64,000 nt of DNA. Origin: a candidate division FCPU426 bacterium (GTDB lineage: Bacteria > Oederibacteriota > Muellerivitia > Muellerivitales > Muellerivitaceae). The stretch lies in assembly GCA_963771075.1 (NCBI GenBank), contig CAVYSE010000026.1, forward strand, positions 64,001-128,000, given 5' to 3'. Shown here in pieces: positions 1 to 64,000 of the stretch. The translations under genes were made by a program, and so were the position numbers. Within the stretch, counting starts at the first letter, position 1, and each line of letters begins with the position of its first letter. The notes under the pieces are model-generated. The model saw nothing but the letters and a program-made list of their open reading frames with translations. It ran no database searches and had not been told where the DNA came from.

Positions 1-1
1 C

Positions 2-3000
2 ATCGAGAACAACAGCCCCTCCGCCACCGACTCCCTATCGGGTAGCACCCTTTCCTGCTTCCTCGCCGGGACCGGGGGGGCCTGCCAGAGCCTGCTCCTG
101 ACCCTGAACACCACCGCCACGGCGGGGGTAACCTCCACGAACTACGCCAACGTGACGGACATCACCAATGGGAAGACCTTCCTGGCCGGCCCCTGGACCT
201 ACAGCGGGAACGGGACCCTTCCCGTTACCCTGCCCGCCTCCGATTTCAGCATCACCTCGGCCTCCCCGGTATCCGCCAGTTTCGCCGTGACCCTGCTGGC
301 GGGGAACCAGAGCACCGTCCTGGGGACCTCCATCCCCGCCGGGTCGCCCCTCTCCCTGGTCGCCCCCCCGCAATACATTTACCGGTACCCCAGCTACAAC
401 AACCTCTCTCCCTTGAACCTGGCCGAGGACGGGAACTGGGAGACCTTCACTTTCAACGCCTACCTGACCGCGGCCGCCAGCAACCCGGTGACTTCCTATT
501 TGAAACTCGTGGACCAGACGGCGCCCGGGGGGCCGGTGACGGTGAGCGTGGGCGCGGTCACGGCTTCCACCGGGACGATCGAACCCGCCTTTACCATGCT
601 CTCCCAGCAGTTCGGGCTGGCCACTCCCGGGCAAATCGCGGTGAGCCAGGTGTTCGAGGAACTGCTCTACGCCGACGCCGGTGGGGTGACGCTATTGGAC
701 AGCTATCCGGTGGGGCCGACGAACGGGCAAACCGTCAACCTGGAAACCCCCTCGCCCTACTTGGCTTCCGCCACCCTGGCGAGCCTTGTGACGGACCCGG
801 TCAATAATGCCGTCCAGCAGTTCCTCCTGACCCTCACCGCCGACGCTTCCACGGGGGTCACGAAGACCAGTTACGCGAATGTCGCCGACCTCTCGAACGG
901 GAGGGTCTACTTGGCGGGCCCCTGGACCTACACGGGCTCCGGCACCAGTTTCCCGGTGACCCTGACCGGGGAGAATTTCAACATCACCACAGCGGGGGCC
1001 TCTGTCTCGGCCTCTTTTGCCGTGACCCTGCTGGATGAGACCCAAAGCAAGACCTTCAACAGCCTCATCCCCACGGGTTCGCCCATGATGGTGGAGGCTC
1101 CGAACCAATATATTTACCGAAGCTCCGGCTATAACAACGTCGCCTGCCAGAACCTGGCTGAGGACGGGAACTGCCAGGCCTTCACCTTCAACGCCTACGT
1201 GACCGGCCCCGGCAGCGGACCGATCACGACCTACTTGAAACTGGTGGACCTGACGGCCTCCGGCGGGCCGGTGACCTTAAGCTTCCCGCCGGTCACGGTG
1301 GTCTCATTTGAGCCCAGCTACACGATCCTGCCCCAGCAGGTTGGCTTAACCACGCCGGGACAAATCGCGGTCAGCCAGGTGTTCGAGGAACTGCTCTACG
1401 CCGACGCGGGAAGCGTGACGCTCTTGGACAGCTACCCGCTGGGAACCCTGAACCTGGAAACCCCCTCTCCCTACCTGGCTTCCAGTTCCATCCTGAGCCT
1501 GGTTAAAGATCCCAACAACCAGGCCACCCAGCAGTTCAGCCTGACTCTCAACGCAAACGCGCCCTCGGGGGTCACGAAAACCAGCTACGCGAACGTCGCC
1601 GACCTTTCGAACGGGAGGGTCTACTTGGTGGGCCCCTGGACCTACACGGGTTCCGGTAGCAGCTATTCCGTGACCTTGACGGGCGAGAATTTCAACATCA
1701 CCACCGCGGGGGCCTCGGTTACCGCCAGTTTTGCCGTAACCCTCCTGGGGGAAAACCAGACCACCGTTTATAATTCCTCCATTCCCTCGGGCTCGCCCAT
1801 AACGGTGGAGGCCCCGAACCAATATATTTTCCGAAGCTCCAGCTATAGCAATGTCGCCTGCCAGAACCTGGCCGAGGACGGGAACTGCCAGGCCTTCACC
1901 TTCAACACCTACTTGACCGGTCCCGGCAGCGGACCGATTACGACCTACTTGAAACTAGTGGACCTGACGGCATCCGGGGGGCCGGTGACCTTAAGTTTCC
2001 CGCCGGTCACGGTGGTCTCAATTGAGCCCGGCTATACCATCCTGCCCCAGCAGTTTGGATTGACGACACCCGGGCAAATCGCGGTCAGCCAGGTGTTCGA
2101 GGAGCTGCTCTACGCCGACGCGGGAAGCGTGACGCTCTTGGACAGCTACCCGCTAGGGACCCTGAACCTGGAAACTCCCTCACCCTACCTGGGCTCCGCC
2201 ACCCTCTCCTGCCTGCAGTCCGATCCTAACAACCAAGCCTGCCAGCAGGTGCTTTTGACCCTCAACCCGGTGGCCCCCGCGGGGGTCACGAAGACCAGCT
2301 ACGCGAACGTCGCCGACCTTTCGAACGGGAAGGTCTACTTGGTGGGCCCCTTCACCTACGCCGGGGCGGGCAGTTACTCCGTGACGCTCAATGGTTTCGA
2401 TTTCAATATCACCACCGCGGGGGCCCCGGTTACCGCAAATTTCGCCGTAACCCTCCTGGCGGAGAACCAAACCACCGTGTTCAATTCCTTGGTGCCCGCG
2501 GGCTCGCCCATGACGGTCGAGGCGCCGATCCAATACCTGTACCACACTACCAACAACAACCTCAGCTGCCTCACCTACGCCGAGGACGGAAACTGCGAAA
2601 CTTTCAACCTGAACTTCTATGTCGACTCGCCCAGCGGAACCGTCACGACCTACATGAGGCTGGTGGACCTGTCGGCGGCCGGAGGGCCCGTGACGGCCAA
2701 TTGCGGCGCGGTGACGGATAACGGCGGCGGAACCGATACAGGCTCCTTCAGCCTGCTGGCCCAGCAGTTCGGGCTGACCTCCCCGGCCCAGATCGCGGTG
2801 AGCCAGGTATTCGAGGAACTGCTTTACGCCGACGCCGCCGGGGTGACGCTCTTGGACGCCTACCCGGTGGGCTCCCTGAACCTGGAAACTCCCTCGCCCT
2901 ACCTAGCCTCCGCCAACCTGTCCTGCCTGCAGTCCGATCCTAACAACCAGGCCTGCCAGCAGCTTCTCCTGACCCTGAACGCCGTGGCGCCTTCGGGGGT

Positions 3001-4999
3001 CACGAAGACCAGCTACGCGAACGTCGTCGACCTGACCAACGGGAAGGTCTTTTTGATCGGCCCCTGGACCTATACGGGTTCCGGCACCAGCTATTCCGTG
3101 ACCCTCAACGGGTCCGATTTCAACGTGATGACCGCGGGCGCGACGGTTTCGACCAATTTCGCGGTGACCCTGCTGGATGAGACCCAGGCCAAGACCTTCA
3201 ATTCCCTCGTGCCCACGGGCTCACCCGTCACCTTCGAGGCCCCTGAGCAATATATCAACCGTGTCAACAGCAGCCTCAGTTGCCTGACGAGCGCCGAGGA
3301 CGGGAACTGCGAGACCTTCAACTACGCTTTATACGTCAATTCCCCTTCCGGCGCTTCCGTGACGACTTACACCCGGATCGTCGACCTGACATCGGGCGGG
3401 GGGCCGGTGACGGTGAATTGCGGGGCGGTGACGGATAACGGCGGCGGGGGCACGTCGAGTTCTTACTCCCTATCGGCCCAGCAATTCGGCCTTTCCTCTC
3501 CCGGGCAGATCGCGGTTAGCCAGGTTTTCGAGGCGCTTCTCTACGCCGACGCTGGCGGTGTGACACTCTTGGACAGCTATCCGTTGAAGACCTTGAACTT
3601 GGAAACTCCCTCACCCTACATCACAGGAAGCGCCCTCACTTGCCTGACGTCCGACAGCCTAAACCAGGCCTGCCAGGTGTTCCAATTGCTCTTGAACCTC
3701 CAGGGGGCCGCCGGGGCTTACCAGACCAACTACGCCTACCTGGGCGACGCGACCAATGGGAACCGCTTGACGCTGGGTCCCTTCAGCTATACAGGGTCGG
3801 GAAGCTTCGCGGTCACCCTCAGCGGTAGGCAATTGGGCCTGGGCACCCTGGGGTTCCCCGTTTCCAGCCAACTGGCCGTGACGTTATTGAATGGGGCCCA
3901 GAACAAAGTCTTGGGGGTTTCTTTCCCCGCCGGTGGCGCCCCCGCCACCCTGGAAACGCCCCCGGGCTATATCAACTCAACGTCGCTCAACTATCAAACG
4001 AGGGCGGAAGACGGCAATTGGAATACCTTCACCTTCTACTTCAACGCCTATACCCCCGGCTCCGCCACGACCCTGGTCGGGATGGTCCTGTTGTGGGATA
4101 CCACCAACGGGAACTCCGTGACCGAGGGCCCGGTGACCTACAGCGGCAATAGCTACTCCTGGACCATCACGGCGGCCCAATTGGGGTTGGCCCCGGGCCA
4201 GGCGGCCGTCAATCAGCAAATGGTGGCCCAGTTATACGATTCCACTGGCACGAAGCTTTACGACGCCAGCACTTTGGGAGCCTTCAACCTGGAAGGTTCC
4301 GAGGACACATTAAGTTCAAGCGCGGTTACCTGCTTGACCACCGACTCGGTCAACGGGGCCTGCCAGGCCTTCCAGCTGACCCTCAACGCCAACTCCCCCG
4401 CGGGAGTTTCCCAATTGGGTTACGCCCGCGTTTACGATCTGACCAACGGTCAAAACATCCTGGTCGGGCCTTGGAGCTTCACTGGAACCGGAACGGGCTA
4501 TGCGGTGACCCTGTCGGGTTACGACCTGGGCTTCACGACCCCCAACGCGCCCGCTTCCGCCTCGATGGCGGTGACGTTCTATAACGAGGCGCAGAACCAG
4601 ATACTCTCGGTCGGCACCCCAACCGGATCGCCTTTTATGCTCGAGGAACCCCCCGCTTATATTGACTACGCGAGCCTGGCTGCCCCGGTCTCGCTCTTGG
4701 CGGAAGACGGCAACGCCACGGCCTTGAACCTCACCTTCTATGCCTACACGCCTGGTTGTACGGGCTCCCAGACGAGCCTGATCCGGCTGGTGGACACGAC
4801 CACGGGGACGGCGGTCACCCTGGGGCCGCAGACCTATACCTGCGGTAGTTGGGTGTTCCCGGTTTCGGCAAGCCAGTTCGGACTGGCTCCCGGCCAGGCG
4901 GCGGTCAGCCAGGCCTTCACGGCGGAGCTTTGGAACGCGGCGGGAACCAGCGTGTGGGATACCAAAACGCTGGGCACCTTTAACATCGAGGGACCATAA
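2..4999 (+). CDS. Giant repetitive secreted/surface protein, 5' end outside window
   Basis: Frame is open from base 2 (IENNSPSATDSLSGSTLSCFLAG...). About 6.5-7 tandem ~238-aa units (GPWTY.G...AEDGN...QQFGL.TPGQIAVSQVFEELLYADAG...LNLETPSPYL), rich in T/S/G/N, with Cys pairs. Confidence 0.85.
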   Translation: MENNSPSATDSLSGSTLSCFLAGTGGACQSLLLTLNTTATAGVTSTNYANVTDITNGKTFLAGPWTYSGNGTLPVTLPASDFSITSASPVSASFAVTLLAGNQSTVLGTSIPAGSPLSLVAPPQYIYRYPSYNNLSPLNLAEDGNWETFTFNAYLTAAASNPVTSYLKLVDQTAPGGPVTVSVGAVTASTGTIEPAFTMLSQQFGLATPGQIAVSQVFEELLYADAGGVTLLDSYPVGPTNGQTVNLETPSPYLASATLASLVTDPVNNAVQQFLLTLTADASTGVTKTSYANVADLSNGRVYLAGPWTYTGSGTSFPVTLTGENFNITTAGASVSASFAVTLLDETQSKTFNSLIPTGSPMMVEAPNQYIYRSSGYNNVACQNLAEDGNCQAFTFNAYVTGPGSGPITTYLKLVDLTASGGPVTLSFPPVTVVSFEPSYTILPQQVGLTTPGQIAVSQVFEELLYADAGSVTLLDSYPLGTLNLETPSPYLASSSILSLVKDPNNQATQQFSLTLNANAPSGVTKTSYANVADLSNGRVYLVGPWTYTGSGSSYSVTLTGENFNITTAGASVTASFAVTLLGENQTTVYNSSIPSGSPITVEAPNQYIFRSSSYSNVACQNLAEDGNCQAFTFNTYLTGPGSGPITTYLKLVDLTASGGPVTLSFPPVTVVSIEPGYTILPQQFGLTTPGQIAVSQVFEELLYADAGSVTLLDSYPLGTLNLETPSPYLGSATLSCLQSDPNNQACQQVLLTLNPVAPAGVTKTSYANVADLSNGKVYLVGPFTYAGAGSYSVTLNGFDFNITTAGAPVTANFAVTLLAENQTTVFNSLVPAGSPMTVEAPIQYLYHTTNNNLSCLTYAEDGNCETFNLNFYVDSPSGTVTTYMRLVDLSAAGGPVTANCGAVTDNGGGTDTGSFSLLAQQFGLTSPAQIAVSQVFEELLYADAAGVTLLDAYPVGSLNLETPSPYLASANLSCLQSDPNNQACQQLLLTLNAVAPSGVTKTSYANVVDLTNGKVFLIGPWTYTGSGTSYSVTLNGSDFNVMTAGATVSTNFAVTLLDETQAKTFNSLVPTGSPVTFEAPEQYINRVNSSLSCLTSAEDGNCETFNYALYVNSPSGASVTTYTRIVDLTSGGGPVTVNCGAVTDNGGGGTSSSYSLSAQQFGLSSPGQIAVSQVFEALLYADAGGVTLLDSYPLKTLNLETPSPYITGSALTCLTSDSLNQACQVFQLLLNLQGAAGAYQTNYAYLGDATNGNRLTLGPFSYTGSGSFAVTLSGRQLGLGTLGFPVSSQLAVTLLNGAQNKVLGVSFPAGGAPATLETPPGYINSTSLNYQTRAEDGNWNTFTFYFNAYTPGSATTLVGMVLLWDTTNGNSVTEGPVTYSGNSYSWTITAAQLGLAPGQAAVNQQMVAQLYDSTGTKLYDASTLGAFNLEGSEDTLSSSAVTCLTTDSVNGACQAFQLTLNANSPAGVSQLGYARVYDLTNGQNILVGPWSFTGTGTGYAVTLSGYDLGFTTPNAPASASMAVTFYNEAQNQILSVGTPTGSPFMLEEPPAYIDYASLAAPVSLLAEDGNATALNLTFYAYTPGCTGSQTSLIRLVDTTTGTAVTLGPQTYTCGSWVFPVSASQFGLAPGQAAVSQAFTAELWNAAGTSVWDTKTLGTFNIEGP

Positions 5000-5092
5000 G
5001 ACCCGTTTCAGAAAATGATAGATTGCCTGACCCGGAATGGACAAGAAAAAAGTGGAAAGATGTTGTTTAAGCCAATGAGAGGAGGATATCCG

Positions 5093-5524
5093 ATGCCATC
5101 AGACAAGAATGACGGTATGGAAGCGAATGCGACCTATTCGGTTGAAAAGTGGAAGGAGGAAAACTGGAATGTTATTTCTCCCGAAGTGAAAATGACAAAG
5201 GCTTCGGTAGAATTTGCCTTGACGGGAGAAATGGAATGCAAGGCGACCGTGGAATATCTCATGTTCTATAAAAGCTTTGATTCGAAGGATCCCCATAAAT
5301 CCTCCGCGAAATATGTTGGCATGATGAAATTGACCGGGAAAATAAACGGAAAAGCCGGGAGTTTTGCGATTGAAGATCATGGCACTTTCGAAGCAGGTGT
5401 CGCCCTTTCTAATTTGTCGATCCTGGAGGGGTCAGGATCGGGGGAATTGAGAGGAATTAAAGGAAGTGGGGAATACCGTGCCGGCCAAAATGGCAGTTCC
5501 TTTAAGTTGAATTACAATTTCTAA
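5093..5524 (+). CDS. DUF3224 domain protein
   Basis: Motifs W.E...KASV...GE.E..ATVEYLM.Y and G..GSF..ED.GTF...I..GSG.GEL.GI.G.G; AGGAGG SD before ATG 5093. Confidence 0.8.
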   Translation: MPSDKNDGMEANATYSVEKWKEENWNVISPEVKMTKASVEFALTGEMECKATVEYLMFYKSFDSKDPHKSSAKYVGMMKLTGKINGKAGSFAIEDHGTFEAGVALSNLSILEGSGSGELRGIKGSGEYRAGQNGSSFKLNYNF

Positions 5525-5835
5525 AATTCTATTGTTTTTCTCCTTCCACGATGGGGATCCATTTTTTGCGGCTACCCATGGAATGCTTTTTCCCCGAAAC
5601 AACAGGTTTAACGCGATTCACTTCGGAAGAGTCGTTTTCTGAGGAAACGATAGCATTTGTTTTCGACTTTAAGGGGATGAGGGAAGACTTTTCAGTACCC
5701 GGATAAACCCGCGGTTTGAATAGGGGATATCTCTTCCGTTCATATAAAAAAATAGATAAAATTTTAGAATCGGAAATCGTACTTTTCCCATCTCCACCAT
5801 CGATTCATTCTGTGACTTTTGATGAGGAGTATCGG

Positions 5836-6219
5836 ATGATCTTCTCGAGGAAAAAGCCTGAAAAAAGGGCCTATGCCCGCCACCCGGTCAAGGTGCCCGT
5901 CAAGTTCCGGTCGGGCGCGGACGAACAGGTCTTCCAAACCATGGATGATTGGCGGAGCGCGGAACAAAACGGCTTCACCCTGGACCTGAGCCTGGGGGGC
6001 ATGAGCCTCGTATCGGACCATCCCCTCACGGTGGGGGAAGTCCTGCGTTTTGACGTCTATCTTCTCGACCAGAAAAACAAGGTGAGCCTTTACGCCGCCG
6101 TGCGATGGGTGAACGAAAAGAACGCGGGCATCCGTTTCATATGGGTTCGCCCCAAGGATATGGACGTCCTGAAGGAATTCATCCAAAAATTATCCTCGGC
6201 CCAGGCCGCCCTCGGCTAG
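5836..6219 (+). CDS. PilZ domain protein (c-di-GMP binding)
   Basis: EKRAYAR (RxxxR) and DLSLGG (DxSxxG) motifs; GAGGAG SD before ATG 5836. Confidence 0.85.
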   Translation: MIFSRKKPEKRAYARHPVKVPVKFRSGADEQVFQTMDDWRSAEQNGFTLDLSLGGMSLVSDHPLTVGEVLRFDVYLLDQKNKVSLYAAVRWVNEKNAGIRFIWVRPKDMDVLKEFIQKLSSAQAALG

Positions 6220-6225
6220 TTTCTG

Positions 6226-6642
6226 TCAACCGGCCCCATTTTTCCCAGACTGTTTACCTATCCCCTTCACCGGTTTTTTCACCAAGATCTGTTCAATGGT
6301 TTTAACCAGTTTTTTCATGGCCACCGGTTTCTCGAAAAAGGCCTTGATGGAGGGTTCTTCCCGCATCAGCGTTTCCTTGTATTGCCCATAAGCCGAAACG
6401 ACCATAACCGGCAGGTCGGTGTGCAGGCTCAAGTGGGGGATCAGGTCAGTCCCGTTCATGTCGGGAAGCATGAGGTCGGTGAGAACCAGGTCCACCATTT
6501 GGGATCGCAGCGCGAGCAGGGCATCGATGGACTTGTCAAATCCCAAGACCTTGAACCCCGCGGCGTGAAATGATTTCTGGTAAAGCATCAAGAGGCTTCG
6601 GCTGTCTTCGACAACGAGAATCGTACCCTTGGTCTTTTTCAT
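6226..6642 (-). CDS. Single-domain response regulator (CheY-like receiver)
   Basis: ILVVEDS, DLVLTDLMLPDMNG, VVSA and KPV receiver motifs. Confidence 0.9.
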   Translation of the reverse strand: MKKTKGTILVVEDSRSLLMLYQKSFHAAGFKVLGFDKSIDALLALRSQMVDLVLTDLMLPDMNGTDLIPHLSLHTDLPVMVVSAYGQYKETLMREEPSIKAFFEKPVAMKKLVKTIEQILVKKPVKGIGKQSGKNGAG

Positions 6643-7070
6643 GGCGACTTCCTTTCGTGGGCGGTGCCCGAAGCGAAAAGAGAACGTCTTCCATTCAACC
6701 GTATGGCTCATCCATACCCTGGGTCGAACCCGCGGCGCCTGGGGAATAGGACGGGTGGGGCGGGTCCTAGAATTATTTTAACTCGTTTAAGAAAAGCCGG
6801 CCTTGGATATTCGCCGTAATTTTTTTTAGGGAACCCCTGCCGGAATTAAAGCATTTTTTATGCCTCGTTCCCCTTGCCGAATTCATGGCATTGTCCCGAG
6901 TCTTTGGCCGGAATTGGGTGGAAAGCCATGTTTGCCACCTGCCCGAAAACCCCGAATCCGATTAAGATGAAGGTTCGAAAACCCCTGGGAGGACGACCAT
7001 CACCGAGCCTGTTATTTCCCGAAACCCAAGACCCAATCAGGATTTCTTTACACCCTGGACACTGCCCCTG

Positions 7071-8963
7071 GTGTTTTGCTTTGTCCTGGTGGCCCTATTA
7101 GGCATGCGAAAAACCGCGGCTTATGACCTGGGATTTCACCTTAAGGGCGGCCAATGGATCGCGGAACACCACCAGGTGCCCCTCACGGATACCTATACCT
7201 ATAGCGCGCAGGGCAAACCCTATGTGGATTCCCATTGGCTTTACCAGCTCGCCCTTTACGGCCTTTACCGGACAGGGAGTTATGAATCCCTTACCCTGGC
7301 GCATGTTGCCTTGCTCCTGTGTGTTTTTTGCCTGTTGGCCCTCCGTTGCCGGGTTTCCCATGCTCCCGCCTGGGCGACGCCGACTCTCCTGGCAGGGGCG
7401 ATTTTCATCATGGAAAGAAGGTTCATGGAGAGGCCGGAAATCCTTTCCTGGTTATTGCTGGGGGCCACCCTTGGGGTCATGGAAAACCAAGGCCGCCTCG
7501 GTAAAAGGACACTGTGGCTTTTGCCCTTGATCCAACTGTTATGGGTCAATATTGAGGGCCTGTTCGTATTGGGCTGGATCGTCCTGGGAGCCTATTGGGC
7601 GGACGCTTGGTGGGAGCGAAAGAAGCCCGATGCCCGGCTTACCCTTATCCTGGCCCTTTCGATAGGGGCGGATTTAATCAATCCCAATTTCATTTGGGGC
7701 GTCGCCTACCCCTTTTCCTTCATCTCAAAGCTGCAGGGTGACATCTACAACCAAACCGTGATGGAACTGCTTTCCATCCCCGGGTTCCTGTCCAATTCGG
7801 GCTTCGCGAGGGATTCCAAAGGATTCATCTATGTGTTTTTTCTTTATTTTTTGCTGGTAATCCTGTCCCTGGCCCTCCAGAAGAAAAAAGCACCTGAAAT
7901 CCTATTAGCTGCGGCCTTCTTTTATCTTTCCTTTAAGGCGGTGCGCAACATTCCCCTGGCTATGATCGTGACCCTGCCCACCGCCGTCCTGGGTTTGAGG
8001 GAATTGCATGGGAGGTTTGGGGCCTGGTTGGCAAAGGCCCCCTCCCTCGCAAAGGTTAGGGAGGGCATGCCATTTTCCAAGGCGGTTGGATGGGGTATCC
8101 CCTTTTTGGCCGCCTTGTGGATCGGCCTCTGGGGCTCGCGGGTGGCCACCAACGCCTATTACCTCTCCGATGTCCGGCCGGAACAATTCGGTTTGGGGCT
8201 GGATAAGGGTAAACTTCCCGTTGAGGCATCCCTTTACCTCACGCGAGAGGGGCTGGACGGCAAGGTTTTGAACTCGCCGAATTTCGGCGGTTGGCTGGAG
8301 TGGACCCGAAACCTGCCCGTTTATATGGACGGCCGGTGGGAGGTGATGGGGGACGACCTTTACCGCCGTTATCTCGATATGACCTTTTCCAACGGGCAGG
8401 CCATGGGCGGGGTCAGCGCCGAGTTGTTCAACACGAAGGCGGAGATCGTCGTTTTCGATCCCCGGACCGAGTCTTCCTGGATCGCGCAGTTGAAGAACCT
8501 TCCCGCCTGGCGCCTGGTATACCTGGATGATTGCGCCGCCATTTACCTCACCAGGGGCTACCGGGACGATCTGCCTGAACTGGATTGGGACAGGATGGTC
8601 TCATCCAGCGGGCTCCATCCTGTGACCCAGCGGGACCTGGTGGAGGGGATGGGCGGGTTGGGAACGTCCGAATTCGGCTATTGGTTGGAGGGCTTTTACC
8701 GTCCCCGGACATTCCCCTGGGGACTGCTTAACCGAAGCCTTCTTGCCATGGAATATCAAAGGCGGGACGCGCAAATGTCATTGGACCTGGAAATGGTCCG
8801 CCGAACGGATGGTTTTTACCGTCCCTTTTTGGATCTGCTGGTCCAGGATTGTATCGATCAAGGCAACAAGGCGGGAGCCCGGCTGGGGTTACAGCGGATC
8901 CTGATGTTGGACCCGGGCGACGCAAAAGCCCAAAGGGATTTTTATTCGCTTTCATCCCCGTGA
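7071..8963 (+). CDS. Polytopic membrane protein, GT-C/ArnT-like N-terminus and TPR-like C-terminus
   Basis: D.G.HL..G.WI...P..D.Y.Y first loop, RPE motif, many TM segments, YMDGR.E motif. True start may be upstream at about 6999. Confidence 0.65.
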   Translation: MFCFVLVALLGMRKTAAYDLGFHLKGGQWIAEHHQVPLTDTYTYSAQGKPYVDSHWLYQLALYGLYRTGSYESLTLAHVALLLCVFCLLALRCRVSHAPAWATPTLLAGAIFIMERRFMERPEILSWLLLGATLGVMENQGRLGKRTLWLLPLIQLLWVNIEGLFVLGWIVLGAYWADAWWERKKPDARLTLILALSIGADLINPNFIWGVAYPFSFISKLQGDIYNQTVMELLSIPGFLSNSGFARDSKGFIYVFFLYFLLVILSLALQKKKAPEILLAAAFFYLSFKAVRNIPLAMIVTLPTAVLGLRELHGRFGAWLAKAPSLAKVREGMPFSKAVGWGIPFLAALWIGLWGSRVATNAYYLSDVRPEQFGLGLDKGKLPVEASLYLTREGLDGKVLNSPNFGGWLEWTRNLPVYMDGRWEVMGDDLYRRYLDMTFSNGQAMGGVSAELFNTKAEIVVFDPRTESSWIAQLKNLPAWRLVYLDDCAAIYLTRGYRDDLPELDWDRMVSSSGLHPVTQRDLVEGMGGLGTSEFGYWLEGFYRPRTFPWGLLNRSLLAMEYQRRDAQMSLDLEMVRRTDGFYRPFLDLLVQDCIDQGNKAGARLGLQRILMLDPGDAKAQRDFYSLSSP

Positions 8964-9065
8964 GAAAAGGGGACATCCTAGTAAAGTGTTGAGTGTTGGC
9001 CTGGCCCTAATGTTTCCCACCGTGGACAACCTTTCGATTCCAAAAAGTTAAAACATCCGGGTCGA

Positions 9066-9323
9066 TCAGCCGGTCTTCTTCAGTCCCAATTTATGCTCGA
9101 TTTTGCGGACGCGTTCTTCCAGGGTTAAATTTTCCGACATCGAGCGCTTTAAAATCGAGTTCATGAGGGTTTGGTATGGGATTCCTTGTTTTTTCCCCTC
9201 CTCGATAAGCCAATGGTAAACAGTCTCATCCAGCCGGAAGGTTTTCTGAATCTTAGAACCCTTGGAAGCCAAAAGAGGGCCTCTATGAACCTTGGCTTTT
9301 GAAAAATCATATTCTTTTTTCAT
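9066..9323 (-). CDS. BrnA-family antitoxin
   Basis: MKKEYDFSKA...TFRLD..V..W...GIPYQTLMN pattern; overlaps the 3' end of a BrnT-like gene. Confidence 0.85.
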   Translation of the reverse strand: MKKEYDFSKAKVHRGPLLASKGSKIQKTFRLDETVYHWLIEEGKKQGIPYQTLMNSILKRSMSENLTLEERVRKIEHKLGLKKTG

Positions 9324-9579
9324 AGTTTTCCCGTTCCTTTCTTGTGGCTTTCCTGGCCGAGATGATTCGGATGACATCCATTTCCCGGTACGCGTAAACC
9401 ACCACCAACAGGTTTAATTTCTTTGAATACCCAAGCGCGATGAATCTTTGTTCGTGGTGTTCAATATCTTACAACACCAATTGAACGTCGGATTCCAAGA
9501 CGGATTGGGCCTCTTCAAACGAGACCCCATGTTTTATTAGATTGGAAGCGGCTTTCCGGGGATCCCAAATGACGAGCAT
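9307..9579 (-). pseudogene. BrnT-family toxin with in-frame TAA at 9469-9471
   Basis: Manual translation MLVIWDPRKAASNLIKHGVSFEEAQSVLESDVQLVL*DIEHHEQRFIALG...IRIISARKATRKERENYEKRI. Confidence 0.85.
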
Positions 9580-9591
9580 GAATCAAGTATA

Positions 9592-9618
9592 AACTACGTT
9601 GTAGTTACATTGCAATGT
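9592..9618. promoter_or_regulatory. Palindromic operator-like sites upstream of brnTA
   Basis: AACTAC-gtt-GTAGTT and perfect ACATTGCAATGT just upstream of the toxin start. Confidence 0.45.
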
Positions 9619-9627
9619 GTTCTCCCT

Positions 9628-9690
9628 GTCCACGTTGGGTCCCCGCCATGTAGCATGCGCTTGCGCTTAGCTACATGGCCCGTCGTGGAC
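9628..9690. repeat. GTCCAC...GTGGAC palindromic inter-module repeat (long form)
   Basis: gtccacgttgggtcccc-[gccatgtagc...gctacatggc hairpin]-ccgtcgtggac. Confidence 0.8.
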
Positions 9691-9700
9691 GACTTTTTCA

Positions 9701-10012
9701 TCACTCGAAAGCGGAATCATCCAAAAGACGAGACCCATGAATGATCCGAAGAATATAAACCGTTTTTTGGGAGATCCGGAAAATCGTCCTGTAATCCCCA
9801 TACAAGATATGCCGATAGGCCGTCCCTAATACTTCATTTTCCGGAACAGAAGGGCATCTTTCCGGGTAGTGCTCCAAAGTGGTGATTTGTTGTTCTATTC
9901 TAGAGATGAACTTTGCCGCTTCCCGAGAACTGTCCTTGCCAATAAAATCCCAAATTTCCCTCAAATCCCCTTCGGCGGTTCGGGTGATCTTAACCTGGTA
10001 TCGAATGGGCAT
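9701..10012 (-). CDS. RelE/ParE-family toxin
   Basis: YQVKITRTAEGDL.EI..FI...YR.I...YR.IFRI....VYILRIIHG.R pattern. Confidence 0.9.
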   Translation of the reverse strand: MPIRYQVKITRTAEGDLREIWDFIGKDSSREAAKFISRIEQQITTLEHYPERCPSVPENEVLGTAYRHILYGDYRTIFRISQKTVYILRIIHGSRLLDDSAFE

Positions 10013-10274
10013 GCATGAACTCTTTCAAGAAGGCGCGAACGGGACGCACGCGGTGGGCTGTCACGTCTTTCTCGGCGGAAACAAGTTCGCGGGCAAGATT
10101 CACCGCGCTCAAATAGACTTCATAGGATTTTGAGTTCATCAATACGGCGTCAGCTTTTCCATTTACGGTTAACACAACGGGACGACCGGTCCGGTGGATT
10201 TGGTCCAATAGACTGCGGGTGTTTCGCTTCAAATCGGTCACCGACCGGATGTCCTCGGAAAATTTAATTCCCAT
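9990..10274 (-). CDS. Phd/YefM-family antitoxin
   Basis: DIRSVTDLKRN...P.VLTVNGKA.AV pattern; overlaps toxin start; inverted repeat TTAAGCA...TGCTTAA at 10291-10314. Confidence 0.9.
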   Translation of the reverse strand: MGIKFSEDIRSVTDLKRNTRSLLDQIHRTGRPVVLTVNGKADAVLMNSKSYEVYLSAVNLARELVSAEKDVTAHRVRPVRAFLKEFMHAHSIPG

Positions 10275-10352
10275 AGCCGCCCCCCTTAGCTTAAGCATCT
10301 AATGTGGTGCTTAATTTAGCATCATTCAACCAAGGCTTCAACCCCTTAGGTA

Positions 10353-10378
10353 GTCCACGATGGGTCCCCGTCGTGGAC
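10353..10378. repeat. GTCCAC...GTGGAC palindromic repeat (26-bp core form)
   Basis: gtccacgatgggtccccgtcgtggac. Confidence 0.85.
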
Positions 10379-10392
10379 AGCTAAACTTTAGT

Positions 10393-10965
10393 TTATTTGG
10401 CCATTTTTTGTTTGAGCTCGTCGACGAATACTTGAGCTTTTTTATTTCCGTGATTGGCGGCCTTCTGAAACCATTCCATCGCTTCTTGCTCGTCCTTTGA
10501 GACTCCAAGACCCTGGTAATATAAAAGACCTATATTTCCTTCCGCATCAGAGTTTCCTTGGATAGCGGCCATTCGAAAATACTTCAACGCTTCTTGGTAA
10601 TCCTGGGTTGTTCCATGTCCAGTTAAATAAAGACCGCCAAGCGAGTTTTCGGCTTCCGGGTTTCCTTGCGCAGCTGATTTTTGATACCACTCGATGGCTT
10701 TTTGATAATCTTGATTAACCCCTTTTCCGCTTTCATACATGAAGCCAATAGCGTTTTCGGCTCTATCGTCCCCTTGTGTGGCGGCTTTTAGAAACCAATT
10801 CATAGCCTGTTGATGGTCTTGAGCGATCCCATTTCCCCCGGCATAAGCCAAGCCAATATTGAACTGGGCTTTACGGTTCCCCTGATTTGCGGCTTTTAAA
10901 TTCCATTGGAAGGCTTTTACATCATCTTCATGAACTCCATGACCCTTACTGTAAAGACCTGCGAA
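10393..10965 (-). pseudogene. Sel1-repeat protein, N-terminus lost at the transposon end
   Basis: Sel1 repeats (A..WF.KAA.QG...A...IG..Y..G.GV..D) continue in frame upstream of 10851 (FAGLYSKGHGVHEDDVKAFQWNLKAANQG) up to the GGGGTCA terminus. Confidence 0.75.
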
Positions 10966-11028
10966 ACAACGGGGTCAAACAACGGGGTCACCTATGAAAA
11001 AGAATGTCCAGGCAAAAGCGTAGTATCA

Positions 11029-11173
11029 CGGCCCCAAGTCCAACCTGAGTCTCAAAGGACTACAAGTCAGTCACCTATTCGCGGTTGTTTCACCGCACGA
11101 TAACGTTGGACCCGGCCGCTCAATCAGGCCAAGGACCTCAACTCTTGCGGGTTGTGTCAGACCCCGTCGGAGC
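11029..11173 (-). ncRNA. Predicted bridge (seek) RNA of the IS1111 element
   Basis: Two stem-enclosed loops carry segments matching the target (gaccccgt, tcaggcc) and the circle junction (gataac, tcacctat). Ends approximate. Confidence 0.75.
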
Positions 11174-12179
11174 TGGCCGGGCAGTCCTCAAAAGCTTCCT
11201 TCTTTCGTAACATATGAAAGATGCTTTTCAGCATAGCCCTTGCTACTGCTATTCGTCCCGCGTTATTCCCATGCTTCTTCTTCACCCTCGTGTATAAGGT
11301 CCCATACCGTCGGGTTTTGCGAATGGCATGAAGCGAGTTCTCAACCAATATCCAGCGAATCCATTTAGAACCCTGTTTGGTGATGTGGCCGTTGTGGCTT
11401 TTTCCCCCTGATGCGTGAACACTGGGGACCAATCCACCATAAGAACATAGATGTTCCGCGTCCGGGAACCGGCGAATATCCCCAATCTCGCTCAAAATTA
11501 ATAAAGCCGAAAAGGCACCCACGCCTGGCATGGTCATCATCAGCTGGGCTTCCGGGCTTTCTGCTGCCATTTTCTTGATCACCTCTTCTGATTTGGCGAT
11601 CTCTTGGCCTAGTTCCCGGATTACTTCCATATATCCGTCCAGTTCCAAACGGTAGCAAGGCCGGGTACCTACCGTGGCAAGTTCGCGGAAGTTCTTTATT
11701 CCGAATCGGTTTTTAGTAACGGGTTCGATTCCCGCCTTGGTCATGACCGAAGTCATCCGGTTTTTGGCTTGTGTTCTCAATTGCACCAGGGAAGCCCGGT
11801 ACCTAAGGATTTCCCGTAAGTCGCGGATCTCTCGGGGTGGCACATAGGCTCGTGGCAGCAGATCCACCCGCAAAAGTTGAGCCAGGATTCCCGAATCAAT
11901 TTTATCCGTCTTGATCTTGGCCGAGGCTATGGCTTTGACCTTTTGGGGGTGGGCCAATACCAGGTTGGGGAATCGATCCTCGATGAGTTCGTAAAAGTGA
12001 TACCAATGACCTGTGGCTTCTACTACGACCTGGCTACTCACGGGTTGCTTCTTGAAATAAGCCTTTAAAGTATCCGCGTCGTTCTTCAGATCGACTTGTT
12101 CCAGCACCTTTCCTTTCTCATTCACTCTCGTGACGTAGGATGTTTTCTGGTGTAGGTCTACTCCGATATACTGTCCCAC
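11157..12179 (-). CDS. IS110-family recombinase/transposase
   Basis: DEDD residues in GVDLH, VVEATG and KTDKID; C-terminal TMPGVG...GLVP....SGG domain. Confidence 0.95.
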   Translation of the reverse strand: MGQYIGVDLHQKTSYVTRVNEKGKVLEQVDLKNDADTLKAYFKKQPVSSQVVVEATGHWYHFYELIEDRFPNLVLAHPQKVKAIASAKIKTDKIDSGILAQLLRVDLLPRAYVPPREIRDLREILRYRASLVQLRTQAKNRMTSVMTKAGIEPVTKNRFGIKNFRELATVGTRPCYRLELDGYMEVIRELGQEIAKSEEVIKKMAAESPEAQLMMTMPGVGAFSALLILSEIGDIRRFPDAEHLCSYGGLVPSVHASGGKSHNGHITKQGSKWIRWILVENSLHAIRKTRRYGTLYTRVKKKHGNNAGRIAVARAMLKSIFHMLRKKEAFEDCPASSDGV

Positions 12180-12421
12180 GGCTGCACCTCCTAAGCGTTT
12201 TGCACCACCTGCAAAGGTGAGTGCCTTTTCGACTCTGGGTTTATCCTAGAGCCTCGTCCCACTTAAGTGGAGACGCTCTACGCTTGGAGCTCTGCAGCCT
12301 TTTTCATGTTATCAGGTCTTAATTTTATATTATCTATCCGCGCTTTGAACCGCGTCTCTCCCTCCATCCGCTTCTTTATTATCGCTATCCGGTTCCCCAC
12401 GGCCGAATATTTTACACCAAA

Positions 12422-13261
12422 TTATTCCGCGATCTCTTTCAGGCCCAGGTGCGCTCTTTTTCGAAGTAGGTACATACCAACGTCCCTCGCCTCGTTGGCC
12501 TTGTGGAACTTAGTCGTGATTTCCTTTTCCTCAACCTTATATGCTTTCGAGACCTTTTGGATAACATCTTCCGCCGTACGTTTCTCGATCCGATGGTGTT
12601 TCATCGGTATTTCCGGGTCTTTCTTATCCAACAACCCCTTTAATTTCTCCTTTAGACCCTCACCCCCGTAATAAACCCCACCCTCCATCTTTTCCCATGG
12701 CGATTCCTTTTTTCGCAACCCTTCCAATACGAACTTCCGATAGGCTCTTTGGGCTTGCTTGGATTGCCTGCCAAATTGCCCCAATACCCAATCCACCTCA
12801 AACCAAGGTTCTTTCTTCTCGATCCCGGCCGTCGCCCGATAGCTGCTCCACTTCCATTTCCGGGGATGTTTCACCAACCGCGCTCTTACCGGGTTCAAGA
12901 CCACATATCGGCACAACTCCAACAAATGGGTTCCCTTTTCCACATGGATCGCCTTATAACGGCCTTGAAAGAGATGCCCTACCCGGTTATTCCGTCGATT
13001 GAATTTCTGGGTATAAACACCATTCAGGTGCCGTATGGCCCGTGACAAGTTGGCTTCCGGCGTCTCCACCAACAAGTGGTAATGATTATCCATCAATACC
13101 CAGGCATGGCACATCACATGATGATCCTCCACGACTTGGGCCAATACCCACAAAAACAATTCCCGGTCCTTATCCGACCGGACAATGTTTTTCCGCTCGT
13201 TCCCCCGCGAGGTAACGTGATAAACAGCGCCTTCATAATGCACTCTTAACGGTCTAGCCAT
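12422..13261 (-). CDS. Y1 HUH transposase (RAYT-like) with C-terminal DnaA_C/TrpR-like HTH, probably truncated by a nonsense codon
   Basis: YHVTSRGN, LMDNHYHLL (HUH), GHLFQGRY, YVVLNPVRA. The HTH continues after the TAA at 12422 (EIAE*FGVKYSAVGNRI...). Confidence 0.88.
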   Translation of the reverse strand: MARPLRVHYEGAVYHVTSRGNERKNIVRSDKDRELFLWVLAQVVEDHHVMCHAWVLMDNHYHLLVETPEANLSRAIRHLNGVYTQKFNRRNNRVGHLFQGRYKAIHVEKGTHLLELCRYVVLNPVRARLVKHPRKWKWSSYRATAGIEKKEPWFEVDWVLGQFGRQSKQAQRAYRKFVLEGLRKKESPWEKMEGGVYYGGEGLKEKLKGLLDKKDPEIPMKHHRIEKRTAEDVIQKVSKAYKVEEKEITTKFHKANEARDVGMYLLRKRAHLGLKEIAE

Positions 13262-13377
13262 TTGCGGATCTTATCACAAAGATAATATAAAATGAAGACC
13301 TGACCCCGTTTCGTGACCCCGTTTCGCAAAATATGGATTCCATCGGCTAGAGAAAGGCATGCCTTTTCTTTAAAAAA

Positions 13378-13704
13378 TTAAACAGTAACCTTCCCACCGT
13401 GTTTAAATTTGAATCCAATCTCTAAATCTCCCCCGCAAGCTGTTGCGATGTTAGAAAGCAACGGTAACGAGGTATCGCGTTGATCTGTGCCACTTTCAAT
13501 TCGAGCAATCGCGCTTTGCGAGGTTTTAATCTTTTTAGCCAGACCCTGTTGACTCAAGCGAGCTCTCAATCGCGCCATTTTAACAATCTGGGCAATTTTA
13601 GATTTGGCTTTATTTTGCTCATAATAAAAACGAACCTCCGGATCTTTAATCAACTCTTTGAAAAAAGAGTCGGCGGATTCGTGGTATTTTTTGTTTGTCT
13701 TCAT
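13378..13704 (-). CDS. HigA-like XRE HTH antitoxin
   Basis: R....LSQ..LA....TSQSAIARIE HTH, directly downstream of a RelE-like toxin. Confidence 0.85.
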   Translation of the reverse strand: MKTNKKYHESADSFFKELIKDPEVRFYYEQNKAKSKIAQIVKMARLRARLSQQGLAKKIKTSQSAIARIESGTDQRDTSLPLLSNIATACGGDLEIGFKFKHGGKVTV

Positions 13705-14033
13705 GGCAAGACCTCTTTCATTCTTTTTTCGGCTAACCAAAGGTCGTTCTTTGGCGTCTTTTGAGTCGTCTTTTTAAAAACGTGTAACCAGATCATAAAA
13801 TTTTTATCAACCAAAACGTAAGCAATCCTGAATCCTCCACTAGGCGCAGAAAACTTTATTTCCCAAAGTTTTCCACTCAAAGATCTAAAGATAACGTCAT
13901 GGCAGTTTAACCCTTTGTCTTTTATCCCTTCATAAACATCTACAAAGCGGGCCTGATTCACTTTGGATAAATCTAAAATATATTCTTTAACGGGTCGGCG
14001 CCCTGATGGGGTTTTGTAATAATCGATTTACAT
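13701..14033 (-). pseudogene. HigB/RelE-like (Gp49-type) toxin with TAA at codon 2
   Basis: ATG TAA ATC GAT TAT... reads M*IDYYKTPSGRRPVKEYI, in frame with LWEIKF...FRIAY...LHVFKKTTQKTP; operator-like IR atatccagttggatat at 14043-14058. Confidence 0.8.
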
Positions 14034-14222
14034 ATTTAGATTATATCCAGTTGGATATTATTATCAATCCGGAAATTCATCAGGTCCTTGTTATGCTTAA
14101 TGGTTCGATCATTATATTTCGGTAAAGCTACAGGAAAAGGTTCAGAAAGTATTGAGGACCAGGTGCACTACTAAAATGCAGGTTTAGGGTTATCCACGAC
14201 CCCCAAAAGGGCCTTGGGGGTC

Positions 14223-14271
14223 GTCCACGATGGGTCCCCATTCGACGAGCTCATGGCAGGCCGTCGTGGAC
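14223..14271. repeat. GTCCAC...GTGGAC palindromic repeat (intermediate form)
   Basis: gtccacgatgggtcccc-attcgacgagctcatggcagg-ccgtcgtggac, preceded by a related hairpin tccacgaccccc...gggggtcgt (14193-14224). Confidence 0.8.
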
Positions 14272-14319
14272 AAGCCGAACCCTAAAATATCGAGACTGAT
14301 TTGCGTCATGGTTAGCCTA

Positions 14320-15282
14320 TCATCCCTTTTCGGTGTCAACACCAGATACCTTTACAACCGCCCGCCAAAGGGCGTCCTGATTTGCGCGATCATGAATATG
14401 TTCATGGCGCATGATCTCAATGGGACCTGTCATCTTTTTTGGGGGCGAGCAAAAGAACTTGCCAGAAACATCGACGCCAAACTTTGAGGCCGTGAGGTAT
14501 CTTTTGGCCCCTTCATCGACGGAATGTGACATTCCGGGAATAAGTTTCGAAATCCGCACAAATACGTTCTTCATAACAAAACCTAGATTGCGAGGCGCCA
14601 GGGTATCTGGAGCGGCTCCGGGTGAAACTGCGTATACGGCCAAGTCCGCGGGAAGCTTTCGAGCAAGGGCCGCGGCCCACCACGCGACAAATATTTTAGC
14701 ATCCGAGTAAGCCGTGCTAGCCTTGTATTTTACATTCGGGGAACTGCGCAAAATCGCTTCGATGGCTGAAACCCGGTCGCCTTTGTACTCTTTCGCGGCG
14801 AATGCCGCCAAGCCGGTAAATTGAAACATGGGTACATCACCTCGCGCGGGTTCCGCGCTGGCAATAACGATACGAGCATCCGGCGCCAGACGTCCGGCCT
14901 TTAAAAGGCCCAGGGTCAATTGATGATGACCGATCAGAGGCGCTTGCGACGCTTCAATGTTCTCACTTGTCACAACACGTTCTTTGCCTGGCATCATGCC
15001 AGCGTTCAGAAGGAGAAAATCTATGGGTTCGTCTTGGGCGTCTGGCTTTCCTAGCGAGGCGACCGCCTTCTTCACGCTTGCGAACGAATCCAGGTCGAGG
15101 GCAAGACCGGCGATATTTTTAGTTCCGGCATCGGTTTTTAACCTGCTAACGGCTTCATCCACTTTGGCCTGGCTACGTCCAGTGGCTATCACCTGACTCC
15201 AGCCATCCATGGCAAGCTGCTTGGCCGCCGAGTATCCTAAACCAGACGTAGCGCCGGTAACGAGCGCGACACCCTTTTTCAT
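14320..15282 (-). CDS. SDR family NAD(P)-dependent oxidoreductase
   Basis: VALVTGATSGLG, LLLNAG and YSDAK (YxxxK). Confidence 0.9.
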   Translation of the reverse strand: MKKGVALVTGATSGLGYSAAKQLAMDGWSQVIATGRSQAKVDEAVSRLKTDAGTKNIAGLALDLDSFASVKKAVASLGKPDAQDEPIDFLLLNAGMMPGKERVVTSENIEASQAPLIGHHQLTLGLLKAGRLAPDARIVIASAEPARGDVPMFQFTGLAAFAAKEYKGDRVSAIEAILRSSPNVKYKASTAYSDAKIFVAWWAAALARKLPADLAVYAVSPGAAPDTLAPRNLGFVMKNVFVRISKLIPGMSHSVDEGAKRYLTASKFGVDVSGKFFCSPPKKMTGPIEIMRHEHIHDRANQDALWRAVVKVSGVDTEKG

Positions 15283-15330
15283 AGTTTGTCTCCTAAGTCT
15301 AAAATTGTGGGAATTTCACAAATCAATTAT

Positions 15331-15391
15331 TGTAGTATACGCTACAGAAAATCCAAACCGCTGTCAAGCGATATTGTTGCGGTTGCTACAA
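15331..15391. promoter_or_regulatory. Two TetR operator-like palindromes between divergent SDR and TetR genes
   Basis: tgtagtatacgctaca and tgttgcggttgctaca share TGTwG...GCTACA. Confidence 0.55.
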
Positions 15392-15430
15392 TAAGATTGT
15401 CCAAAGTTTTTCGTGCGAGTAAAATGGGGC

Positions 15431-16018
15431 ATGAGTCGAAAAATAGAATTTAATTACGCTAATGCGGTGGATCGAGCGATGCGGGTCTTTTGGGGTGAGG
15501 GATACTCCGGCGCATCACTCAGAGACCTTCTCAAGGCGATGAAAATTGGGGAAGGCTCCTTCTACAATGCCGTCAAAAGCAAAAAGAAGCTCTACATCGA
15601 ATGCTTGAATCGATATGGAGAGGTCGAAGGCAATAAAAGAATTTTGGCCCTAACCTCAGCCCCGAATGCGCGTCTCGGACTGCGGGCTATGCTAAGCGCA
15701 ATGTTCGATTGTCTCGATGATCCGAAGAATCCGTCATCTCTTTGCATGATTGCGGCAATGATTTCCGGAGATGTCATGGCTGATAGCGAATTAAAGAAAG
15801 TCGCTATTGCCAGTGTCGATCAAGCTAAAAAGTTAATTGAAGATAAGATTGATGATGACAAAAAAGCTGGACGTCTTCCTAAAAGCTTTGACTCCCATAC
15901 AGTTGCTGGCGTCATAGTTACCTACTATCAAGGCATTTGGCGCATGGCCATGGTTTCATACAAAAGGGAACAGTTCGAGCGCGAATCAGAGGCATTTCTT
16001 CGAGGTTTGGGTCTTTAG
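15431..16018 (+). CDS. TetR/AcrR family regulator
   Basis: AM.VFW..GY...S.RDL..AM.IG.GSFYN...SK..LY HTH. Confidence 0.92.
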   Translation: MSRKIEFNYANAVDRAMRVFWGEGYSGASLRDLLKAMKIGEGSFYNAVKSKKKLYIECLNRYGEVEGNKRILALTSAPNARLGLRAMLSAMFDCLDDPKNPSSLCMIAAMISGDVMADSELKKVAIASVDQAKKLIEDKIDDDKKAGRLPKSFDSHTVAGVIVTYYQGIWRMAMVSYKREQFERESEAFLRGLGL

Positions 16019-16206
16019 GTTTGGAATTCCTGAATCACACTGATGCTCCAACTTCCAAGTCAGTCAGCAACACTTCGTCTACCGTTTCTTTGAAACGGTA
16101 GCGACCCAATCATGCACCTCGCCTAGTGGGCTCGGCGCAGGACGGGCTTATATAGCCCTTCGTCCGAAGTGAAACAAGAAAATTAGTACTAAAAGTCTTT
16201 TTTCTT

Positions 16207-16232
16207 GTCCACAAAGGGTCCCCGTCGTGGAC
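16207..16232. repeat. GTCCAC...GTGGAC palindromic repeat (26-bp core form)
   Basis: gtccacaaagggtccccgtcgtggac, flanked by ctt/aag. Confidence 0.8.
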
Positions 16233-16258
16233 AAGGTAAAACTGAGAATAGTATTATT

Positions 16259-16526
16259 TTAACCTTTTAAACGTCGGGCTCTTTTATTCCAGAAATAAGC
16301 AAAAGTAAATTTATATCCAACAAAGAAGAAGCGCAATCACAAAAGACTTAATCGAAAGAATTTCCTTATTGAAAATAAACACAAGCAAATAAAACAGGAG
16401 AGCAGCCTGTGTCCCGAAAAAAGGTGTGATTTTCAATAAAAGGGCATTATCAATAAATTGATCTTTTGGAGGTCGCATCTTAATTAAAGGCCACCAACCC
16501 CAATCCATGTCGGTAAGATTATTCAT
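16259..16526 (-). pseudogene. Small membrane protein, frameshifted
   Basis: MNNLTDMDWGWWP..MRP start; a plausible C-terminus YKFTFAYFWNKRARRLKG lies in another frame. Confidence 0.5.
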
Positions 16527-17449
16527 TGAACCGAAAACATCCGGGGAAGGAAGATACCTTCATCCTCGATTTTTGGAACGAGCCGAACGAGATACAACGA
16601 TCTTTCCAACCCTATTACGAAGATTGCACGGTGGATGAACCGGCGGACGCCGACAAGCTTTATGAAGTCCAGGCCAAGCTGAATGACTACCAAATTTATT
16701 TCTTGTCTGAGGTCGAGAATTTCTGCAAAGTTTTTTACAAGAGCAAGACCATGCAGGAAACCCGCGACCATGCCCAATTGAACGCCTTCTTGGACCCGGC
16801 GGTGGAAAGGTTCAGGCAAAAAGAAGAGGAAACCCAAGAAATATTCAAGAAAGACCTAATCAGTTACCTGCGGCTTTATTCCTTCCTCGCCCAAATCATG
16901 CCTTTCCAGGATTCGGATTTGGAAAAGCTTTATGCCTATGGCCGGTTTTTGCTCCTCAAACTTCCCAAACGAACTACCGAACGTTACGCCTTTGGAGATG
17001 AAGTGGCCTTGAAATATTACCGGTTACAAAAGACCATGGAAGGAAGCGTCGCTTTAATCGCCCATGAGGGTGGGATCGTCTATGGGGCGGATGAGGTGGC
17101 TACGGGCCAAGAGAAGAATGAGAAGGTTGAGCTTTCCAAAATAATCGAAATATTGAATGAACGTTTTGGCACTGATTTCAAACCAGCCGACGCCCTTTTC
17201 CTTGAGCAGGTGAAAGAAGATGCGATTGCGAATGAAGAATTGATGAAAGTCGCCCACGCTAATAACGACATCAATAATTTCGGCCTTGTGTTCAAAAAGG
17301 TCTTGGAAGGCTTTTTCGTGGAACGCATGGACCAGAACCAGGAAATCTTTGAGAAGTTTATGGAGAACAACGAATTCCAGAAATTGGTCACGGATTATTT
17401 GATGAAGCAAGTTTATGACGGTATTCGGACAAAAGAAAAAAGTATTTAA
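16526..17449 (+). pseudogene. hsdR: C-terminal fragment of type I restriction endonuclease subunit R
   Basis: LNRKHPGKEDTFILDF.N....IQ.SF.PYY and LS.II..LNERFGTDF motifs; nuclease and helicase parts absent; no hsdM or hsdS in the window. Confidence 0.8.
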
Positions 17450-17617
17450 TCGAACTCGAATATTAAAAAGGGGTCGCCATTTTCCACTTTGCGAATAAAT
17501 GAAATCCAAATTGAATCTTTTCGGGTAGTATTTCTATTCGTCTAAATTGAAAGATTAAAACCTATTCGGGCGGGTGTCCTATGCCATTCAAACCAAACCA
17601 GGGATACGGGACACTAC

Positions 17618-19800
17618 CTAAATTCTTTTCAAGCGGAAGAGCGCGCAATGGTAGGCCTCCGGCGAGGAGACGGGCTGGAACGATCGGGGAAGCCAGCCTT
17701 CCTTCATCAGGGTATCGGAATTGAACCTTTTCCCCTCTTCCTTTATCTCATAGTAGGAATCGGGTGCCAGGCCCCGGAGCTTGATCGGTTTCGCCGGGCC
17801 CTCCAAAGCCTTGATCTGGAATATAAAGAGAAGAGCTTCCTTCTGGTCCTGGCTGGTGAACATCCAGGAAGCGCGGGAAGAACCATAGGGCGCCTCCAAA
17901 CGATGGTAGTCACCGAACTGGACGATGGGCCGGATTTCCTTGTAAAGGGCGATATAGCCCGCCAGGTCCTCGCGCTCCCGAACGCTCCACTTGGAAATAT
18001 CCGCTTCCACGCCCATGTTAGCCGACATGGCTAAAAGCGCCCTCCATTTCAGGGGGCTTTCCCTTTTGGCGATATGGCTGGGGGAGGAGCCGATATGGGA
18101 ACCCTGGGTTACGGCGGGATAACCGTAGGTGGTGCCGTATTGGATGAAGAGCCGGTCCAGCCCATCCATGTTGTCCGAGGACCAGATCTGGGGCTGGTAG
18201 CTCAGGATTCCCAGGTCAAAACGGGCGCCTCCTCCCGCGCAACCCTCGAAGAGGGTGTCGGGAAAACGGTGGTTGAAGCGTTCCATCAACTCGTAGACAC
18301 CCAGGCAATAGCGGTGGTAAACCTCGCCCTGGCGGCCGGGGGGAGCGCGGGGCTGCCCGCCTCGGTGAGGGCCCGGTTCATGTCCCATTTCACGTAATCC
18401 ACGCGCCCCTCGTCCAGGACCCGGCTGATGGTCTCGAAGAGATAGTCCCGGACCTCCCCGCGGGACATGTCCAACACCAACTGCCAACGGGCGGTTTTGC
18501 GCTCCCGGTTCGGGACGTGCAGGCACCAATCGGGGTGCTTTTCGTAGAGCTCGCTCACCGGCGAGACCATTTCGGGCTCGATCCAAAGGCCGAACTTGAG
18601 GCCCAAGGCGTGGATCTCCCGGGCCAGACCCTGGATGCCCTGGGGCAATTTACGGGTGTCGGGAAACCAGTCCCCCAAAGAGCCGCTGTCCTTGTCCCTC
18701 TTGCCGAACCAACCGTCGTCCAGAACCATCATCTCGATTCCGGCCTGGACGGCGCTTTGGGCGATCCGCAGGATATCGTCCCGATTGAAATTGAAATAGG
18801 TAGCTTCCCAATTGTTCAAAAGGGTGGGGCGGGTCCGGGCGGCCCAATTACCCCGGCAAACGCGCTCCCGGATGAAGGGATGCAGGGCCTGGCTCAAGGG
18901 CGCGAAGCCCTTCGCCGAATAGGTGGTGACGCATTCGGGCGCGGTGAAGGTTTCCCCCGGCCCCAAGAACCACTTGAAGCCGAAATCGTTCAAGCCCATG
19001 TTCAGCCTCAGCCAGCCCAGGTGATTGACCTCGGCTTCCAACAGCCAGTTGCCGCTATAGGCCAGTTGGAGGCCGTAAACCTCGCCGCTTTCCTCGTCCG
19101 CCCCGCCGCGGACCAACATTACGAAGGGGTTCATGTCATGGGAAGAGATGCCCCGGCGGCTTTCCAAGCGCAGGGTGCCTTGGAGGAGGGGTCGTTCCTG
19201 AAGCGTGCGTTCGCGGGCCCAGGCGCCGCCAAAGCTCACCATGCGGTATTCACCGGAGGGAAGGTCCAAACCCAGGGAAGCGAACTTCAAAACTTGAATG
19301 GATTGGTTCCCAGAATTCCGGATCCTGCTCCTGCGGACGAGGACATTGCGGTGGGGATAGAGGGTGTAGAAAAGGTCGATTTCCAGGCCGGTGGGCTTGT
19401 CGCCCAGGGTGACGCGCAGGGTTTGGGCCTTGTCTTCCGGCTCGGTGCGGGAAGAGGGGAGGCCGGGGAATTCCGGCTTGTGATCGGAGATATCGTGGGA
19501 GAGGTATTGGAATTCGGTGATCCGGGAACCGTCCGCCAATTCCACGATGAAAGCGGGACAGCGCAGGTCGTTATGGCCGAAATCGGCGAATTCCCGCCGA
19601 AGAAGGTCCAGGTTGGCGTTGGGACTGCGGTCTTGAATGGACCGCTCCCATTCCTCCAGCCGTTGATTTTCCTCAGCGTTGGAAAGGATGGCTCCCCAAT
19701 GGAGGTGGCCCAGCCCGCCCAAGGGGTTGACGGCGAGGAGAAGGGTCGAATCCCTTGAGTCCAACCGGAAGGTCTGGGAGGCGGCATTGAATTGGATCAT
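17618..19800 (-). CDS. GH36 alpha-galactosidase, split by one frameshift near 18340
   Basis: LLNNWEATYF, VLDDGWFG, FGLWIEPEMV and YVKWDMNR in ORF 18286-19800; EGCAGGGARFD and WSSDNMD in ORF 17618-18586; shift at the G6 run 18338-18343. Confidence 0.9.
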
Positions 19801-19904
19801 GAAAACTCCAAGGGAACTTGTTTCGCGGGAGTGAATCCGTATTGTACGAGCTCCCTGATTTTAAGGCGCCCGAGACTTTAAGTTACCAGAAAAGACGGGC
19901 GGAA

Positions 19905-19918
19905 TTAAATCGTTTTAG
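19905..19918. promoter_or_regulatory. Putative LacI operator (GH36/SBP divergent region)
   Basis: ttaaatcgttttag, similar to sites at 22495 and 27713. Confidence 0.6.
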
Positions 19919-19971
19919 TTAAATTCGGGTATAATCCTGCCGACTCATTTTATCCGGGGCTGGAGGTATCG

Positions 19972-21276
19972 ATGAAACATCGTTTAGGAATCCTGGCTTG
20001 TTTGAGCTTGTTACTGGCGGCAGGCCTGGCAATGGGGCCGTTCCTGTCGGGCTGCGCCCATAACGGGAATAACCAGGGCGTGGTTCTCACCTGCATGGGT
20101 TGGGGCGGCGTGGAGGAGGCCAAGATCGTCCAGGCCGCGGTGGATGATTTCAAAAAGGCCCACCCCGGTGTCGAGGTCCAGCTCCAAAGGGCGCCCTACG
20201 GGGAATATATCCCCAAACTCCTGACCGAATTCGCCGCTGGGCTCGCCCCCGACGTGATCGCCATCAACGCCGAACAAATGATCACCTTTTCCTCCCGGGG
20301 AGTGTTCACGGACCTGAAGCCGTACGTGGATAAGGATCCGTCCGTTCAATTGACCGACTTTTACCCCGAGTCCATTGACCATTACACGACCGGGGGCATC
20401 CTGACCGCGATCCCGAGGGATATCGCCCCCGTCGCGGTGATCTATTACAACAAGAACATGTTCGACGCGGCGGGACTGCCCTACCCCAAGGACAATTGGA
20501 CCTACGACCAGTTCGCCCTGACCGCGCAGAAACTGACCCAAAAGAATGCCCAAGGCAAGACGGTCCAGTGGGGTTTCGTGGACGACTACCCCACCTGGGA
20601 CGCCTGGGTCTACGCGTTCGGGGGGGGCATGGCGGATAACGAGAAAACACCCACCCGGTGCGTCCTCGACTCGCCGGAGGCCATCGCGGGCGTCCAATTC
20701 CGCGCGGACCTCATTTACAAGTACGGATGTACTCCCGGCCCCAGCGCCTCCACCGCGATGGGAGGATTGGGGTTCTCGGACTATTTCATCAACGGCCAGA
20801 CGGCCATGTTCTACAGCGGTATTTGGTTGACGCCCAAGTTCCGCGAGATCAAGAAGTTCGATTGGGACGTGGTGGAGTTTCCCGTCGGCCCCAACGGCCA
20901 CCGGGGGTTCCCCCTCAGCGCCACGGGGTACGGGATCGTCAAGAACTGCAAGCACCCGGAATTGGCTTATGATTTGGTCAAATACCTGGCGGGGGAAGTC
21001 GGCGAGAAATACATGGCCTCCACCGGTTTGACCCAGCCGGCGATTAAGGCCCTGGCCCAATCCCCGGTTTTCCTGGATGGGCAAACCCCCAAGTCGAAGG
21101 GATTCCTGGTGGACGCGGTAAAGGACGGCCATTTCCAGCCGCTGGACCCCAATGTCAGCGAGTGGAAATCCCACGTGGACGCGGCCCTGGACCGCGTTTG
21201 GAACGGCGAGGAGAAGGCGGACACGGCCTTGAAGAAAGCCGTGGCGGAGATCAACAAAAACTTTTTTAAGAAGTAA
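19972..21276 (+). CDS. Sugar ABC transporter substrate-binding lipoprotein
   Basis: Lipobox FLSGC; APDV, YYNK.MFD.AG...P...WT and F..G..AM...G.W motifs of carbohydrate SBPs. Confidence 0.92.
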   Translation: MKHRLGILACLSLLLAAGLAMGPFLSGCAHNGNNQGVVLTCMGWGGVEEAKIVQAAVDDFKKAHPGVEVQLQRAPYGEYIPKLLTEFAAGLAPDVIAINAEQMITFSSRGVFTDLKPYVDKDPSVQLTDFYPESIDHYTTGGILTAIPRDIAPVAVIYYNKNMFDAAGLPYPKDNWTYDQFALTAQKLTQKNAQGKTVQWGFVDDYPTWDAWVYAFGGGMADNEKTPTRCVLDSPEAIAGVQFRADLIYKYGCTPGPSASTAMGGLGFSDYFINGQTAMFYSGIWLTPKFREIKKFDWDVVEFPVGPNGHRGFPLSATGYGIVKNCKHPELAYDLVKYLAGEVGEKYMASTGLTQPAIKALAQSPVFLDGQTPKSKGFLVDAVKDGHFQPLDPNVSEWKSHVDAALDRVWNGEEKADTALKKAVAEINKNFFKK

Positions 21277-21310
21277 CTCGACTTTGGCAATTCTGCGGAT
21301 TACAGCCTGT

Positions 21311-21407
21311 TTCCCCCTCTGAAAGAGGGGGAACAAGGGGGAGTTAGCCTTTTAGTCCATGTTAGCAACGGCTAATACCCCCCTGCCCCCCTTTTTCAAA
21401 GGGGGAA
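21311..21407. repeat. Inverted REP-like doublet
   Basis: ttccccctctgaaagagggggaa...ccccctttttcaaagggggaa as an inverted pair. Confidence 0.55.
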
Positions 21408-21458
21408 GATAGTCCGCGACTAGCTTTTTGGAATTTGCCAAAGTTGAGAAGTGACATA

Positions 21459-21498
21459 AAAAGACCCCGGCTCTCGAATGGCCGAGGTCTTTTTTTTA
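21459..21498. terminator. Bidirectional intrinsic terminator
   Basis: aaaagaccccggc...gccgaggtctttttttt between convergent SBP and GH130 genes. Confidence 0.7.
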
Positions 21499-21512
21499 CA
21501 GGGTATTTTGGA

Positions 21513-22439
21513 TCAGTAGCTGTTCTTCTTGATGAACCTCACGACTTCCCCAAAGTCGGCGGTGGCCAGGCAGACGCAGGTGTCGGCCGCGCCGTAGTAG
21601 ACATCCAACCGGTTGGTCTTCCCGTCTAGGATAGCCGCGGTGGGGAACACCACGTTGGGCACGAACCCCGCCGTCTCATAAAGTTCGGTGGGGGCCATGA
21701 GGTAGCGTTTCGTACGGTATTTAACCTTCCAGGGCTCGTTCAGGTCCAAAATGGCCCCGCCCATCGAATAAACGAATCCGTTGCAGGTCGTGTGCACCCC
21801 GTGATAGATCACCACCCAACCGTCCTTGGTCTCAATGGGGGTCGGACCCGCGCCGACCTTGGTCATCTGCCAGCCGCTGGTGGCGCCGAACACGAACTCG
21901 TGATTGCCCCAGTTGACCAGGTCCGGGCTGGTGGCGTAAAAGACGTCGCCGAAGCGCGTGTGACCGTTGTCCGAGGGGCGGTGCAGGAGGGCGAACTTTC
22001 CCTTGATCTTGCGGGGGAAAAGGACCGCGTTGCGGTTATAGGGGAGAAGGATCGTCGAAACCTGGGTGAACTTCTTGAAATCCTTGGTCGTGGCCAGCCC
22101 GATGGAAGGCCCGGGGGTGGGGTAGTAGCACCAGGTGATGTAAAAGGTGTCCCCGATGCGGGTGATGCGGGGGTCGTAGCCCATGCCACAGGGAATATCC
22201 TTGGGGACCGCGCCGGTCAGCTTCATCCGTTCCGGCTGGATGTCCCAATGCAGGGCATCCTTGCTGAACCCCACGTGCAGCTGCTGGGTCATCTCCTGGT
22301 TGTCCGCGCGGAAAACCCCGGCGAACCCGTCCTTAAACTTGACCACCGCGCTGTTCATGATGACGTGGGCGCCGGGTATGGCCTCGGCGGTGATGATCGG
22401 ATTTTGCGCGTAGCGTTTGAATACGGTTTCGTTAGCCAA
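21513..22439 (-). CDS. GH130 beta-1,4-mannooligosaccharide phosphorylase-like protein
   Basis: NPII, NSAVV, YDPRIT, NRNAVLFP.KI.G...L.RPSD.GH, KVGAGP.PI, VPNVVFP and YYGAAD. Confidence 0.92.
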   Translation of the reverse strand: MANETVFKRYAQNPIITAEAIPGAHVIMNSAVVKFKDGFAGVFRADNQEMTQQLHVGFSKDALHWDIQPERMKLTGAVPKDIPCGMGYDPRITRIGDTFYITWCYYPTPGPSIGLATTKDFKKFTQVSTILLPYNRNAVLFPRKIKGKFALLHRPSDNGHTRFGDVFYATSPDLVNWGNHEFVFGATSGWQMTKVGAGPTPIETKDGWVVIYHGVHTTCNGFVYSMGGAILDLNEPWKVKYRTKRYLMAPTELYETAGFVPNVVFPTAAILDGKTNRLDVYYGAADTCVCLATADFGEVVRFIKKNSY

Positions 22440-22494
22440 ATGATTCCTCCAAGGGGAAGGACCCCGGACAAGGGGGCCGAAGTTTCAAAATCGA

Positions 22495-22508
22495 CTAAAA
22501 GGTTTTAA
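22495..22508. promoter_or_regulatory. Putative LacI operator (GH130/GH2 divergent region)
   Basis: ctaaaaggttttaa. Confidence 0.55.
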
Positions 22509-22609
22509 CATTTTAGTAGCAAATCTTGAAAAACAAAGAAAATAGAACAAGCACCCCGGGATAAAGGCTGGTCTCAGCCCGCACACCCGATTAACATAAA
22601 CCCTTCTCC

Positions 22610-25213
22610 ATGAGAAAAGGGAGCTCAAACCAAGTGCCAAAACAGAACCTGGATGGAGCCTGGGAGTTCCGCGCGGCGGCACCCCTGGCCCCCAAGACTC
22701 CCCGAACCCTCCTCCTGAACCGATGGATGAAAGCCCGGATGCCGGGAACGATCCACTATCACCTCCAAAGACTTGGGAAAATACCCGATCCCTTTTACGC
22801 GCGTAATGAATTGGACCTGCAGTGGGTGGACCAACAGGATTGGGAAATCCGGAAATACATCCATGTTAAAGCGGAAGACTGCGCCAAGCCCCGGCGGGAG
22901 CTGATCTTCGATGGCATCGATACGGTCGCCGAGATTTTCCTGAACGACAGGAAAATAGGCCGGACGGCCAATATGTTCCGCCAGGTCGTTTGCGAGGCGG
23001 GAGGCTCCCTTCGCCCGGGAAAAAATGAAATCCGCGTCCTTTTCAAGAGCCCCACGGTTTACGCCCGCGCCCAGGCAAGGCATTACCGCTACCGGGTCGA
23101 TACGGACAAGGAATTTAAATGGGAAACGGGGGAAACCCGGGAAACCCGCCGCTCCTGGATCCGAAAGGTCCAGTGCCATTTCGGCTGGGATTGGGGGCTT
23201 TACCTGGCGGTCTGCGGCCTTTGGCTTTCCGCTCGGTTGGAATGCTCCGACCTTCCCCGAATTGCCGCCGTCCAAGTCCGACAAAAACACGAGGGGCCGG
23301 TTGGAAAGCCCCGCCGGGTCCGGCTTTTCGTGAAAGCCGTCCTGGAATCCCCGGTTCCTTCCGAGGGGGTTTTGCGCGTCCGATGTGGAGGGCGGGAAGC
23401 CAAAGCCGAACTCCGGCTGTCGCCGGGTGAGAATAGCATCGAACAAACCCTGGAACTGGATTCGCCTGATCTTTGGTGGCCCGCGGGCCAGGGAAAGCAG
23501 ACGCTCTATCCCCTTCAAACGGTTTGGGAGGGCCGGTCGGGCGAAACGACCGAGATGGAAAAAAAGATCGGTTTGAGGACCCTGGAACTGATCCAAAAGC
23601 CGGACCGGTCGGGCGAGGCTTTTTATTTCAAGGTCAATGGCCGGCCCCTTTTCATGAAGGGCGCCAACTGGATCCCCCCCGATGCCCTGGTGGACCGTTG
23701 TACTCCCGGACTTTACCGCCACCTGCTGGGTTCCATGGTGGAAGCACACATGAATATGGTTCGTGTTTGGGGTGGGGGGTGGTACGAGCAGGATGTTTTT
23801 TACGGCCTGTGCGACGAGTTGGGATTGCTGGTCTGGCAGGATTTCATGATGGCTTGTGCGGTCTACCCCGACACAAGGGAGTTCATCCATGAACTCACGC
23901 AGGAGGCCCGATACCAGGTCCGACGCCTTTCCAGCCACCCCTGCCTGGCCCTCTGGTGCGGGGATAACGAGAACCTAGCGGGTTTGCGCCATTGGTGGAA
24001 AGCCGGCGCCAAGGGCCGGAAAACCTACACCGCGATTTACCGCAAGGTGATGGGCGCCTTGCGGAGGACCTGCGAGTCGGAGGACCCTACGCGCCGGTTC
24101 TGGATCTCCAGCCCCTCCAACGGGACCACCCGGGGCGAACCGGACGATCCCCACCGGGGCGACGTGCACTACTGGAAGGTTTGGCACGGAGGCAAGCCCT
24201 TCGAGGACTACCTGACCGTCAAACCCCGGTTCGCCTCCGAGTTCGGGTTCCAATCCTTTCCTGAGATCGCCACCCTGGCGCCCGTGATTCCACCGGAAGA
24301 ATGGAATTCCTCCAGCTGGGTCATGGAACACCACCAAAGGTCATACCGGGGGAACCTGCTGATCACCAATACGCTGGCGCGGGAATTGCCGATCCCGAAG
24401 GATTTTGAGAGCTTTTGCCTAGCTTCCCAGGTTAACCAGGCCTTGGCCATCCGCACCGCGGTGGAACATTGGCGGCGCTTGAAGCCCCACTGCATGGGAA
24501 CCCTCTACTGGCAGTTGAACGACCTTTGGCCGGTCGCTTCCTGGAGTTCCATCGATTACCGGGGGCGGTGGAAAGTGTTGCACCACATGGCTGAACGGTT
24601 TTTCGCGCCTCTGCTGGTTTCACTGGATACTTCCGGCGGGGAGGCGGCTGTTTGGGCCACCAGCGACCTTCCCCATGGCCTCAACCTTCACGGGGAATTG
24701 GAACTGCTGACTTGGAAAGGGAAAACCCTGCGCCGATTGCCCTTGCGCGGCCGGTTGAGGGCGGGGGAAAGCCGCAGGCTTTTGAAAATCCCCGTCCATC
24801 GCCTATTAAAGGAAGGAACGCACCCCCGGGAGGTTTTACTATTTGTCCGCCTGGGGGATGGAAAGATCAAGGCGGAAAACCACGCCCTCCTGGTTCCGTG
24901 GAAGTGGGCGCCCCAAACCAAGCCCCGATTAAAAGTTTTCCTTGAGCCCCGTCCGGCGGGATGGGAACTTTGGGTTCGAACGGACCGGGTGACCCCCTTC
25001 TTTCATGCTTCCCTGGAGGGTTGGGAAGGCCACTTTTCCGGAGATTTCCAAGTCCTCAGGCCGGGTCGAACCTATGTTTTTCCATGGATACCCCATTTCC
25101 CGGAAGGGAAGCCCTTGCCACCCTTGTTGGAAGCCCGCCAACGTTTGCGAACCCTGAGCTTTTACGATCTTTTCGATCATTTCCATCCTGATCACCCCAA
25201 AGGGTCTCCCTGA
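22610..25213 (+). CDS. GH2 beta-mannosidase
   Basis: RK.Q..FGWDWG, KGANWIP, NMVRVWGGG, WQDFM.AC, LWCGDNE, GD.HYW, RF.SEFGFQS and YWQLND.WP. Confidence 0.93.
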   Translation: MRKGSSNQVPKQNLDGAWEFRAAAPLAPKTPRTLLLNRWMKARMPGTIHYHLQRLGKIPDPFYARNELDLQWVDQQDWEIRKYIHVKAEDCAKPRRELIFDGIDTVAEIFLNDRKIGRTANMFRQVVCEAGGSLRPGKNEIRVLFKSPTVYARAQARHYRYRVDTDKEFKWETGETRETRRSWIRKVQCHFGWDWGLYLAVCGLWLSARLECSDLPRIAAVQVRQKHEGPVGKPRRVRLFVKAVLESPVPSEGVLRVRCGGREAKAELRLSPGENSIEQTLELDSPDLWWPAGQGKQTLYPLQTVWEGRSGETTEMEKKIGLRTLELIQKPDRSGEAFYFKVNGRPLFMKGANWIPPDALVDRCTPGLYRHLLGSMVEAHMNMVRVWGGGWYEQDVFYGLCDELGLLVWQDFMMACAVYPDTREFIHELTQEARYQVRRLSSHPCLALWCGDNENLAGLRHWWKAGAKGRKTYTAIYRKVMGALRRTCESEDPTRRFWISSPSNGTTRGEPDDPHRGDVHYWKVWHGGKPFEDYLTVKPRFASEFGFQSFPEIATLAPVIPPEEWNSSSWVMEHHQRSYRGNLLITNTLARELPIPKDFESFCLASQVNQALAIRTAVEHWRRLKPHCMGTLYWQLNDLWPVASWSSIDYRGRWKVLHHMAERFFAPLLVSLDTSGGEAAVWATSDLPHGLNLHGELELLTWKGKTLRRLPLRGRLRAGESRRLLKIPVHRLLKEGTHPREVLLFVRLGDGKIKAENHALLVPWKWAPQTKPRLKVFLEPRPAGWELWVRTDRVTPFFHASLEGWEGHFSGDFQVLRPGRTYVFPWIPHFPEGKPLPPLLEARQRLRTLSFYDLFDHFHPDHPKGSP

Positions 25214-25302
25214 GTTTAAACCGATTGCATTTTCTTTTTGATTTTGCTGTTTCAAAGTGAATAATTAGGCCCTGCGCCTTACTTTAAGAAAAAAATTGGA
25301 GG

Positions 25303-26388
25303 TTGCCTTTGTCCCCTGCCCCGTTGAACCAACCGGAGAAAATGGAAAGGCTGGATCCGTCCGATATGCTGGGAAAGGTGGTCAGTCTGCCGGGCCAGTT
25401 TTTGGACGCCCGCCGACGGGCCCAAGGCGGTCCCGCTTCGCGTTATCGTCCAAGGGGGATCCGGCAGGTGCTGGTGGCGGGTTTGGGGGGATCGGCCATC
25501 GGCGGGGACCTGTTGAAAGGGCTGACTTGGAAGAGCGCGTCTTTTTCCGTGGCGGTGAACCGCCATTATGATCTGCCCCGTTGGGCCGGTAAAGACACCT
25601 TGGTCGTATGTTCCAGCTATTCAGGCAACACCGAAGAAACACTTTCGGTGTTTCGCCAAACGCTCAAACGAAAACTCCCCCTGCTGGTCGTTTCCACCGG
25701 GGGTGAGCTTCTTCACCAGGCAAGGAAAAGAGGCCTGCCTTATTTAGCGCCTCCCGGCGGTCTACCGCCCCGGTCGGCCCTGGGTTATTCCTTCATCACC
25801 CTCATGACCGCCCTGGAATCCATGGGCTTGATCGAATCCCAGGAAAAAGCATTTATCGAGACAGTGGAGTGGATGAACCGGCTCGCGGCGGGATATGGCC
25901 CCTATTCGCCCCTTGCCAACAACCCCGCCAAGCGCCTGGCCCGGTTTCTTCACCGGAAACTGCCGGTGATCTATGCGGGTCAGGACCACCTTGAAAGCGT
26001 GGGGATGCGCTGGAAATGCCAGATCAACGAGAACGCAAAGCAAGTTTGCCTCAGCGGAGTGATCCCCGAGATGAACCATAATGAGGTGCTGGGCTATTCC
26101 TTTCCGGAAAGCCTCACCAAGGGGTCGGCGGTAGTCCTTTTGAGGCAGCCCAAAGGGGACCATCCCCAGATAGCGCGTCGTTTCGACATCCTTGAGGGCA
26201 TCCTGAAAAAACGGACCGCTGGGGTTTTATCGGCGGAACCACTCGGCAAGAGCCTATTGTGCCAGATGATGACCCTGGTCTATTTGGGCGATTTTGTGAG
26301 CGTGTACCTGGCCTATTTGAGGGGTGTGGATCCCACCCCCATCGCATTGATCGACCAATTCAAGAAAAACTTGTCGAAAAAGGCTTAA
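25303..26388 (+). CDS. Bifunctional phosphoglucose/phosphomannose isomerase
   Basis: GLGGSAIGG, SYSGNTEET, TGG, PRSA, RWK.QINENAK, PEMNHNE and DPTP. Confidence 0.93.
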   Translation: MPLSPAPLNQPEKMERLDPSDMLGKVVSLPGQFLDARRRAQGGPASRYRPRGIRQVLVAGLGGSAIGGDLLKGLTWKSASFSVAVNRHYDLPRWAGKDTLVVCSSYSGNTEETLSVFRQTLKRKLPLLVVSTGGELLHQARKRGLPYLAPPGGLPPRSALGYSFITLMTALESMGLIESQEKAFIETVEWMNRLAAGYGPYSPLANNPAKRLARFLHRKLPVIYAGQDHLESVGMRWKCQINENAKQVCLSGVIPEMNHNEVLGYSFPESLTKGSAVVLLRQPKGDHPQIARRFDILEGILKKRTAGVLSAEPLGKSLLCQMMTLVYLGDFVSVYLAYLRGVDPTPIALIDQFKKNLSKKA

Positions 26389-26440
26389 AAACGAAATCAT
26401 TCACATCAAAGGTGCGGAAAAGGGACGGAAATATTAAAGG

Positions 26441-26533
26441 GAACTATGCACTTGGCAAAGCTTGCCAGTAAACCTTCGCCCTCTCCCTCAAGGGGAGAGG
26501 GTTTGCTTTTAAGTTATGCCAAGTGCATAGTTC
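26441..26533. repeat. MITE-like element: 17-bp perfect terminal IR enclosing a REP-like hairpin
   Basis: gaactatgcacttggca...tgccaagtgcatagttc; internal ccctctccc-tcaa-ggggagaggg. Confidence 0.6.
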
Positions 26534-26588
26534 TGAAAAAATTCATCGCGCCTTTGCGGTATTGGTTTATTGATTTTCAGGAGAATAA

Positions 26589-27629
26589 ATGAGAAACGTC
26601 ACGATCAAGGATGTAGCCAAGGCGGCTGGCGTGTCTATTACCACCGTTTCCTTCGTGCTAAACCGCCGGCCGGATATGGTGATCAGCCAGGCGGTCCAGC
26701 GCAAGGTGATGGCGGCGGCGGAAAAACTGGATTACCATCCCAGCGCCCTGGCGGCGGGCCTGGCGGGGAAAAGGACGCGGAACCTGGGCGTGATCTTTTA
26801 CCTGGAGGACCAGGTTATCGCCAACCTGTTCTATTCGTTCATCATCGAGGGAATCGTCAAGGAAACCCTCCTGAAGGGTTTCAATATCTACTTTTCGTAC
26901 GTGGAGTCCATTTACAAGGGTTACCCCAGCCTTCCCAAGATCGTGAGGGAAAAGAACGTGGACGGGATCTTGGTGATCGGGCCCTGCGACCCCAAAATGG
27001 CGGCTGATACCCGGAAGCGGAAAATTCCACTCGTGGCGATCGATAATTTCCCGGACCTGAAGGGGGTTGATTCTGTCCAAATCGAGAATCGCAAGGGTGG
27101 CACCCTGGCGGTGGAGCATCTCGCCAGGCTGGGCCATAAACAGATCGGAATTTTAGCGGGTGCTTTGGACCGGCCCAGCATCCGCGAGCGCCTGGCGGGG
27201 TGGAAATCCTCGCTGGTGAAAAACGGGATCGATCCCTCGAACGACCTTGTTTTCAAGGCCGACCAACTGACCTTTTGGGAGGGCTACAGTAGGGCGAAGG
27301 AGATATTGACCCGCCGAAAGGACTTAACGGCCCTCTTTTGCGTGAACGACGAGATGTCGGCGGGGGTCCTTCGGGCGGCCCGCGAATTGGGAAGAAGGGT
27401 TCCCCATGACCTGAGCGTGGTGGGCTTCGACAACATCACCATGAGCAACTATACCGACCCGCCCTTGACCACGATCAGTGTGGCCAAGGAATACATGGGA
27501 AAATTGGCGGTCAACCGGGTTCTGCAGTTGATTGATGGCGTGGACCCGGAACCTGTTCGATTGGAAGCTCCCGTCGAGTTGGTCATCCGGGAATCGACTG
27601 CCAAGCCATCCTCCCGCTCGAAAGTTTAA
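26589..27629 (+). CDS. LacI family transcriptional regulator
   Basis: TIKDVAKAAGVS.TTVS.VLN HTH; VP.DLSVVGFDN and P.LTTI. Confidence 0.95.
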   Translation: MRNVTIKDVAKAAGVSITTVSFVLNRRPDMVISQAVQRKVMAAAEKLDYHPSALAAGLAGKRTRNLGVIFYLEDQVIANLFYSFIIEGIVKETLLKGFNIYFSYVESIYKGYPSLPKIVREKNVDGILVIGPCDPKMAADTRKRKIPLVAIDNFPDLKGVDSVQIENRKGGTLAVEHLARLGHKQIGILAGALDRPSIRERLAGWKSSLVKNGIDPSNDLVFKADQLTFWEGYSRAKEILTRRKDLTALFCVNDEMSAGVLRAARELGRRVPHDLSVVGFDNITMSNYTDPPLTTISVAKEYMGKLAVNRVLQLIDGVDPEPVRLEAPVELVIRESTAKPSSRSKV

Positions 27630-27712
27630 GCGGAAATAAAATTGCGCGGGTGGGGTCGGAACCGGTACAAAAGGCAAAGATTGACAGGGTCCGCTTTTGG
27701 ATGATAGCCTTG

Positions 27713-27726
27713 TTAAAACGCTTTAA
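27713..27726. promoter_or_regulatory. Putative LacI operator overlapping a sigma70-like promoter of the CBM/GH5 operon
   Basis: ttaaaacgctttaa, downstream of ttgaca at 27681-27686. Confidence 0.6.
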
Positions 27727-27750
27727 TGATTCCCTGAAAATTAATGTTAA

Positions 27751-28521
27751 TTGGCGGAGAACGGATTGAAACTTAAGTTTGTGTTGCTGGGGATCATGTT
27801 CGCGATCGGTTCGACTATTCCCTTGTTTTATTTTGGATGTGGGGTCCAGAACCCCAACGAGCCCAACTGGGGATATCCGACCTCCACTCCGATCCTTCCT
27901 CCCGCGAATACCGCCACTCCTAATCCGTCCGTCACCCCCGTGCCTACCCTGCCTGGATCCATTTTCAATTCGGGCGCCTCTGTTTTGCCCTGGTCGATCA
28001 ATACGGGCAGTTCCACGGAGGGGAACACCTCGGGGACTGCCATGGGATTTAATTCCTCCTTCAGCGGCTGCTCGACTTTCACCGGGGCCATGGAGATCAC
28101 GATCGGGTTCACGGGTCCCCAACAGGCGGTTTATGTCCAAGACACGCTGTCTTCGGTGGTCAATCTCAGCGGGCTTTCGATCAAGGCAATCCTGGAAGTG
28201 AACGGCGGCTGGAACGGCGATTCGGAACAGGTCTATGGCGCCATTTTCATTCAAGAAAACGTCAGCCCCTATGCCGCCATCTATCAAAACGGGACGGCTT
28301 TTTGCAGCTCCTCCTGTCCCGCCAACAGTTCGGGTTGCGTGACCCTAACTTTGACCATCCCTTCATCCACGACCGCGGTCGGAAGCTACTCGGGTTATAA
28401 CGTTTACAACGGTCCCTATGACCCCACCCAAACGCAGATCGTAGGGCTGCAACTTGGGACCGGCAACAGCGGTACGGGCTTTTCTTCGACAATCATCGAT
28501 GTTCAAAGTTGGCTCTATTAA
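27751..28521 (+). CDS. Putative lipoprotein with CBM-like beta-sandwich
   Basis: Hydrophobic leader ending YFGC, P/T linker, VNLSG...GAIFIQ...IVGLQL. Start uncertain. Confidence 0.6.
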   Translation: MAENGLKLKFVLLGIMFAIGSTIPLFYFGCGVQNPNEPNWGYPTSTPILPPANTATPNPSVTPVPTLPGSIFNSGASVLPWSINTGSSTEGNTSGTAMGFNSSFSGCSTFTGAMEITIGFTGPQQAVYVQDTLSSVVNLSGLSIKAILEVNGGWNGDSEQVYGAIFIQENVSPYAAIYQNGTAFCSSSCPANSSGCVTLTLTIPSSTTAVGSYSGYNVYNGPYDPTQTQIVGLQLGTGNSGTGFSSTIIDVQSWLY

Positions 28522-28539
28522 ATTTGGCTTAAGGTTTAC

Positions 28540-31500
28540 ATGAAATTGAAATACCAAATCCTGGGGGCGGTGTTTTACGCCGCCTTTTTTGTTGTGAGTC
28601 AGGTCCATGCGCTTCCGGGCGGGACATTCGTTTGGGAGGATTTCGAATTAGGGACCTCCTACTGGGGGACCCAGTTCGAGACCAACGCCATGGAAGATGG
28701 GGTTATATCACCTGATTTTCCAACGAGCGGTAAATCGTGTTTCCGGGGCCATTTTCAACTCGGCCCAGGGGGAGGGCGGATCGCCTTTTCCACCGCCCAA
28801 GCGGGAGACTTGACGGGCACGACCGCCCTCACCGCGGATTTTTACAATTCATCACCCCTCACCTTTACCGGCTCAGTCATCCTCAAACAGGGTCCTTCCT
28901 GGAATTGGCTCAAGTCTGCCGAAGTGGCGATAGCGCCCGGGTGGAACCGGAATATTTCGTTCGACCTTTCCACCCTGAACCCCAAGAGCGATCTTAAACA
29001 AGCGGCCTTTGTTTTTGAAACGAAACAGGAAGGCGAAGGTTATTTCTATATGGATAACCTTCGGTTGACAGGCGCTGACCCGGATAAGGTCATACGTCTT
29101 ACCCCCGAAGACCTGGCCACGGGGACGCCTGTTTTGGTGACGGGGTTTGAGGATACGAACAATCCATTCGCGCCCGATAAGGATTGGTCCTCGGCGACTG
29201 ACGCGGAGGTGCGTCCGGTTCAAACCACCGAGGGAAAGCAAGCCGTCTTTTTCGATTTCGAGAACAAATCACCGGATGACCGCGCCACCTTTGTGCTGGA
29301 ATCCGACATGGACCTGTCCCTCGCCAATGGGGTGGTGATGGATGTGTTCGTCCCCGGGGATGACCCCATGGACACATCGGTGGTATTAAATATCGGGGCG
29401 AAGTGGGATTATTACGAATCTTCCACCCAGCCCCTGAAACCCGGCTGGAACAAGGACGTGAGCATCTCCTTGAAGGCCAAGACCTTCAAATGCGCCGCGA
29501 ATAATTACACGAATACCTCCCCGGTCAAGGGCCTCAATACGATCCGCAAATTCGGTCTTTCCATCGCCTCCCATCAGATCGGGAAAGGCTACGTCGTCGT
29601 GGATAACGTGAGGCTGCTGTCGAATGACGCCCCCGCCCTGGAAAAAATCGTCCGGGACGCGGTGCCTTTTCTTCCGCCGGCTGTCGGCACCGATCACTTG
29701 CTTGAAAGTTTTGAGAAGGGGAAGACCCCGTGGCAAGCCATCGGCGGAACTTCCAAAGCCACCGAGGCTGTCATCGTCACGTCCAAAAACGCCACGGAGG
29801 GAACCCATATGTTGAAGGTTTCTTTCGCTTTTGACGGGGACGGGCAACAGGCATGGTTTGGTTTCGACCAGAACGAGAGCATGAATTTGAAAGATTCCAG
29901 CGCGGTAAAGGTGGATATCTATAACCCGCAGAAAGAAACCTTGCAGGCGGGAATGGTGTTGAAAACGGGAGACAACTACGACTGGGTTGAGGCTAATCCC
30001 GCGGAAGTCAAGCCGGGTTGGAACCGCAACGTGACCTTTTTATTGAAATCGAAGAACTTCAAGAATGCCGCAAGCGGCTGGAAAAACACCGCCTTTGCCG
30101 AACAATTGGACCAGGTCAAGAGCCTTTATATCGGCTTTTATCATAACGGACCCCTGACGGGTTCGGCCTATTTTGATAATGTCCGGGTGACCGGCACGAC
30201 CGAAGTGGCGATGGGGAAACCAACCGGTTCCCATGGCGAGGTTACGGGGCGTTCCGTCTTGTGGGACCCCCTCTACAACGCCGCGGCGGATGGGTGGGAA
30301 GCGCAAACCAGCGCGGGGAGCAATTCTTTCGCGGTGGTTTGCAATTACACCCTGTTGGAAGGAAAGAATGTAGTGGACATGCGATACCGGACCTTTGCCG
30401 AGGACCAAGCCGCCCAGTACGTAAAAAGCAAATATGTGGACTGGAGCAACGTCCTGGCGGTCCAGTTTGATTTCTTCAACCCTCAACCCTACTCCATCAC
30501 CTTCACCCTGGCGGTCCAAACGGGTCCGGAATCGGAATGGCAAGAAAGTACGGAATATTCCTTGAAGCCGGGTTGGAACCGGGCGGTCAAGGTGAATGTT
30601 TCGGAGCCCATTTTTAAATCACTCGAAACGAACTGGTCCTCGACCGATTACCTCAGAACCCGTGAGGATATAAGAACCGTTATCGTTAATGTCCATCCCC
30701 ATCACATGGGTGACGGGCACCTTTATATGACCAATTTGCGAACGATTGAAAGAGATATCGTCGGTTCGGCGACGAATTCGAAGGATGTGGGTTCGGTTAT
30801 TGGGATCACTTCCGAAACCCAATTGTCGGTTCGGACCTTGCAGTACATCCCGTTCGAGAGTTTCGAAGGAAATATGCTCCCTTGGCAACCCAGCAACAAC
30901 GCCATCCTAAGCCGGAGTAATTTATACGCCACCGATGGGACCCATTCCCTCGAGGTGGATTACCAGGCCGTCTTCGGGGCTGGCGCGAACGCGATTAGTC
31001 CCGTGATCCAGTACACCCCCTCCTCCGGGACCATGGACCTTTCCTCCTATACTCATTTTGAATTTGACGCTTACAACCCGGGCCAGCCACTACAGGTCAC
31101 GGTCCAGTTTTATACCGGCGGAACCTATAACGGCAACAGCAGTGGAGAGGACATTGAATCCCAATCCGTGACTGTCAATTGCGGGTGGAACCACAATTTG
31201 GATATCCCGCTTGTGGGGAATAATTTCAAGTCGGCCGCAAGCGCTTGGCGGTTTTGGGACACCCTGCGTAATGCCAATCAGGTTAACAAGATCTGCATGA
31301 AAATCTCAGGTTTGGCGGGATTGCCGGGTCGGGGCACCTTTTACTTGGACAATTTGCGCTGGTTGGGTTCTGGTTCCCAACAGGTGGACGGTGTGGCGGG
31401 CGAGACGATGGCGTTTAAGTTCAATCCCTCGGATCAAATCCAGCTGTTGGTGCAGGGATCAGTGATGGGGACGCAAAACAGCCAAGCCCAATTCACCCTG

Positions 31501-32745
31501 GACAAAATTCGACTGGACGTCCGGGCGGGCGGAAACGAGTTGTCCATCTTCACTGGCGACCAATTGAGTGGATCGGATGACCCGATGCAGTTAATGAGCG
31601 GGCCGTCCCTGGGGAACCAGATTTTCGGAGCGGAGGACCATTATTCCATCGGGGACGTGGGGATGCTTCAAGCTTCCGGTTTCGCTCAGTATGGAACGAC
31701 GCCCAATTCTTTGGGGAATTCAGCCGGGTATCTTTTTCGATTCAAGACGGTCTCAGTTGAGGATTGCTGGCTGGGCGCCGGCTTCTTGGATGGCCGTTAT
31801 GGGAACATGCCCGGGTCCAATCCCTTGACGTCGAACGTGGAAGCGGATATCCAAACCTATGAGGTTGATTTCAACGGTTATCTCCGAGATATCCATCTGC
31901 AGTTGTTCGGCGAAGTCGCGGAAAGCGACTATTCGGCCTATCCGGGAAGCTCCTATTTCATGTCCGATCAAAACAACCAAGCTTATGACGTGGGTTTCAG
32001 CTACCAAATCGGCGCTTTCAAATTCTCGGCTGGAAGAACCGTTAACCAGATCAGCTTTTTCATGCCTTACGAGGGATCGGGTCCCGCAGCGGGTGCGATC
32101 CAGAACAATTTCCAGATCTATTGGGCCACGGATACCCTCCCCCTTGTCAAGGACATGGAAAATTGGAGCTCCTTCTGGGGTGATTTTCTCACCAACCTGA
32201 ACCTTCAGGTCCAGTATTACGATTACGCCTCATTGATCAACACTGACAGCAATTACGGCGTGCGATGTATCTTGTCGAATAACACGGATAAATCGCCCCT
32301 TTTCATGAATTTCTGGTGGTATTACTACTATGACGGTTCCGACGCCGGTGATTCTTCATTGCCCAATCCTTCGATGGATACGCACATCCAGGAAATCACT
32401 TCGAACTATGAACTCCACTACAAAATCACCCCGCATTTCTTGGCTACGGGCATTTTCAGGGACGATTTGACGGAGTGGTGGGAAGACTTAACTTATGACG
32501 CGGGCCTGAAATACAAGTTCTGGGGAAACACATGGCTCAAGGGTGACGTGAAGTGTGTGGACCAAACCGGATACCGCTTCGGCCAATACACCAACATCAA
32601 TGCGAGCGTGACTAAGTATTTTATGAACAATTCAGTCTTGGCAACCCTGAGTTATGGGCTTCCCAGTTTTATCGGCTATTGGGAGGCGGATAATAATCTC
32701 GAAACCCTCGACCAGTGGCAATTCTCCATAACAGGGAAGTTCTAA
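28540..32745 (+). CDS. Secreted protein with five CBM-like repeats and a probable C-terminal outer-membrane beta-barrel
   Basis: Signal peptide (...QVHA); five ~170-aa repeats (FE...T.G...D.YNP...W.ES...LKPGWN...G..Y.DN.R); amphipathic aromatic-rich C-terminal ~450 aa ending WQFSITGKF. Confidence 0.75.
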   Translation: MKLKYQILGAVFYAAFFVVSQVHALPGGTFVWEDFELGTSYWGTQFETNAMEDGVISPDFPTSGKSCFRGHFQLGPGGGRIAFSTAQAGDLTGTTALTADFYNSSPLTFTGSVILKQGPSWNWLKSAEVAIAPGWNRNISFDLSTLNPKSDLKQAAFVFETKQEGEGYFYMDNLRLTGADPDKVIRLTPEDLATGTPVLVTGFEDTNNPFAPDKDWSSATDAEVRPVQTTEGKQAVFFDFENKSPDDRATFVLESDMDLSLANGVVMDVFVPGDDPMDTSVVLNIGAKWDYYESSTQPLKPGWNKDVSISLKAKTFKCAANNYTNTSPVKGLNTIRKFGLSIASHQIGKGYVVVDNVRLLSNDAPALEKIVRDAVPFLPPAVGTDHLLESFEKGKTPWQAIGGTSKATEAVIVTSKNATEGTHMLKVSFAFDGDGQQAWFGFDQNESMNLKDSSAVKVDIYNPQKETLQAGMVLKTGDNYDWVEANPAEVKPGWNRNVTFLLKSKNFKNAASGWKNTAFAEQLDQVKSLYIGFYHNGPLTGSAYFDNVRVTGTTEVAMGKPTGSHGEVTGRSVLWDPLYNAAADGWEAQTSAGSNSFAVVCNYTLLEGKNVVDMRYRTFAEDQAAQYVKSKYVDWSNVLAVQFDFFNPQPYSITFTLAVQTGPESEWQESTEYSLKPGWNRAVKVNVSEPIFKSLETNWSSTDYLRTREDIRTVIVNVHPHHMGDGHLYMTNLRTIERDIVGSATNSKDVGSVIGITSETQLSVRTLQYIPFESFEGNMLPWQPSNNAILSRSNLYATDGTHSLEVDYQAVFGAGANAISPVIQYTPSSGTMDLSSYTHFEFDAYNPGQPLQVTVQFYTGGTYNGNSSGEDIESQSVTVNCGWNHNLDIPLVGNNFKSAASAWRFWDTLRNANQVNKICMKISGLAGLPGRGTFYLDNLRWLGSGSQQVDGVAGETMAFKFNPSDQIQLLVQGSVMGTQNSQAQFTLDKIRLDVRAGGNELSIFTGDQLSGSDDPMQLMSGPSLGNQIFGAEDHYSIGDVGMLQASGFAQYGTTPNSLGNSAGYLFRFKTVSVEDCWLGAGFLDGRYGNMPGSNPLTSNVEADIQTYEVDFNGYLRDIHLQLFGEVAESDYSAYPGSSYFMSDQNNQAYDVGFSYQIGAFKFSAGRTVNQISFFMPYEGSGPAAGAIQNNFQIYWATDTLPLVKDMENWSSFWGDFLTNLNLQVQYYDYASLINTDSNYGVRCILSNNTDKSPLFMNFWWYYYYDGSDAGDSSLPNPSMDTHIQEITSNYELHYKITPHFLATGIFRDDLTEWWEDLTYDAGLKYKFWGNTWLKGDVKCVDQTGYRFGQYTNINASVTKYFMNNSVLATLSYGLPSFIGYWEADNNLETLDQWQFSITGKF

Positions 32746-35153
32746 TGGAAAAGAATATTCATTCAATCGTTAACTTCCGCCTGAAACAAACTGTGGTTTT
32801 TTGCTCTGCGATTATTTTAAGTTTGGGGTTGCTGTGGCACTCCCCAGTCCATGCCGCGAATGGGAAGAAAAAACAAAAGAAGCCGACCGTGGCTTCTCCG
32901 ACGGAGGCCATGGGCCTGCGGGTAAACGGCCTTGCCTTGCAAGTGGATGGAAAAACATCATTTGCCGCGGGCTTGGAGGCTCCCGGCCTCTACCGGTTGC
33001 CTGCCGCCCAACAAGCTGCTTTTTTCACCCAGGCCAAGAATGCCGGCGTGGAAATGGTTAAGACCAACGCCTTCTCCCTGGGACGAGTGGCCATGCCGAT
33101 CCAAACTGGCCCCGGAAAATGGGATGAGGGCGCATTATCCGCCCTGGATGGTATGGTGGCCGCCGCCGGGAAAACAGGGATCAAGCTGGTTCTCGACCTG
33201 TGCGCTGATTCGGGGCCGGAGGGGGGGAAAGAAACCTACGCATCCTGGGTGGGTAGCTCCAACCCGGGAGTTTTCTTCCTCGACTATGGGTGCAAGGCCT
33301 GGTATCAGCGATATGTCCGCATGCTTCTGGCCCGAGTCAACAAGGTTACGGGCAGTCCTTACTCAAAGGACCCAACTATTTGGGCCTTCAACCTGATCGA
33401 CGCTCCCGCTTATCCTGGCGGGGAGGGCGCGATCGCCAATCAGTGGGTTTCGACCATGGCCAATTTCGTGAAGGGCCTGGGCACAACCGCGAAGATTGTC
33501 CTTGCTCTGGATCCAACGGCTCCGGGGTTATCCGGGGTTGAGCTGGCGGGTCAACCGGGCGTCGATTTTGTAATGGAAGAAATGGTCGCGAACGCCCCCT
33601 CGCCCGCCCTTTGGGCCCCGAAAATCGGGAAACCAGTTCTGCAAATTGTGGGAAATGCCCAAGCCGCCACGCCGGGATCGACAGCCGGTTCCCTCCTATC
33701 GATGGATCCCACGGCTACCTTTAATTGGGCTCTATTGAAAAAAACGATATCAACGCAAACCTTGGCATTCACACCTTCAAGCGCAGGCCTGTTTACCGGA
33801 CTTTCCGCTTCCCCTGCCGGGGATGCGGTGGTGGACTGGGACGCGTCCGAATCGATCGCGGTCACCCTCGCCGCTCCCGCGCAAGTGACCATTCGATACG
33901 GTGAAAAGGGCCTCCTGAACACTGAAACCACCCCGACTCCGGAGAAAAACACAAGCTACCTTGTCCAGTTGAAAGGACTTTCGACTGGAACCCGTTACGC
34001 CTATCAGGTTAAGGCCGTGGGTTCAACGGCGGTCCAGTTTTCGAACATCCAAACCTTTGATACGCCCATTTTGAAAAGGTTGGTGGTTTCGCCCTCGCCC
34101 ATGACCCGGAACTTCATCACAGTCAGGGGGACCCAGTTTTACGATGGTGAAAAGCCCTTCCGGTTCGTGGGCACCAATAACTATTACCTGCATTACATGC
34201 CCGATTCGATCGAGTACATCATGAGCGAGGCTGAAAAAATGGGCTTTACGGTAATGCGGACATGGGCTTTCGGGGAATCTTCCAAACCCGTTCCGGATGA
34301 TTGGGAAAAACTCCGGTATTTCCAGGTGGGCCCTGGCCAGTTCGTTGAATCGAACTTGAAACTTTTGGACAAGGTCGTCGCCTCCGCCGCCAAGCACCAT
34401 ATCCGCCTGGTGCTGGCCCTCTCGAACAATTGGAACGATTTTGGCGGGGCGCCCCAATGGGTTAAATGGTATGGGTCCCCGGATAAAAATGATTTTTTTG
34501 ATAATCCGGCGATCGAAAAGGGTTATCAGGATTACATGGCGGCCATCGTAAACCGAGTGAATACCCTGACCGGTGTGGCTTATAAGGACGATCCCACGAT
34601 CTTCGCCTGGGACCTAATGAACGAGCCCCGCGACGAAAAAGACAAAACCGGAACCCTGTTGGTTGCCTGGATCGACCAGATGGCAATGTTTTTGAAAAAG
34701 CAGGGGGTCAAACAATTGGTCACGACCGGTTCGGAAGGGCTGAGGGCGGTCAATGGCACCCATTATTCGGGAACGGACTTTATCCGTGACCACCAGTCGC
34801 CGGCGATTGATTACGCGGTCTTCCACGTTTATCCAACGATGAATGGATCAGGATGGAATATGACCACAATATCTTCCATCCTTTCCGCCTATGTGAAAGA
34901 CGCCCATGAGGTCTTGAAAAAGCCGGTCGTGATGGAGGAATTCGGAATCGAAAAGGGGAAACCGGGCCGTCCCCAAGCCCAATATATATATGGAATGATG
35001 AGCGCGTTCTATGCGGACGGGGGGGATGGCTGCGGTTACTGGATGCTGGAGGAACCCCATTACTCAGGGGACGCGAATTGTTTCAGCCCCGACGATACGG
35101 ATATCGTGAATTTGTTCGTTTTGCAGTCTAAAAAAATGACAGGAGGGAATTAA
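32745..35153 (+). CDS. Secreted GH5 endo-beta-mannanase-like protein: degenerate GH5 + FN3-like + intact GH5
   Basis: Second module has F.GTN.Y, RTWAF, NNW.DFGG, YKDDPTIFAWDLMNEPR, FHVYP and KPVVMEEFG; TAATG coupling with the upstream gene. Confidence 0.88.
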   Translation: MEKNIHSIVNFRLKQTVVFCSAIILSLGLLWHSPVHAANGKKKQKKPTVASPTEAMGLRVNGLALQVDGKTSFAAGLEAPGLYRLPAAQQAAFFTQAKNAGVEMVKTNAFSLGRVAMPIQTGPGKWDEGALSALDGMVAAAGKTGIKLVLDLCADSGPEGGKETYASWVGSSNPGVFFLDYGCKAWYQRYVRMLLARVNKVTGSPYSKDPTIWAFNLIDAPAYPGGEGAIANQWVSTMANFVKGLGTTAKIVLALDPTAPGLSGVELAGQPGVDFVMEEMVANAPSPALWAPKIGKPVLQIVGNAQAATPGSTAGSLLSMDPTATFNWALLKKTISTQTLAFTPSSAGLFTGLSASPAGDAVVDWDASESIAVTLAAPAQVTIRYGEKGLLNTETTPTPEKNTSYLVQLKGLSTGTRYAYQVKAVGSTAVQFSNIQTFDTPILKRLVVSPSPMTRNFITVRGTQFYDGEKPFRFVGTNNYYLHYMPDSIEYIMSEAEKMGFTVMRTWAFGESSKPVPDDWEKLRYFQVGPGQFVESNLKLLDKVVASAAKHHIRLVLALSNNWNDFGGAPQWVKWYGSPDKNDFFDNPAIEKGYQDYMAAIVNRVNTLTGVAYKDDPTIFAWDLMNEPRDEKDKTGTLLVAWIDQMAMFLKKQGVKQLVTTGSEGLRAVNGTHYSGTDFIRDHQSPAIDYAVFHVYPTMNGSGWNMTTISSILSAYVKDAHEVLKKPVVMEEFGIEKGKPGRPQAQYIYGMMSAFYADGGDGCGYWMLEEPHYSGDANCFSPDDTDIVNLFVLQSKKMTGGN

Positions 35154-35845
35154 TGGGATCGTTTAGAATCTCGGCTATTTCCCACCTGCTTTTCGCGATT
35201 GCGCTTTTGTTGGGAGGATGCGGCCAGGTTACGGGCCCCATCAGTCCTTTCTATAACCCGACGATCCTGCCTGCGTGGGGATCTTTCAACGACGGAACGA
35301 CCGACAATTGGGTTTTTGATTCTTCCAATCCTAACATCACCAATCCGCTCCCATTGTCAGTAACCGCCCCGGGTTTCCAGGGATTACCCTATGCTTTGGA
35401 CATTGCCATCCCGGCCTATGGTTATTCAGCGGGAAGCACGGTTGAATTAAGCAGCTATTCCGTACATTACCAGATTGTCAGTTCGGGACCAGGCCTGAAC
35501 TTGACCGATATGACTCTCTCCATGTGGGTGAAATTGGAGTCCGGGGTTGTAACTCCACCCAACCAGATTGGGGCGCAAATTTTTGTTAAGGATGGGCCTG
35601 AGACGATCAATGGGGTTGTTCATAACTACCAATATGGAAACGGCACCTTTGTGAAACTTGTCCCGGGGCAATGGATGCAAGTGACATATAACGTGAAAGC
35701 CCCCAATTATCAGGCTAATCCACCGCCGGACGTGTCCAATATTTACCAAGTAGGCCTTCAACTAGCGGGGAATGGCTCGTCTTTGTTTACATCCAACGGG
35801 GTCGTCTACGCGGCCAGCCTTGGTTACCAACCCAATCCTTATTAG
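35153..35845 (+). CDS. Lipoprotein with CBM-like beta-sandwich
   Basis: Lipobox LLGGC; SF.DGT...W, LNLT..TLSMWV, GAQIFVKD, GQW..V and QVGLQL; TAATG coupling. Confidence 0.7.
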   Translation: MGSFRISAISHLLFAIALLLGGCGQVTGPISPFYNPTILPAWGSFNDGTTDNWVFDSSNPNITNPLPLSVTAPGFQGLPYALDIAIPAYGYSAGSTVELSSYSVHYQIVSSGPGLNLTDMTLSMWVKLESGVVTPPNQIGAQIFVKDGPETINGVVHNYQYGNGTFVKLVPGQWMQVTYNVKAPNYQANPPPDVSNIYQVGLQLAGNGSSLFTSNGVVYAASLGYQPNPY

Positions 35846-35973
35846 CCGGGATTGAGGCCGATCAGCTCTTTTAGACAGTTTAAGCCTAACTCTTTTCATG
35901 GGTTTTGCCGCAAACCCAACATCCTTCATTTTTCAACGAAAGTTTTAGAATCACAAACAAAACCCAATATTTA

Positions 35974-36135
35974 CCACAGAGACACGGAGACACATGCCGA
36001 CCATCCTTGAGACATTAAGTGGGGTCGGTATTGTCCCGATTTCTTTCGCTTTTTGGGCGAAAGGGGACAGAGTAAACCCGGACAATTGGTTTAAGATTCC
36101 ATGAATTTAGAAAGGTTTTTTCTGTGCCTCTGTGG
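35974..36135. repeat. Inverted ccacagagacac-type repeat pair
   Basis: ccacagagacacgga...tctgtgcctctgtgg (13/15 IR). Confidence 0.45.
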
Positions 36136-36203
36136 CCGCCAAAGGCGGCCTGGGGTGAAATTAGGTAATGTTATAGTCTCTTAATTTCCAGAGGAGGCTC
36201 TTC

Positions 36204-38135
36204 ATGCGTCACGCATTTAAGGGTTACATGGCCGGGGCCGGAGCCTGTCTGATGGCGGCTATCGCCGGGGCTCAAACCCAACTTCCGCCAATTTTTGGGG
36301 ATCACATGGTCCTTCAGCGGGAATTGTCCATTCCAATCTGGGGAAAGGACACGCCCGGCCAAAAGGTTATCGTGACTTTGGCGGGGAAAACGGCTCATGG
36401 CATAGCGAATAAAGACCGTAAGTGGAAGGCGATCCTGCCCGAAATGAAGGCGGGCGGTCCTTATGAAATGACGGTGCAAGGGTCGAGTGGTGTGACGTTG
36501 AAGGATGTTTGGGTTGGGGAGGTGTGGGTGGCCTCGGGACAATCCAACATGGAACTACCCTTGAATAATACCCTCGATACGGCAAAGGAAGTGCCTTCAG
36601 CCGCCCATCCCCTTATTCGATGGTTTGTTCAGGACCGCCGCTTGTCGGACCATCCCGAGAAAGAACCGATCGGGACCTGGAAGGTTTGTTCCCCTGAAAC
36701 GGCCAAGGACTTTTCCGCAGCGGCCTATTATTTCGCGAAAAAAATAAGCAACGATTTAAAGGTCCCCGTGGGGATTTTAGGAACTTACTGGGGCGGAACC
36801 TGGATCGAGTCCTGGACTCCCGAGGAATCCTTCCAGAACAACCCCGCCATCAAACCCATCCTCGACAGTTGGAATAAACTCTCCCCTTCCGAGAGGATGT
36901 CCCAATGCGGGCTTCAAGAGATGAAAATGGAAATCAAGCGTTTGCGCGTGACTTCTAACGATCCATCTCGGAATCCCGTGACCCTGCTTTCGCCAGAGGG
37001 AAGCTGGTTTTCCAATGCCCAGCCTGGATCGGCTATTACCTTCACCGTGGAAAATAAGGAGGGCTCAAATTCGGATCCGGTTGGACAACTCAAGGCCGAA
37101 ATCCAGACGGGGGGATGGGGAAATAGCACCTGCTCCTTTAAAGCCTCGGGTGGTTCCATCGACTTGAGCGCCTATGACACCATCGAATTTGAGGCAAGGG
37201 GCTATGGGAAATTGAACGCAATATTGGAACAGCCGATTGTGACCGATTGGGATAACTATGGGTCAGCACCATTCACCCTGACCTCGGATTGGAAGTCTTA
37301 TCAGATTCCTTTCTCGAGCCTCAAGCAAAGCGGGTGGGGCAAACCCGAGCCTTTCCAACCCAAGGCTATCAACGCTTTTTGCCTCAACCCCTGCGTCAAC
37401 CCGATGGGAATGAGGCCGTTCGCCCTATATAACGGCATGGTTTCCCCCATGATCCCCTTCGGAATTCGGGGCGTGATCTGGTACCAGGGGGAAACAAACG
37501 TGGGAGAGGCGGAAAAATACAAGGAACTCCTTCCGGCCATGATCCAGGGTTGGCGTAAAGCGTGGGGCGAAGGTGATTTTCCGTTCTTATTCGCCCAATT
37601 ACCGAACTGGCACGATCCTAACGCAAAGGCTGGGAATGGTTGGCCCGAATTGCGGGAGGCCCAAGCGTCGGCTTTGTCCCTCCCTCGCACCGAAATGGCG
37701 GTATTGATCGATTCGGGTGATCGAAACGACATTCATCCCAAGAATAAATCAGTTGTGGGTCTTCGGTTAGCATTGGCGGCCCTTCACGAGGCTTATGGAC
37801 GGAAGGGTGCCTTTAGCGGGCCTATCCTTGAATCCATTCTCTTGAAGGAGGGTAAGATCCATGTGCGATTTAAGCACCTGGATGGGGGATTTAAGGTGAA
37901 AGGCAAACAAATTGATGGTTTTGAGATTGAGGACGAAAAAGGTGGCTTTATTCCCGCGCAAGCCAAAATAGTAGGCAATGAAGTGCTGGTTTGGAACGAC
38001 CAGATCGCCAATCCCAAGGGCGTCCGTTACGCATGGGCGGAAGACCCTAAATGCGATCTCTTCAATGGGGCCGATCTGCCTGCCGCTCCATTTCGAGCCG
38101 TATTGCCGACGGATCCTGCTAAACCCCTAAAATGA
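36204..38135 (+). CDS. Sialate O-acetylesterase-family (SGNH) esterase with inserted CBM11/CIA30-like domain
   Basis: GEVWVASGQSNM, WGGT.IE.W, LYNGM, IWYQGE.N and DIHP.NK; insert IDLSAY..IEF.ARG...LT.DWK.Y.IPFS.L.Q.GWG. Confidence 0.88.
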   Translation: MRHAFKGYMAGAGACLMAAIAGAQTQLPPIFGDHMVLQRELSIPIWGKDTPGQKVIVTLAGKTAHGIANKDRKWKAILPEMKAGGPYEMTVQGSSGVTLKDVWVGEVWVASGQSNMELPLNNTLDTAKEVPSAAHPLIRWFVQDRRLSDHPEKEPIGTWKVCSPETAKDFSAAAYYFAKKISNDLKVPVGILGTYWGGTWIESWTPEESFQNNPAIKPILDSWNKLSPSERMSQCGLQEMKMEIKRLRVTSNDPSRNPVTLLSPEGSWFSNAQPGSAITFTVENKEGSNSDPVGQLKAEIQTGGWGNSTCSFKASGGSIDLSAYDTIEFEARGYGKLNAILEQPIVTDWDNYGSAPFTLTSDWKSYQIPFSSLKQSGWGKPEPFQPKAINAFCLNPCVNPMGMRPFALYNGMVSPMIPFGIRGVIWYQGETNVGEAEKYKELLPAMIQGWRKAWGEGDFPFLFAQLPNWHDPNAKAGNGWPELREAQASALSLPRTEMAVLIDSGDRNDIHPKNKSVVGLRLALAALHEAYGRKGAFSGPILESILLKEGKIHVRFKHLDGGFKVKGKQIDGFEIEDEKGGFIPAQAKIVGNEVLVWNDQIANPKGVRYAWAEDPKCDLFNGADLPAAPFRAVLPTDPAKPLK

Positions 38136-38261
38136 GACCTTTTCCCGACTTTTAAGAAGTAAAATAGAAGGGTGGTTCATGGGCTTGAACTCTTTTTCCT
38201 TTTTCGCTCCTAAAGAAAAGCGAAAAAAAGAAGAGGGAAGCATCCCAACGGGGGTGTTCCG

Positions 38262-39176
38262 ATGCTGGCTGAGATTTATTATTTCTCGGGCACGGGCAAT
38301 TCACTGGCGGTGGCCAGGGATTTGGCGGTCAAGCTGAAGGCGACCCTGATCCCGATCGCGACGCTTATGGAAGAAGTAACGGTCACCATCGATCCGGACC
38401 TAGTGGGGTTCGTTTTTCCTGTTTATCATTCGGGACTCCCTTTTATTCTTAGGGAGTTCCTCCAAAAAACACAATTTCAAGGCAATCCTTATGCCTTTTC
38501 GGTATGCACCTATGGCGCGGTGGGACCGGGGGCGGCGGCCCGATACCTTCGAACTGCCATTCGCGCCCGGGGCGGGGTCTTGTCGGCCGGATACGCGGTC
38601 AAAATGCCTTACAATTATTTGACCTCAACGGGAGCCCTTTACGAGACCCCCTTCGAAGAGCGACTCGCGATGTACGATGGCTGGCTCCAAAAGAGGGAAA
38701 TGATTCTGGGTGCTGTCCGAAAACGGCAGAGCGGGCCATTTGAAACGGGTCCTCGGGCGCTGGGCAATTCGACTCCCGAGGGCGTTCCGATACCAGTTGG
38801 CATGGAACCCATTTCGGGGAAGAACGATCAAAAATCCAGGCTTCGCCCGTTGGGCTTGGCGGGAGAGACCCGCAGGAACATTTGGAGGAAGCTCCCCCTG
38901 ATGGACGGCCATTTTTACCGGGACGATCAATGCATCAATTGCGGGATTTGCTCTGAGATTTGCCCCGTTGGTAACATCGAAATGGCCGCGGATGGGCCTG
39001 TTTGGCTCCATGAATGCGAGCAGTGTTTTGCCTGTCTGCAATGGTGTCCCAATGGGTCACTGCAATTCGGGATAAATACCGAGGGCGGGAAGAGATACCA
39101 CCACCCGGATGTGGTCATTTCTGACATGATCGGGCAAAGAAAACCGGTTCAGCTACCATGTGGCGGTGGCGTATAA
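38262..39176 (+). CDS. EFR1-family ferrodoxin (flavodoxin + 4Fe-4S dicluster)
   Basis: IYYFSGTGNS, GFVFPVY, C..CG.C...CP, C..C..C...CP and RYHHP. Confidence 0.9.
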   Translation: MLAEIYYFSGTGNSLAVARDLAVKLKATLIPIATLMEEVTVTIDPDLVGFVFPVYHSGLPFILREFLQKTQFQGNPYAFSVCTYGAVGPGAAARYLRTAIRARGGVLSAGYAVKMPYNYLTSTGALYETPFEERLAMYDGWLQKREMILGAVRKRQSGPFETGPRALGNSTPEGVPIPVGMEPISGKNDQKSRLRPLGLAGETRRNIWRKLPLMDGHFYRDDQCINCGICSEICPVGNIEMAADGPVWLHECEQCFACLQWCPNGSLQFGINTEGGKRYHHPDVVISDMIGQRKPVQLPCGGGV

Positions 39177-39213
39177 TAGATTTGAACTCGATCAAAGGGA
39201 TTGAGGGGTAATT

Positions 39214-39516
39214 ATGGTCTTGGGCATTCACAACAATAATCCTTATCTTCAAAATATCGCGATATCCGAGGAATTGACGAAAGCTTCGAAAGAAAAGCTG
39301 GAGAAAAGACCCCGCATCGATCCTTCCCGATTTACGGAGGGTTCTTCCCCGGTCCGAGACGAGTTGCAACCCGTAAAAGGGACTTCCGACGAGGGGGAAA
39401 TGAAAGGCGGGGTGCGAAAAGATCCAAAGCCATTTGTTGAAGATGAGAATGTTGAAAAATCTCAGCCAAGTAATGAAGGTTCCCCCCCTGGATCTCGAAT
39501 CGACATTCGAATCTAG
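39214..39516 (+). CDS. Hypothetical protein
   Basis: GAGGGG SD, 100-aa ORF ending GSRIDIRI. Confidence 0.5.
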   Translation: MVLGIHNNNPYLQNIAISEELTKASKEKLEKRPRIDPSRFTEGSSPVRDELQPVKGTSDEGEMKGGVRKDPKPFVEDENVEKSQPSNEGSPPGSRIDIRI

Positions 39517-39736
39517 ATTAAGGATTCTTAGCGAAGTCGGTCATTTGCCTAGGCTTGCAGGCCAGGCGTCTTTAAGGTTCGGCAGGAAGTCGATTTCTCG
39601 TGAAACCCGTGTCAATTCCTTGCGAACTAAAATTTCGAATGTTATAGTGTTTTTTAAAATCCAAGGGGATTTGGTGCTTTTTTCGGTCTGCTTTTTCCTT
39701 TTTTCCCGATCATTCTGAGTTGAATTTCGAGGTTTT

Positions 39737-42411
39737 ATGAACGGCCCAGCCGCTGGGGACAAGAAAAACATCGTCAAGATGGCCTACATTTATTTCCAGG
39801 AAGGCCGTTGGGATAAGGCTATTGAGGAATATAGAAAACTCCTGCTTCTCGATCCTGAGGACATCAATACCCACAATATGTTGGGTGATGTTTACGTCAA
39901 AAAAGGGTCGGTGCGCGAGGCCTTTGAGGAGTACATCAAGGTTTCAAACGACTTTTCCACCCGTGGCCAAGCCGACAAAGCCATTATCGTCAACAAGAAG
40001 ATCGCCTCTTTGGATACCGCCCAACTTTCCCCGGATGGACAAAAACAGCAAAGCCTGATTCGAGAGACAATCCGCGCGGAAAGCGCAATGGAAAGCGGGG
40101 ATGTAGACGCGGCAATTGAGGCTTTGAGCGAAGTGGCCAAATTGGACAAGGATAATTTGGCGGCCTATTCCAAGCTTGGCGAATTGTACGAGAAAAAGGG
40201 CCTCGCGCAGGAAGCGGTCAAGGCTTACCTTCTGGTCGCGGACAGCTTTTTCAAGAATAGGCTTTTCAAAAAGGCGCAGGAGATATACCAGAAAGTTGTT
40301 CAAATCCAGCCGACCAACCTCGATGCCCGGTCCAACCTAGCCCAAATTTTCATGAAACAAGGTTCGGAAGGGGACGCCAAAAAGGAGTTTCTGGTTTTGG
40401 CAGAATTGGCCCTGAGTACAGGGGATCTGGAACGGGCACAACAAAACGCCGCGCGCGCCATAGAGCTCAAAAGCATCGAAGCCCATTATGTCCAGGGCGT
40501 CATCCTGTTTAAAAAACAACAATTCTCCGAGGCGAAGACAGAGTTGGAAAACCTGCTTCGCTTCAAGGTGAACCATGTCGCGGCCTTATCCTACCTGGCA
40601 CGGGTCCACATGGAACAAAATCAGCTGGACAAGGCCAATGAAACAATCCAGCGGGCGCTAAAATCGGAGAAGGACAATCCCATGGTCCTGGAAGCGCAGG
40701 GAGAATTGGCCATGAAACGGGGGTCCAAACTGGAAGCCACCCAGGCTTTCAAAACTCTCCTGGAAAGAGCCGAGGCCAAGAGCGATTTCGTCAAGGCCCT
40801 GGATTACGCCCGTTTTTTGGTTTCTCTCGACGAGAATTCGGTAATGGCCGTTGGGAAATTGGGCGAGATGTTGAAGGCAGTGGGCGATAAAAAAGAGGCC
40901 TCCAACACATTTTTTAAAAATGTCCTTCTATTGGAAAAACAAGGGAAGAAAGACGAGGCGGTGGAATGGGCGCGTAAAACCCTGGAACTGAATCCGGACC
41001 ATCCGGGTGCTCAAGAGCGGATCATGGGACAGGTGGTTGCGGCTTCCCAGACTCAAGAAAGCAAGAATTCGATTCCCGTCCCGGAAGTCAAGACCCCGGC
41101 TGCCCCGGCGAGCAAGTCCTCGGTGCTGGATTTGGAGGGGGCCCCGGAATCCCTGCCGACACCTACCGCCCCCCGGCCAACGCCCGTTTCGGCCCCACCG
41201 CCCTCGCCGGTTAAGGCGACCGTGGTTGAGTTGGAAAAAGAACAAGTGGATGAATGGAAGGCTGAATTATCCATTGCGGATAATTTTATCCGACAGGGAA
41301 TGTTGGAAGAGGCCATCGAAATTTGCCAAAGACTCGCGGAAACCTATCCGGACAAGCCCGAGATCAAGGAAAGGCTAAACCAGGCCTATCAAGCGTATGT
41401 TAAAACAGGGGACGATGTGATTGGGGCTTTGGAGGCGGAAAGGCAGGCAAAGGAGGAAGAGGAAAAAAACCTGCGTGCCGAAATGGAGAAAAAAGCCATT
41501 GAGGAAGCCAAGCGGATTCGCGCCGAAATGGAACAAAAAGCCCGTCAAGAAGCGGAAATCAAGGCACGGATTGAGATCGAGCGTAAAGCCAAGGAAGAGG
41601 CGGAACGAAAGGCGCTTGAGGAGAAGGAACGGCTTTTAAGGGAAGAGGTGGAACGCCGGGCCAAGGAAGAAATGGAAAACAAGATCCGGGAAGAAACGGA
41701 GAAAAAAATACGCGAGGAGCTTGAACAAAAGGCCCGCGAAGAAGCGGAACAGAAGTACCGCGAAGAGGCTGAGAAAAAAGCTCGGGAAGAATCGGAGAGA
41801 AAGATTCGGGAGGAGCTTGAAAAGAAGGCGAAGGAAGAGGCCGAGAAAAAAATTCGCGAAGAAGCCGAAAAGCGTGTAAGGGAAGAAGCGGAGAGAAAAA
41901 TCCGGGAGGAGCTGGAAAAGAAGGCGAAGGAAGAGGCTGAGAAAAAGATACGGGAGGATGCGGAGAGGAGAGGAAAGCGCGGGAAGGTGCCGAGCGGAAG
42001 GCTAAGGAAGAATCGGCCAAAGCGGCGTCCAAGAAAGAAGACGCGCCCGACTTGAAAAGCTTCAAACTGGAACCCACCTCCAAGGGTGACAGTGTGCTGG
42101 AAGAAGGGAAGGATGATTTCATGACCATTGCCGTGGCAGATATTTACACCCGGCAAGGGCTGCACGAGGAAGCCGCGAAGATTTACCGGCGGATCCTTGA
42201 AAACGAACCTGACAACCTTGAAGCACGGAAGAAATTATTGGAAGTCGAGCGTGTTTTGGCGCCTAAGGGGCCCCCCGAGACTCCGGCCGCCAGTTCCGCG
42301 GCCCCGCCTCTTGTCCACCCGGCCCCGGAAGTAAAGGAAGAGCCGGGAAACCCACCTGGTGAAAAAGATTCGGGTGGTAAAAGAAAGTCAAATCGAGTAG
42401 GCTACGTTTAA
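39737..42411 (+). CDS. TPR protein with charged coiled-coil repeats, frameshift near 41970
   Basis: Many TPRs and EEAEKK.R 8-aa repeats. A duplicated gagag shifts the frame; the other frame reads ERKAREGAERKAKEE into ORF 42052-42411. Confidence 0.8.
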
Positions 42412-42528
42412 TTTTCCCTGATGGACTATCCTGAGGCGAATCACCAACTTGTCGCCTCTATTGTGGCTACCTTCGGGAACCTTTGCCTTTCAGGTAAAGC
42501 GATTTAATGATTTTCAATTGAGAGCGAC

Positions 42529-43350
42529 ATGAGTTACGAAAATTATTACGGGTTGAAAGAACAGGCTTTTTCCAACGCCCCCGATAGTCGCTTTTACTAT
42601 GAAAGCAGCCAGCACGCTGAAGCCATGGTTCGCATGCTGCATGCCATTGATACCATGAAGGGGTTAACCGTTGTCGTTGGAGACATCGGCGCGGGAAAAA
42701 CCCTCTTGGCCCGAAAGGCTCTTGAGAAACTTGAGCAGGATGCTCAGTACGAAGCGACTCTCCTGGTGATCGTCCATAGTGAAATCACCGCTGAGTGGAT
42801 GCTTAAAAAAATCGCTCATCAATTGGGCGTGGATACACCGGGTGACACCAAGGGCCAGATTATTTCGCAACTTTTCGAGCGGTTGATGAAGATCCACGAG
42901 GAAGGCCGCAAGGCGGTGGTCCTGATCGATGAAGCCAATATGCTGCAGCGGAAGGAAATTTTCGAGGAGTTCCGGGGTTTGCTTAACATGGAAGTGCCCG
43001 GTCAAAAGCTGATTTCGATCGTCCTGTTGGGTTTGCCGGAATTGGAAAAATACCTGGCTTTGGACCCGCCGCTTTACCAGCGGATGGCGATGAAATTTTT
43101 TCTGAAATCCCTGACGCGGGAGACAAGCGAACAGTACATCAAGCATCGCCTGGCGGTGGCGGGCTGCGTCAAGTCACTATTCACTCCCAGTGCCTACCAG
43201 AAAATTTATGATTACACCAAGGGCATTCCCCGCCTGATCAACACCACTTGCGATAACGCCATGCTGGAAGGGTATCTCCTGAAGAGGGAGATCATCGACA
43301 CGGATATCATCGAGCAAGTGGTCAAGGACCTTGGGCTAAAAAAAGACTGA
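42529..43350 (+). CDS. ExeA/GspA-family AAA ATPase
   Basis: Y..YYGL...F...PD, GDIGAGKT Walker A, VLIDEA and G.PRLIN..CD. Confidence 0.92.
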   Translation: MSYENYYGLKEQAFSNAPDSRFYYESSQHAEAMVRMLHAIDTMKGLTVVVGDIGAGKTLLARKALEKLEQDAQYEATLLVIVHSEITAEWMLKKIAHQLGVDTPGDTKGQIISQLFERLMKIHEEGRKAVVLIDEANMLQRKEIFEEFRGLLNMEVPGQKLISIVLLGLPELEKYLALDPPLYQRMAMKFFLKSLTRETSEQYIKHRLAVAGCVKSLFTPSAYQKIYDYTKGIPRLINTTCDNAMLEGYLLKREIIDTDIIEQVVKDLGLKKD

Positions 43351-43519
43351 GACTTTTCCTTTCTTCCTTTTTCTTCGATTCCCTTGCTCAATGATTTTTT
43401 AAAACCGTCCGTGAAGCGATCATTTGGATGGATAGGCATTAAAAACTTGAAATAATGGCTGGTCATTTGGTAAAACTATTCCCCTGATTTGTGGGAATTT
43501 ACAGTGTTTTTCGGTCTGT

Positions 43520-43594
<75 letters not shown>

Positions 43595-43790
43595 TTCATT
43601 CCTCCGGCGGGAGGAAAACTCCGCCGATACAATCTGACGGTAAATTCCTAAACCGCCTATGCAATATTGCATGGGCGCTTATTGTGGCCGCGCGAATCAA
43701 TGGTTAGCGAAATCTCCGGGCTGGGTCCAATGCGTGAGATCCTCAGGCGGGCCAAGGCCTGAAATTCTTGCGCGAATGTGTTTTGCCAGG

Positions 43791-43866
43791 GGCGGCATAC
43801 CCAAGTGGTTAAGGGAGCGGTCTGCAAAACCGCGATTCGGCGGTTCAAATCCGCCTGCCGCCTCCA
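43791..43866 (+). tRNA. tRNA-Cys(GCA)
   Basis: Anticodon loop ctGCAaa, GTTCAAATC, CCA end. Confidence 0.96.
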
Positions 43867-43903
43867 TTTTTCACTTCCTCAATTCAAAACGCTTTGAGGT
43901 GCT

Positions 43904-45466
43904 ATGACATCCTGGTCGGATCAAGATTTACGCCGGATGGAAAATCACGGGATTTCTCACTTGGAAGCGGATCGCCAATTGGATCTGCTTGCTTTTCCCC
44001 CCATACCCCCTCAATTAGATCGCCCCGCGACGCTAGGGGATGGCATTTGTAAACTTACCCTCGATGAGCAGGAAGAATGTTCCAGCCTATTTGAACCGGA
44101 ACGCCTGGCCGGCCATTTTGAGAAATTTGTCCCAGCTTCAGGCGCTGCATCCCGTATGTTTTTTGACTTGACCAAGGCGTTGAACGAAACACCGCTTCGC
44201 CGGGAAGATTTAGAACGCCAATCCGAAGAAGGAAAATTGGAGGCGAAAAAGCTTCTAGAATTTTTCAATAACATTCAAAGGGTGGGGTTTTATCCTGACT
44301 TGGAAAAAGTTTTCCTGGACAAGAGGACGACCCTGGGGTCTTTGCTGGAAAAAGGGCAATATGGGGAAATTCTTCAAGCTCTTCTGCAAAATCCGGGGTT
44401 GGGGTATGCAACAAAACCGAAAGGACTTATCCCTTTTCATCGATATGGGCAAGAAACAAGAACACCCCTCGCCGAACATTTGTCGGAAGCAAGCCTTTTA
44501 GTCAGGGATGAAAAAGGGCTCTGCCGACTTCATTTCACCCTTTCGCCGGAACAGGAAGAATCCTTTAAAACCCATGTGGCGGAATTGAAAGAGAAGCTGG
44601 AAAAGAAGGGACTCGACCGATTTGAGATCCTATTCTCCAGACAAAAACCTTCCTCCGATACACTCTCATTGGATGAATCCGGGAAACCTTTGCGGGATGA
44701 AAGGGGGCTCCTTCTTTTCCGGCCCGGCGGACATGGAGCCTTGATCGAAAATCTGGCCGAAGTTCGAGCCCCTTTCTTATTCATCAAAAATATCGACAAT
44801 GTCACGATCGAACCAAAGGCGGTGGAGGTGGTCCGGTGGGAAAAGATATTGGGAGGTTATCTGGTTCAAAGCAAGGCAAAGGCGGATGTTTGGTTAAGGG
44901 AACTGTCCGAACCATCGGTTGATCCGGGACGAGTTGAGGAAATCCGATCCGCTGTTCGCGAACAATGGGGGTTGGAAATAAACCTTTCTAAAGGCGTCGG
45001 GAAAAGCCCATTGGAAAGGCTCCGAGCTTTTCTAGATCGCCCGATGAGGGTTTGTGGGGTCGTCCCCAATAGCGGTGATCCTGGAGGAGGCCCCTTTTGG
45101 GTTCGGTCACGGGATGGAACTGTTTCACTTCAAATTGTGGAAAGTTCACAGGTGGATATGGCTGATGGAGTTCAAGAGGACATTTTCCGCCGATCCACCC
45201 ACTTCAATCCGGTGGACATGGTTTGCGCAACCAGGGATTACACACAAAAACCATTTGATCTCAAAAGATTTATCGATCCACAGGCTGTTTTTCTTAGCCG
45301 AAAATCTTGGAATGGGCGGGAAATCAAAGCGTTGGAAAGGCCGGGACTCTGGAATGGGGCCATGGCAGGTTGGATCACCTTTTTCATTGAGACTCCGGCA
45401 GAAACTTTTCATCCCGTAAAGACGGTTTTTGACTTATTAAAACCAACCCACGTCTGTCAGTCCTAA
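43904..45466 (+). CDS. DUF4301 family protein
   Basis: KFVPASGAASRMF, PKGL..FH.Y, FRPGGHGALI.NL, FIKNIDNV, PGGGPFW and ALE.PGLWNGAM. Confidence 0.9.
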   Translation: MTSWSDQDLRRMENHGISHLEADRQLDLLAFPPIPPQLDRPATLGDGICKLTLDEQEECSSLFEPERLAGHFEKFVPASGAASRMFFDLTKALNETPLRREDLERQSEEGKLEAKKLLEFFNNIQRVGFYPDLEKVFLDKRTTLGSLLEKGQYGEILQALLQNPGLGYATKPKGLIPFHRYGQETRTPLAEHLSEASLLVRDEKGLCRLHFTLSPEQEESFKTHVAELKEKLEKKGLDRFEILFSRQKPSSDTLSLDESGKPLRDERGLLLFRPGGHGALIENLAEVRAPFLFIKNIDNVTIEPKAVEVVRWEKILGGYLVQSKAKADVWLRELSEPSVDPGRVEEIRSAVREQWGLEINLSKGVGKSPLERLRAFLDRPMRVCGVVPNSGDPGGGPFWVRSRDGTVSLQIVESSQVDMADGVQEDIFRRSTHFNPVDMVCATRDYTQKPFDLKRFIDPQAVFLSRKSWNGREIKALERPGLWNGAMAGWITFFIETPAETFHPVKTVFDLLKPTHVCQS

Positions 45467-45621
45467 TAGGCTTATAACCACCCGGATTTTGTAAGACCCG
45501 GTATCTTTTCAATGAAATAAAAACTAGACAGAAGGCCTCCCTGGGATAAAATCTTTCTCCCCCGTCCTCCTCTATTGGTTTAAAGGACGGGGAAAGATAC
45601 AATGCGTGTTTCCGGGTTTGC

Positions 45622-45698
45622 GGGCGTATAGCTCAGTTGGTTAGAGTACTTCCTTGACATGGAAGGGGTCACTGGTTCGAGTCCAGTTACGCCCACCA
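45622..45698 (+). tRNA. tRNA-Val(GAC)
   Basis: Anticodon loop ttGACat, GTTCGAGTC, CCA end. Confidence 0.97.
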
Positions 45699-45777
45699 TT
45701 TATTCCGCGAAATTAGGTCACGCTGATGTTTTCTGGTTGACGATCAAACTTGTTCTTTCGATAACCTAGGATCTCCA

Positions 45778-47622
45778 ATGTCCGACAAATACGAACCGAA
45801 ACATCAGATGGATGAAAATCTCTACAAGATCCGCCATTCCATGGCCCATGTCCTGGCCCAGGCCGTCCTGCAGGTTCGCCCCAAGGCCCAACTGGGTTTT
45901 GGACCTCCCATCCGCACCGGTTTTTACTACGACTTCCTTCTTGAAGAACCACTGACTGAAGCCGATTTGCCGGACATTGAAAAACGCATGCGGAAGATCA
46001 TCCAGGAAAAAGAAACATTTAAACGGGAAGATCTACCCAAGGAACGGATGCGCTGGAAAAACTCGCGAAGCCATGGGCCAGGCCCTGAAAGTGGAATACG
46101 CTCAGGAACTGTTGAAGTCAAACGAGTCCCTGAGTTTTTACACCAGCGGCCCATTCGTGGACATGTGCGAAGGGCCCCATGTGGAAAACACCTCCCAGAT
46201 CCCCGTCATGTCGTTCAAACTGGACTCGATCGCCGGCAGTTACTGGCGGGGGGATTCCTCCAAACCCATGTTGACCCGCATTTACGGCCTTTGTTTTCCC
46301 TCGCGAGGCCGAATTAAAGGAATTCATCAAGAATCAGGGAACTGGCCCTGAAAAGGGACCACCGCAAATTGGGTCAGGAACTGGAACTTTTCACCATCGA
46401 TGAGCGGGTGGGCAAGGGACTTCCCCTCTGGCTGCCCAATGGGACCGTTATCCGGGAGGAACTGGAAAAGTTCGCCAAGGAAATGGAATTTAAGGACGGT
46501 TACGACCGTGTGGCGACCCCCCATATCGCCAACGGGGAGCTTTATAAGCTGTCGGGACATCTCAAGCTTTATAAAGACTCCATGTTCCCGCCTATGCGCA
46601 GCGTTGAAAAGGACCCGGACTCTCCCTCGCCGAAGAGTTTTATTTAAAGCCCATGAATTGCCCCCATCATCACATGATCTACCTGAACCGTCCCCGCAGT
46701 TACCGGGAGCTACCCCTGCGATTGGCGGAATATGGAACGGTTTACCGTTTCGAGAAATCGGGCCAGTTGGCGGGTTTGCTGAGGGTGCGGGGATTGGCCA
46801 TGAATGACGCCCATATCTATTGCACCCGGGAACAAATTAAAGACGGAGATCAAGAAGGTCGTGGCGCATGCACAAGATGTACTTCGAGAAATTCCGCATG
46901 GATAAGATCTGGGTGCGCTTTCCCTCCACGACCAGGACAAGGAGAAATTCGTCGGGAACGAGGAACTCTGGATCGAAACCGAAAATATTCTCCGCGATGT
47001 GTTGAAAGAATTGAAGCGTGGAATATGAGGAAGTGCAGGGTGAGGCCGCCTTCTACGGCCCCAAGATCGACTATCAGACTGAAAATGTACTGGGACGGGA
47101 GGAAACCGCCGCTACGGTTCAGCTGGATTTTACTTCCCCCGAGCGGTTCCAACTGGAATACACCGCCCCGGACGGTTCCAAACAAACGCCCTTTATCATC
47201 CACCGGGCTCCGTTGGGTACCCATGAAAGGTTCATTTCATTCTTCATTGAACGATGGGGCGGCGCTTTCCCGTCGTGGTTGTCGCCCTTCAGGTCCGGAT
47301 CGTGCCCGTGGCCGATGATTTTATGCCTACGCGAAGGAATCTGGGCGACGAGTTTAAAGGCGGTGATGATTCGGTGCGACGTGGATGCCTCCAACGACTC
47401 CTTCTCGAAAAAGGTCCGTAACGCCATCACGAAGAAGATCCCGAATATTTGGATTGTCGGGTGCAAACGAGGTGAAGGACGGAACCATCACCTGGCGCCG
47501 TTACGCGGTTGAAAAGCAGGCCCGGTTTCCCAAGAACCCAAGCTGCAGCGATCCTACTTAAGATGATTCGCGACCGGATGATGGATAATTTCGCCGATGT
47601 GGACCTGCCTTCCGTCGAATAA
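45778..47622 (+). CDS. thrS: Threonine--tRNA ligase, with several apparent frameshifts
   Basis: [49 protein letters not shown] and IHRAPLG.HERF spread over successive frames. Confidence 0.93.
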
Positions 47623-47673
47623 CCTTAAAAAAGCTTTGACAAAGAAATGGCCAGTCGGTAGGATTCTTCACTC

Positions 47674-47797
47674 AAGCAGGGGATTCCGTCTCCTCACCCC
47701 CAGCCCTCTGGGCGCGAAAGGGTTTGTGTCTTCACTCAAGCTGTTTTATTTTTTGATTGATTAGACCTGGACGGGGCCTTCGGCTTCGTCCTTTTTT
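47674..47797 (+). ncRNA. Probable L20 leader (ribosomal protein autoregulatory RNA)
   Basis: aagcagggg...ctcctcaccc 5' element and a terminator-like ggacggggc-cttcg-gcttcgtcc-T run upstream of infC-rpmI-rplT. Confidence 0.6.
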
Positions 47798-47823
47798 ATT
47801 ATTTGAACAGGGAGGTAGAGTTT

Positions 47824-48390
47824 ATTTCTTCGCAAAAAGAATTAAAGATCAACCATCAGATACGGGCCCGCCAGGTCCGTCTGATCGGTGAGGCTGGCGA
47901 GCAGTTAGGAATTGTGGATCTTCCCAAGGCGCAGGGAATCGCGCGGGAAAAGAACCTAGACCTGGTGGAGATCGCCCCGGACGGTGTTCCTCCCGTCTGC
48001 CGCATCATGAATTACGGAAAATTCCGCTATGCTCAGCGCAAACGCGACAAGGAAGCTTCGAAAAAACAACGGGTCATGAAGGTCAAAGAACTGAAGATAC
48101 GGCCCAAAATTGACGAGCATGATTACCAGACCAAGCTTCGCATGGCATGGAATTTTTTCGAGCACGGGGACAAGGTCAAGGTTGCCCTGGTGTTCCGCGG
48201 CAGGGAAATGAGCCATAAAGACCTGGGTCGCCAGTTGATGGATCGGGTCATGGAAGATTTGGCGGATGTGGGAGAATTGGAAGCTCCTCCGAAAGACGAG
48301 GGTATGCAGATCATCGCGTATTTTAACCCCCGGCCCCTGAAGCCGGCCGCGAAGGAAACAACGGAAATCAAGGAAGGTGAAAATGGGTAA
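47824..48390 (+). CDS. infC: Translation initiation factor IF-3 (ATT start)
   Basis: IN.QIRA..VRLI, LDLVEI.P...PPVCRIM.YGK and FRGRE; GGAGG 8 nt before ATT 47824. Confidence 0.97.
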   Translation: MSSQKELKINHQIRARQVRLIGEAGEQLGIVDLPKAQGIAREKNLDLVEIAPDGVPPVCRIMNYGKFRYAQRKRDKEASKKQRVMKVKELKIRPKIDEHDYQTKLRMAWNFFEHGDKVKVALVFRGREMSHKDLGRQLMDRVMEDLADVGELEAPPKDEGMQIIAYFNPRPLKPAAKETTEIKEGENG

Positions 48391-48583
48391 GGGATTCAAG
48401 ACGAAGAAAAGCATTTTGAAGCGTTTCAAGGTGACGGGTACGGGAAAGATCATGGTCAAGAAGCAGACCGGACGCGGCCATTTGCTGGCCCACAAGACCC
48501 GCAAACGCAAACGTCAGTTGAAGGGCCAGCCCGTATTGGGCAAAACCCACACCTTCCGCATCAAGCGGATGATCCAGATTTAA
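48383..48583 (+). CDS. rpmI: 50S ribosomal protein L35
   Basis: KTKK...KRFKVTGTGKI...HLL..K..KRKRQL; position in the operon. Confidence 0.95.
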   Translation: MGKGFKTKKSILKRFKVTGTGKIMVKKQTGRGHLLAHKTRKRKRQLKGQPVLGKTHTFRIKRMIQI

Positions 48584-48599
48584 TTAACCGGAGAAGAAC

Positions 48600-48977
48600 A
48601 TGGCACGTATTAAACGAGCAGTCGCGAAGAGAAAACGCAAGAAGAAGTTTTTTAAACTCACGAAGGGTTATTTCGGGGCGAAGAGCCGCCAGTACCGTAC
48701 CGTACGGGAAGCGTCCAAACGCTCCGGAAATTACGCCTTTCGGGACCGTAAGGCCCGTAAACGGGAGTTCCGCCGGCTTTGGATCACACGTCTTAATGCC
48801 GCCGTTCGTGAGAATGGGATGTCCTACAGCAATTTTATTGCCGGCTTGAAAAAGGCTGAGGTGGCTTTGGACCGTAAGATCATGGCGGATTTGGCCCTGA
48901 ACGACCCTGCCGCGTTCAAACAGCTGGTGGAAGTTGCCAAAGCCAATTTGCAAGCCAAGGTTGTCGCGGCACAGTAA
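48600..48977 (+). CDS. rplT: 50S ribosomal protein L20
   Basis: MARIKR...KGYFG...YAFRDRK.RKR.FR.LWI.R.NAA...LDRK..ADLA. Confidence 0.98.
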
Positions 48978-49008
48978 TGCTTTAGCCCGCGTTTGCAGTC
49001 GCTTGATC

Positions 49009-49048
49009 ACACCTTTCATCGCGCAAGCGGTGAGAGGTGTTTTGTTTT
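49009..49048 (+). terminator. Intrinsic terminator after rplT
   Basis: acacctttcatcgc-gcaa-gcggtgagaggtgt followed by a T-rich tract. Confidence 0.75.
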
Positions 49049-51079
49049 CTATGCGTTCAAGTTTTTTAAATGTGGGAAGGGTGCATTAAGCCTTTTAATC
49101 AGCTGGTTTATGGGCGTTTTTAGCCCGGAGTTGTTGAAAAATAATGGTTTTTCTAAGGTATAATTCAATTGTTGTTGATGGGTCTGTAAACGCGATTTCA
49201 GTTGGCTCCCCTGCCAGGGCTTCCAATACCTTCCAAAATAAATAATAACCAGATTGGAAATATAAAATTCCACGCGGTTAATCATCTTCCCGATAAAATA
49301 GCATTGTAATTGTCAATTATTTTCAGGGAGGAGCGAAATTTAAACCTTAGCTTAACAAGTGGAGCCCCACCTTGATCGAAGGGGTAATCCGCCCAATCGA
49401 CGCCTACCACAACACTATTGGAAAGTGCCTTTAAATGTTTTTTTATGAAAAGTTGGGAAAATTTATAAAGTCAAGCTATGGAAATCCATCCCGTTTCCCG
49501 GGTTGGTTTCTTCTAGGGTGCTATTTATTTGTCGGCCTCGTTCCGAAACCTGCCCAAGCCCAATGCCCGATTTCATGTGTCGCAAAAGTAAACAAAACAG
49601 GTACGGTCACAACCACTTTCGTAAGTGTTACTTGTAGCGGCGTTCAAAGGCTTCTGCTTTTGAAAGCGACGATCCAAAGCGCGGCTGTCTCGATAACCAA
49701 AGCGACCTATGCCGGGGTTGCCTTAACACCCTATCTTCGATCCGCAGATAGCACGAACGCAACGTCGGAAGAAACCTGGTATATGGTGAACCCTCCCACG
49801 GGGGCCAATCCGGTTTCGATCACATTAAGCGCAAGTGCTTACATGCATTCTTCCAATCTTTGCTTCCAAAATGTCAATCAGACCACGCCTTTTGGCGCTT
49901 CCGGCGCGGTAACGGCTCAGGCCTCTTCCGCGGCCCACGCCATCACCCTCACCACCACGGCGGCAAATAGTTGGATCGTTGACCAGTGCCTGGTGGCAGA
50001 TGCAACGAAAATCGCCATTACCGTGCCGGCGCCTCAAGTTGTATTAGTGTCCCAAACAGGCAATAAAGAAACCAGAACGGATGAACTGTCGACCACTTCT
50101 ATTGGTACCTATACTCTGAATTACACGTTCGCCTCCGCCCATATTGCAGATATGCAAGCGGTCGAACTTATTCCGTCCGGTTGTACCCCCACGCCGACGT
50201 CAACCGTTACCGGAACTTTCACCCCCACTTCCACTGGTACATGGACTCCGACGATAACCAATACGCCTTCCATAACCTTCACGCCAACAATGACTCCAAC
50301 ATCAACCATTACTTCAAGCCCGACGGTTACGAGTACCCAAACGCAAACGACCACAGGCACCCAACCTCCCACTTGGACGCCCACGAATACAAACACCATC
50401 ACGGTTACGCCTACGATCACGATCAGCTTCACCTCGACTATTACCTTGACCAGTACGAACTCCATCACCCTGACCCCAACCCTGACCCCAACGGTGACCT
50501 TATCCCCCACGGTGACGACCACCTATACCTCCACCCCCCCGCTTCCGTGGACCTGCAATGGCACCTGGCAATCCAATTCGGTAGATCCAAATGGAATCGC
50601 GGAAGATACCGCCAACGGTTATGTTTATGTCGCGGATCAAACCAACGCTGGCATTGACGTTTTCAACGCCTCGTCCGGGGTCTCCATAGCCAGCTGGAGT
50701 GGAACGCCGGCAAAGTATGCACTCAATACGCCTTTTGGAGTGGCTGTGGACGGGTCGGGCCATGTATTCGTGACGGATACAGGGACGAATGAAGTTTATG
50801 AATTCGATGGATATGGGGCGAACACTGGAAAAGGGGTTAACGTGTGGGGTGGGCCCACTACCTTTAATGGTCCATGGGGTATTGCGGTTTATGGGACTAC
50901 GGTCTATGTGGCTGATAATGGAAATGACCGGGTTGGCATCTACAGCAATACGGGCGCCTATATCGGCGAAATCGGAAGCCCCACCGACCACAGTCCGGTG
51001 ACCTTTGCCTCTCCCACGGGAGTGGCGGTGGATAGTTCCGGCAACGTTTATGTGGCGGATGACGCGAATCAAATGATTT

Positions 51080-52493
51080 CACTCTTGTCCTAAATAAAGG
51101 ACTAAAAAAAGACACCTCCGACTGAAGTAGAATTGGGTTAGTCGACAAGCCCAAAGCGACGGTTACCAGCCGTCGCTACTTCAAACATCCGGAGGCGTAT
51201 TTCGATGGTACCACCAACCAGTCTTTTTGCCCAAGTGTTGAAAATTGTGGATCGCACGGCTTTTGAACGAATTGTGCGGGAGTTTGAAGCCGAAAAACAC
51301 GCCAAGGGGTTCAGTTGCTGGAATCAGTTTGTTTCCATGCTTTTCTGCCAGATGGGAGCCGCCCATTCCTTGAGGGAAATCTGTGGTGGCCTCCACACGG
51401 CCCTTGGGAAATTGACCCATTTGGGTCTTTGCGAAGCACCCACTAAATCCACCTTGGCTTACGCTAACGCCAACCGTCCTTGGCAGGTTCAGCAAAGTCT
51501 TTTCTACCATCTGCTATCGAAGTGTCAGCTACAGGCGGCCATCTCGAAGAGGAAATTCAAGTTCAAGAATCCCCTCTACAGCCTGGACTCCAGCACCATT
51601 GATCTTTGTTTGTCAGTCTTCGACTGGGCAAAGTTCCGTAGGACCAAAGGGGCCATCAAACTCCATCTCTTGCTGGATCATCAGGGATACTTGCCCTGCT
51701 GGGGACTCGTAACGGAGGGAGGCGTGCATGACGTGAAAGTGGCTCAAAAGCTGGATTTTCCGGTGGATTCAATCGTAGTGATGGATCGGGGATATGTGGA
51801 TTTCTTTCTTCTGGCCCGATGGACGTTCCAAGGCGTGTGGTGGGTGACCCGTGCCAAGATCAACATGGCCTACGAGGTGGTGAAGAACCTGCCGGTTCCG
51901 AAAACGGGCAACGTCCTGAAGGACCAAGTGATACGGTTAACAACGTTTCGGTCACAGGAAGCCTACCCGAAAGAGATGCGACGAGTGGTGGTATGGGACG
52001 AAGACCAGAAGCGGGAACTCGTATTCCTTACCAACCACATGGGTTTTGCTGCCTCGACGGTGGCGGCCATCTACAAGGAACGTTGGCAGATCGAGTTGTT
52101 CTTCAAGGCTCTCAAGCAGAACTTACGGGTGAAGACTTTCGTAGGGACCACTGAGAATGCTGTTCAGACGCAGATTTGGACAGCATTGATTGCCATGCTG
52201 CTGTTGAAATTCCTTCAACTGAAGAGCCATATCGCCTGGAGCCTGTCCCACTTGGCGGCCATGCTGCGGATGAATCTATTGACCTACCGCGATTTGTGGG
52301 CTTGGTTGGATGCACCATTCCTGGTGGCGAGATTGGAACCGGCGGAAAAACGAGATGGAATTAATACCCTCGTGATTTGGACAGCATCCGGACGAAAGGG
52401 GGGGGCTTATCCCTGGAAATTCACAAACCTGTCCAAAATCGCTTGTTTTTCTTGGGGGGCAGCGGTCAGATTGAGTTGTTTAGGATAGCAGTG
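51080..52493 (+). mobile_element. IS4-family insertion sequence
   Basis: TIRs cactcttgtcctaaa and tttaggatagcagtg (12/15); 9-bp TSD aaatgattt at 51071-51079 and 52494-52502. Confidence 0.93.
51205..52488 (+). CDS. IS4-family DDE transposase
   Basis: LDSSTIDL, KLH, VMDRGY and YKERWQIELFFK.LKQ (YREK motif). Confidence 0.95.
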   Translation: MVPPTSLFAQVLKIVDRTAFERIVREFEAEKHAKGFSCWNQFVSMLFCQMGAAHSLREICGGLHTALGKLTHLGLCEAPTKSTLAYANANRPWQVQQSLFYHLLSKCQLQAAISKRKFKFKNPLYSLDSSTIDLCLSVFDWAKFRRTKGAIKLHLLLDHQGYLPCWGLVTEGGVHDVKVAQKLDFPVDSIVVMDRGYVDFFLLARWTFQGVWWVTRAKINMAYEVVKNLPVPKTGNVLKDQVIRLTTFRSQEAYPKEMRRVVVWDEDQKRELVFLTNHMGFAASTVAAIYKERWQIELFFKALKQNLRVKTFVGTTENAVQTQIWTALIAMLLLKFLQLKSHIAWSLSHLAAMLRMNLLTYRDLWAWLDAPFLVARLEPAEKRDGINTLVIWTASGRKGGAYPWKFTNLSKIACFSWGAAVRLSCLG

Positions 52494-52899
52494 AAATGAT
52501 TTATGAACTCAACAGCACCGGGTCAACCCTTCTAAATCAATGGGATGTATCGAATGGAGGAATGCAGGGATGCGAGTTTTTGAGTATTGCCGGTACCAAT
52601 GTTTACTTGTCAGATGGGTCCGGCAATGTGGGAATTTACACAACGGGTGGGGGTTTTCAGGGTGTCGTCGCGATACCAAGTTCGAATGACACGGAAGGGG
52701 TTTGTGGTGACGGTACGAATTGGTTTGTGGCGGATAATACCAACAATCTTTTGATCAAATATGGTATGTCGAATTGCGGAACAACCCCGCAAGCAACATT
52801 TACTCCCAGTTCAACCATCACTTTGACCCCGACCATCACTAATAGCTTCACTCTTTCTCCGACTATTACGCTGACATACACGATTACAAAAACCAACAC

Positions 52900-55185
52900 G
52901 ATAACCCCAACGATTACGCTTACTCCGACTATTACCAATACTTATACGCTAACGCCCACAATTACCCTGACACCAACTATCACCAACACCAACACCCTTA
53001 CGCCGACGATTACGCTTACCCCGACTATTACCAACACCAACACACTGACGCCAACGATTACGCTTACTCCGACTATTACCAATACTTATACGCTAACGCC
53101 CACAATTACCCTGACACCAACTATCACCAACACCAACACGCTTACGCCAACGATTACACTTACACCGACTATCACCAACACCAATACGTTGTCACCCACA
53201 ATTACGCTGACACCGACTATCACCAACACCAACACACTTACGCCAACGATCACGCTAACCCTGACCATCACCAACACCAATACGCTGACGCCCACAATTA
53301 CGCTGACGCCGACCATTACGAACACCAACACGCTGACCCCAACGATCACGCTAACCCCGACTATTACCAACACAAACACACTGACGCCAACGATTACGCT
53401 TACTCCGACTATTACCAATACTTATACGCTAACGCCCACAATTACCCTGACACCAACTATCACCAACACCAACACACTGACACCAACGATTACGCTGACA
53501 CCGACTATTACCAACACCAACACACTTACGCCGACGATTACGCTTACTCCGACTATCACCAATACCAACACGCTTACGCCCACAATTACACTTACTCCGA
53601 CCATTACCAACACCAATACGTTGACACCGACGATTACGCTGACACCGACCATTACGAACACCGACACACTGACGCCAACGATCACGCTTACTCCGACTAT
53701 TACCAATACTTATACGCTAACGCCCACAATTACCCTGACACCAACTATCACCAACACCAACACACTTACGCCGACGATTACGCTTACTCCGACTATTACC
53801 AATACTTATACGCTAACGCCCACAATTACCCTGACACCAACTATCACCAACACCAACACACTGACACCAACGATTACGCTGACACCGACTATTACCAACA
53901 CCAACACACTTACGCCGACGATTACGCTTACTCCGACTATCACCAATACCAACACGCTTACGCCCACAATTACACTTACTCCGACCATTACGAACACAAA
54001 CACACTGACGCCGACGATTACGCTGACACCGACCATTACGAACACCGACACACTGACGCCAACGATCACGCTTACTCCGACTATTACCAATACTTATACG
54101 CTAACGCCCACAATTACCCTGACACCAACTATCACCAACACCAACACACTGACACCGACGATTACGCTTACCCCGACTATCACCAACACCAACACACTTA
54201 CCCCAACGATTACGCTAACCCTGACCATCACCAACACCAATACGCTGACGCCCACAATTACGCTGACGCCGACCATCACCAACACTAATACGTTGACACC
54301 GACGATTACGCTGACACCGACTATTACCAACACCAACACGCTTACGCCCACAATTACACTTACTCCGACCATTACCAACACCAATACGTTGACACCGACG
54401 ATTACGCTGACACCGACCATTACGAACACCGACACACTGACGCCAACGATCACGCTTACTCCGACTATTACCAATACTTATACGCTAACGCCCACAATTA
54501 CACTGACCCCGACTATCACCAACACCAATACGTTGACACCGACGATTACGCTTACTCCGACCATTACCAACACCAATACTTTGACACCGACAATCACGCT
54601 AACCCCGACCATTACGAACACAAACACACTGACGCCGACGATTACGCTGACCCCGACTATTACCAACACTAATACGCTGACGCCAACGATTACGCTGACA
54701 CCGACTGTTACCAACACCGATACACTTACCCCGACGATTACGCTAACCCCGACCATCACCAACACCAATACTTTGACCCCGACAATCACGCTAACCCCGA
54801 CCATCACCAACATTAATACACTGACGCCCACAATTACGCTTACGCCGACTATAACCAATACCAATACGCTAACACCAACGATCACGCTTACGCCGACCAT
54901 TACCAACACCAACACGCTTACCCTAACGATTACGCTTACTCCGACCATTACCAACACCAATACGTTGACACCGACGATTACGCTGACACCGACCATTACG
55001 AACACCGACACACTGACGCCAACGATCACGCTTACTCCGACTATTACCAATACTTATACGCTAACGCCCACAATTACCCTGACACCAACTATCACCAACA
55101 CCAACACACTGACACCAACGATTACGCTGACACCGACTATTACCAACACCAACACACTTACGCCGACGATTACGCTTACTCCGAC
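52900..55185 (+). repeat. 48-bp coding tandem repeat (TPTITLTPTITNTNTL), about 47 copies
   Basis: The Tyr-variant unit recurs at spacings of 144, 336, 288, 96, 288, 384 and 576 bp, all multiples of 48. Confidence 0.92.
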
Positions 55186-56986
55186 GGTGACTGACACTTA
55201 CACCGATACCATTACCTTGACTCCGACGATAACACCAACCCCATCAGCAACAGAAACCTCCACGGAAACCATCACCTTGACTCCGACCATAACTTCTACG
55301 CCTACCGTAACGGATACTTATACGAATACCCAAACCTTGACGCCGACGATTACCCTTACCTCAACCATTACCGATACTTTCACAAATACCCTCACCCCGA
55401 CCCCGACGGTTTCCCTTTCTCCGACTGCGACGGACACGGACACCTTCACGGTTACCCTAACCCCGACCCTAACCCAAACAGAGACCATCACCGAAACTTA
55501 CACTGATACCATCACGCTGACGCCCACGGAAACCGACACGTATACCAAAACCATTACCCTAACCCCCACTATCACACTTACACCAACCATCACCGAAACG
55601 CCGGTCCTTTCCTTCACGATCACACTGACGCCTACCGTTACCGCCACACTAACCATAACGGATACGATAACCTTAACCTCCACTATCACGGATACACCAA
55701 CCTTCACCGAAACTCCCACGGGCACCATTACCTTGACCCCGACCGTTACCCTGACCCCCACGGTCACCGATACCTATACGAATACCGTCACGCTCACACC
55801 CACAATTACGCTTACATCGACTATCACCAACACCTATACCAATACGGTTACCTTGACGCCAACGATCACCCTGACACCCACGGTCACCGACACCTATACG
55901 AATACCATCACGTTCACACCCACCCTTACCCTAACGCCGACCATTACCGACACATTTACCAATACGGTTTCCTTAACGCCAACGATCACCCCGACCATTA
56001 CTCTCACTGGGACCAATACGGCGACCCCTTCATCCACCTTTACCGCCACGCCCATCCCCAGCGGAACCTCTACCGTCACTGAAACGTCGTCCGCGACCCA
56101 AACCGCCACTTCCAGCGGTACTGGAACATTCACCACCACTTCGACCGGCACGGGCACTCCCACGACGACAGTCACGACCACACCCGCGATAACCCTTAGC
56201 TTCACTCTGTCGCCCACCGCTACGGGTTCCGGAACCGTTACCCCCACCCAAACCTGGTCGGCCACACCGATCCAAACCGATACGCCGACCCTGACCGCCA
56301 CGCCGGCTTGCGGACAGCAGCTCGTGAACATCTATGACGACCGGGGGGAAAGGGTGGCTTGGATGTGCGGGTCCGGCATTTTCCCCGAAGGCGTCAGCTT
56401 TTCCATGTCGCTCTCCGCATTCGTGCCCAACGCCTCCGGGACGGGCGGGGAAATCACGATCTACTTGAACGGGCGCGTCATCGCCACCTGGAACGGCGTG
56501 AGCACGGGGGGAACCCTGGTGCCGAACGGGTTCTATCATTTCGCGGTCACTGAAACCCTGCCTGACGGCGAGGTGGTGCGAATGATTCACGACGCATATA
56601 TCGAAACCGCTCCCGGCGGCACGGTGGATTTGGTGGTCTGGCCCAATATCGCCCGGCCCGGCGACACCATCCAGATGTTCGCCTCGTTCGCCGGCGTGCC
56701 CGCGGACTCCCAAAGCAGGATCAAGCTTTACGCCATCAGCGGGGAACTATTGCGTACCCTGTGGGTGTCCGCCGGAACCTCCTCCTGGGATTTGAAAAAC
56801 AACAACGGTCAAATCGTGGTTTCAGGCCTTTATTTCGCGGTCCTGGACGGGGTGGACCCGGTGAGTCGTCAAAAACTCTCGAAGATCAAAAAAATATTGG
56901 TTCTTTATTGAATCGGGGATCCGTCTAAAAAAATTGGTCCGTTAAGAAATTGGGTATAATTCGAAAATTCGGTTAACTTCAACGAG

Positions 56987-57814
56987 GTGCCCATGCCCCC
57001 CATGTCCTTGATTCAAAGTGTGCAGAATTCCATGGTGAAGCACGCCTATTCCCTGAAAGTCCCCAAAAAGGCAAAGGAGTCGGAAGACTTTCTGTGCGAG
57101 GGTTTCCATCTGGTGGACGAGGCCCAGAGGAGCGGCATCCATTTCCGCTTCATTTTCGGCACCAAGGAAGCCTGGAAAAGCCCGGAAGGAAACCGCCTTC
57201 AACAAGTCGCGCACCGAGAAAAGACCAAGATGTTCGAGGCCCCGCTCAAGGTCATCGCCTACATGTCCGATACGGTAACCCCTCAGGGCCTGGTGGCGGT
57301 GGCATCGAAAAAAGAACCCGCTTGGCCCGCGGAGAACGCCCGGCTCCTGCTGGGACTTTGCCAGCTTCAGGACGCGGGTAACCTGGGGACGATTCTGCGC
57401 TCCGCGGAGGCTTTCGGCGCCCAGGGCGTTTTCCTCACGGAGGGCTCTTGCGATCCCTACAACCCCAAGGTGGTGCGTTCCTCCATGGGTTCGCTCTTTC
57501 GCGTGCCCCTCATGGGGGGGCTTCCCTGGCAAAACTTCAGCCAGTGGGCCGCCGAGAAAAAGATTCCCATGATCGGCCTAGCGGGGCGGGGGGAGCAAAC
57601 CCTTTCGGAAATGGATGGGGAAAAACCAGCCCTGCTTTGGATCGGTTCGGAAGGGGACGGGCTTCCGCAAGACTTGCTCGCGGCATGCGCCCAAAGGGTG
57701 AGGATTCCCATGTTGGGTAAAGTGGAGTCGTTGAACGCCGGAGTGGCCGCAAGCCTGGCCCTTTTTTCTTATGCCGCAAAGGTTCCTCGCTTTGACACCC
57801 CCCTGGGGCAGTGA
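56987..57814 (+). CDS. TrmH/SpoU family RNA methyltransferase
   Basis: TPQG, LQD.GNLGTILRSA, K.VRSSMG, IGSEG.G and VESLNA.VA. Confidence 0.93.
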   Translation: MPMPPMSLIQSVQNSMVKHAYSLKVPKKAKESEDFLCEGFHLVDEAQRSGIHFRFIFGTKEAWKSPEGNRLQQVAHREKTKMFEAPLKVIAYMSDTVTPQGLVAVASKKEPAWPAENARLLLGLCQLQDAGNLGTILRSAEAFGAQGVFLTEGSCDPYNPKVVRSSMGSLFRVPLMGGLPWQNFSQWAAEKKIPMIGLAGRGEQTLSEMDGEKPALLWIGSEGDGLPQDLLAACAQRVRIPMLGKVESLNAGVAASLALFSYAAKVPRFDTPLGQ

Positions 57815-57826
57815 TACACTTCAGAA

Positions 57827-58018
57827 GTGATGAAAACTGACCTCTTCTTACGCGACCCGGATTCCAAGATGGACCCCTCTTCCCAGGAGGAGTCCTTAAA
57901 CAGCGTTTGGAGTAAGTTTGAGCAAACGGGTTCGATCAGTGTTTTTTTGGCCTATTCCCAAATGGCCAATGGTTCGAATGCTCAAGCAGAGAATCAATCG
58001 ATCCTCTCCGCCTACTAG
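57827..58018 (+). CDS. Small YqzL-like protein
   Basis: W..FE.TGSI..FL.Y motif. Confidence 0.5.
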   Translation: MMKTDLFLRDPDSKMDPSSQEESLNSVWSKFEQTGSISVFLAYSQMANGSNAQAENQSILSAY

Positions 58019-58107
58019 AAATTTAGTTTTTCTTGGTGAAAATCTTCCCTGCTCCCCCAATAATATGCGTTCAACTATGCCCATTCGCCCATTCCCCGAG
58101 GTTTGAC

Positions 58108-59130
58108 TTGGAAAACCTTCAAAATTCTCTCAAGGATATTCTCTCCCGGGCCGGGGAGGCCGTTTCCCAGGCGCGGGATCTAAAAGCGCTGGATGACGCG
58201 CGGGTCCGTTTCTTGGGCAAAAACGGGGAAGTGACCGAACAATTAAAGGCCTTGGCCAAGGTGCCGCCCGCTGAAAAGCCCCTTTTGGGAAAGGCTATCA
58301 ACGAGCTCAAGAACCAGGTGACGGAGCTTCTGGAACGCAAAAAAGAAAACCTAGAGTTGCTTTCTTCCGACCTGGCTCCCGCGGGTTTCGATCCCACCCT
58401 GCCGGGCCGGGTATTGCCGATTGGAAAACTGAACCCCCTGACGCGGGTGATGAAAGACATTACCGGCATTTTCACGGGCATGGGGTTTGATATCGCCGAT
58501 GGCCCCGACGTCGAGACCGACTATTACAACTTTCTTGCGCTCAATTTCCCGCCGGACCATCCCGCCCGCGACGCCCAGGATACCTTTTACCTGTCCGAAG
58601 ACCTGCTCATGCGCACCCACACTTCCCCCATCCAGATACGGGTCATGCAGAACCACAAGCCCCCTTTCAAGTTCATCGCTCCCGGCCGGGTTTACCGCAA
58701 CGAGGCGATCGACGCGACCCACCACCACATCTTCCATCAGGTGGAAGGGTTCCTGGTGGATGAGGGGGTCCACTTCGGGCATTTAAAAGGAACCCTGGAT
58801 ACCTTCATTAAAAAGTTTTTCGGGAACCGGGTCCAAACCCGTTTTCGCCCGAGCTTTTTCCCCTTTACCGAGCCCAGCGCGGAAATGGACATCTCCTGCA
58901 TTTTTTGCGAGGGAAAGGGCTGCCGGATCTGCAAACAATCCGGGTGGGTGGAACTCCTGGGCTGCGGCATGATCGACCCGGCAGTCCTGACCAATTGCGG
59001 GGTCGACCCCGAAAAATGGACGGGGTTCGCTTTTGGCATGGGGGTGGAACGGATCGCCCTCTTCCAATATGATATTGACGATATAAGGCTTTTTTACCAG
59101 AACGACCTGCGGTTTTTGAAACAGTTCTGA
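58108..59130 (+). CDS. pheS: Phenylalanine--tRNA ligase alpha subunit
   Basis: HPARD.QDTFY, RTHTSP.Q, FHQVEG, RPSFFPFTEPS.E and GFAFGMG.ER; GAGG before TTG 58108. Confidence 0.97.
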   Translation: MENLQNSLKDILSRAGEAVSQARDLKALDDARVRFLGKNGEVTEQLKALAKVPPAEKPLLGKAINELKNQVTELLERKKENLELLSSDLAPAGFDPTLPGRVLPIGKLNPLTRVMKDITGIFTGMGFDIADGPDVETDYYNFLALNFPPDHPARDAQDTFYLSEDLLMRTHTSPIQIRVMQNHKPPFKFIAPGRVYRNEAIDATHHHIFHQVEGFLVDEGVHFGHLKGTLDTFIKKFFGNRVQTRFRPSFFPFTEPSAEMDISCIFCEGKGCRICKQSGWVELLGCGMIDPAVLTNCGVDPEKWTGFAFGMGVERIALFQYDIDDIRLFYQNDLRFLKQF

Positions 59131-59134
59131 TTTT

Positions 59135-59680
59135 TTGGAGGATGCCTTGCCAGAAAACGCCCCTCATTCCGACTCCCCGGCCACCTCAAACGGGCCGAAA
59201 TCCAGCGTGGTGGAAACCCCGACTGAAAAGCCCATGAGCGGGTGGGTTACCGCCGGGGCCATTATCGCCACACTCCTGATCGCCTATGGTTTGGCGAACC
59301 TGGAAATACTCCGCCGCGCCCATGACGCCTATAACCGGGGTGAAGCCCATTTTGCCGACAAAAAATACAAGGAAGCCATGTGGGATTACCAGGAAGTCCA
59401 GGAATTTTACTACCTGCCCCATTCCCAGTGGGTCGACAAGGCCGCTGAAAAGGAATGGATCTGCCGGGCCTACCTGGGGGATTTCGTTCCGCCCGAGGGC
59501 CCCTTGGACGCGGACGACCGCACCCTGGAATTACGCAACGGCAAACCCAACGATTACTATAAATACAAGGATGAGATCGCCCAGATCACTCCGGTGGGGG
59601 ACACTTCCTATAACCCCGCCCCCATGACCAATGACGAGAAAGCCTCAACGGATAAGGCCGCCAAGAAGAAAAAGAAGTAA
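59135..59680 (+). CDS. Hypothetical membrane-anchored protein
   Basis: One TM segment followed by a TPR-like helix pair; start could be slightly downstream. Confidence 0.6.
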   Translation: MEDALPENAPHSDSPATSNGPKSSVVETPTEKPMSGWVTAGAIIATLLIAYGLANLEILRRAHDAYNRGEAHFADKKYKEAMWDYQEVQEFYYLPHSQWVDKAAEKEWICRAYLGDFVPPEGPLDADDRTLELRNGKPNDYYKYKDEIAQITPVGDTSYNPAPMTNDEKASTDKAAKKKKK

Positions 59681-59762
59681 AAGTGAGCGGGTGCCTGTCA
59701 ATTCCTTCGCGGTGAAATTTCGGAAGTGTAAAACTTCCTTGGCCTAAGCCGTCCCTCTTCCC

Positions 59763-60428
59763 CTACTTTTTTATGGTTAGCCGTGGGTTTTCAAAATCCT
59801 CGTTATAAAAGACCATGTCGGCTGTTTCATGGGGTTTCACTTGTTCCAAATAGAGCCGTTGGCCGGGGAAATAACGTTCCAGATACAACCGACGGGTTTC
59901 CGCGGGCGGACCGAACCGGTCCATGTCCCTTGCCATCGCGCGTTGAAAGGCGGTTTCGAAACCGCAATCCGTAAATATATGGAAGTCAAACCATCCCGCC
60001 AATTCGGGCCTTTTTAAGAAAACTTCATCCAGGATCAGGATGCAATCAGGGCTTGTCTTCGACCAAAGACCTTTGGATTTAGTCTCGGTTTGAAGATCGT
60101 GGAACGACGTCCGGTACCTTAGGTTTCCGCCCGGGCCCAGGGGCTTCAGGACCTCATCAATCAGTGTGGGGTAATCAAAGGTATTTTCGTAATAACCCAT
60201 CGGGGAATAACGTCCCTGCTGGTGCCGGGTCTCCCTCGGCAAATGAAAGTCATCCAAACTGATCCTCAAGATGTCGCGCCGGGTGGGTCGGAGGGTGGCG
60301 GCCAGTTCGTCGGCCAGTCGGGTTTTGCCCGATGCGTCGATCCCGTCGATGAAGACCCGCAGGGGATGGGAGAGTTTTAAGGCGGATATCTTGTCGGCGA
60401 TGGATCGGATGACGTCGGATCGTGCCAT
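59763..60428 (-). CDS. Uridine kinase-like P-loop protein
   Basis: IDGIDASGKT, S.DDFH and RY..GQ.LY. Confidence 0.8.
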   Translation of the reverse strand: MARSDVIRSIADKISALKLSHPLRVFIDGIDASGKTRLADELAATLRPTRRDILRISLDDFHLPRETRHQQGRYSPMGYYENTFDYPTLIDEVLKPLGPGGNLRYRTSFHDLQTETKSKGLWSKTSPDCILILDEVFLKRPELAGWFDFHIFTDCGFETAFQRAMARDMDRFGPPAETRRLYLERYFPGQRLYLEQVKPHETADMVFYNEDFENPRLTIKK

Positions 60429-60556
60429 GCGCGCCTCGGTTCTAGGGAGCTAATAGGCTACCGCGTTTGATTCCGCGGGTGGCGAAAAAAAGGGTCATGC
60501 GCTTTGATATAGGCTTCCGAGTCTCCGGGGTAAAATTGGATGAGGGTTCGGGGTTT

Positions 60557-61267
60557 TTAACCTAGATAAACAGGCACGATCGGTTCCTCGACCACTTTCC
60601 CGTTTTTTAAGCCAACCCGATAGGCCCGGCCATCCGGCCGGGAGGATACAATCCTCACTATGGCATTGCCGATAAAATGGATGGCCACCCCATCGTCGGC
60701 GGCATAGCCCTTTCGGATTTTCTTCTCGGCCAATAAACGATGGTAGGCAGGCCGTCTTTCTTTTTCGCCGTCGTAATGGGGGCAATTGCTTCCCTTGAGG
60801 AAACCCAGGCACTGGAGCCGGGTCAGGCTGCCCGGGATGGAATCGGTCACGCCCTCCTCGAACCAACAAATGGAACCCGCGCTGACGCCGGAAAGCAGGA
60901 TCCCCTTTTCCCAAGCCTTTTTAAATATCTTGTCCAGTCCCCATTCCCGCCAAAGGGCGAGCAGATTCCGGGTATTCCCTCCCCCGACATAAATAATGTC
61001 CTTGTCCAGGACATATTTTTCCAGGCTTCCCTGGGGTGCCTTGTAGAGGGCCAGGTGCGAGGGCACGCAATCCAACCGCTTAAAACTTTTGTAAAACCGC
61101 TGGATGTTGCCGGCGGAATCCCCGCTGGCGGTTCCCGCAAAACATATCTTCGGTTTTTTCTTGCCCGTTTGCCGGAGGATATAGGTATCCAGCGGGGATT
61201 TGCCTGGGTCCGCCAAAAACCCGCCGCCGCCCATGCAAATGATTTGTTTCTTGATTTTCACCTTCAA
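60557..61267 (-). CDS. Peptidase E (S51 family)
   Basis: GGGGF, TASGD, IYVGGGNT.N, G.SAGS and CPHYD. Confidence 0.9.
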   Translation of the reverse strand: MKVKIKKQIICMGGGGFLADPGKSPLDTYILRQTGKKKPKICFAGTASGDSAGNIQRFYKSFKRLDCVPSHLALYKAPQGSLEKYVLDKDIIYVGGGNTRNLLALWREWGLDKIFKKAWEKGILLSGVSAGSICWFEEGVTDSIPGSLTRLQCLGFLKGSNCPHYDGEKERRPAYHRLLAEKKIRKGYAADDGVAIHFIGNAIVRIVSSRPDGRAYRVGLKNGKVVEEPIVPVYLG

Positions 61268-61336
61268 GACACCTTTCCGTTGGGAGGTTCCGAAACAGCT
61301 CCCCGTGTGGTCAGCCTAAATCCCGTCGTCCGGGGT

Positions 61337-62248
61337 TTATTTTATCTTCCCCGTCAACTGAAACACTTCCCGAAGGCTGGGGGGGTAAAGCGCGGCGGGG
61401 AACCGCCGGCAAACGCAGGCGGCGAGGCCCGCCGCGAATCGGACGCAAGGTTCGTCCTCCCATCCGCGCCACAGTCCATAAACCATTCCCGCCCGGAAGG
61501 CGTCCCCCGCGCCCAGGGTGCCTGAAACCTTCACTTCATAGGGAACGAATTGGCGGATGGGCCCTTGGGGCCGGGCGTACCAGAAGGCTTGGGTCCCGAA
61601 GGTGAAGACCGTCAGGCCTTTGGTGCGGGCCCGATAACGGGCCATGAGTGTTTTCAGGTCCGTTTTGGGTTTTAACCCATTCAAGAAATATCGGGAAAGG
61701 ATATTCACCCTTGAGAAACGGTGGCAAACCGAGTCGGGCGGGCAATCCAAGGTAACGTAGGGCACTCCTGCCTTGTGGCATAAAAGGGCGGCTTTTTCCG
61801 ATTCTTTTCTTAAATAGGGATCAATGGCGGCGACCTTGGCTTGTTGGATTGCTTTTGCCTTGGGGCTCGCCCATTTCCGCCCGCCGCCATTCGAAAACCG
61901 GTGGGCGAACCAGCCGAAAACTGTCCGGTGGCGGTTGTCCACCAGAACCAAATCCTTCCAACCCTCAAAAGCGGGGTCCAACTTCAAGCCGGAACAATCC
62001 AAGCCCCATTTGCGGTAGTGCCTCAACAGGGGTTCCTGGGTTTGCGTCCCCAGTAAGGTACCCTCGGGATGGACCTTGAGCCCCAAACGGGCCAGGAGGA
62101 TGGCGGCGTTGGCAATTTCGCCCCCGGGCACCTGGAAGGTTTGGGCGATTTCCCGGTAGGTATCCGCCGGTGGATAGGGACCCTTCAACCGGTGGATGGT
62201 GGAATAGAGGGACATTCCGTAAAGATAAGCGTCGTATTTTCGAACCAT
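61337..62248 (-). CDS. PfkB-family carbohydrate kinase
   Basis: PGGE.AN.A..LA.LG and TLGAGDAFRAG. Confidence 0.88.
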   Translation of the reverse strand: MVRKYDAYLYGMSLYSTIHRLKGPYPPADTYREIAQTFQVPGGEIANAAILLARLGLKVHPEGTLLGTQTQEPLLRHYRKWGLDCSGLKLDPAFEGWKDLVLVDNRHRTVFGWFAHRFSNGGGRKWASPKAKAIQQAKVAAIDPYLRKESEKAALLCHKAGVPYVTLDCPPDSVCHRFSRVNILSRYFLNGLKPKTDLKTLMARYRARTKGLTVFTFGTQAFWYARPQGPIRQFVPYEVKVSGTLGAGDAFRAGMVYGLWRGWEDEPCVRFAAGLAACVCRRFPAALYPPSLREVFQLTGKIK

Positions 62249-62271
62249 GGATTGGGGCCCTTATGCCTGGA

Positions 62272-62772
62272 TTAATAAATAAAAGCCCGTTCTTTGACCT
62301 CGGCGTTCACGTCGGAATGGCTGACCTTATCTTCCGCTATTTCCACCAGGTCGGAGATCAGGTCGCGGTCTTTTTTTGTTAAATCGGACCGTCGGCTGAA
62401 TCGAAGCAGGACCATCCGGTGGCTCTCCTTCATTTCACAAAAACACTTGAATTGGGTGAAGGTATGGGCGTAGTCGAAAAAAATCCTGACGCTGGACACG
62501 TCTTCCCAGCGGTAAGCATTCCGAACGGTCGATAAGAGGTGATCCACGCTTACGAAACCATTCTTGTCAAAGGTGAAAACGGGGTATTCGGCGTGAAGTT
62601 TTTTGACTCTCAGCAAATACAGGCATAGCAGGCCCATGAAGACCGTCAGCCAGGTGCAATAAAACCATGCGTTCGGCATGAAACAGGCGAAAAGGAGGAA
62701 CAGGGCCTCGGCGATGGCGGCCAGCTGGAGGGGATAATTGACGATTTCTTTCGATTCATAGGCTTCTTGCAT
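62272..62772 (-). CDS. Hypothetical membrane protein
   Basis: Two TM segments, then a PH-like W.DV motif; AAGGAG SD. Confidence 0.6.
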   Translation of the reverse strand: MQEAYESKEIVNYPLQLAAIAEALFLLFACFMPNAWFYCTWLTVFMGLLCLYLLRVKKLHAEYPVFTFDKNGFVSVDHLLSTVRNAYRWEDVSSVRIFFDYAHTFTQFKCFCEMKESHRMVLLRFSRRSDLTKKDRDLISDLVEIAEDKVSHSDVNAEVKERAFIY

Positions 62773-62943
62773 GATCGGGCTCCTTCCGGACGAAATAGAT
62801 TATCACGGGTCAGCGGATCGGTTGAGGATAAAAAAATATTGTTAAATCGCGATAAAAAGGCGGGGGAATATTCCATGTGTCGCTGAATCGGATCGGCATT
62901 TATCACCCAGTGGTTTCGCGATCTCCCTTCGCCCTGGACCTTT

Positions 62944-63657
62944 TCACCAAATCAAAGGAATCAGTTTGTACCGGACCTTTCGGGAATAGGTTCGATAACC
63001 TTTGAGTTCCTTTCGCAGGGTTTTGTCCTCCAGGCCGGTTCGCAGGACCAGGAGCAATCCGATCAGGATTCCCACTCCCAACGCGGGATAGGAACCCAAA
63101 AGAACCGGGGCCGCCAGGTTGTAAAGGATAGCGCCCGCGTAACCCGGATGGCGCAAATAGGAATAGGGCCCCTGTTGGATCACGCGATGCCCCCGTTCTT
63201 TTTGGATCCGCACGTAGCTTGAGAAAAAGGGGTTGGACCTCATCGCCCAATAGGTCAAAAATCCACCGGCCAACATCACGCAAATGGCCAAATAGGATGT
63301 GAAGGTCATAAAAGCGGGGGACCATCCCAAGCGCTTGTCCAACCCGGCGAGGACAAGGGACAAGAAGGGCAATAGGCCCCCCACCCATCCCACCAGCGCC
63401 TTATCCCAGGGTTGGGCGGTCTTTGCGGCTTTCTTCCGCTCGTCCGCCAGGGCGGGATAACGCTTGAAAACGTCCGCTGTTAGCAACGCGACAATCGATA
63501 AGATGGCCAGGAAGTCCCAGGCGTTCCACCAGTTTAATTTACCGGCCGAGCCGAAAAGAACCGCCGCCGTGAAACCGGCCACGATCAAATATTGTGTTAG
63601 GAAATTTTTTTGTTTTTTGGATTTCAAAATCTTCTCCGTCACGATAATACACGACAA
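62944..63657 (-). CDS. Isoprenylcysteine carboxylmethyltransferase-family membrane protein
   Basis: N.FFS..VRIQ..RGH.VI..GPY...RHPGY.G and ED..L..EL.GY..Y...VRY.LIP..W. Confidence 0.9.
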   Translation of the reverse strand: MSCIIVTEKILKSKKQKNFLTQYLIVAGFTAAVLFGSAGKLNWWNAWDFLAILSIVALLTADVFKRYPALADERKKAAKTAQPWDKALVGWVGGLLPFLSLVLAGLDKRLGWSPAFMTFTSYLAICVMLAGGFLTYWAMRSNPFFSSYVRIQKERGHRVIQQGPYSYLRHPGYAGAILYNLAAPVLLGSYPALGVGILIGLLLVLRTGLEDKTLRKELKGYRTYSRKVRYKLIPLIW

Positions 63658-63762
63658 ATGTCAAAAAGGGTTGCCCCATCCCGCATGCGAACGCCGGATA
63701 CCCTGGATCGTCTCCCGAATTTTACTTCGCCGCCTTCATGGGGTCGGGAGGCAGGGAACTAA

Positions 63763-63999
63763 TCAATAACTGACTTGGGCGAGGTTACCCGAAAGCACGC
63801 AGGAAGAGGATTGGGCTCCGGGGAATGCGGATGGCGAGTATTGGTAGACGCACATGACGACCGAATCAGTTCCGGCCCCGGGTGTTTCGTTGGTGAAAAC
63901 AGAGTTAGCCACCGTGTAGGGATTGCTAGCCACCGGCGGCCCGAGATAGGCCAGGACCTGAGCCGAATTATTGAGAACGCGGATTAAGGTTACGTTCCC
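63763..63999 (-). CDS. 3' end of a hypothetical protein running off the window
   Basis: Open frame GNVTLIRVLNNSAQVLAY...LAQVSY*. Confidence 0.5.
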   Translation of the reverse strand, partial: GNVTLIRVLNNSAQVLAYLGPPVASNPYTVANSVFTNETPGAGTDSVVMCVYQYSPSAFPGAQSSSCVLSGNLAQVSY

Positions 64000-64000
64000 C

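Follow-up and report, generated by a model that had tools for sequence, protein, structure and literature searches.

Compact gene cassettes bounded by a 26-bp palindrome, with a candidate serine recombinase

Cassettes and sites of the window

The window, which is the whole stretch of 64,000 nucleotides analysed, holds a run of small gene modules punctuated by a palindromic site that is present in four full copies, all on the + strand, plus a terminal half-site. The site follows the consensus GTCCACGAY-GGGTCCCC-RTCGTGGAC, a 26-base palindrome with a 12-2-12 dyad architecture (13-2-13 when the flanking T...A is included). A sequence-only reading of the locus had recorded the four co-oriented copies, and their number holds up against chance: a 17-mer searched with up to three mismatches finds six matches in the window, namely the four sites and the reverse-strand reading of both 26-bp palindromes, against a mean of 0.31 in shuffled sequence, and none of 100 shuffles reaches six. 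The right half-site noted in that reading is also real; gapless alignment reads it as a 26-mer (9002-9027, + strand), TGGCCCTAATGT TT CCCACCGTGGAC, in which an unrelated left half and a centre TT adjoin a good right half.

The first module is a BrnT/BrnA cassette (9066-9579, - strand), identified by Pfam and translation, with an intact BrnA gene (9066-9377) and a BrnT gene (9310-9579) broken by one in-frame TAA (9469-9471). The region 9016-9645 is 84-88% identical to cassettes in G020, G004 and G008, each lying between two full sites; in these and in the G021 cassette, which is cut by a contig end, homology crosses the right half of the hybrid site and ends at its centre. Site 1 (9628-9690, + strand) follows in a 63-bp form consisting of GTCCACGTTGGG TC CCC, a G with a 33-nt hairpin (9645-9678), and CCCGTCGTGGAC; the corresponding junction in G020, G004 and G008 is a plain 26-bp site. 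The 63-bp form differs from the plain 26-bp site by a single 37-bp insertion at a fixed position (13 of 13 copies), made up of a genus-specific 34-nt hairpin and a CCC duplication. The majority of sites have no insert, and the centre described earlier as variable is not a continuum. The next cassette, Phd/ParE (9701-10298, - strand; ParE 9701-10012, Phd 9990-10298; Pfam), is closed by site 2 (10353-10378, + strand), a plain 26-bp form reading GTCCACGATGGG TC CCCGTCGTGGAC, and the segment 9679-10380 is 80-89% identical in G001, G003, G024 and G012, ending at sites.

Between sites 2 and 3 lie a Sel1-repeat gene (10393-10962, - strand; Pfam Sel1 10393-10851), an IS110 element (10977-12316, - strand; transposase 11157-12179; Pfam), an abutting Y1_Tnp+DnaA_C element (12312-13310, - strand; ORF 12422-13261; Pfam) and a HigBA-type cassette (13378-13961, - strand; HTH antitoxin 13378-13740, Gp49/HigB-type toxin 13701-13961; Pfam). 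The two elements are intruders outside the system; elsewhere the genome has six more copies of the IS110 element, 99-100% identical, and one of the Y1 element, 99% identical. The HigBA-type cassette has a promoter-like site at 14067-14040 (promoter scan) and a homolog of 76% identity in G041. Pfam bears out the module identities given in the sequence-only reading, although its single Sel1-to-HigBA module is probably two cassettes. The Sel1 gene is 5'-truncated by the insertion of these two elements.

Site 3 (14223-14271, + strand) is a 49-bp form whose 23 extra nucleotides (14240-14262) occupy the position of the 37-bp insertion. It is a recombinase-proximal site; immediately before it lies a serine recombinase relic (14074-14184, + strand), the last ~37 codons of a short gene of the type found in G004, containing a stop (tblastn 57% identity over 37 aa, E 2.5e-5). 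A GC-rich hairpin (14192-14222, + strand; CACGACCCCC...GGGGGTCGT), conserved with G004, separates relic and site, and 14116-14241 matches the 3' end of the G004 recombinase gene together with hairpin and site at 81% nucleotide identity (E 1.4e-28). The earlier statement that the window lacks an integrase thus stands for intact genes but overlooks this 3' end. Beyond site 3 comes an SDR + TetR cassette (14320-16018; SDR 14320-15282, - strand; TetR 15413-16018, + strand; Pfam), 87-91% identical in G014, G044, G006, G004 and G002. Site 4 (16207-16232, + strand), a 26-bp form, carries the rare left half GTCCACAAAGGG, which also accompanies the SDR/TetR cassette in G004. A small ORF of 71 aa without a Pfam family (16311-16526, - strand) lies past it, and no closing site was found after this ORF.

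Outside the array the window holds a solo cassette (5017-5569, - strand) with a DUF3224 gene (5015-5524, + strand) in the usual polarity. Its right-half-only junction (5544-5569) reads GCAAAAAATGGA TC CCCATCGTGGAA and its left-half-only junction (5017-5042) GTCCATTCCGGG TC AGGCAATCTATC. The TC is retained at both (GGA-TC-CCC and GGG-TC-AGG), and target and cassette site would therefore have shared little beyond it.

Distribution of the site and exchange of cassettes

The source is an uncultured soil bacterium, and the genomes compared are metagenome bins throughout, one per species. Its genome contains 101 copies of the site, of which 87 fall in co-oriented arrays that make up 2.57% of the sequence, so the clustering anticipated by the sequence-only reading is present and the copies are not scattered genome-wide. 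The arrays sit in accessory regions at more than 12 loci, with the sites as direct repeats, uniform in orientation per array and at a median spacing of 1288 bp. Of 30 other genomes of the family, 25 contain the exact core; all 67 genomes from other families of the phylum lack it. Cassettes range from 0.3 to 5.7 kb; among 139 ORFs in 64 of them, 108 (82% of residues) are encoded on the opposite strand from the site, with a median of 30 nt from stop codon to conserved half. That half, the right one, is near-invariant (88 of 101 sites), whereas the left is variable (64 of 101), and roughly one site in two is a perfect dyad. As DNA the site folds into a hairpin (-8 to -10.7 kcal/mol). The T-G mismatch described earlier as conserved proves to be one of several combinations at positions 9 and 18 (T/G 15, T/A 13, C/G 6, C/A 5, A/G 5, others 3) in the 47 sites with both arms, among which there is no covariation between arms; this speaks against the single-stranded hairpin site that had been suggested.

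Judged by alignment, the cassette is the unit of homology between genera. Cassettes are 80-99% identical between genera, against 68-76% for a core gene, the alpha-galactosidase flanking the SDR+TetR cassette. Counterparts of the window's BrnTA, Phd/ParE and SDR+TetR cassettes, 80-91% identical, are found at 16 loci in 11 genomes, where they are never adjacent to one another and have other neighbours. Turnover of modules between genomes, with homology ending within the repeat, is thus found as the earlier reading expected: in 45 inter-genome alignments, 79 of 180 alignment ends come no farther than 30 nt from a site centre, a zone that takes in only 2.8% of positions. Homology spans from site centre to site centre, and hybrid junctions retain TC. 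A 1675-bp cassette is 96.2% identical between G004 and G000; in the upstream site the match starts after position 10 of the left half, and in the downstream site it stops before position 3 of the right half. A 444-bp cassette, 98.9% identical between G000 and G024, starts to match exactly at TC. The informative breakpoints lie inside T-C-C-C at the site centre. No circular or deletion junctions were seen in public reads.

A candidate enzyme and competing explanations

The genome's sole serine recombinase (PF00239) gene lies on another contig than the window. Its 277-aa product combines a Resolvase with a Recombinase domain, bears the motif YVRVSSKEQ and stops after the recombinase domain, without zinc ribbon or coiled coil. 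Close orthologs were found in only six of the 30 other family genomes; dN/dS among five orthologs (272-278 aa) is 0.08-0.16. In all seven carrying genomes a site or half-site follows the gene by 31-84 nt: from protein match to site centre the distance is 31 nt in G000, G044, G021 and G046, 34 nt in G024 and 84 nt in G004, and in G020 a half-site rather than a full site lies 77 nt beyond the match. Further co-oriented sites continue downstream in G000, G044, G004 and G024, and three 5'-truncated copies in G000 preserve the same site junction. Neighbouring genes encode ArdC, DUF2958, HTH and DUF6166 proteins, with a RadC gene just past the array.

The reading that is favoured here, by a modest lean, is that the palindromes are double-stranded sites bounding one- and two-gene cassettes, likely inserted and excised by the 277-aa serine recombinase cutting at the asymmetric central TC; this would probably amount to integron-like capture at a double-stranded site. 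The choice of enzyme is likely, as judged from a gene that is the only one of its kind, short, carried on an element with plasmid- or ICE-type genes and always followed by a site. Passages on Hin describe an enzyme that binds 26-bp sites and cuts at the centre to leave a 2-bp overhang (PMC1904230, PMC4817059). By the proposed mechanism a recombinase dimer would bind each 26-bp site, two sites would synapse, four strands would be cut with a 2-nt stagger at TC, and half of the complex would rotate before the ends rejoin. Because the sites are directly repeated, such cutting and rotation would release a circular cassette with one site, able to enter any other site, and the non-palindromic TC would set orientation and hence the uniform cassette polarity. 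The window array may have been assembled in this manner beside a recombinase gene of which decay has left only the relic.

That gene and site adjoin would be predicted just as well by a recombinase that serves solely as integrase of an ICE-like element aimed at the sites, and the T-C-C-C interval is also compatible with a tyrosine recombinase and a 6-bp spacer. It is conceivable, if unlikely, that the cassettes are moved by an enzyme common to the whole family, such as host Xer-type tyrosine recombinases acting on 11-6-11 sites, and that the abundant site serves as landing pad for the ICE-like element, a group II intron and the hairpin insert. Together with its T...A flanks the site measures 28 bp, which allows an 11-6-11 reading, XerD/XerC arms likewise comprise one conserved and one variable arm, and the neighbours of the recombinase gene are typical of conjugative elements. 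Moreover, the assemblies of five array-rich relatives (G002, G003, G008, G041 and G018; 9-29 exact sites, completeness 89-99%) lack any PF00239 gene; either their arrays outlive the enzyme, in the manner of integrase-less attC clusters, or it resides on unbinned elements, or another enzyme works there. However, all eight tyrosine recombinase genes of the genome lie more than 25 kb from any array, and none of its 20 Y1/HUH genes (RAYT included) is flanked by sites, which disfavours both enzyme classes named in the sequence-only reading. Nor was a recombinase found among 141 ORFs inside nine arrays or, in G002 and G008, among the 44 ORFs on the flanks of six arrays. Hybrid junctions vary up to TC on both sides (GCC-TC, GGA-TC, TC-AGG), and a 6-bp overlap would therefore be largely non-identical between partners, a condition that tyrosine recombinases tolerate poorly. 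The many perfect dyads suit a homodimer, and direct repeats at more than 12 loci contrast with one dif locus.

Alternatively, the palindrome could have a passive or regulatory role, as a REP-like repeat, a hairpin at transcript ends or the target of a binding protein, ParB-like or other, while ordinary homologous recombination across the shared 26 bp reshuffles the cassettes. The hairpin fold shortly after stop codons fits this, as do the ParB_N-type gene loci of the genome: 7 of 13 lie no more than 3 kb from a site, and five of these seven occupy the right end of an array in cassette polarity. REP-like repeats are also frequent targets of mobile introns and insertion elements. The reading is nevertheless improbable: the copies are not scattered behind core genes but concentrated in 2.6% of the genome, no intrinsic terminator is predicted at any of the four window sites, Rfam gives no match for the site, and the absence of covariation and of site-flanked Y1/RAYT genes also counts against it. 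Half-sites always segregate with their own flank and breaks occur at TC even where one partner is not a site, which homology-driven exchange could not achieve. Array layout, cassette size, polarity and toxin-antitoxin-rich cargo recall sedentary chromosomal integrons and integrase-less attC clusters, reportedly treated by Cury et al. in 2016, yet a very divergent integron with short attC sites and an unrecognised IntI is scarcely credible. The array is cassette-like and built on a repeated site other than attC, as the sequence-only reading had it, and the genome has no integron integrase (best TIGR02249 match 41.8 bits, cut-off 265). attC sites are longer than 26 bp and have unpaired features; here the site is a near-perfect 26-bp dyad with no sign of these, and its longer forms are secondary insertions.

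Comparison with known systems

With integrons, sedentary chromosomal integrons and CALINs the arrays share compact, co-oriented cassettes of one or two genes, often toxin-antitoxin pairs driven by their own promoters, a recombinase gene that ends some arrays while many have none, exchange of cassettes between lineages, and targeting by mobile introns and insertion sequences. The differences lie in the enzyme, IntI being a tyrosine recombinase and the candidate an unrelated serine recombinase; in the site, a double-stranded dyad of 26-28 bp of which each cassette end keeps one half, whereas attC is a folded single strand of 57-141 bp at the cassette 3' end; and in the recombinase gene, which diverges from the cassettes in integrons and converges on them here.

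Small and large serine recombinases each offer part of the picture. Hin/Gin hix/gix and resolvase site I resemble the site in being 26-bp dyads with a central 2-bp crossover whose asymmetry sets polarity, as passages of PMC1904230 and PMC4817059 indicate. These systems, however, invert or resolve one fixed segment, need enhancer or accessory sites and carry a small helix-turn-helix domain, in contrast to ~100 sites per genome, exchangeable cargo and the 'Recombinase' domain of large serine recombinases. In SCC/SCCmec (CcrAB/CcrC) and composite SCC islands, circular cargo enters a short site and tandem elements with repeated sites accumulate at one locus. Serine recombinase, short site and tandem elements between site copies are thus shared, but SCC elements span tens of kilobases at the single rlmH locus and their full-length enzymes have a zinc ribbon and coiled coil, whereas here cassettes of 0.3-5.7 kb occupy many loci and the enzyme ends after the recombinase domain.

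In pdif modules and Xer-exploiting elements (XerC/XerD), small accessory modules, often toxin-antitoxin pairs, are likewise flanked by 28-bp sites, of which one arm is conserved and the other variable. The pdif sites alternate in orientation on Acinetobacter plasmids, while the sites here are repeated directly and occur at more than 12 chromosomal loci; Xer-exploiting elements use a single dif locus, unlike the many loci with junctions varying up to the central TC. In Prochlorococcus, tycheposons attach at tRNA genes, mostly by means of tyrosine recombinases that each element carries itself, and they have no dedicated palindrome between single genes such as that found here. They are alike in accumulating cargo modules at recombination hotspots by site-specific integration (10.1101/2020.12.28.424599).

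The palindromic site and its arrays

The basic site that separates the cassettes (one- or two-gene packets) is a 26-bp dyad, GTCCACGAY GGG-TC-CCC RTCGTGGAC, in which two 12-bp halves surround a non-palindromic central TC; T...A flanks often lengthen it to 28 bp. Sequence reading of positions 8900-16700 locates, on the + strand, the four co-oriented copies proposed by the sequence-only reading: site 1 at 9628-9690 (63-bp form), site 2 at 10353-10378 (26-bp form), site 3 at 14223-14271 (49-bp form) and site 4 at 16207-16232 (26-bp form). The right half-site proposed at the left end of the array belongs to a terminal hybrid site (9002-9027, +), which combines an unrelated left half and a TT centre with a good right half, CCCACCGTGGAC. 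The left 17-mer, with at most three mismatches, has six matches in the 64-kb window, namely the four sites and the reverse reading of two plain palindromes; shuffled windows give a mean of 0.31 matches, and none of 100 reaches six.

Pfam recognizes between the sites a BrnT/BrnA module (one in-frame TAA breaks BrnT), a Phd/ParE module, a 5'-truncated Sel1 gene, a HigBA-type pair and an SDR + TetR module, and assigns no family to the small ORF beyond site 4. The Sel1 gene is cut short by two secondary intruders, an IS110 element (10977-12316) and a Y1-transposase element (12312-13310). The former has six more near-identical copies (99-100%) in the source genome (G000), and three of the seven, the window copy among them, abut the same ~91-nt end of a Y1_Tnp+DnaA_C element (12317-12407), which suggests that IS110 targets this terminus; the Y1 element of the window carries its own terminal repeats, of GACCCCGTTTCG type and unlike the cassette site. 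Promoter-like hexamer pairs lie upstream of the HigB-type gene (TTGATA-16-TATAAT, 11/12 matches, 14040-14067, -) and of brnT (9/12 matches, 9586-9615, -), so that each toxin-antitoxin cassette seems to carry a promoter with it. At the right border of the array, a GH36 alpha-galactosidase gene (17618-19800, -) is split into two overlapping ORFs of 322 and 504 aa; it is probably a frameshifted pseudogene, because the relative G001 has a single intact gene of 748 aa. The ORF beside it (16526-17449) is without a Pfam family.

The 63-bp form consists of the 26-bp site and a fixed insertion (G, a 33-nt hairpin and a repeated CCC), which in 13 of 13 G000 copies occupies the identical position after GGG-TC-CCC, so that what had been taken for a variable loop is one inserted segment. 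One diverged copy occurs in a same-genus genome, and 29 other family genomes lack it. Because the same BrnTA junction carries a plain site in the relatives G020, G004 and G008, the insert is taken to be a young miniature element, one that targets the site. Site 3 has 23 extra nt at the same position, the 3' part of which seems to resemble that of the insert. Among 47 sites with both arms, the innermost arm pairs are T/G (15), T/A (13), C/G (6), C/A (5), A/G (5) and others (3). These pairs do not covary; each arm thus varies independently of the other, and there is no selection for pairing. The site is accordingly no hairpin-loop site, and the T-G mismatch is not a conserved feature.

The source genome (4.39 Mb, 28 contigs) holds 101 copies of the site, counted within 2 mismatches of either half, of which 87 lie in arrays (2-14 sites, gaps up to 6 kb) that make up 2.57% of the genome. 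The predicted clustering is thus present, and the distribution is unlike the dispersed extragenic copies of REP/RAYT systems. Orientation within arrays is almost always uniform, and spacing has a median of 1288 bp (range 325-5660). Most of the 139 ORFs in 64 cassettes run against the site orientation (108 ORFs, 82% of residues), with a median of 30 nt from the stop codon to the conserved right half and of 60 nt from the start codon to the left half; like integrons, these are co-oriented arrays of compact, promoter-poor cassettes. The right half is near-invariant (canonical 17-mer in 88/101 sites), and the left is canonical in 64/101, the remainder being of a second type, GTYCAMTSC, or unrelated. 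The exact 17-mer core occurs in 25 of the 30 other family genomes (15/17 genera) and in the sole genome of the sister family, and is absent from all 67 genomes that represent the 21 remaining families of the phylum; with one mismatch allowed, 22 of 24 family genomes have it.

Nine other arrays (141 ORFs) contain 23 toxin-antitoxin parts, 9 group II intron reverse transcriptases, four transposases (2 IS110, 1 DDE, 1 Y1) and 84 ORFs without a Pfam family. The group II intron (RVT_1+GIIM, ORF of 529-543 aa) has 10 G000 copies with identical RT-domain scores, all within arrays (on contigs C2, C3, C4, C5, C6, C9 and C21, e.g., C5:78845-79486) and none in the window, and its common end (ATCGTGCCAGCGAAGG...) abuts a site, to the left or to the right of the palindrome, in no fewer than 13 places; the RT gene at C3:168539, the eleventh, is a different one. 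Of 13 G000 loci with genes for ParB_N/HTH_ParB-type proteins (~690 aa), 7 have a site no more than 3 kb away, and such genes form the right-hand array end, in cassette polarity, at five arrays of G000 (C3:2104-3570, C13:520-2463, C9:13-1536, C21:1008-1646, C6:90024-90749) and two of the relative G002 (L087:8847-10916, L090:8191-10269). The same right flank recurs at five G000 sites, and at three it leads into such a gene; the protein may be cargo or an accessory factor, or its gene may serve as an anchor. Past the window, some 6 kb at the very end of its contig (C26:138331-144443) are self-mirrored, with the + sites at 138331, 139260 and 140546 recurring on the - strand at 143711, 142782 and 141488; either the segment was truly duplicated in inverted orientation around an intron end, or the assembly folded back on itself.

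Exchange of cassettes at the site centre

The compared genomes are all metagenome bins, one per species. BrnTA (9016-9645) is 84-88% identical in G020, G021, G004 and G008, and lies between two full sites in all of these except G021, where a contig end cuts the copy. Phd/ParE (9679-10380) is 80-89% identical in G001, G003, G024 and G012, and SDR+TetR with site 4 is 87-91% identical in G014, G044, G006, G004 and G002, while the flanking core alpha-galactosidase reaches only 68-76%, even within the genus. No two window cassettes are neighbours in the 17 loci fetched from relatives. In 45 inter-genome array alignments (minimum 300 bp and 75% identity, without the recombinase gene), a site centre lies no more than 30 nt away from 79 of the 180 ends, and from only 2.8% of positions. 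Modules do turn over at the sites, as the sequence-only reading required: cassettes recur with other neighbours, and alignment ends are enriched at site centres.

Two young exchanges narrow the position. In the first, a 1675-bp cassette of G004 matches one on G000 contig C21 at 96.2% identity; the common parts include the right half of the upstream site and a rare left half of the downstream one (GTCCAATGCGGG), and neither the outer halves nor the flanks are related. The second cassette, 444 bp long, is common to contig C28 of G000 and to G024 at 98.9% identity, and its homology begins right at TC, since the left halves remain different as far as the preceding base. Taken together, the two place the exchange inside T-C-C-C. 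On these genome comparisons, we regard the cassette nature of the array, with exchange at the site centre, as demonstrated.

A solo DUF3224 cassette (5017-5569), in opposite orientation to the array, has one right-half-only and one left-half-only junction, GGA|TC|CCC and GGG|TC|AGG, both of which keep TC. Such junctions are what would be expected if a circular cassette had entered a non-canonical target with little more than TC in common. The search for its empty site found DUF3224 homologs without sites in G018, G021, G009 and G046, and flanks that are not syntenic in G001-G003. The orthologous locus of G001 is without the array (1.3 kb vs. 8.9 kb in the window) and has a hemolysin-III-like gene between the same membrane-protein gene and the intact alpha-galactosidase gene; at ~70% identity, it was rejected as a precise empty site. 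In public data, 14 runs hold part of the window. Read contigs on 8800-16600 (X1, X2, X6, X7) and on 9560-10680 (X7, X12, X1, X4) show no joints and are silent on circles or deletions. Loose contig ends at sites were rejected as junctions, as the match of these contigs is limited to the site itself (27-31 nt) or to the repeated 63-bp form; they are other site copies in the community.

A short serine recombinase beside the site

The single PF00239 gene of G000 (C8:80002-80835) encodes a 277-aa protein with an N-terminal resolvase catalytic domain at residues 13-159 (E 5.4e-22) and the Recombinase domain (PF07508) at 189-272 (E 2.6e-11); this pair of domains, the first of them with the serine nucleophile, characterizes large serine recombinases. 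The protein stops just past the second domain, at residue 277, and so lacks their zinc ribbon and coiled coil. Five full-length orthologs from four genera measure 272-278 aa with a common end point, share an invariant YVRVSSKEQ motif and have dN/dS values of 0.08-0.16, and the short form is thus maintained; the alignment with paralogs of 512-570 aa is confined to query residues 8-273. Homologs of 46-57% identity from other phyla have no repeated palindrome in their 2.5-kb flanks. An AlphaFold2 model from a 5-sequence alignment (mean pLDDT 58.8, pTM 0.41) is too poor for a fold search; at the sequence level, the matches among solved structures were to catalytic domains alone (3guv, 3bvp, 6dgc).

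A site or half-site follows close 3' of the gene in all seven genomes that carry it. Counted from where the protein match ends, the site centre is 31 nt away in G000, G044, G021 and G046, 34 nt in G024, 84 nt in G004 and 77 nt in G020, where the site is a left-half-only hybrid. Further co-oriented sites follow in G000, G044, G004 and G024, and in G024 the young, 98.9%-identical cassette is the first after the gene. Upstream of the gene lie ArdC, DUF2958, HTH and DUF6166 genes, a set typical of conjugative elements, and a RadC gene lies past the array. Three 5'-truncated copies in G000 keep the same site junction; their 5' ends fall at a site-like ...GGG TC CATCGT... in one case and at nothing recognisable in two. 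In the window, a relic of a G004-type gene (last ~37 codons, 14074-14184) precedes a conserved hairpin and site 3. This GC-rich hairpin, CACGACCCC(C)AAAAGGG.C..GGGGGTCGT, lies between the recombinase stop codon and the site (window 14192-14222; G004 L030:2336-2372), and the G000/G044/G021/G046 lineage has a different small palindrome, CAGTA-N-TACTG, in its place; the hairpin may be a terminator or an accessory binding site.

The form of the site is that of a serine recombinase crossover site of the hix/gix/res site I type, a dyad of ~26-28 bp whose central 2-bp crossover has to match between partners; here the breakpoints lie inside T-C-C-C, and hybrid junctions keep TC. The sites of Hin are 26 bp long and cut centrally with a 2-bp overhang (PMC1904230, PMC4817059), and the 12-2-12 arrangement with its asymmetric TC matches this form. 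In such a mechanism, the minimal recombinase would cut the double-stranded palindrome at the central TC, and new cassettes would land beside its gene.

Weighing the enzyme, and the relation to integrons

That the short serine recombinase moves the cassettes, cutting at TC, seems to us slightly better than an even bet. Close orthologs were found in only 6 of the 30 other family genomes, and a PF00239 gene is absent from five array-rich relatives (G002, G003, G008, G041, G018; 9-29 exact sites, 89-99% completeness). The gene or a fragment is present in each of the four genomes with the most exact sites (G021 56, G044 51, G000 41, G004 37), which is only a tendency, since they are related. A recombinase merely integrating its own element into a pre-existing site would yield the same adjacency. 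The principal competitor, which we hold less than half as likely, is that another enzyme, of tyrosine/Xer type or of some further kind, moves the cassettes, with the serine recombinase as only a user of the site. The breakpoint interval also fits an 11-6-11 reading, as does the asymmetry between a conserved right and a variable left half, but hybrid junctions depart from the canonical sequence as far as the bases that adjoin TC, on one side or the other, and direct repeats occur at more than 12 loci. Xer acts through XerC and XerD on a 28-bp 11-6-11 dif site, found at a single chromosomal locus or as alternating plasmid sites. The sequence-only reading had looked to a tyrosine recombinase or an HUH enzyme acting in trans, with a recombinase gene next to copies of the motif; the adjacency is borne out by the serine recombinase, and neither of the enzymes named fares well, as all eight PF00589 genes lie more than 25 kb from arrays, 16 of 20 Y1_Tnp genes are not near a site, and none of the 20 is flanked by sites, inverted copies included. 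No recombinase of any kind was found inside the nine other arrays (141 ORFs) or in the flanks of six G002/G008 arrays (44 ORFs).

It is improbable that the palindrome is passive and the cassettes are swapped by homologous exchange. A divergent integron would account for the arrays and is very improbable indeed. The attC sites of integrons are 57-141 nt long, show imperfect R''-L''/L'-R' pairing with extrahelical bases and are recombined as a folded single strand. Most sites here are 26-bp dyads whose arms do not covary and whose longer forms contain a single fixed insertion, in keeping with the non-attC character first proposed. A whole-genome search of G000 for an integron integrase (TIGR02249) gave 11 weak matches, the best at 41.8 bits against a cut-off of 265, and a permissive-threshold Rfam search returned only a chance tmRNA fragment inside the IS110 element.

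We put at about even the full reading of a second, independently evolved "integron," in which one- or two-gene cassettes would be traded family-wide at a 26-28 bp double-stranded palindrome, the 277-aa serine recombinase would cut at TC, new cassettes would land beside its gene, and single cassettes would cross genera at 96-99% identity. Full-text literature searches outside the subscription journals found no account of a system of this kind. If the reading is true, gene-cassette platforms evolved more than once, and a whole class of accessory-gene stores of soil bacteria is missed by current integron finders. A 277-aa serine recombinase acting on a 26-bp symmetric site, free of the directionality domains of phage integrases, would then also offer a very compact means of inserting and excising DNA, and the arrays would give a testable handle on the spread of toxin-antitoxin and other small accessory genes among uncultured lineages. 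Integrons, which rely on one enzyme family and one unusual single-stranded site, are to our knowledge the sole dedicated system for single-gene cassette capture so far known; the genomic outcome here is alike, whereas the parts are unrelated.

Follow-up and report, generated by a model that had tools for sequence, protein, structure and literature searches.

The closest described counterparts of the element reported here are IS621 and the IS1111 group of the IS110 family. In the cited parts of the IS621 literature (PMC11208160, PMC11208158, PMC13626964), IS621 combines a recombinase with DEDD and Ser domains, a two-loop RNA located in the left end, handshake guides, a CT dinucleotide core and a junction promoter; it carries no long subterminal inverted repeat (sTIR) and targets REPs, which are repeats associated with Y1 enzymes. 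For IS1111-group members such as IS4321/IS5075, ISEc11 and ISPa11, the cited sections of PMC11187229 describe a 7/3-bp sTIR extension rule, a downstream non-coding region, a protein of ~340 aa with a GLxPxxxxSG motif, and guides in which the complement of the top strand comes before the match to the bottom strand. Insertion into the ends of other elements has precedent in IS4321, which targets Tn21-family terminal repeats (by the title of a reference cited in the IS1111 literature), and in IS621 and ISPa11, which both use REPs. TIRYT elements or TIRtrons (RAYT group 1, TnpA_Y1 subclass 2.1.2), a little-studied family, combine a Y1 domain and a DnaA_C-like HTH with GGGGWSAS terminal repeats (10.1101/279083, PMC3733652, PMC5581495). 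IS110 has no occurrence in the part of PMC3733652 cited here, and insertions of IS110 elements in TIRYT repeats were not found described there or in the cited parts of 10.1101/279083 and PMC5581495; our literature search, which covered papers outside subscription, found no report of IS110 elements aimed at TIRYT repeats. Supplements of PMC11208160 list IS621-related elements of which a few target sequences contain CCTGACCCC (5 occurrences, file 5), so GGGGTCAG-type targets are already in the raw data; these elements are IS621-like with a left-end RNA, and a TIRYT label for their targets was not found in the parts cited. Furthermore, 10.64898/2026.10.21.760802 clusters 181,180 IS110-adjacent sequences, and its supplements may already contain the RNA family described below. 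The bridge/seekRNA mechanism is already known, and TIRYT ends are apparently an unreported target class.

Here, we analysed a window, i.e., the whole stretch of 64,000 nucleotides from the genome of a candidate division FCPU426 bacterium (G000). It contains what is very probably an active IS110-family bridge recombinase element, whose predicted downstream RNA likely directs its insertion, through base-pairing, into terminal inverted repeats of Y1 elements of the TIRYT type (RAYT group 1) (Table 1). The element resembles IS621 in its DEDD and Ser domains, two-loop RNA (predicted here), dinucleotide core, handshake guides and junction promoter (the last two likewise predicted), but has its RNA downstream and overlapping the stop codon, a CA/TG core and a 9-bp sTIR, and the two recombinases share weak similarity (E 1.8e-9, 40 bits). 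It resembles the IS1111 group in its 7/3-bp sTIR extensions, downstream non-coding region, guide order, protein length and GLxPxxxxSG motif; its 9-bp sTIR compares with a usual 11-13 bp (range 7-17 in the cited papers), and it differs from that group in protein identity (24-25% to IS4321 and ISShdy1) and in its target, TIRYT repeats. The locus adds 1) a readable predicted bridge RNA of the downstream type, with a CA core and with four guides and a handshake backed by natural covariation, 2) TIRYT ends as a target class, and 3) signs of mobile, parasitised TIRYT elements in this genome.

Table 1 Features of the element and its TIRYT host in the window (positions 1-64,000), and TIRYT 3'-end copies on other contigs of G000.
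Feature	Position	Strand	Basis or remark
IS110-family element	10991-12314	(-)	1,324 bp, one CA/TG core copy (12313-12314) counted in; 7 full copies 100% identical in G000
Recombinase/transposase, 340 aa	11157-12179	(-)	PF01548 + PF02371; RuvC-like D8, E54, D92, D95; Tnp-domain S257
Shine-Dalgarno-like sequence of recombinase gene	12185-12192	(-)	sequence
Left sTIR, 9 bp	12299-12307	(-)	7 bp in from left end
Right sTIR, 9 bp	10994-11002	(-)	3 bp in from right end
-35 hexamer, predicted circle-junction promoter	11005-11010	(-)	computed junction
-10 hexamer, predicted circle-junction promoter	12306-12311	(-)	overlaps donor arm read by left donor guide
Predicted target-binding loop (outer stem, two guides, inner hairpin)	11112-11180	(-)	overlaps last 8 codons
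Left target guide, 7 nt + first core base	11160-11167	(-)	covariation; last codons D-G-V
Right target guide with core (11132-11125), then predicted handshake AU (11124-11123)	11123-11132	(-)	AU matches donor
Left donor guide	11099-11104	(-)	covariation
Inner hairpin, predicted donor-binding loop	11081-11096	(-)	5 pairs in the consensus, 4 showing compensatory changes
Right donor guide with core (11078-11072), then predicted handshake AC (11071-11070)	11070-11078	(-)	AC matches target
Third conserved hairpin, predicted RNA	11048-11061	(-)	family consensus fold
TIRYT / RAYT group 1 (subclass 2.1.2) Y1 transposase, DnaA_C-like HTH, 279 aa; host element	12422-13261	(-)	PF01797 + PF08299; NF047646
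Intact upstream terminal inverted repeat of TIRYT element	13280-13307	(-)	repeat comparison
Left target arm + core: outer end of interrupted TIRYT repeat	10982-10990	(+)	flank comparison
Right target arm: inner part of interrupted TIRYT repeat	12315-12335	(+)	24-bp arm 96% complementary to 13280-13303
TIRYT 3'-end copies, G000	C28:307793, 307954; C3:99945; C7:204472; C18:82973-97689; C6:2550-2826		

The boundaries of the element are fixed by its seven full-length copies in G000, which are 100% identical across 1,324 bp and carry seven different flanks. The flanks contain no target duplication, and all seven copies lie in the same orientation at GG[AG]GT-CA-GG[CT], as in an oriented insertion round a short core. 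Left arms read ACGGGGT, TCGGGGT, AAGGGGT, TAGGGGT, ATGGAGT and, twice, TTGGGGT, each followed by CA, and right arms after CA read GGTCTT (three copies), GGCCAA (two), GGCCTG and GGCTAC. The first-pass annotation had expected other copies in ggggtcaggtc; this holds for 3/7, and the remaining 4/7 sit in GG[AG]GTCAGGC, which is closer to the guide. Other G000 loci comprise a chimeric partial copy on C18, an end fragment of 136 bp on C28, a remnant of 34 bp on C6 and a relic of 58 bp on C1. The element is compact and recently active, and should make an easy subject for plasmid assays.

Its sTIR is perfect over 9 bp (7-13 bp in 24/25 elements checked), and the non-coding ends measure 166 bp on the right vs 135 bp on the left. 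Joining the ends in silico yields TGGACA-N17-TAACAT, the sigma70-like promoter that had been proposed for the circle; at the computed junction, a -35 of the form T[TG]GAC[AT] occurs in 25/25 elements, with a spacing of exactly 17 nt in 22/25. A promoter scan of the linear sequence gave one site vs 1.4 expected, with zero within the element. Because this junction is conserved and IS621 and ISEc11 offer precedent, we suggest that rare excision would join the ends into a circle and create a promoter reading first the gene and then the RNA. No circle joint was listed for the contigs of four DNA runs, each marked as a potential source of this DNA; a single RNA run, which contains 0.06 of the sequence words, is not counted as evidence.

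The recombinase scores 238 bits against NF033542 ('IS110 family RNA-guided transposase'; cut-off 140), and IS110 family membership is further indicated by PF01548 and PF02371 with the DEDD residues and catalytic Ser all present. D8, E54, D92, D95 and S257 are invariant in 40/40 aligned proteins (the query and 39 from among 120 listed hits) and align with the catalytic residues of IS621, whose roles are given in the cited part of PMC11208158. By the features testable here, the locus is an IS110-family bridge recombinase element with a predicted RNA. Identity to the IS1111-group proteins IS4321 and ISShdy1 is lower than to ISSso6 (29%), and in a midpoint-rooted protein tree with long branches and four named references, drawn up apart from ISAcp5/ISHvo10-type exceptions, the recombinase falls in its own 19-row clade on a long 100/100 branch away from IS4321 and ISShdy1. 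We keep the element out of the core IS1111 group on account of this identity and branch, despite its IS1111-like layout; sTIR-bearing exceptions on deep branches are reported in the cited part of PMC11187229. The original label 'IS1111-type' thus describes the architecture and fails for the protein, which, judged by its sequence, belongs to a new clade that is IS1111-like in architecture and separate in protein phylogeny. An unrelated second transposase of the IS110 family (27% identity) is also present in G000 as two copies (C9:2073-3068 and C5:85818-86813).

Downstream of the gene, a two-loop guide RNA had been read from the sequence on the minus strand, and its named motifs are all present: ACGGGGUC (11167-11160), GGCCUGA (11130-11124), GUUAUC (11104-11099), the hairpin at 11096-11081 and AUAGGUGA (11078-11071). 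As had been noticed, the left target guide overlaps the last transposase codons: the ORF 12179-11157 ends D-G-V-stop, and these codons encode the guide. The residue before G-V in 12 close homologues is E (5), D (3), A (2) or K (1), with one E-R-V. The right target guide proved longer than GGCCUGA, being UUGGCCUG at 11132-11125, and reads TCAGGCCAA. The gctc/gagc closure of the target loop is part of a 10-bp stem between 11180-11170 and 11121-11112, the columns of which show compensatory changes in up to 12/26 sequences, while the gtccaac/gttggac closure proposed for the second loop is seen only in folds of the window RNA itself. In the family consensus, that loop is closed by GUC paired with the GAC directly after the donor guide, and its closing helix is uncertain. 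RNAalifold on 26 sequences returned 16 pairs, 11 of them with compensatory changes, comprising the target-loop stem, a short donor-loop stem, the donor hairpin and the third hairpin. By itself, the window RNA folds modestly to weakly (z -2.14), with guides pairing with each other in the MFE structure, and Rfam yielded no real match, only a 15-nt tmRNA fragment (13.6 bits vs a gathering score of 47). For antisense pairing of the left end with the third hairpin, only 6/25 elements had p<0.05, the window's element not being among them. In L015, L109, L102, L112, L114 and L002, the 5' untranslated left end carries a GTCTC-N-GGAC motif that is antisense to the third hairpin and may be regulatory.

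Guide/target covariation across homologues was the check proposed for this RNA. A single-protein scan of genome contigs returned zero relatives; alignment-based scans succeeded (160 loci), and a further search supplied 12. For the analysis we kept 35 insertion loci with >=50% identity, both ends and a parsable RNA; loci with a missing end or RNA (L006, L012, L013, L014, L023, L098, L113, L115, L117, L124), duplicates (L022, L026, L104) and every locus below 50% identity were excluded. Guides were delimited by scaffold anchors, independent of target match, and cognate matches were compared with permuted ones over the 23 distinct guide pairs. Cognate matches exceeded permuted ones for the left target guide (122/161 vs 99.8, p=0.00005), right target guide (108/161 vs 62.3, p=0.00005), left donor guide (87/115 vs 60.1, p=0.00005) and right donor guide (114/115 vs 108.3, p=0.002). 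The donor-loop handshake follows the target in the same way (43/46 vs 34.0, p=0.00005), with AC, UC and GC shifting with the target, whereas the target-loop handshake (42/46 against the donor) is uninformative because it is invariant. When each hand-grouped lineage was represented by a single element (n=16), p values for the four guides and the donor-loop handshake ranged from 0.00005 to 0.009. All these p values are optimistic because kin are not fully independent. At the level of sequence comparison, changes in the four guides and in the donor-loop handshake accompany those in target and donor DNA beyond chance, which supports the initial reading of a two-loop, RNA-guided IS110-family recombinase. 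The TCA core of that reading has to be revised. The base preceding CA is T in 23/23 donors and T, A, C or G in 15, 4, 3 and 1 targets; since it is constant only in donors, the core is CA, and the T before it is a handshake position.

In the bridge versus seekRNA question, least is settled about the donor loops of downstream-type elements. A seekRNA model, in which a short processed target-loop RNA suffices, the protein reads the ends via the subterminal repeats and the donor loop is dispensable, would suit the 70-100-nt seekRNAs reported for IS1111 members (cited part of PMC11187229), the ~70-nt target loop here, which folds on its own, and the imperfect left-donor matches of many relatives. 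We nevertheless regard it as improbable, given that the left donor guide covaries with the ends, that in L020 and L114 the right donor guide and the end change jointly, and that the donor-loop handshake follows the target. In the bridge model that we prefer, base-pairing would link the donor loop to the junction GTTAT-CA-CCTAT and the target loop to NNGGGGT-CA-GGCCAA, a pairing for which the covariation speaks. By analogy with IS621, the DEDD and Ser257 sites would then cut and exchange strands around the CA core with no target duplication, and, since each handshake dinucleotide fully matches only the opposite DNA, insertion would be favoured over excision.

The element splits the downstream repeat of a neighbouring Y1 gene, near-identical copies of which lie elsewhere in G000. 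Based on its Y1 transposase with a DnaA_C-like tail, we assign this neighbour to subclass 2.1.2, i.e., RAYT group 1 or TIRYT; the host element has the Y1 HUH domain, the C-terminal HTH and the GGGGWSAS terminal inverted repeats of that group. Targeting of GGGGTCAG-type Y1 element ends, as first proposed, is supported by homologue covariation and genome counts, and the target is of TIRYT type. The narrower idea that the guide is tuned to the neighbouring Y1 element was rejected: G000 holds several TIRYT-type families, and the optimum predicted from the guide, GGGGT-CA-GGCCAA, is identical to a sister family's terminal repeat (GGGGTCAGGCCAAC, 0 mismatches), whereas the neighbour's repeat has 3 mismatches. 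In the rebuilt genome, perfect guide sites number two, namely the sister-family repeat (C1, empty) and an occupied site (C21) that resembles a repeat interrupted by a short palindromic insert. When the 16 nt beyond the guide were scored against 68 repeat arms from other genomes, 19/28 sites within one mismatch of the optimum were TIR-like, as were 5/7 used sites vs 69/1,202 candidates (p=1e-5). The C19 site, which is paired with the other repeat of its own Y1 gene, is a sixth TIRYT-type insertion, so that 6/7 G000 insertions lie within TIRYT-type repeats; a further element flank, from one of the four DNA runs (X1), is a TIRYT-type repeat as well. Among intergenic seed sites only (rough ORF mask), 4/5 used sites vs 14/20 were TIR-like (p=0.52). 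Survival bias therefore contributes; guide match together with survival in intergenic DNA accounts for the TIR bias, with no need for an additional factor that recognises TIRs. With a dominant GGGGTCAGG seed and a distal right arm that tolerates up to 3 mismatches, one guide reaches several TIRYT families, as the seven sites show.

Targeting by protein or DNA structure, e.g., recruitment by the TIRYT protein, with the RNA matches as by-products, might be read from the distribution of copies: three of the seven use a 3-mismatch repeat, in a family with several near-identical Y1 genes, and the perfect C1 repeat and 25 one-mismatch sites are empty. The strong guide/target covariation and the insertions away from Y1 genes (only 5/50 loci had one within ~1.5 kb) make such targeting very improbable, and RNA guidance stays our preferred reading.

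Relatives at 50-94% identity carry guides retuned to whichever repeat variants their own genome contains, as shown for three genomes. In a natural swap, the guide of the G074 relative (51% identity) reads TCACATCTT, and its four sites show GGGGTCA followed by CATCTTG (twice), CCTCTTG and AGTCTTG. Free exact matches to the genome's own guide-predicted motif were all TIRYT repeat arms in G074 (3/3, 13-mer), G102 (3/3, 12-mer) and G000 (1/1, 12-mer), or 7/7 when pooled, for motifs picked after the repeats were known and with the G103 and G104 guides outside the comparison. No match to the G102 or the G000 motif occurred in the other four genomes searched, nor any to the G074 motif in G000. Across 28 homologue sites, 15 had GGGT-type guides; with guide-paired bases included, 8/15 match a library repeat at >=12/16 nt (null 5/5,000) and 12/15 at >=10/16 nt (null 4.3%). 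The 7 GGGGACA-type and 4 GGAGCCA-type sites and L105 could not be linked to Y1 genes. Nitrospira-type relatives target GGGGACATTCT, a dispersed repeat (in 5 genomes, 18 hits vs 6 for the control) with two short inverted pairs, and no Y1 gene was recognisable by eye among ORFs within 500 nt of it. Distant relatives (40-46%) keep the RNA scaffold; L119, L125, L127 and L140 again target GGGGTCA, and others target different sequences. The same scaffold occurs in L025, L134, L121 and L105 with guides and sites that are not TIRYT-like; the L025 site may resemble an IS5/IS1182-type end.

These comparisons bear on whether the family is specialised. It is conceivable, though rather unlikely, that the element is RNA-guided but inserts at any guide match, and that insertions in TIRYT repeats survive because these are the commonest harmless intergenic matches. 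Consistent with that, residual enrichment among intergenic seed sites is nil (p=0.52), and L105, L025, L121 and L134 carry other guides and target other sequences. In run X2, one of the four DNA runs, the element occupies a non-repeat site that is empty in G000, where it lies inside a 1,342-codon ORF. On the other side, guides equal their own genome's TIRYT repeats in three genomes with three different right-arm sequences, and the best-matching G000 sites are mostly TIR-like (19/28); survival bias works on sites, and by itself leaves the guide sequence unexplained. We lean, with some caution, towards a widespread, unnamed clade of compact bridge recombinases with IS1111-like ends and RNA position and a protein outside the core IS1111 group, which would parasitise TIRYT terminal repeats and whose target loop would have been repeatedly rewritten to follow each host genome's repeat variants, in the window's sub-lineage via the protein's last codons. 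If true, one mobile element's guides would be tracking their target in another, in a way readable from sequence, and the clade would form a natural library of reprogrammed bridge RNAs with a CA core.

Several minor observations concern other loci. On C28, a 136-bp right-end copy (109627-109762) stands ahead of the full copy and ends right at the CA core in the DNA encoding the right target guide, which mimics an element junction; contigs of runs X2, X6 and X11 cross this duplication unbroken, and it may represent a later-collapsed self-insertion or an assembly artefact. Two partial element copies lie head to head at C18:281542-283122, one arm with many indels, probably as a long-read fold-back artefact. 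In the window, the TIRYT surroundings (9066-10298 and 13378-13961) hold toxin-antitoxin-type genes (BrnA-like, Phd-ParE, Gp49-HTH) and a Sel1-repeat gene, and a 1,472-aa ORF at 52496-56911 (+) contains ~49 repeats of a Thr/Pro-rich unit of 16 residues (48 bp in tandem). RAYTs have been described as single-copy for the most part; in G000, 17/20 Y1_Tnp matches are RAYT-like, in several families and with some near-identical copies at separate places, which is unusual for RAYTs. Tandem duplications end at the GGGGTCA of TIRYT repeats (window 10965-10990 and 13301-13326; C19:80275; C11:544986; L006, L112, L208, L238 and L240), with lengths of 13-20 bp in 4/40 G000 motif sites; they are present with or without an IS110 element and are likely a footprint of TIRYT activity. 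Finally, solo or tandem TIRYT 3'-end copies of 90-310 bp have a fixed outer edge and a variable inner length, resembling one-ended mobilisation, and on C6 the 34-bp IS110-end remnant abuts such a TIRYT 3'-end repeat.
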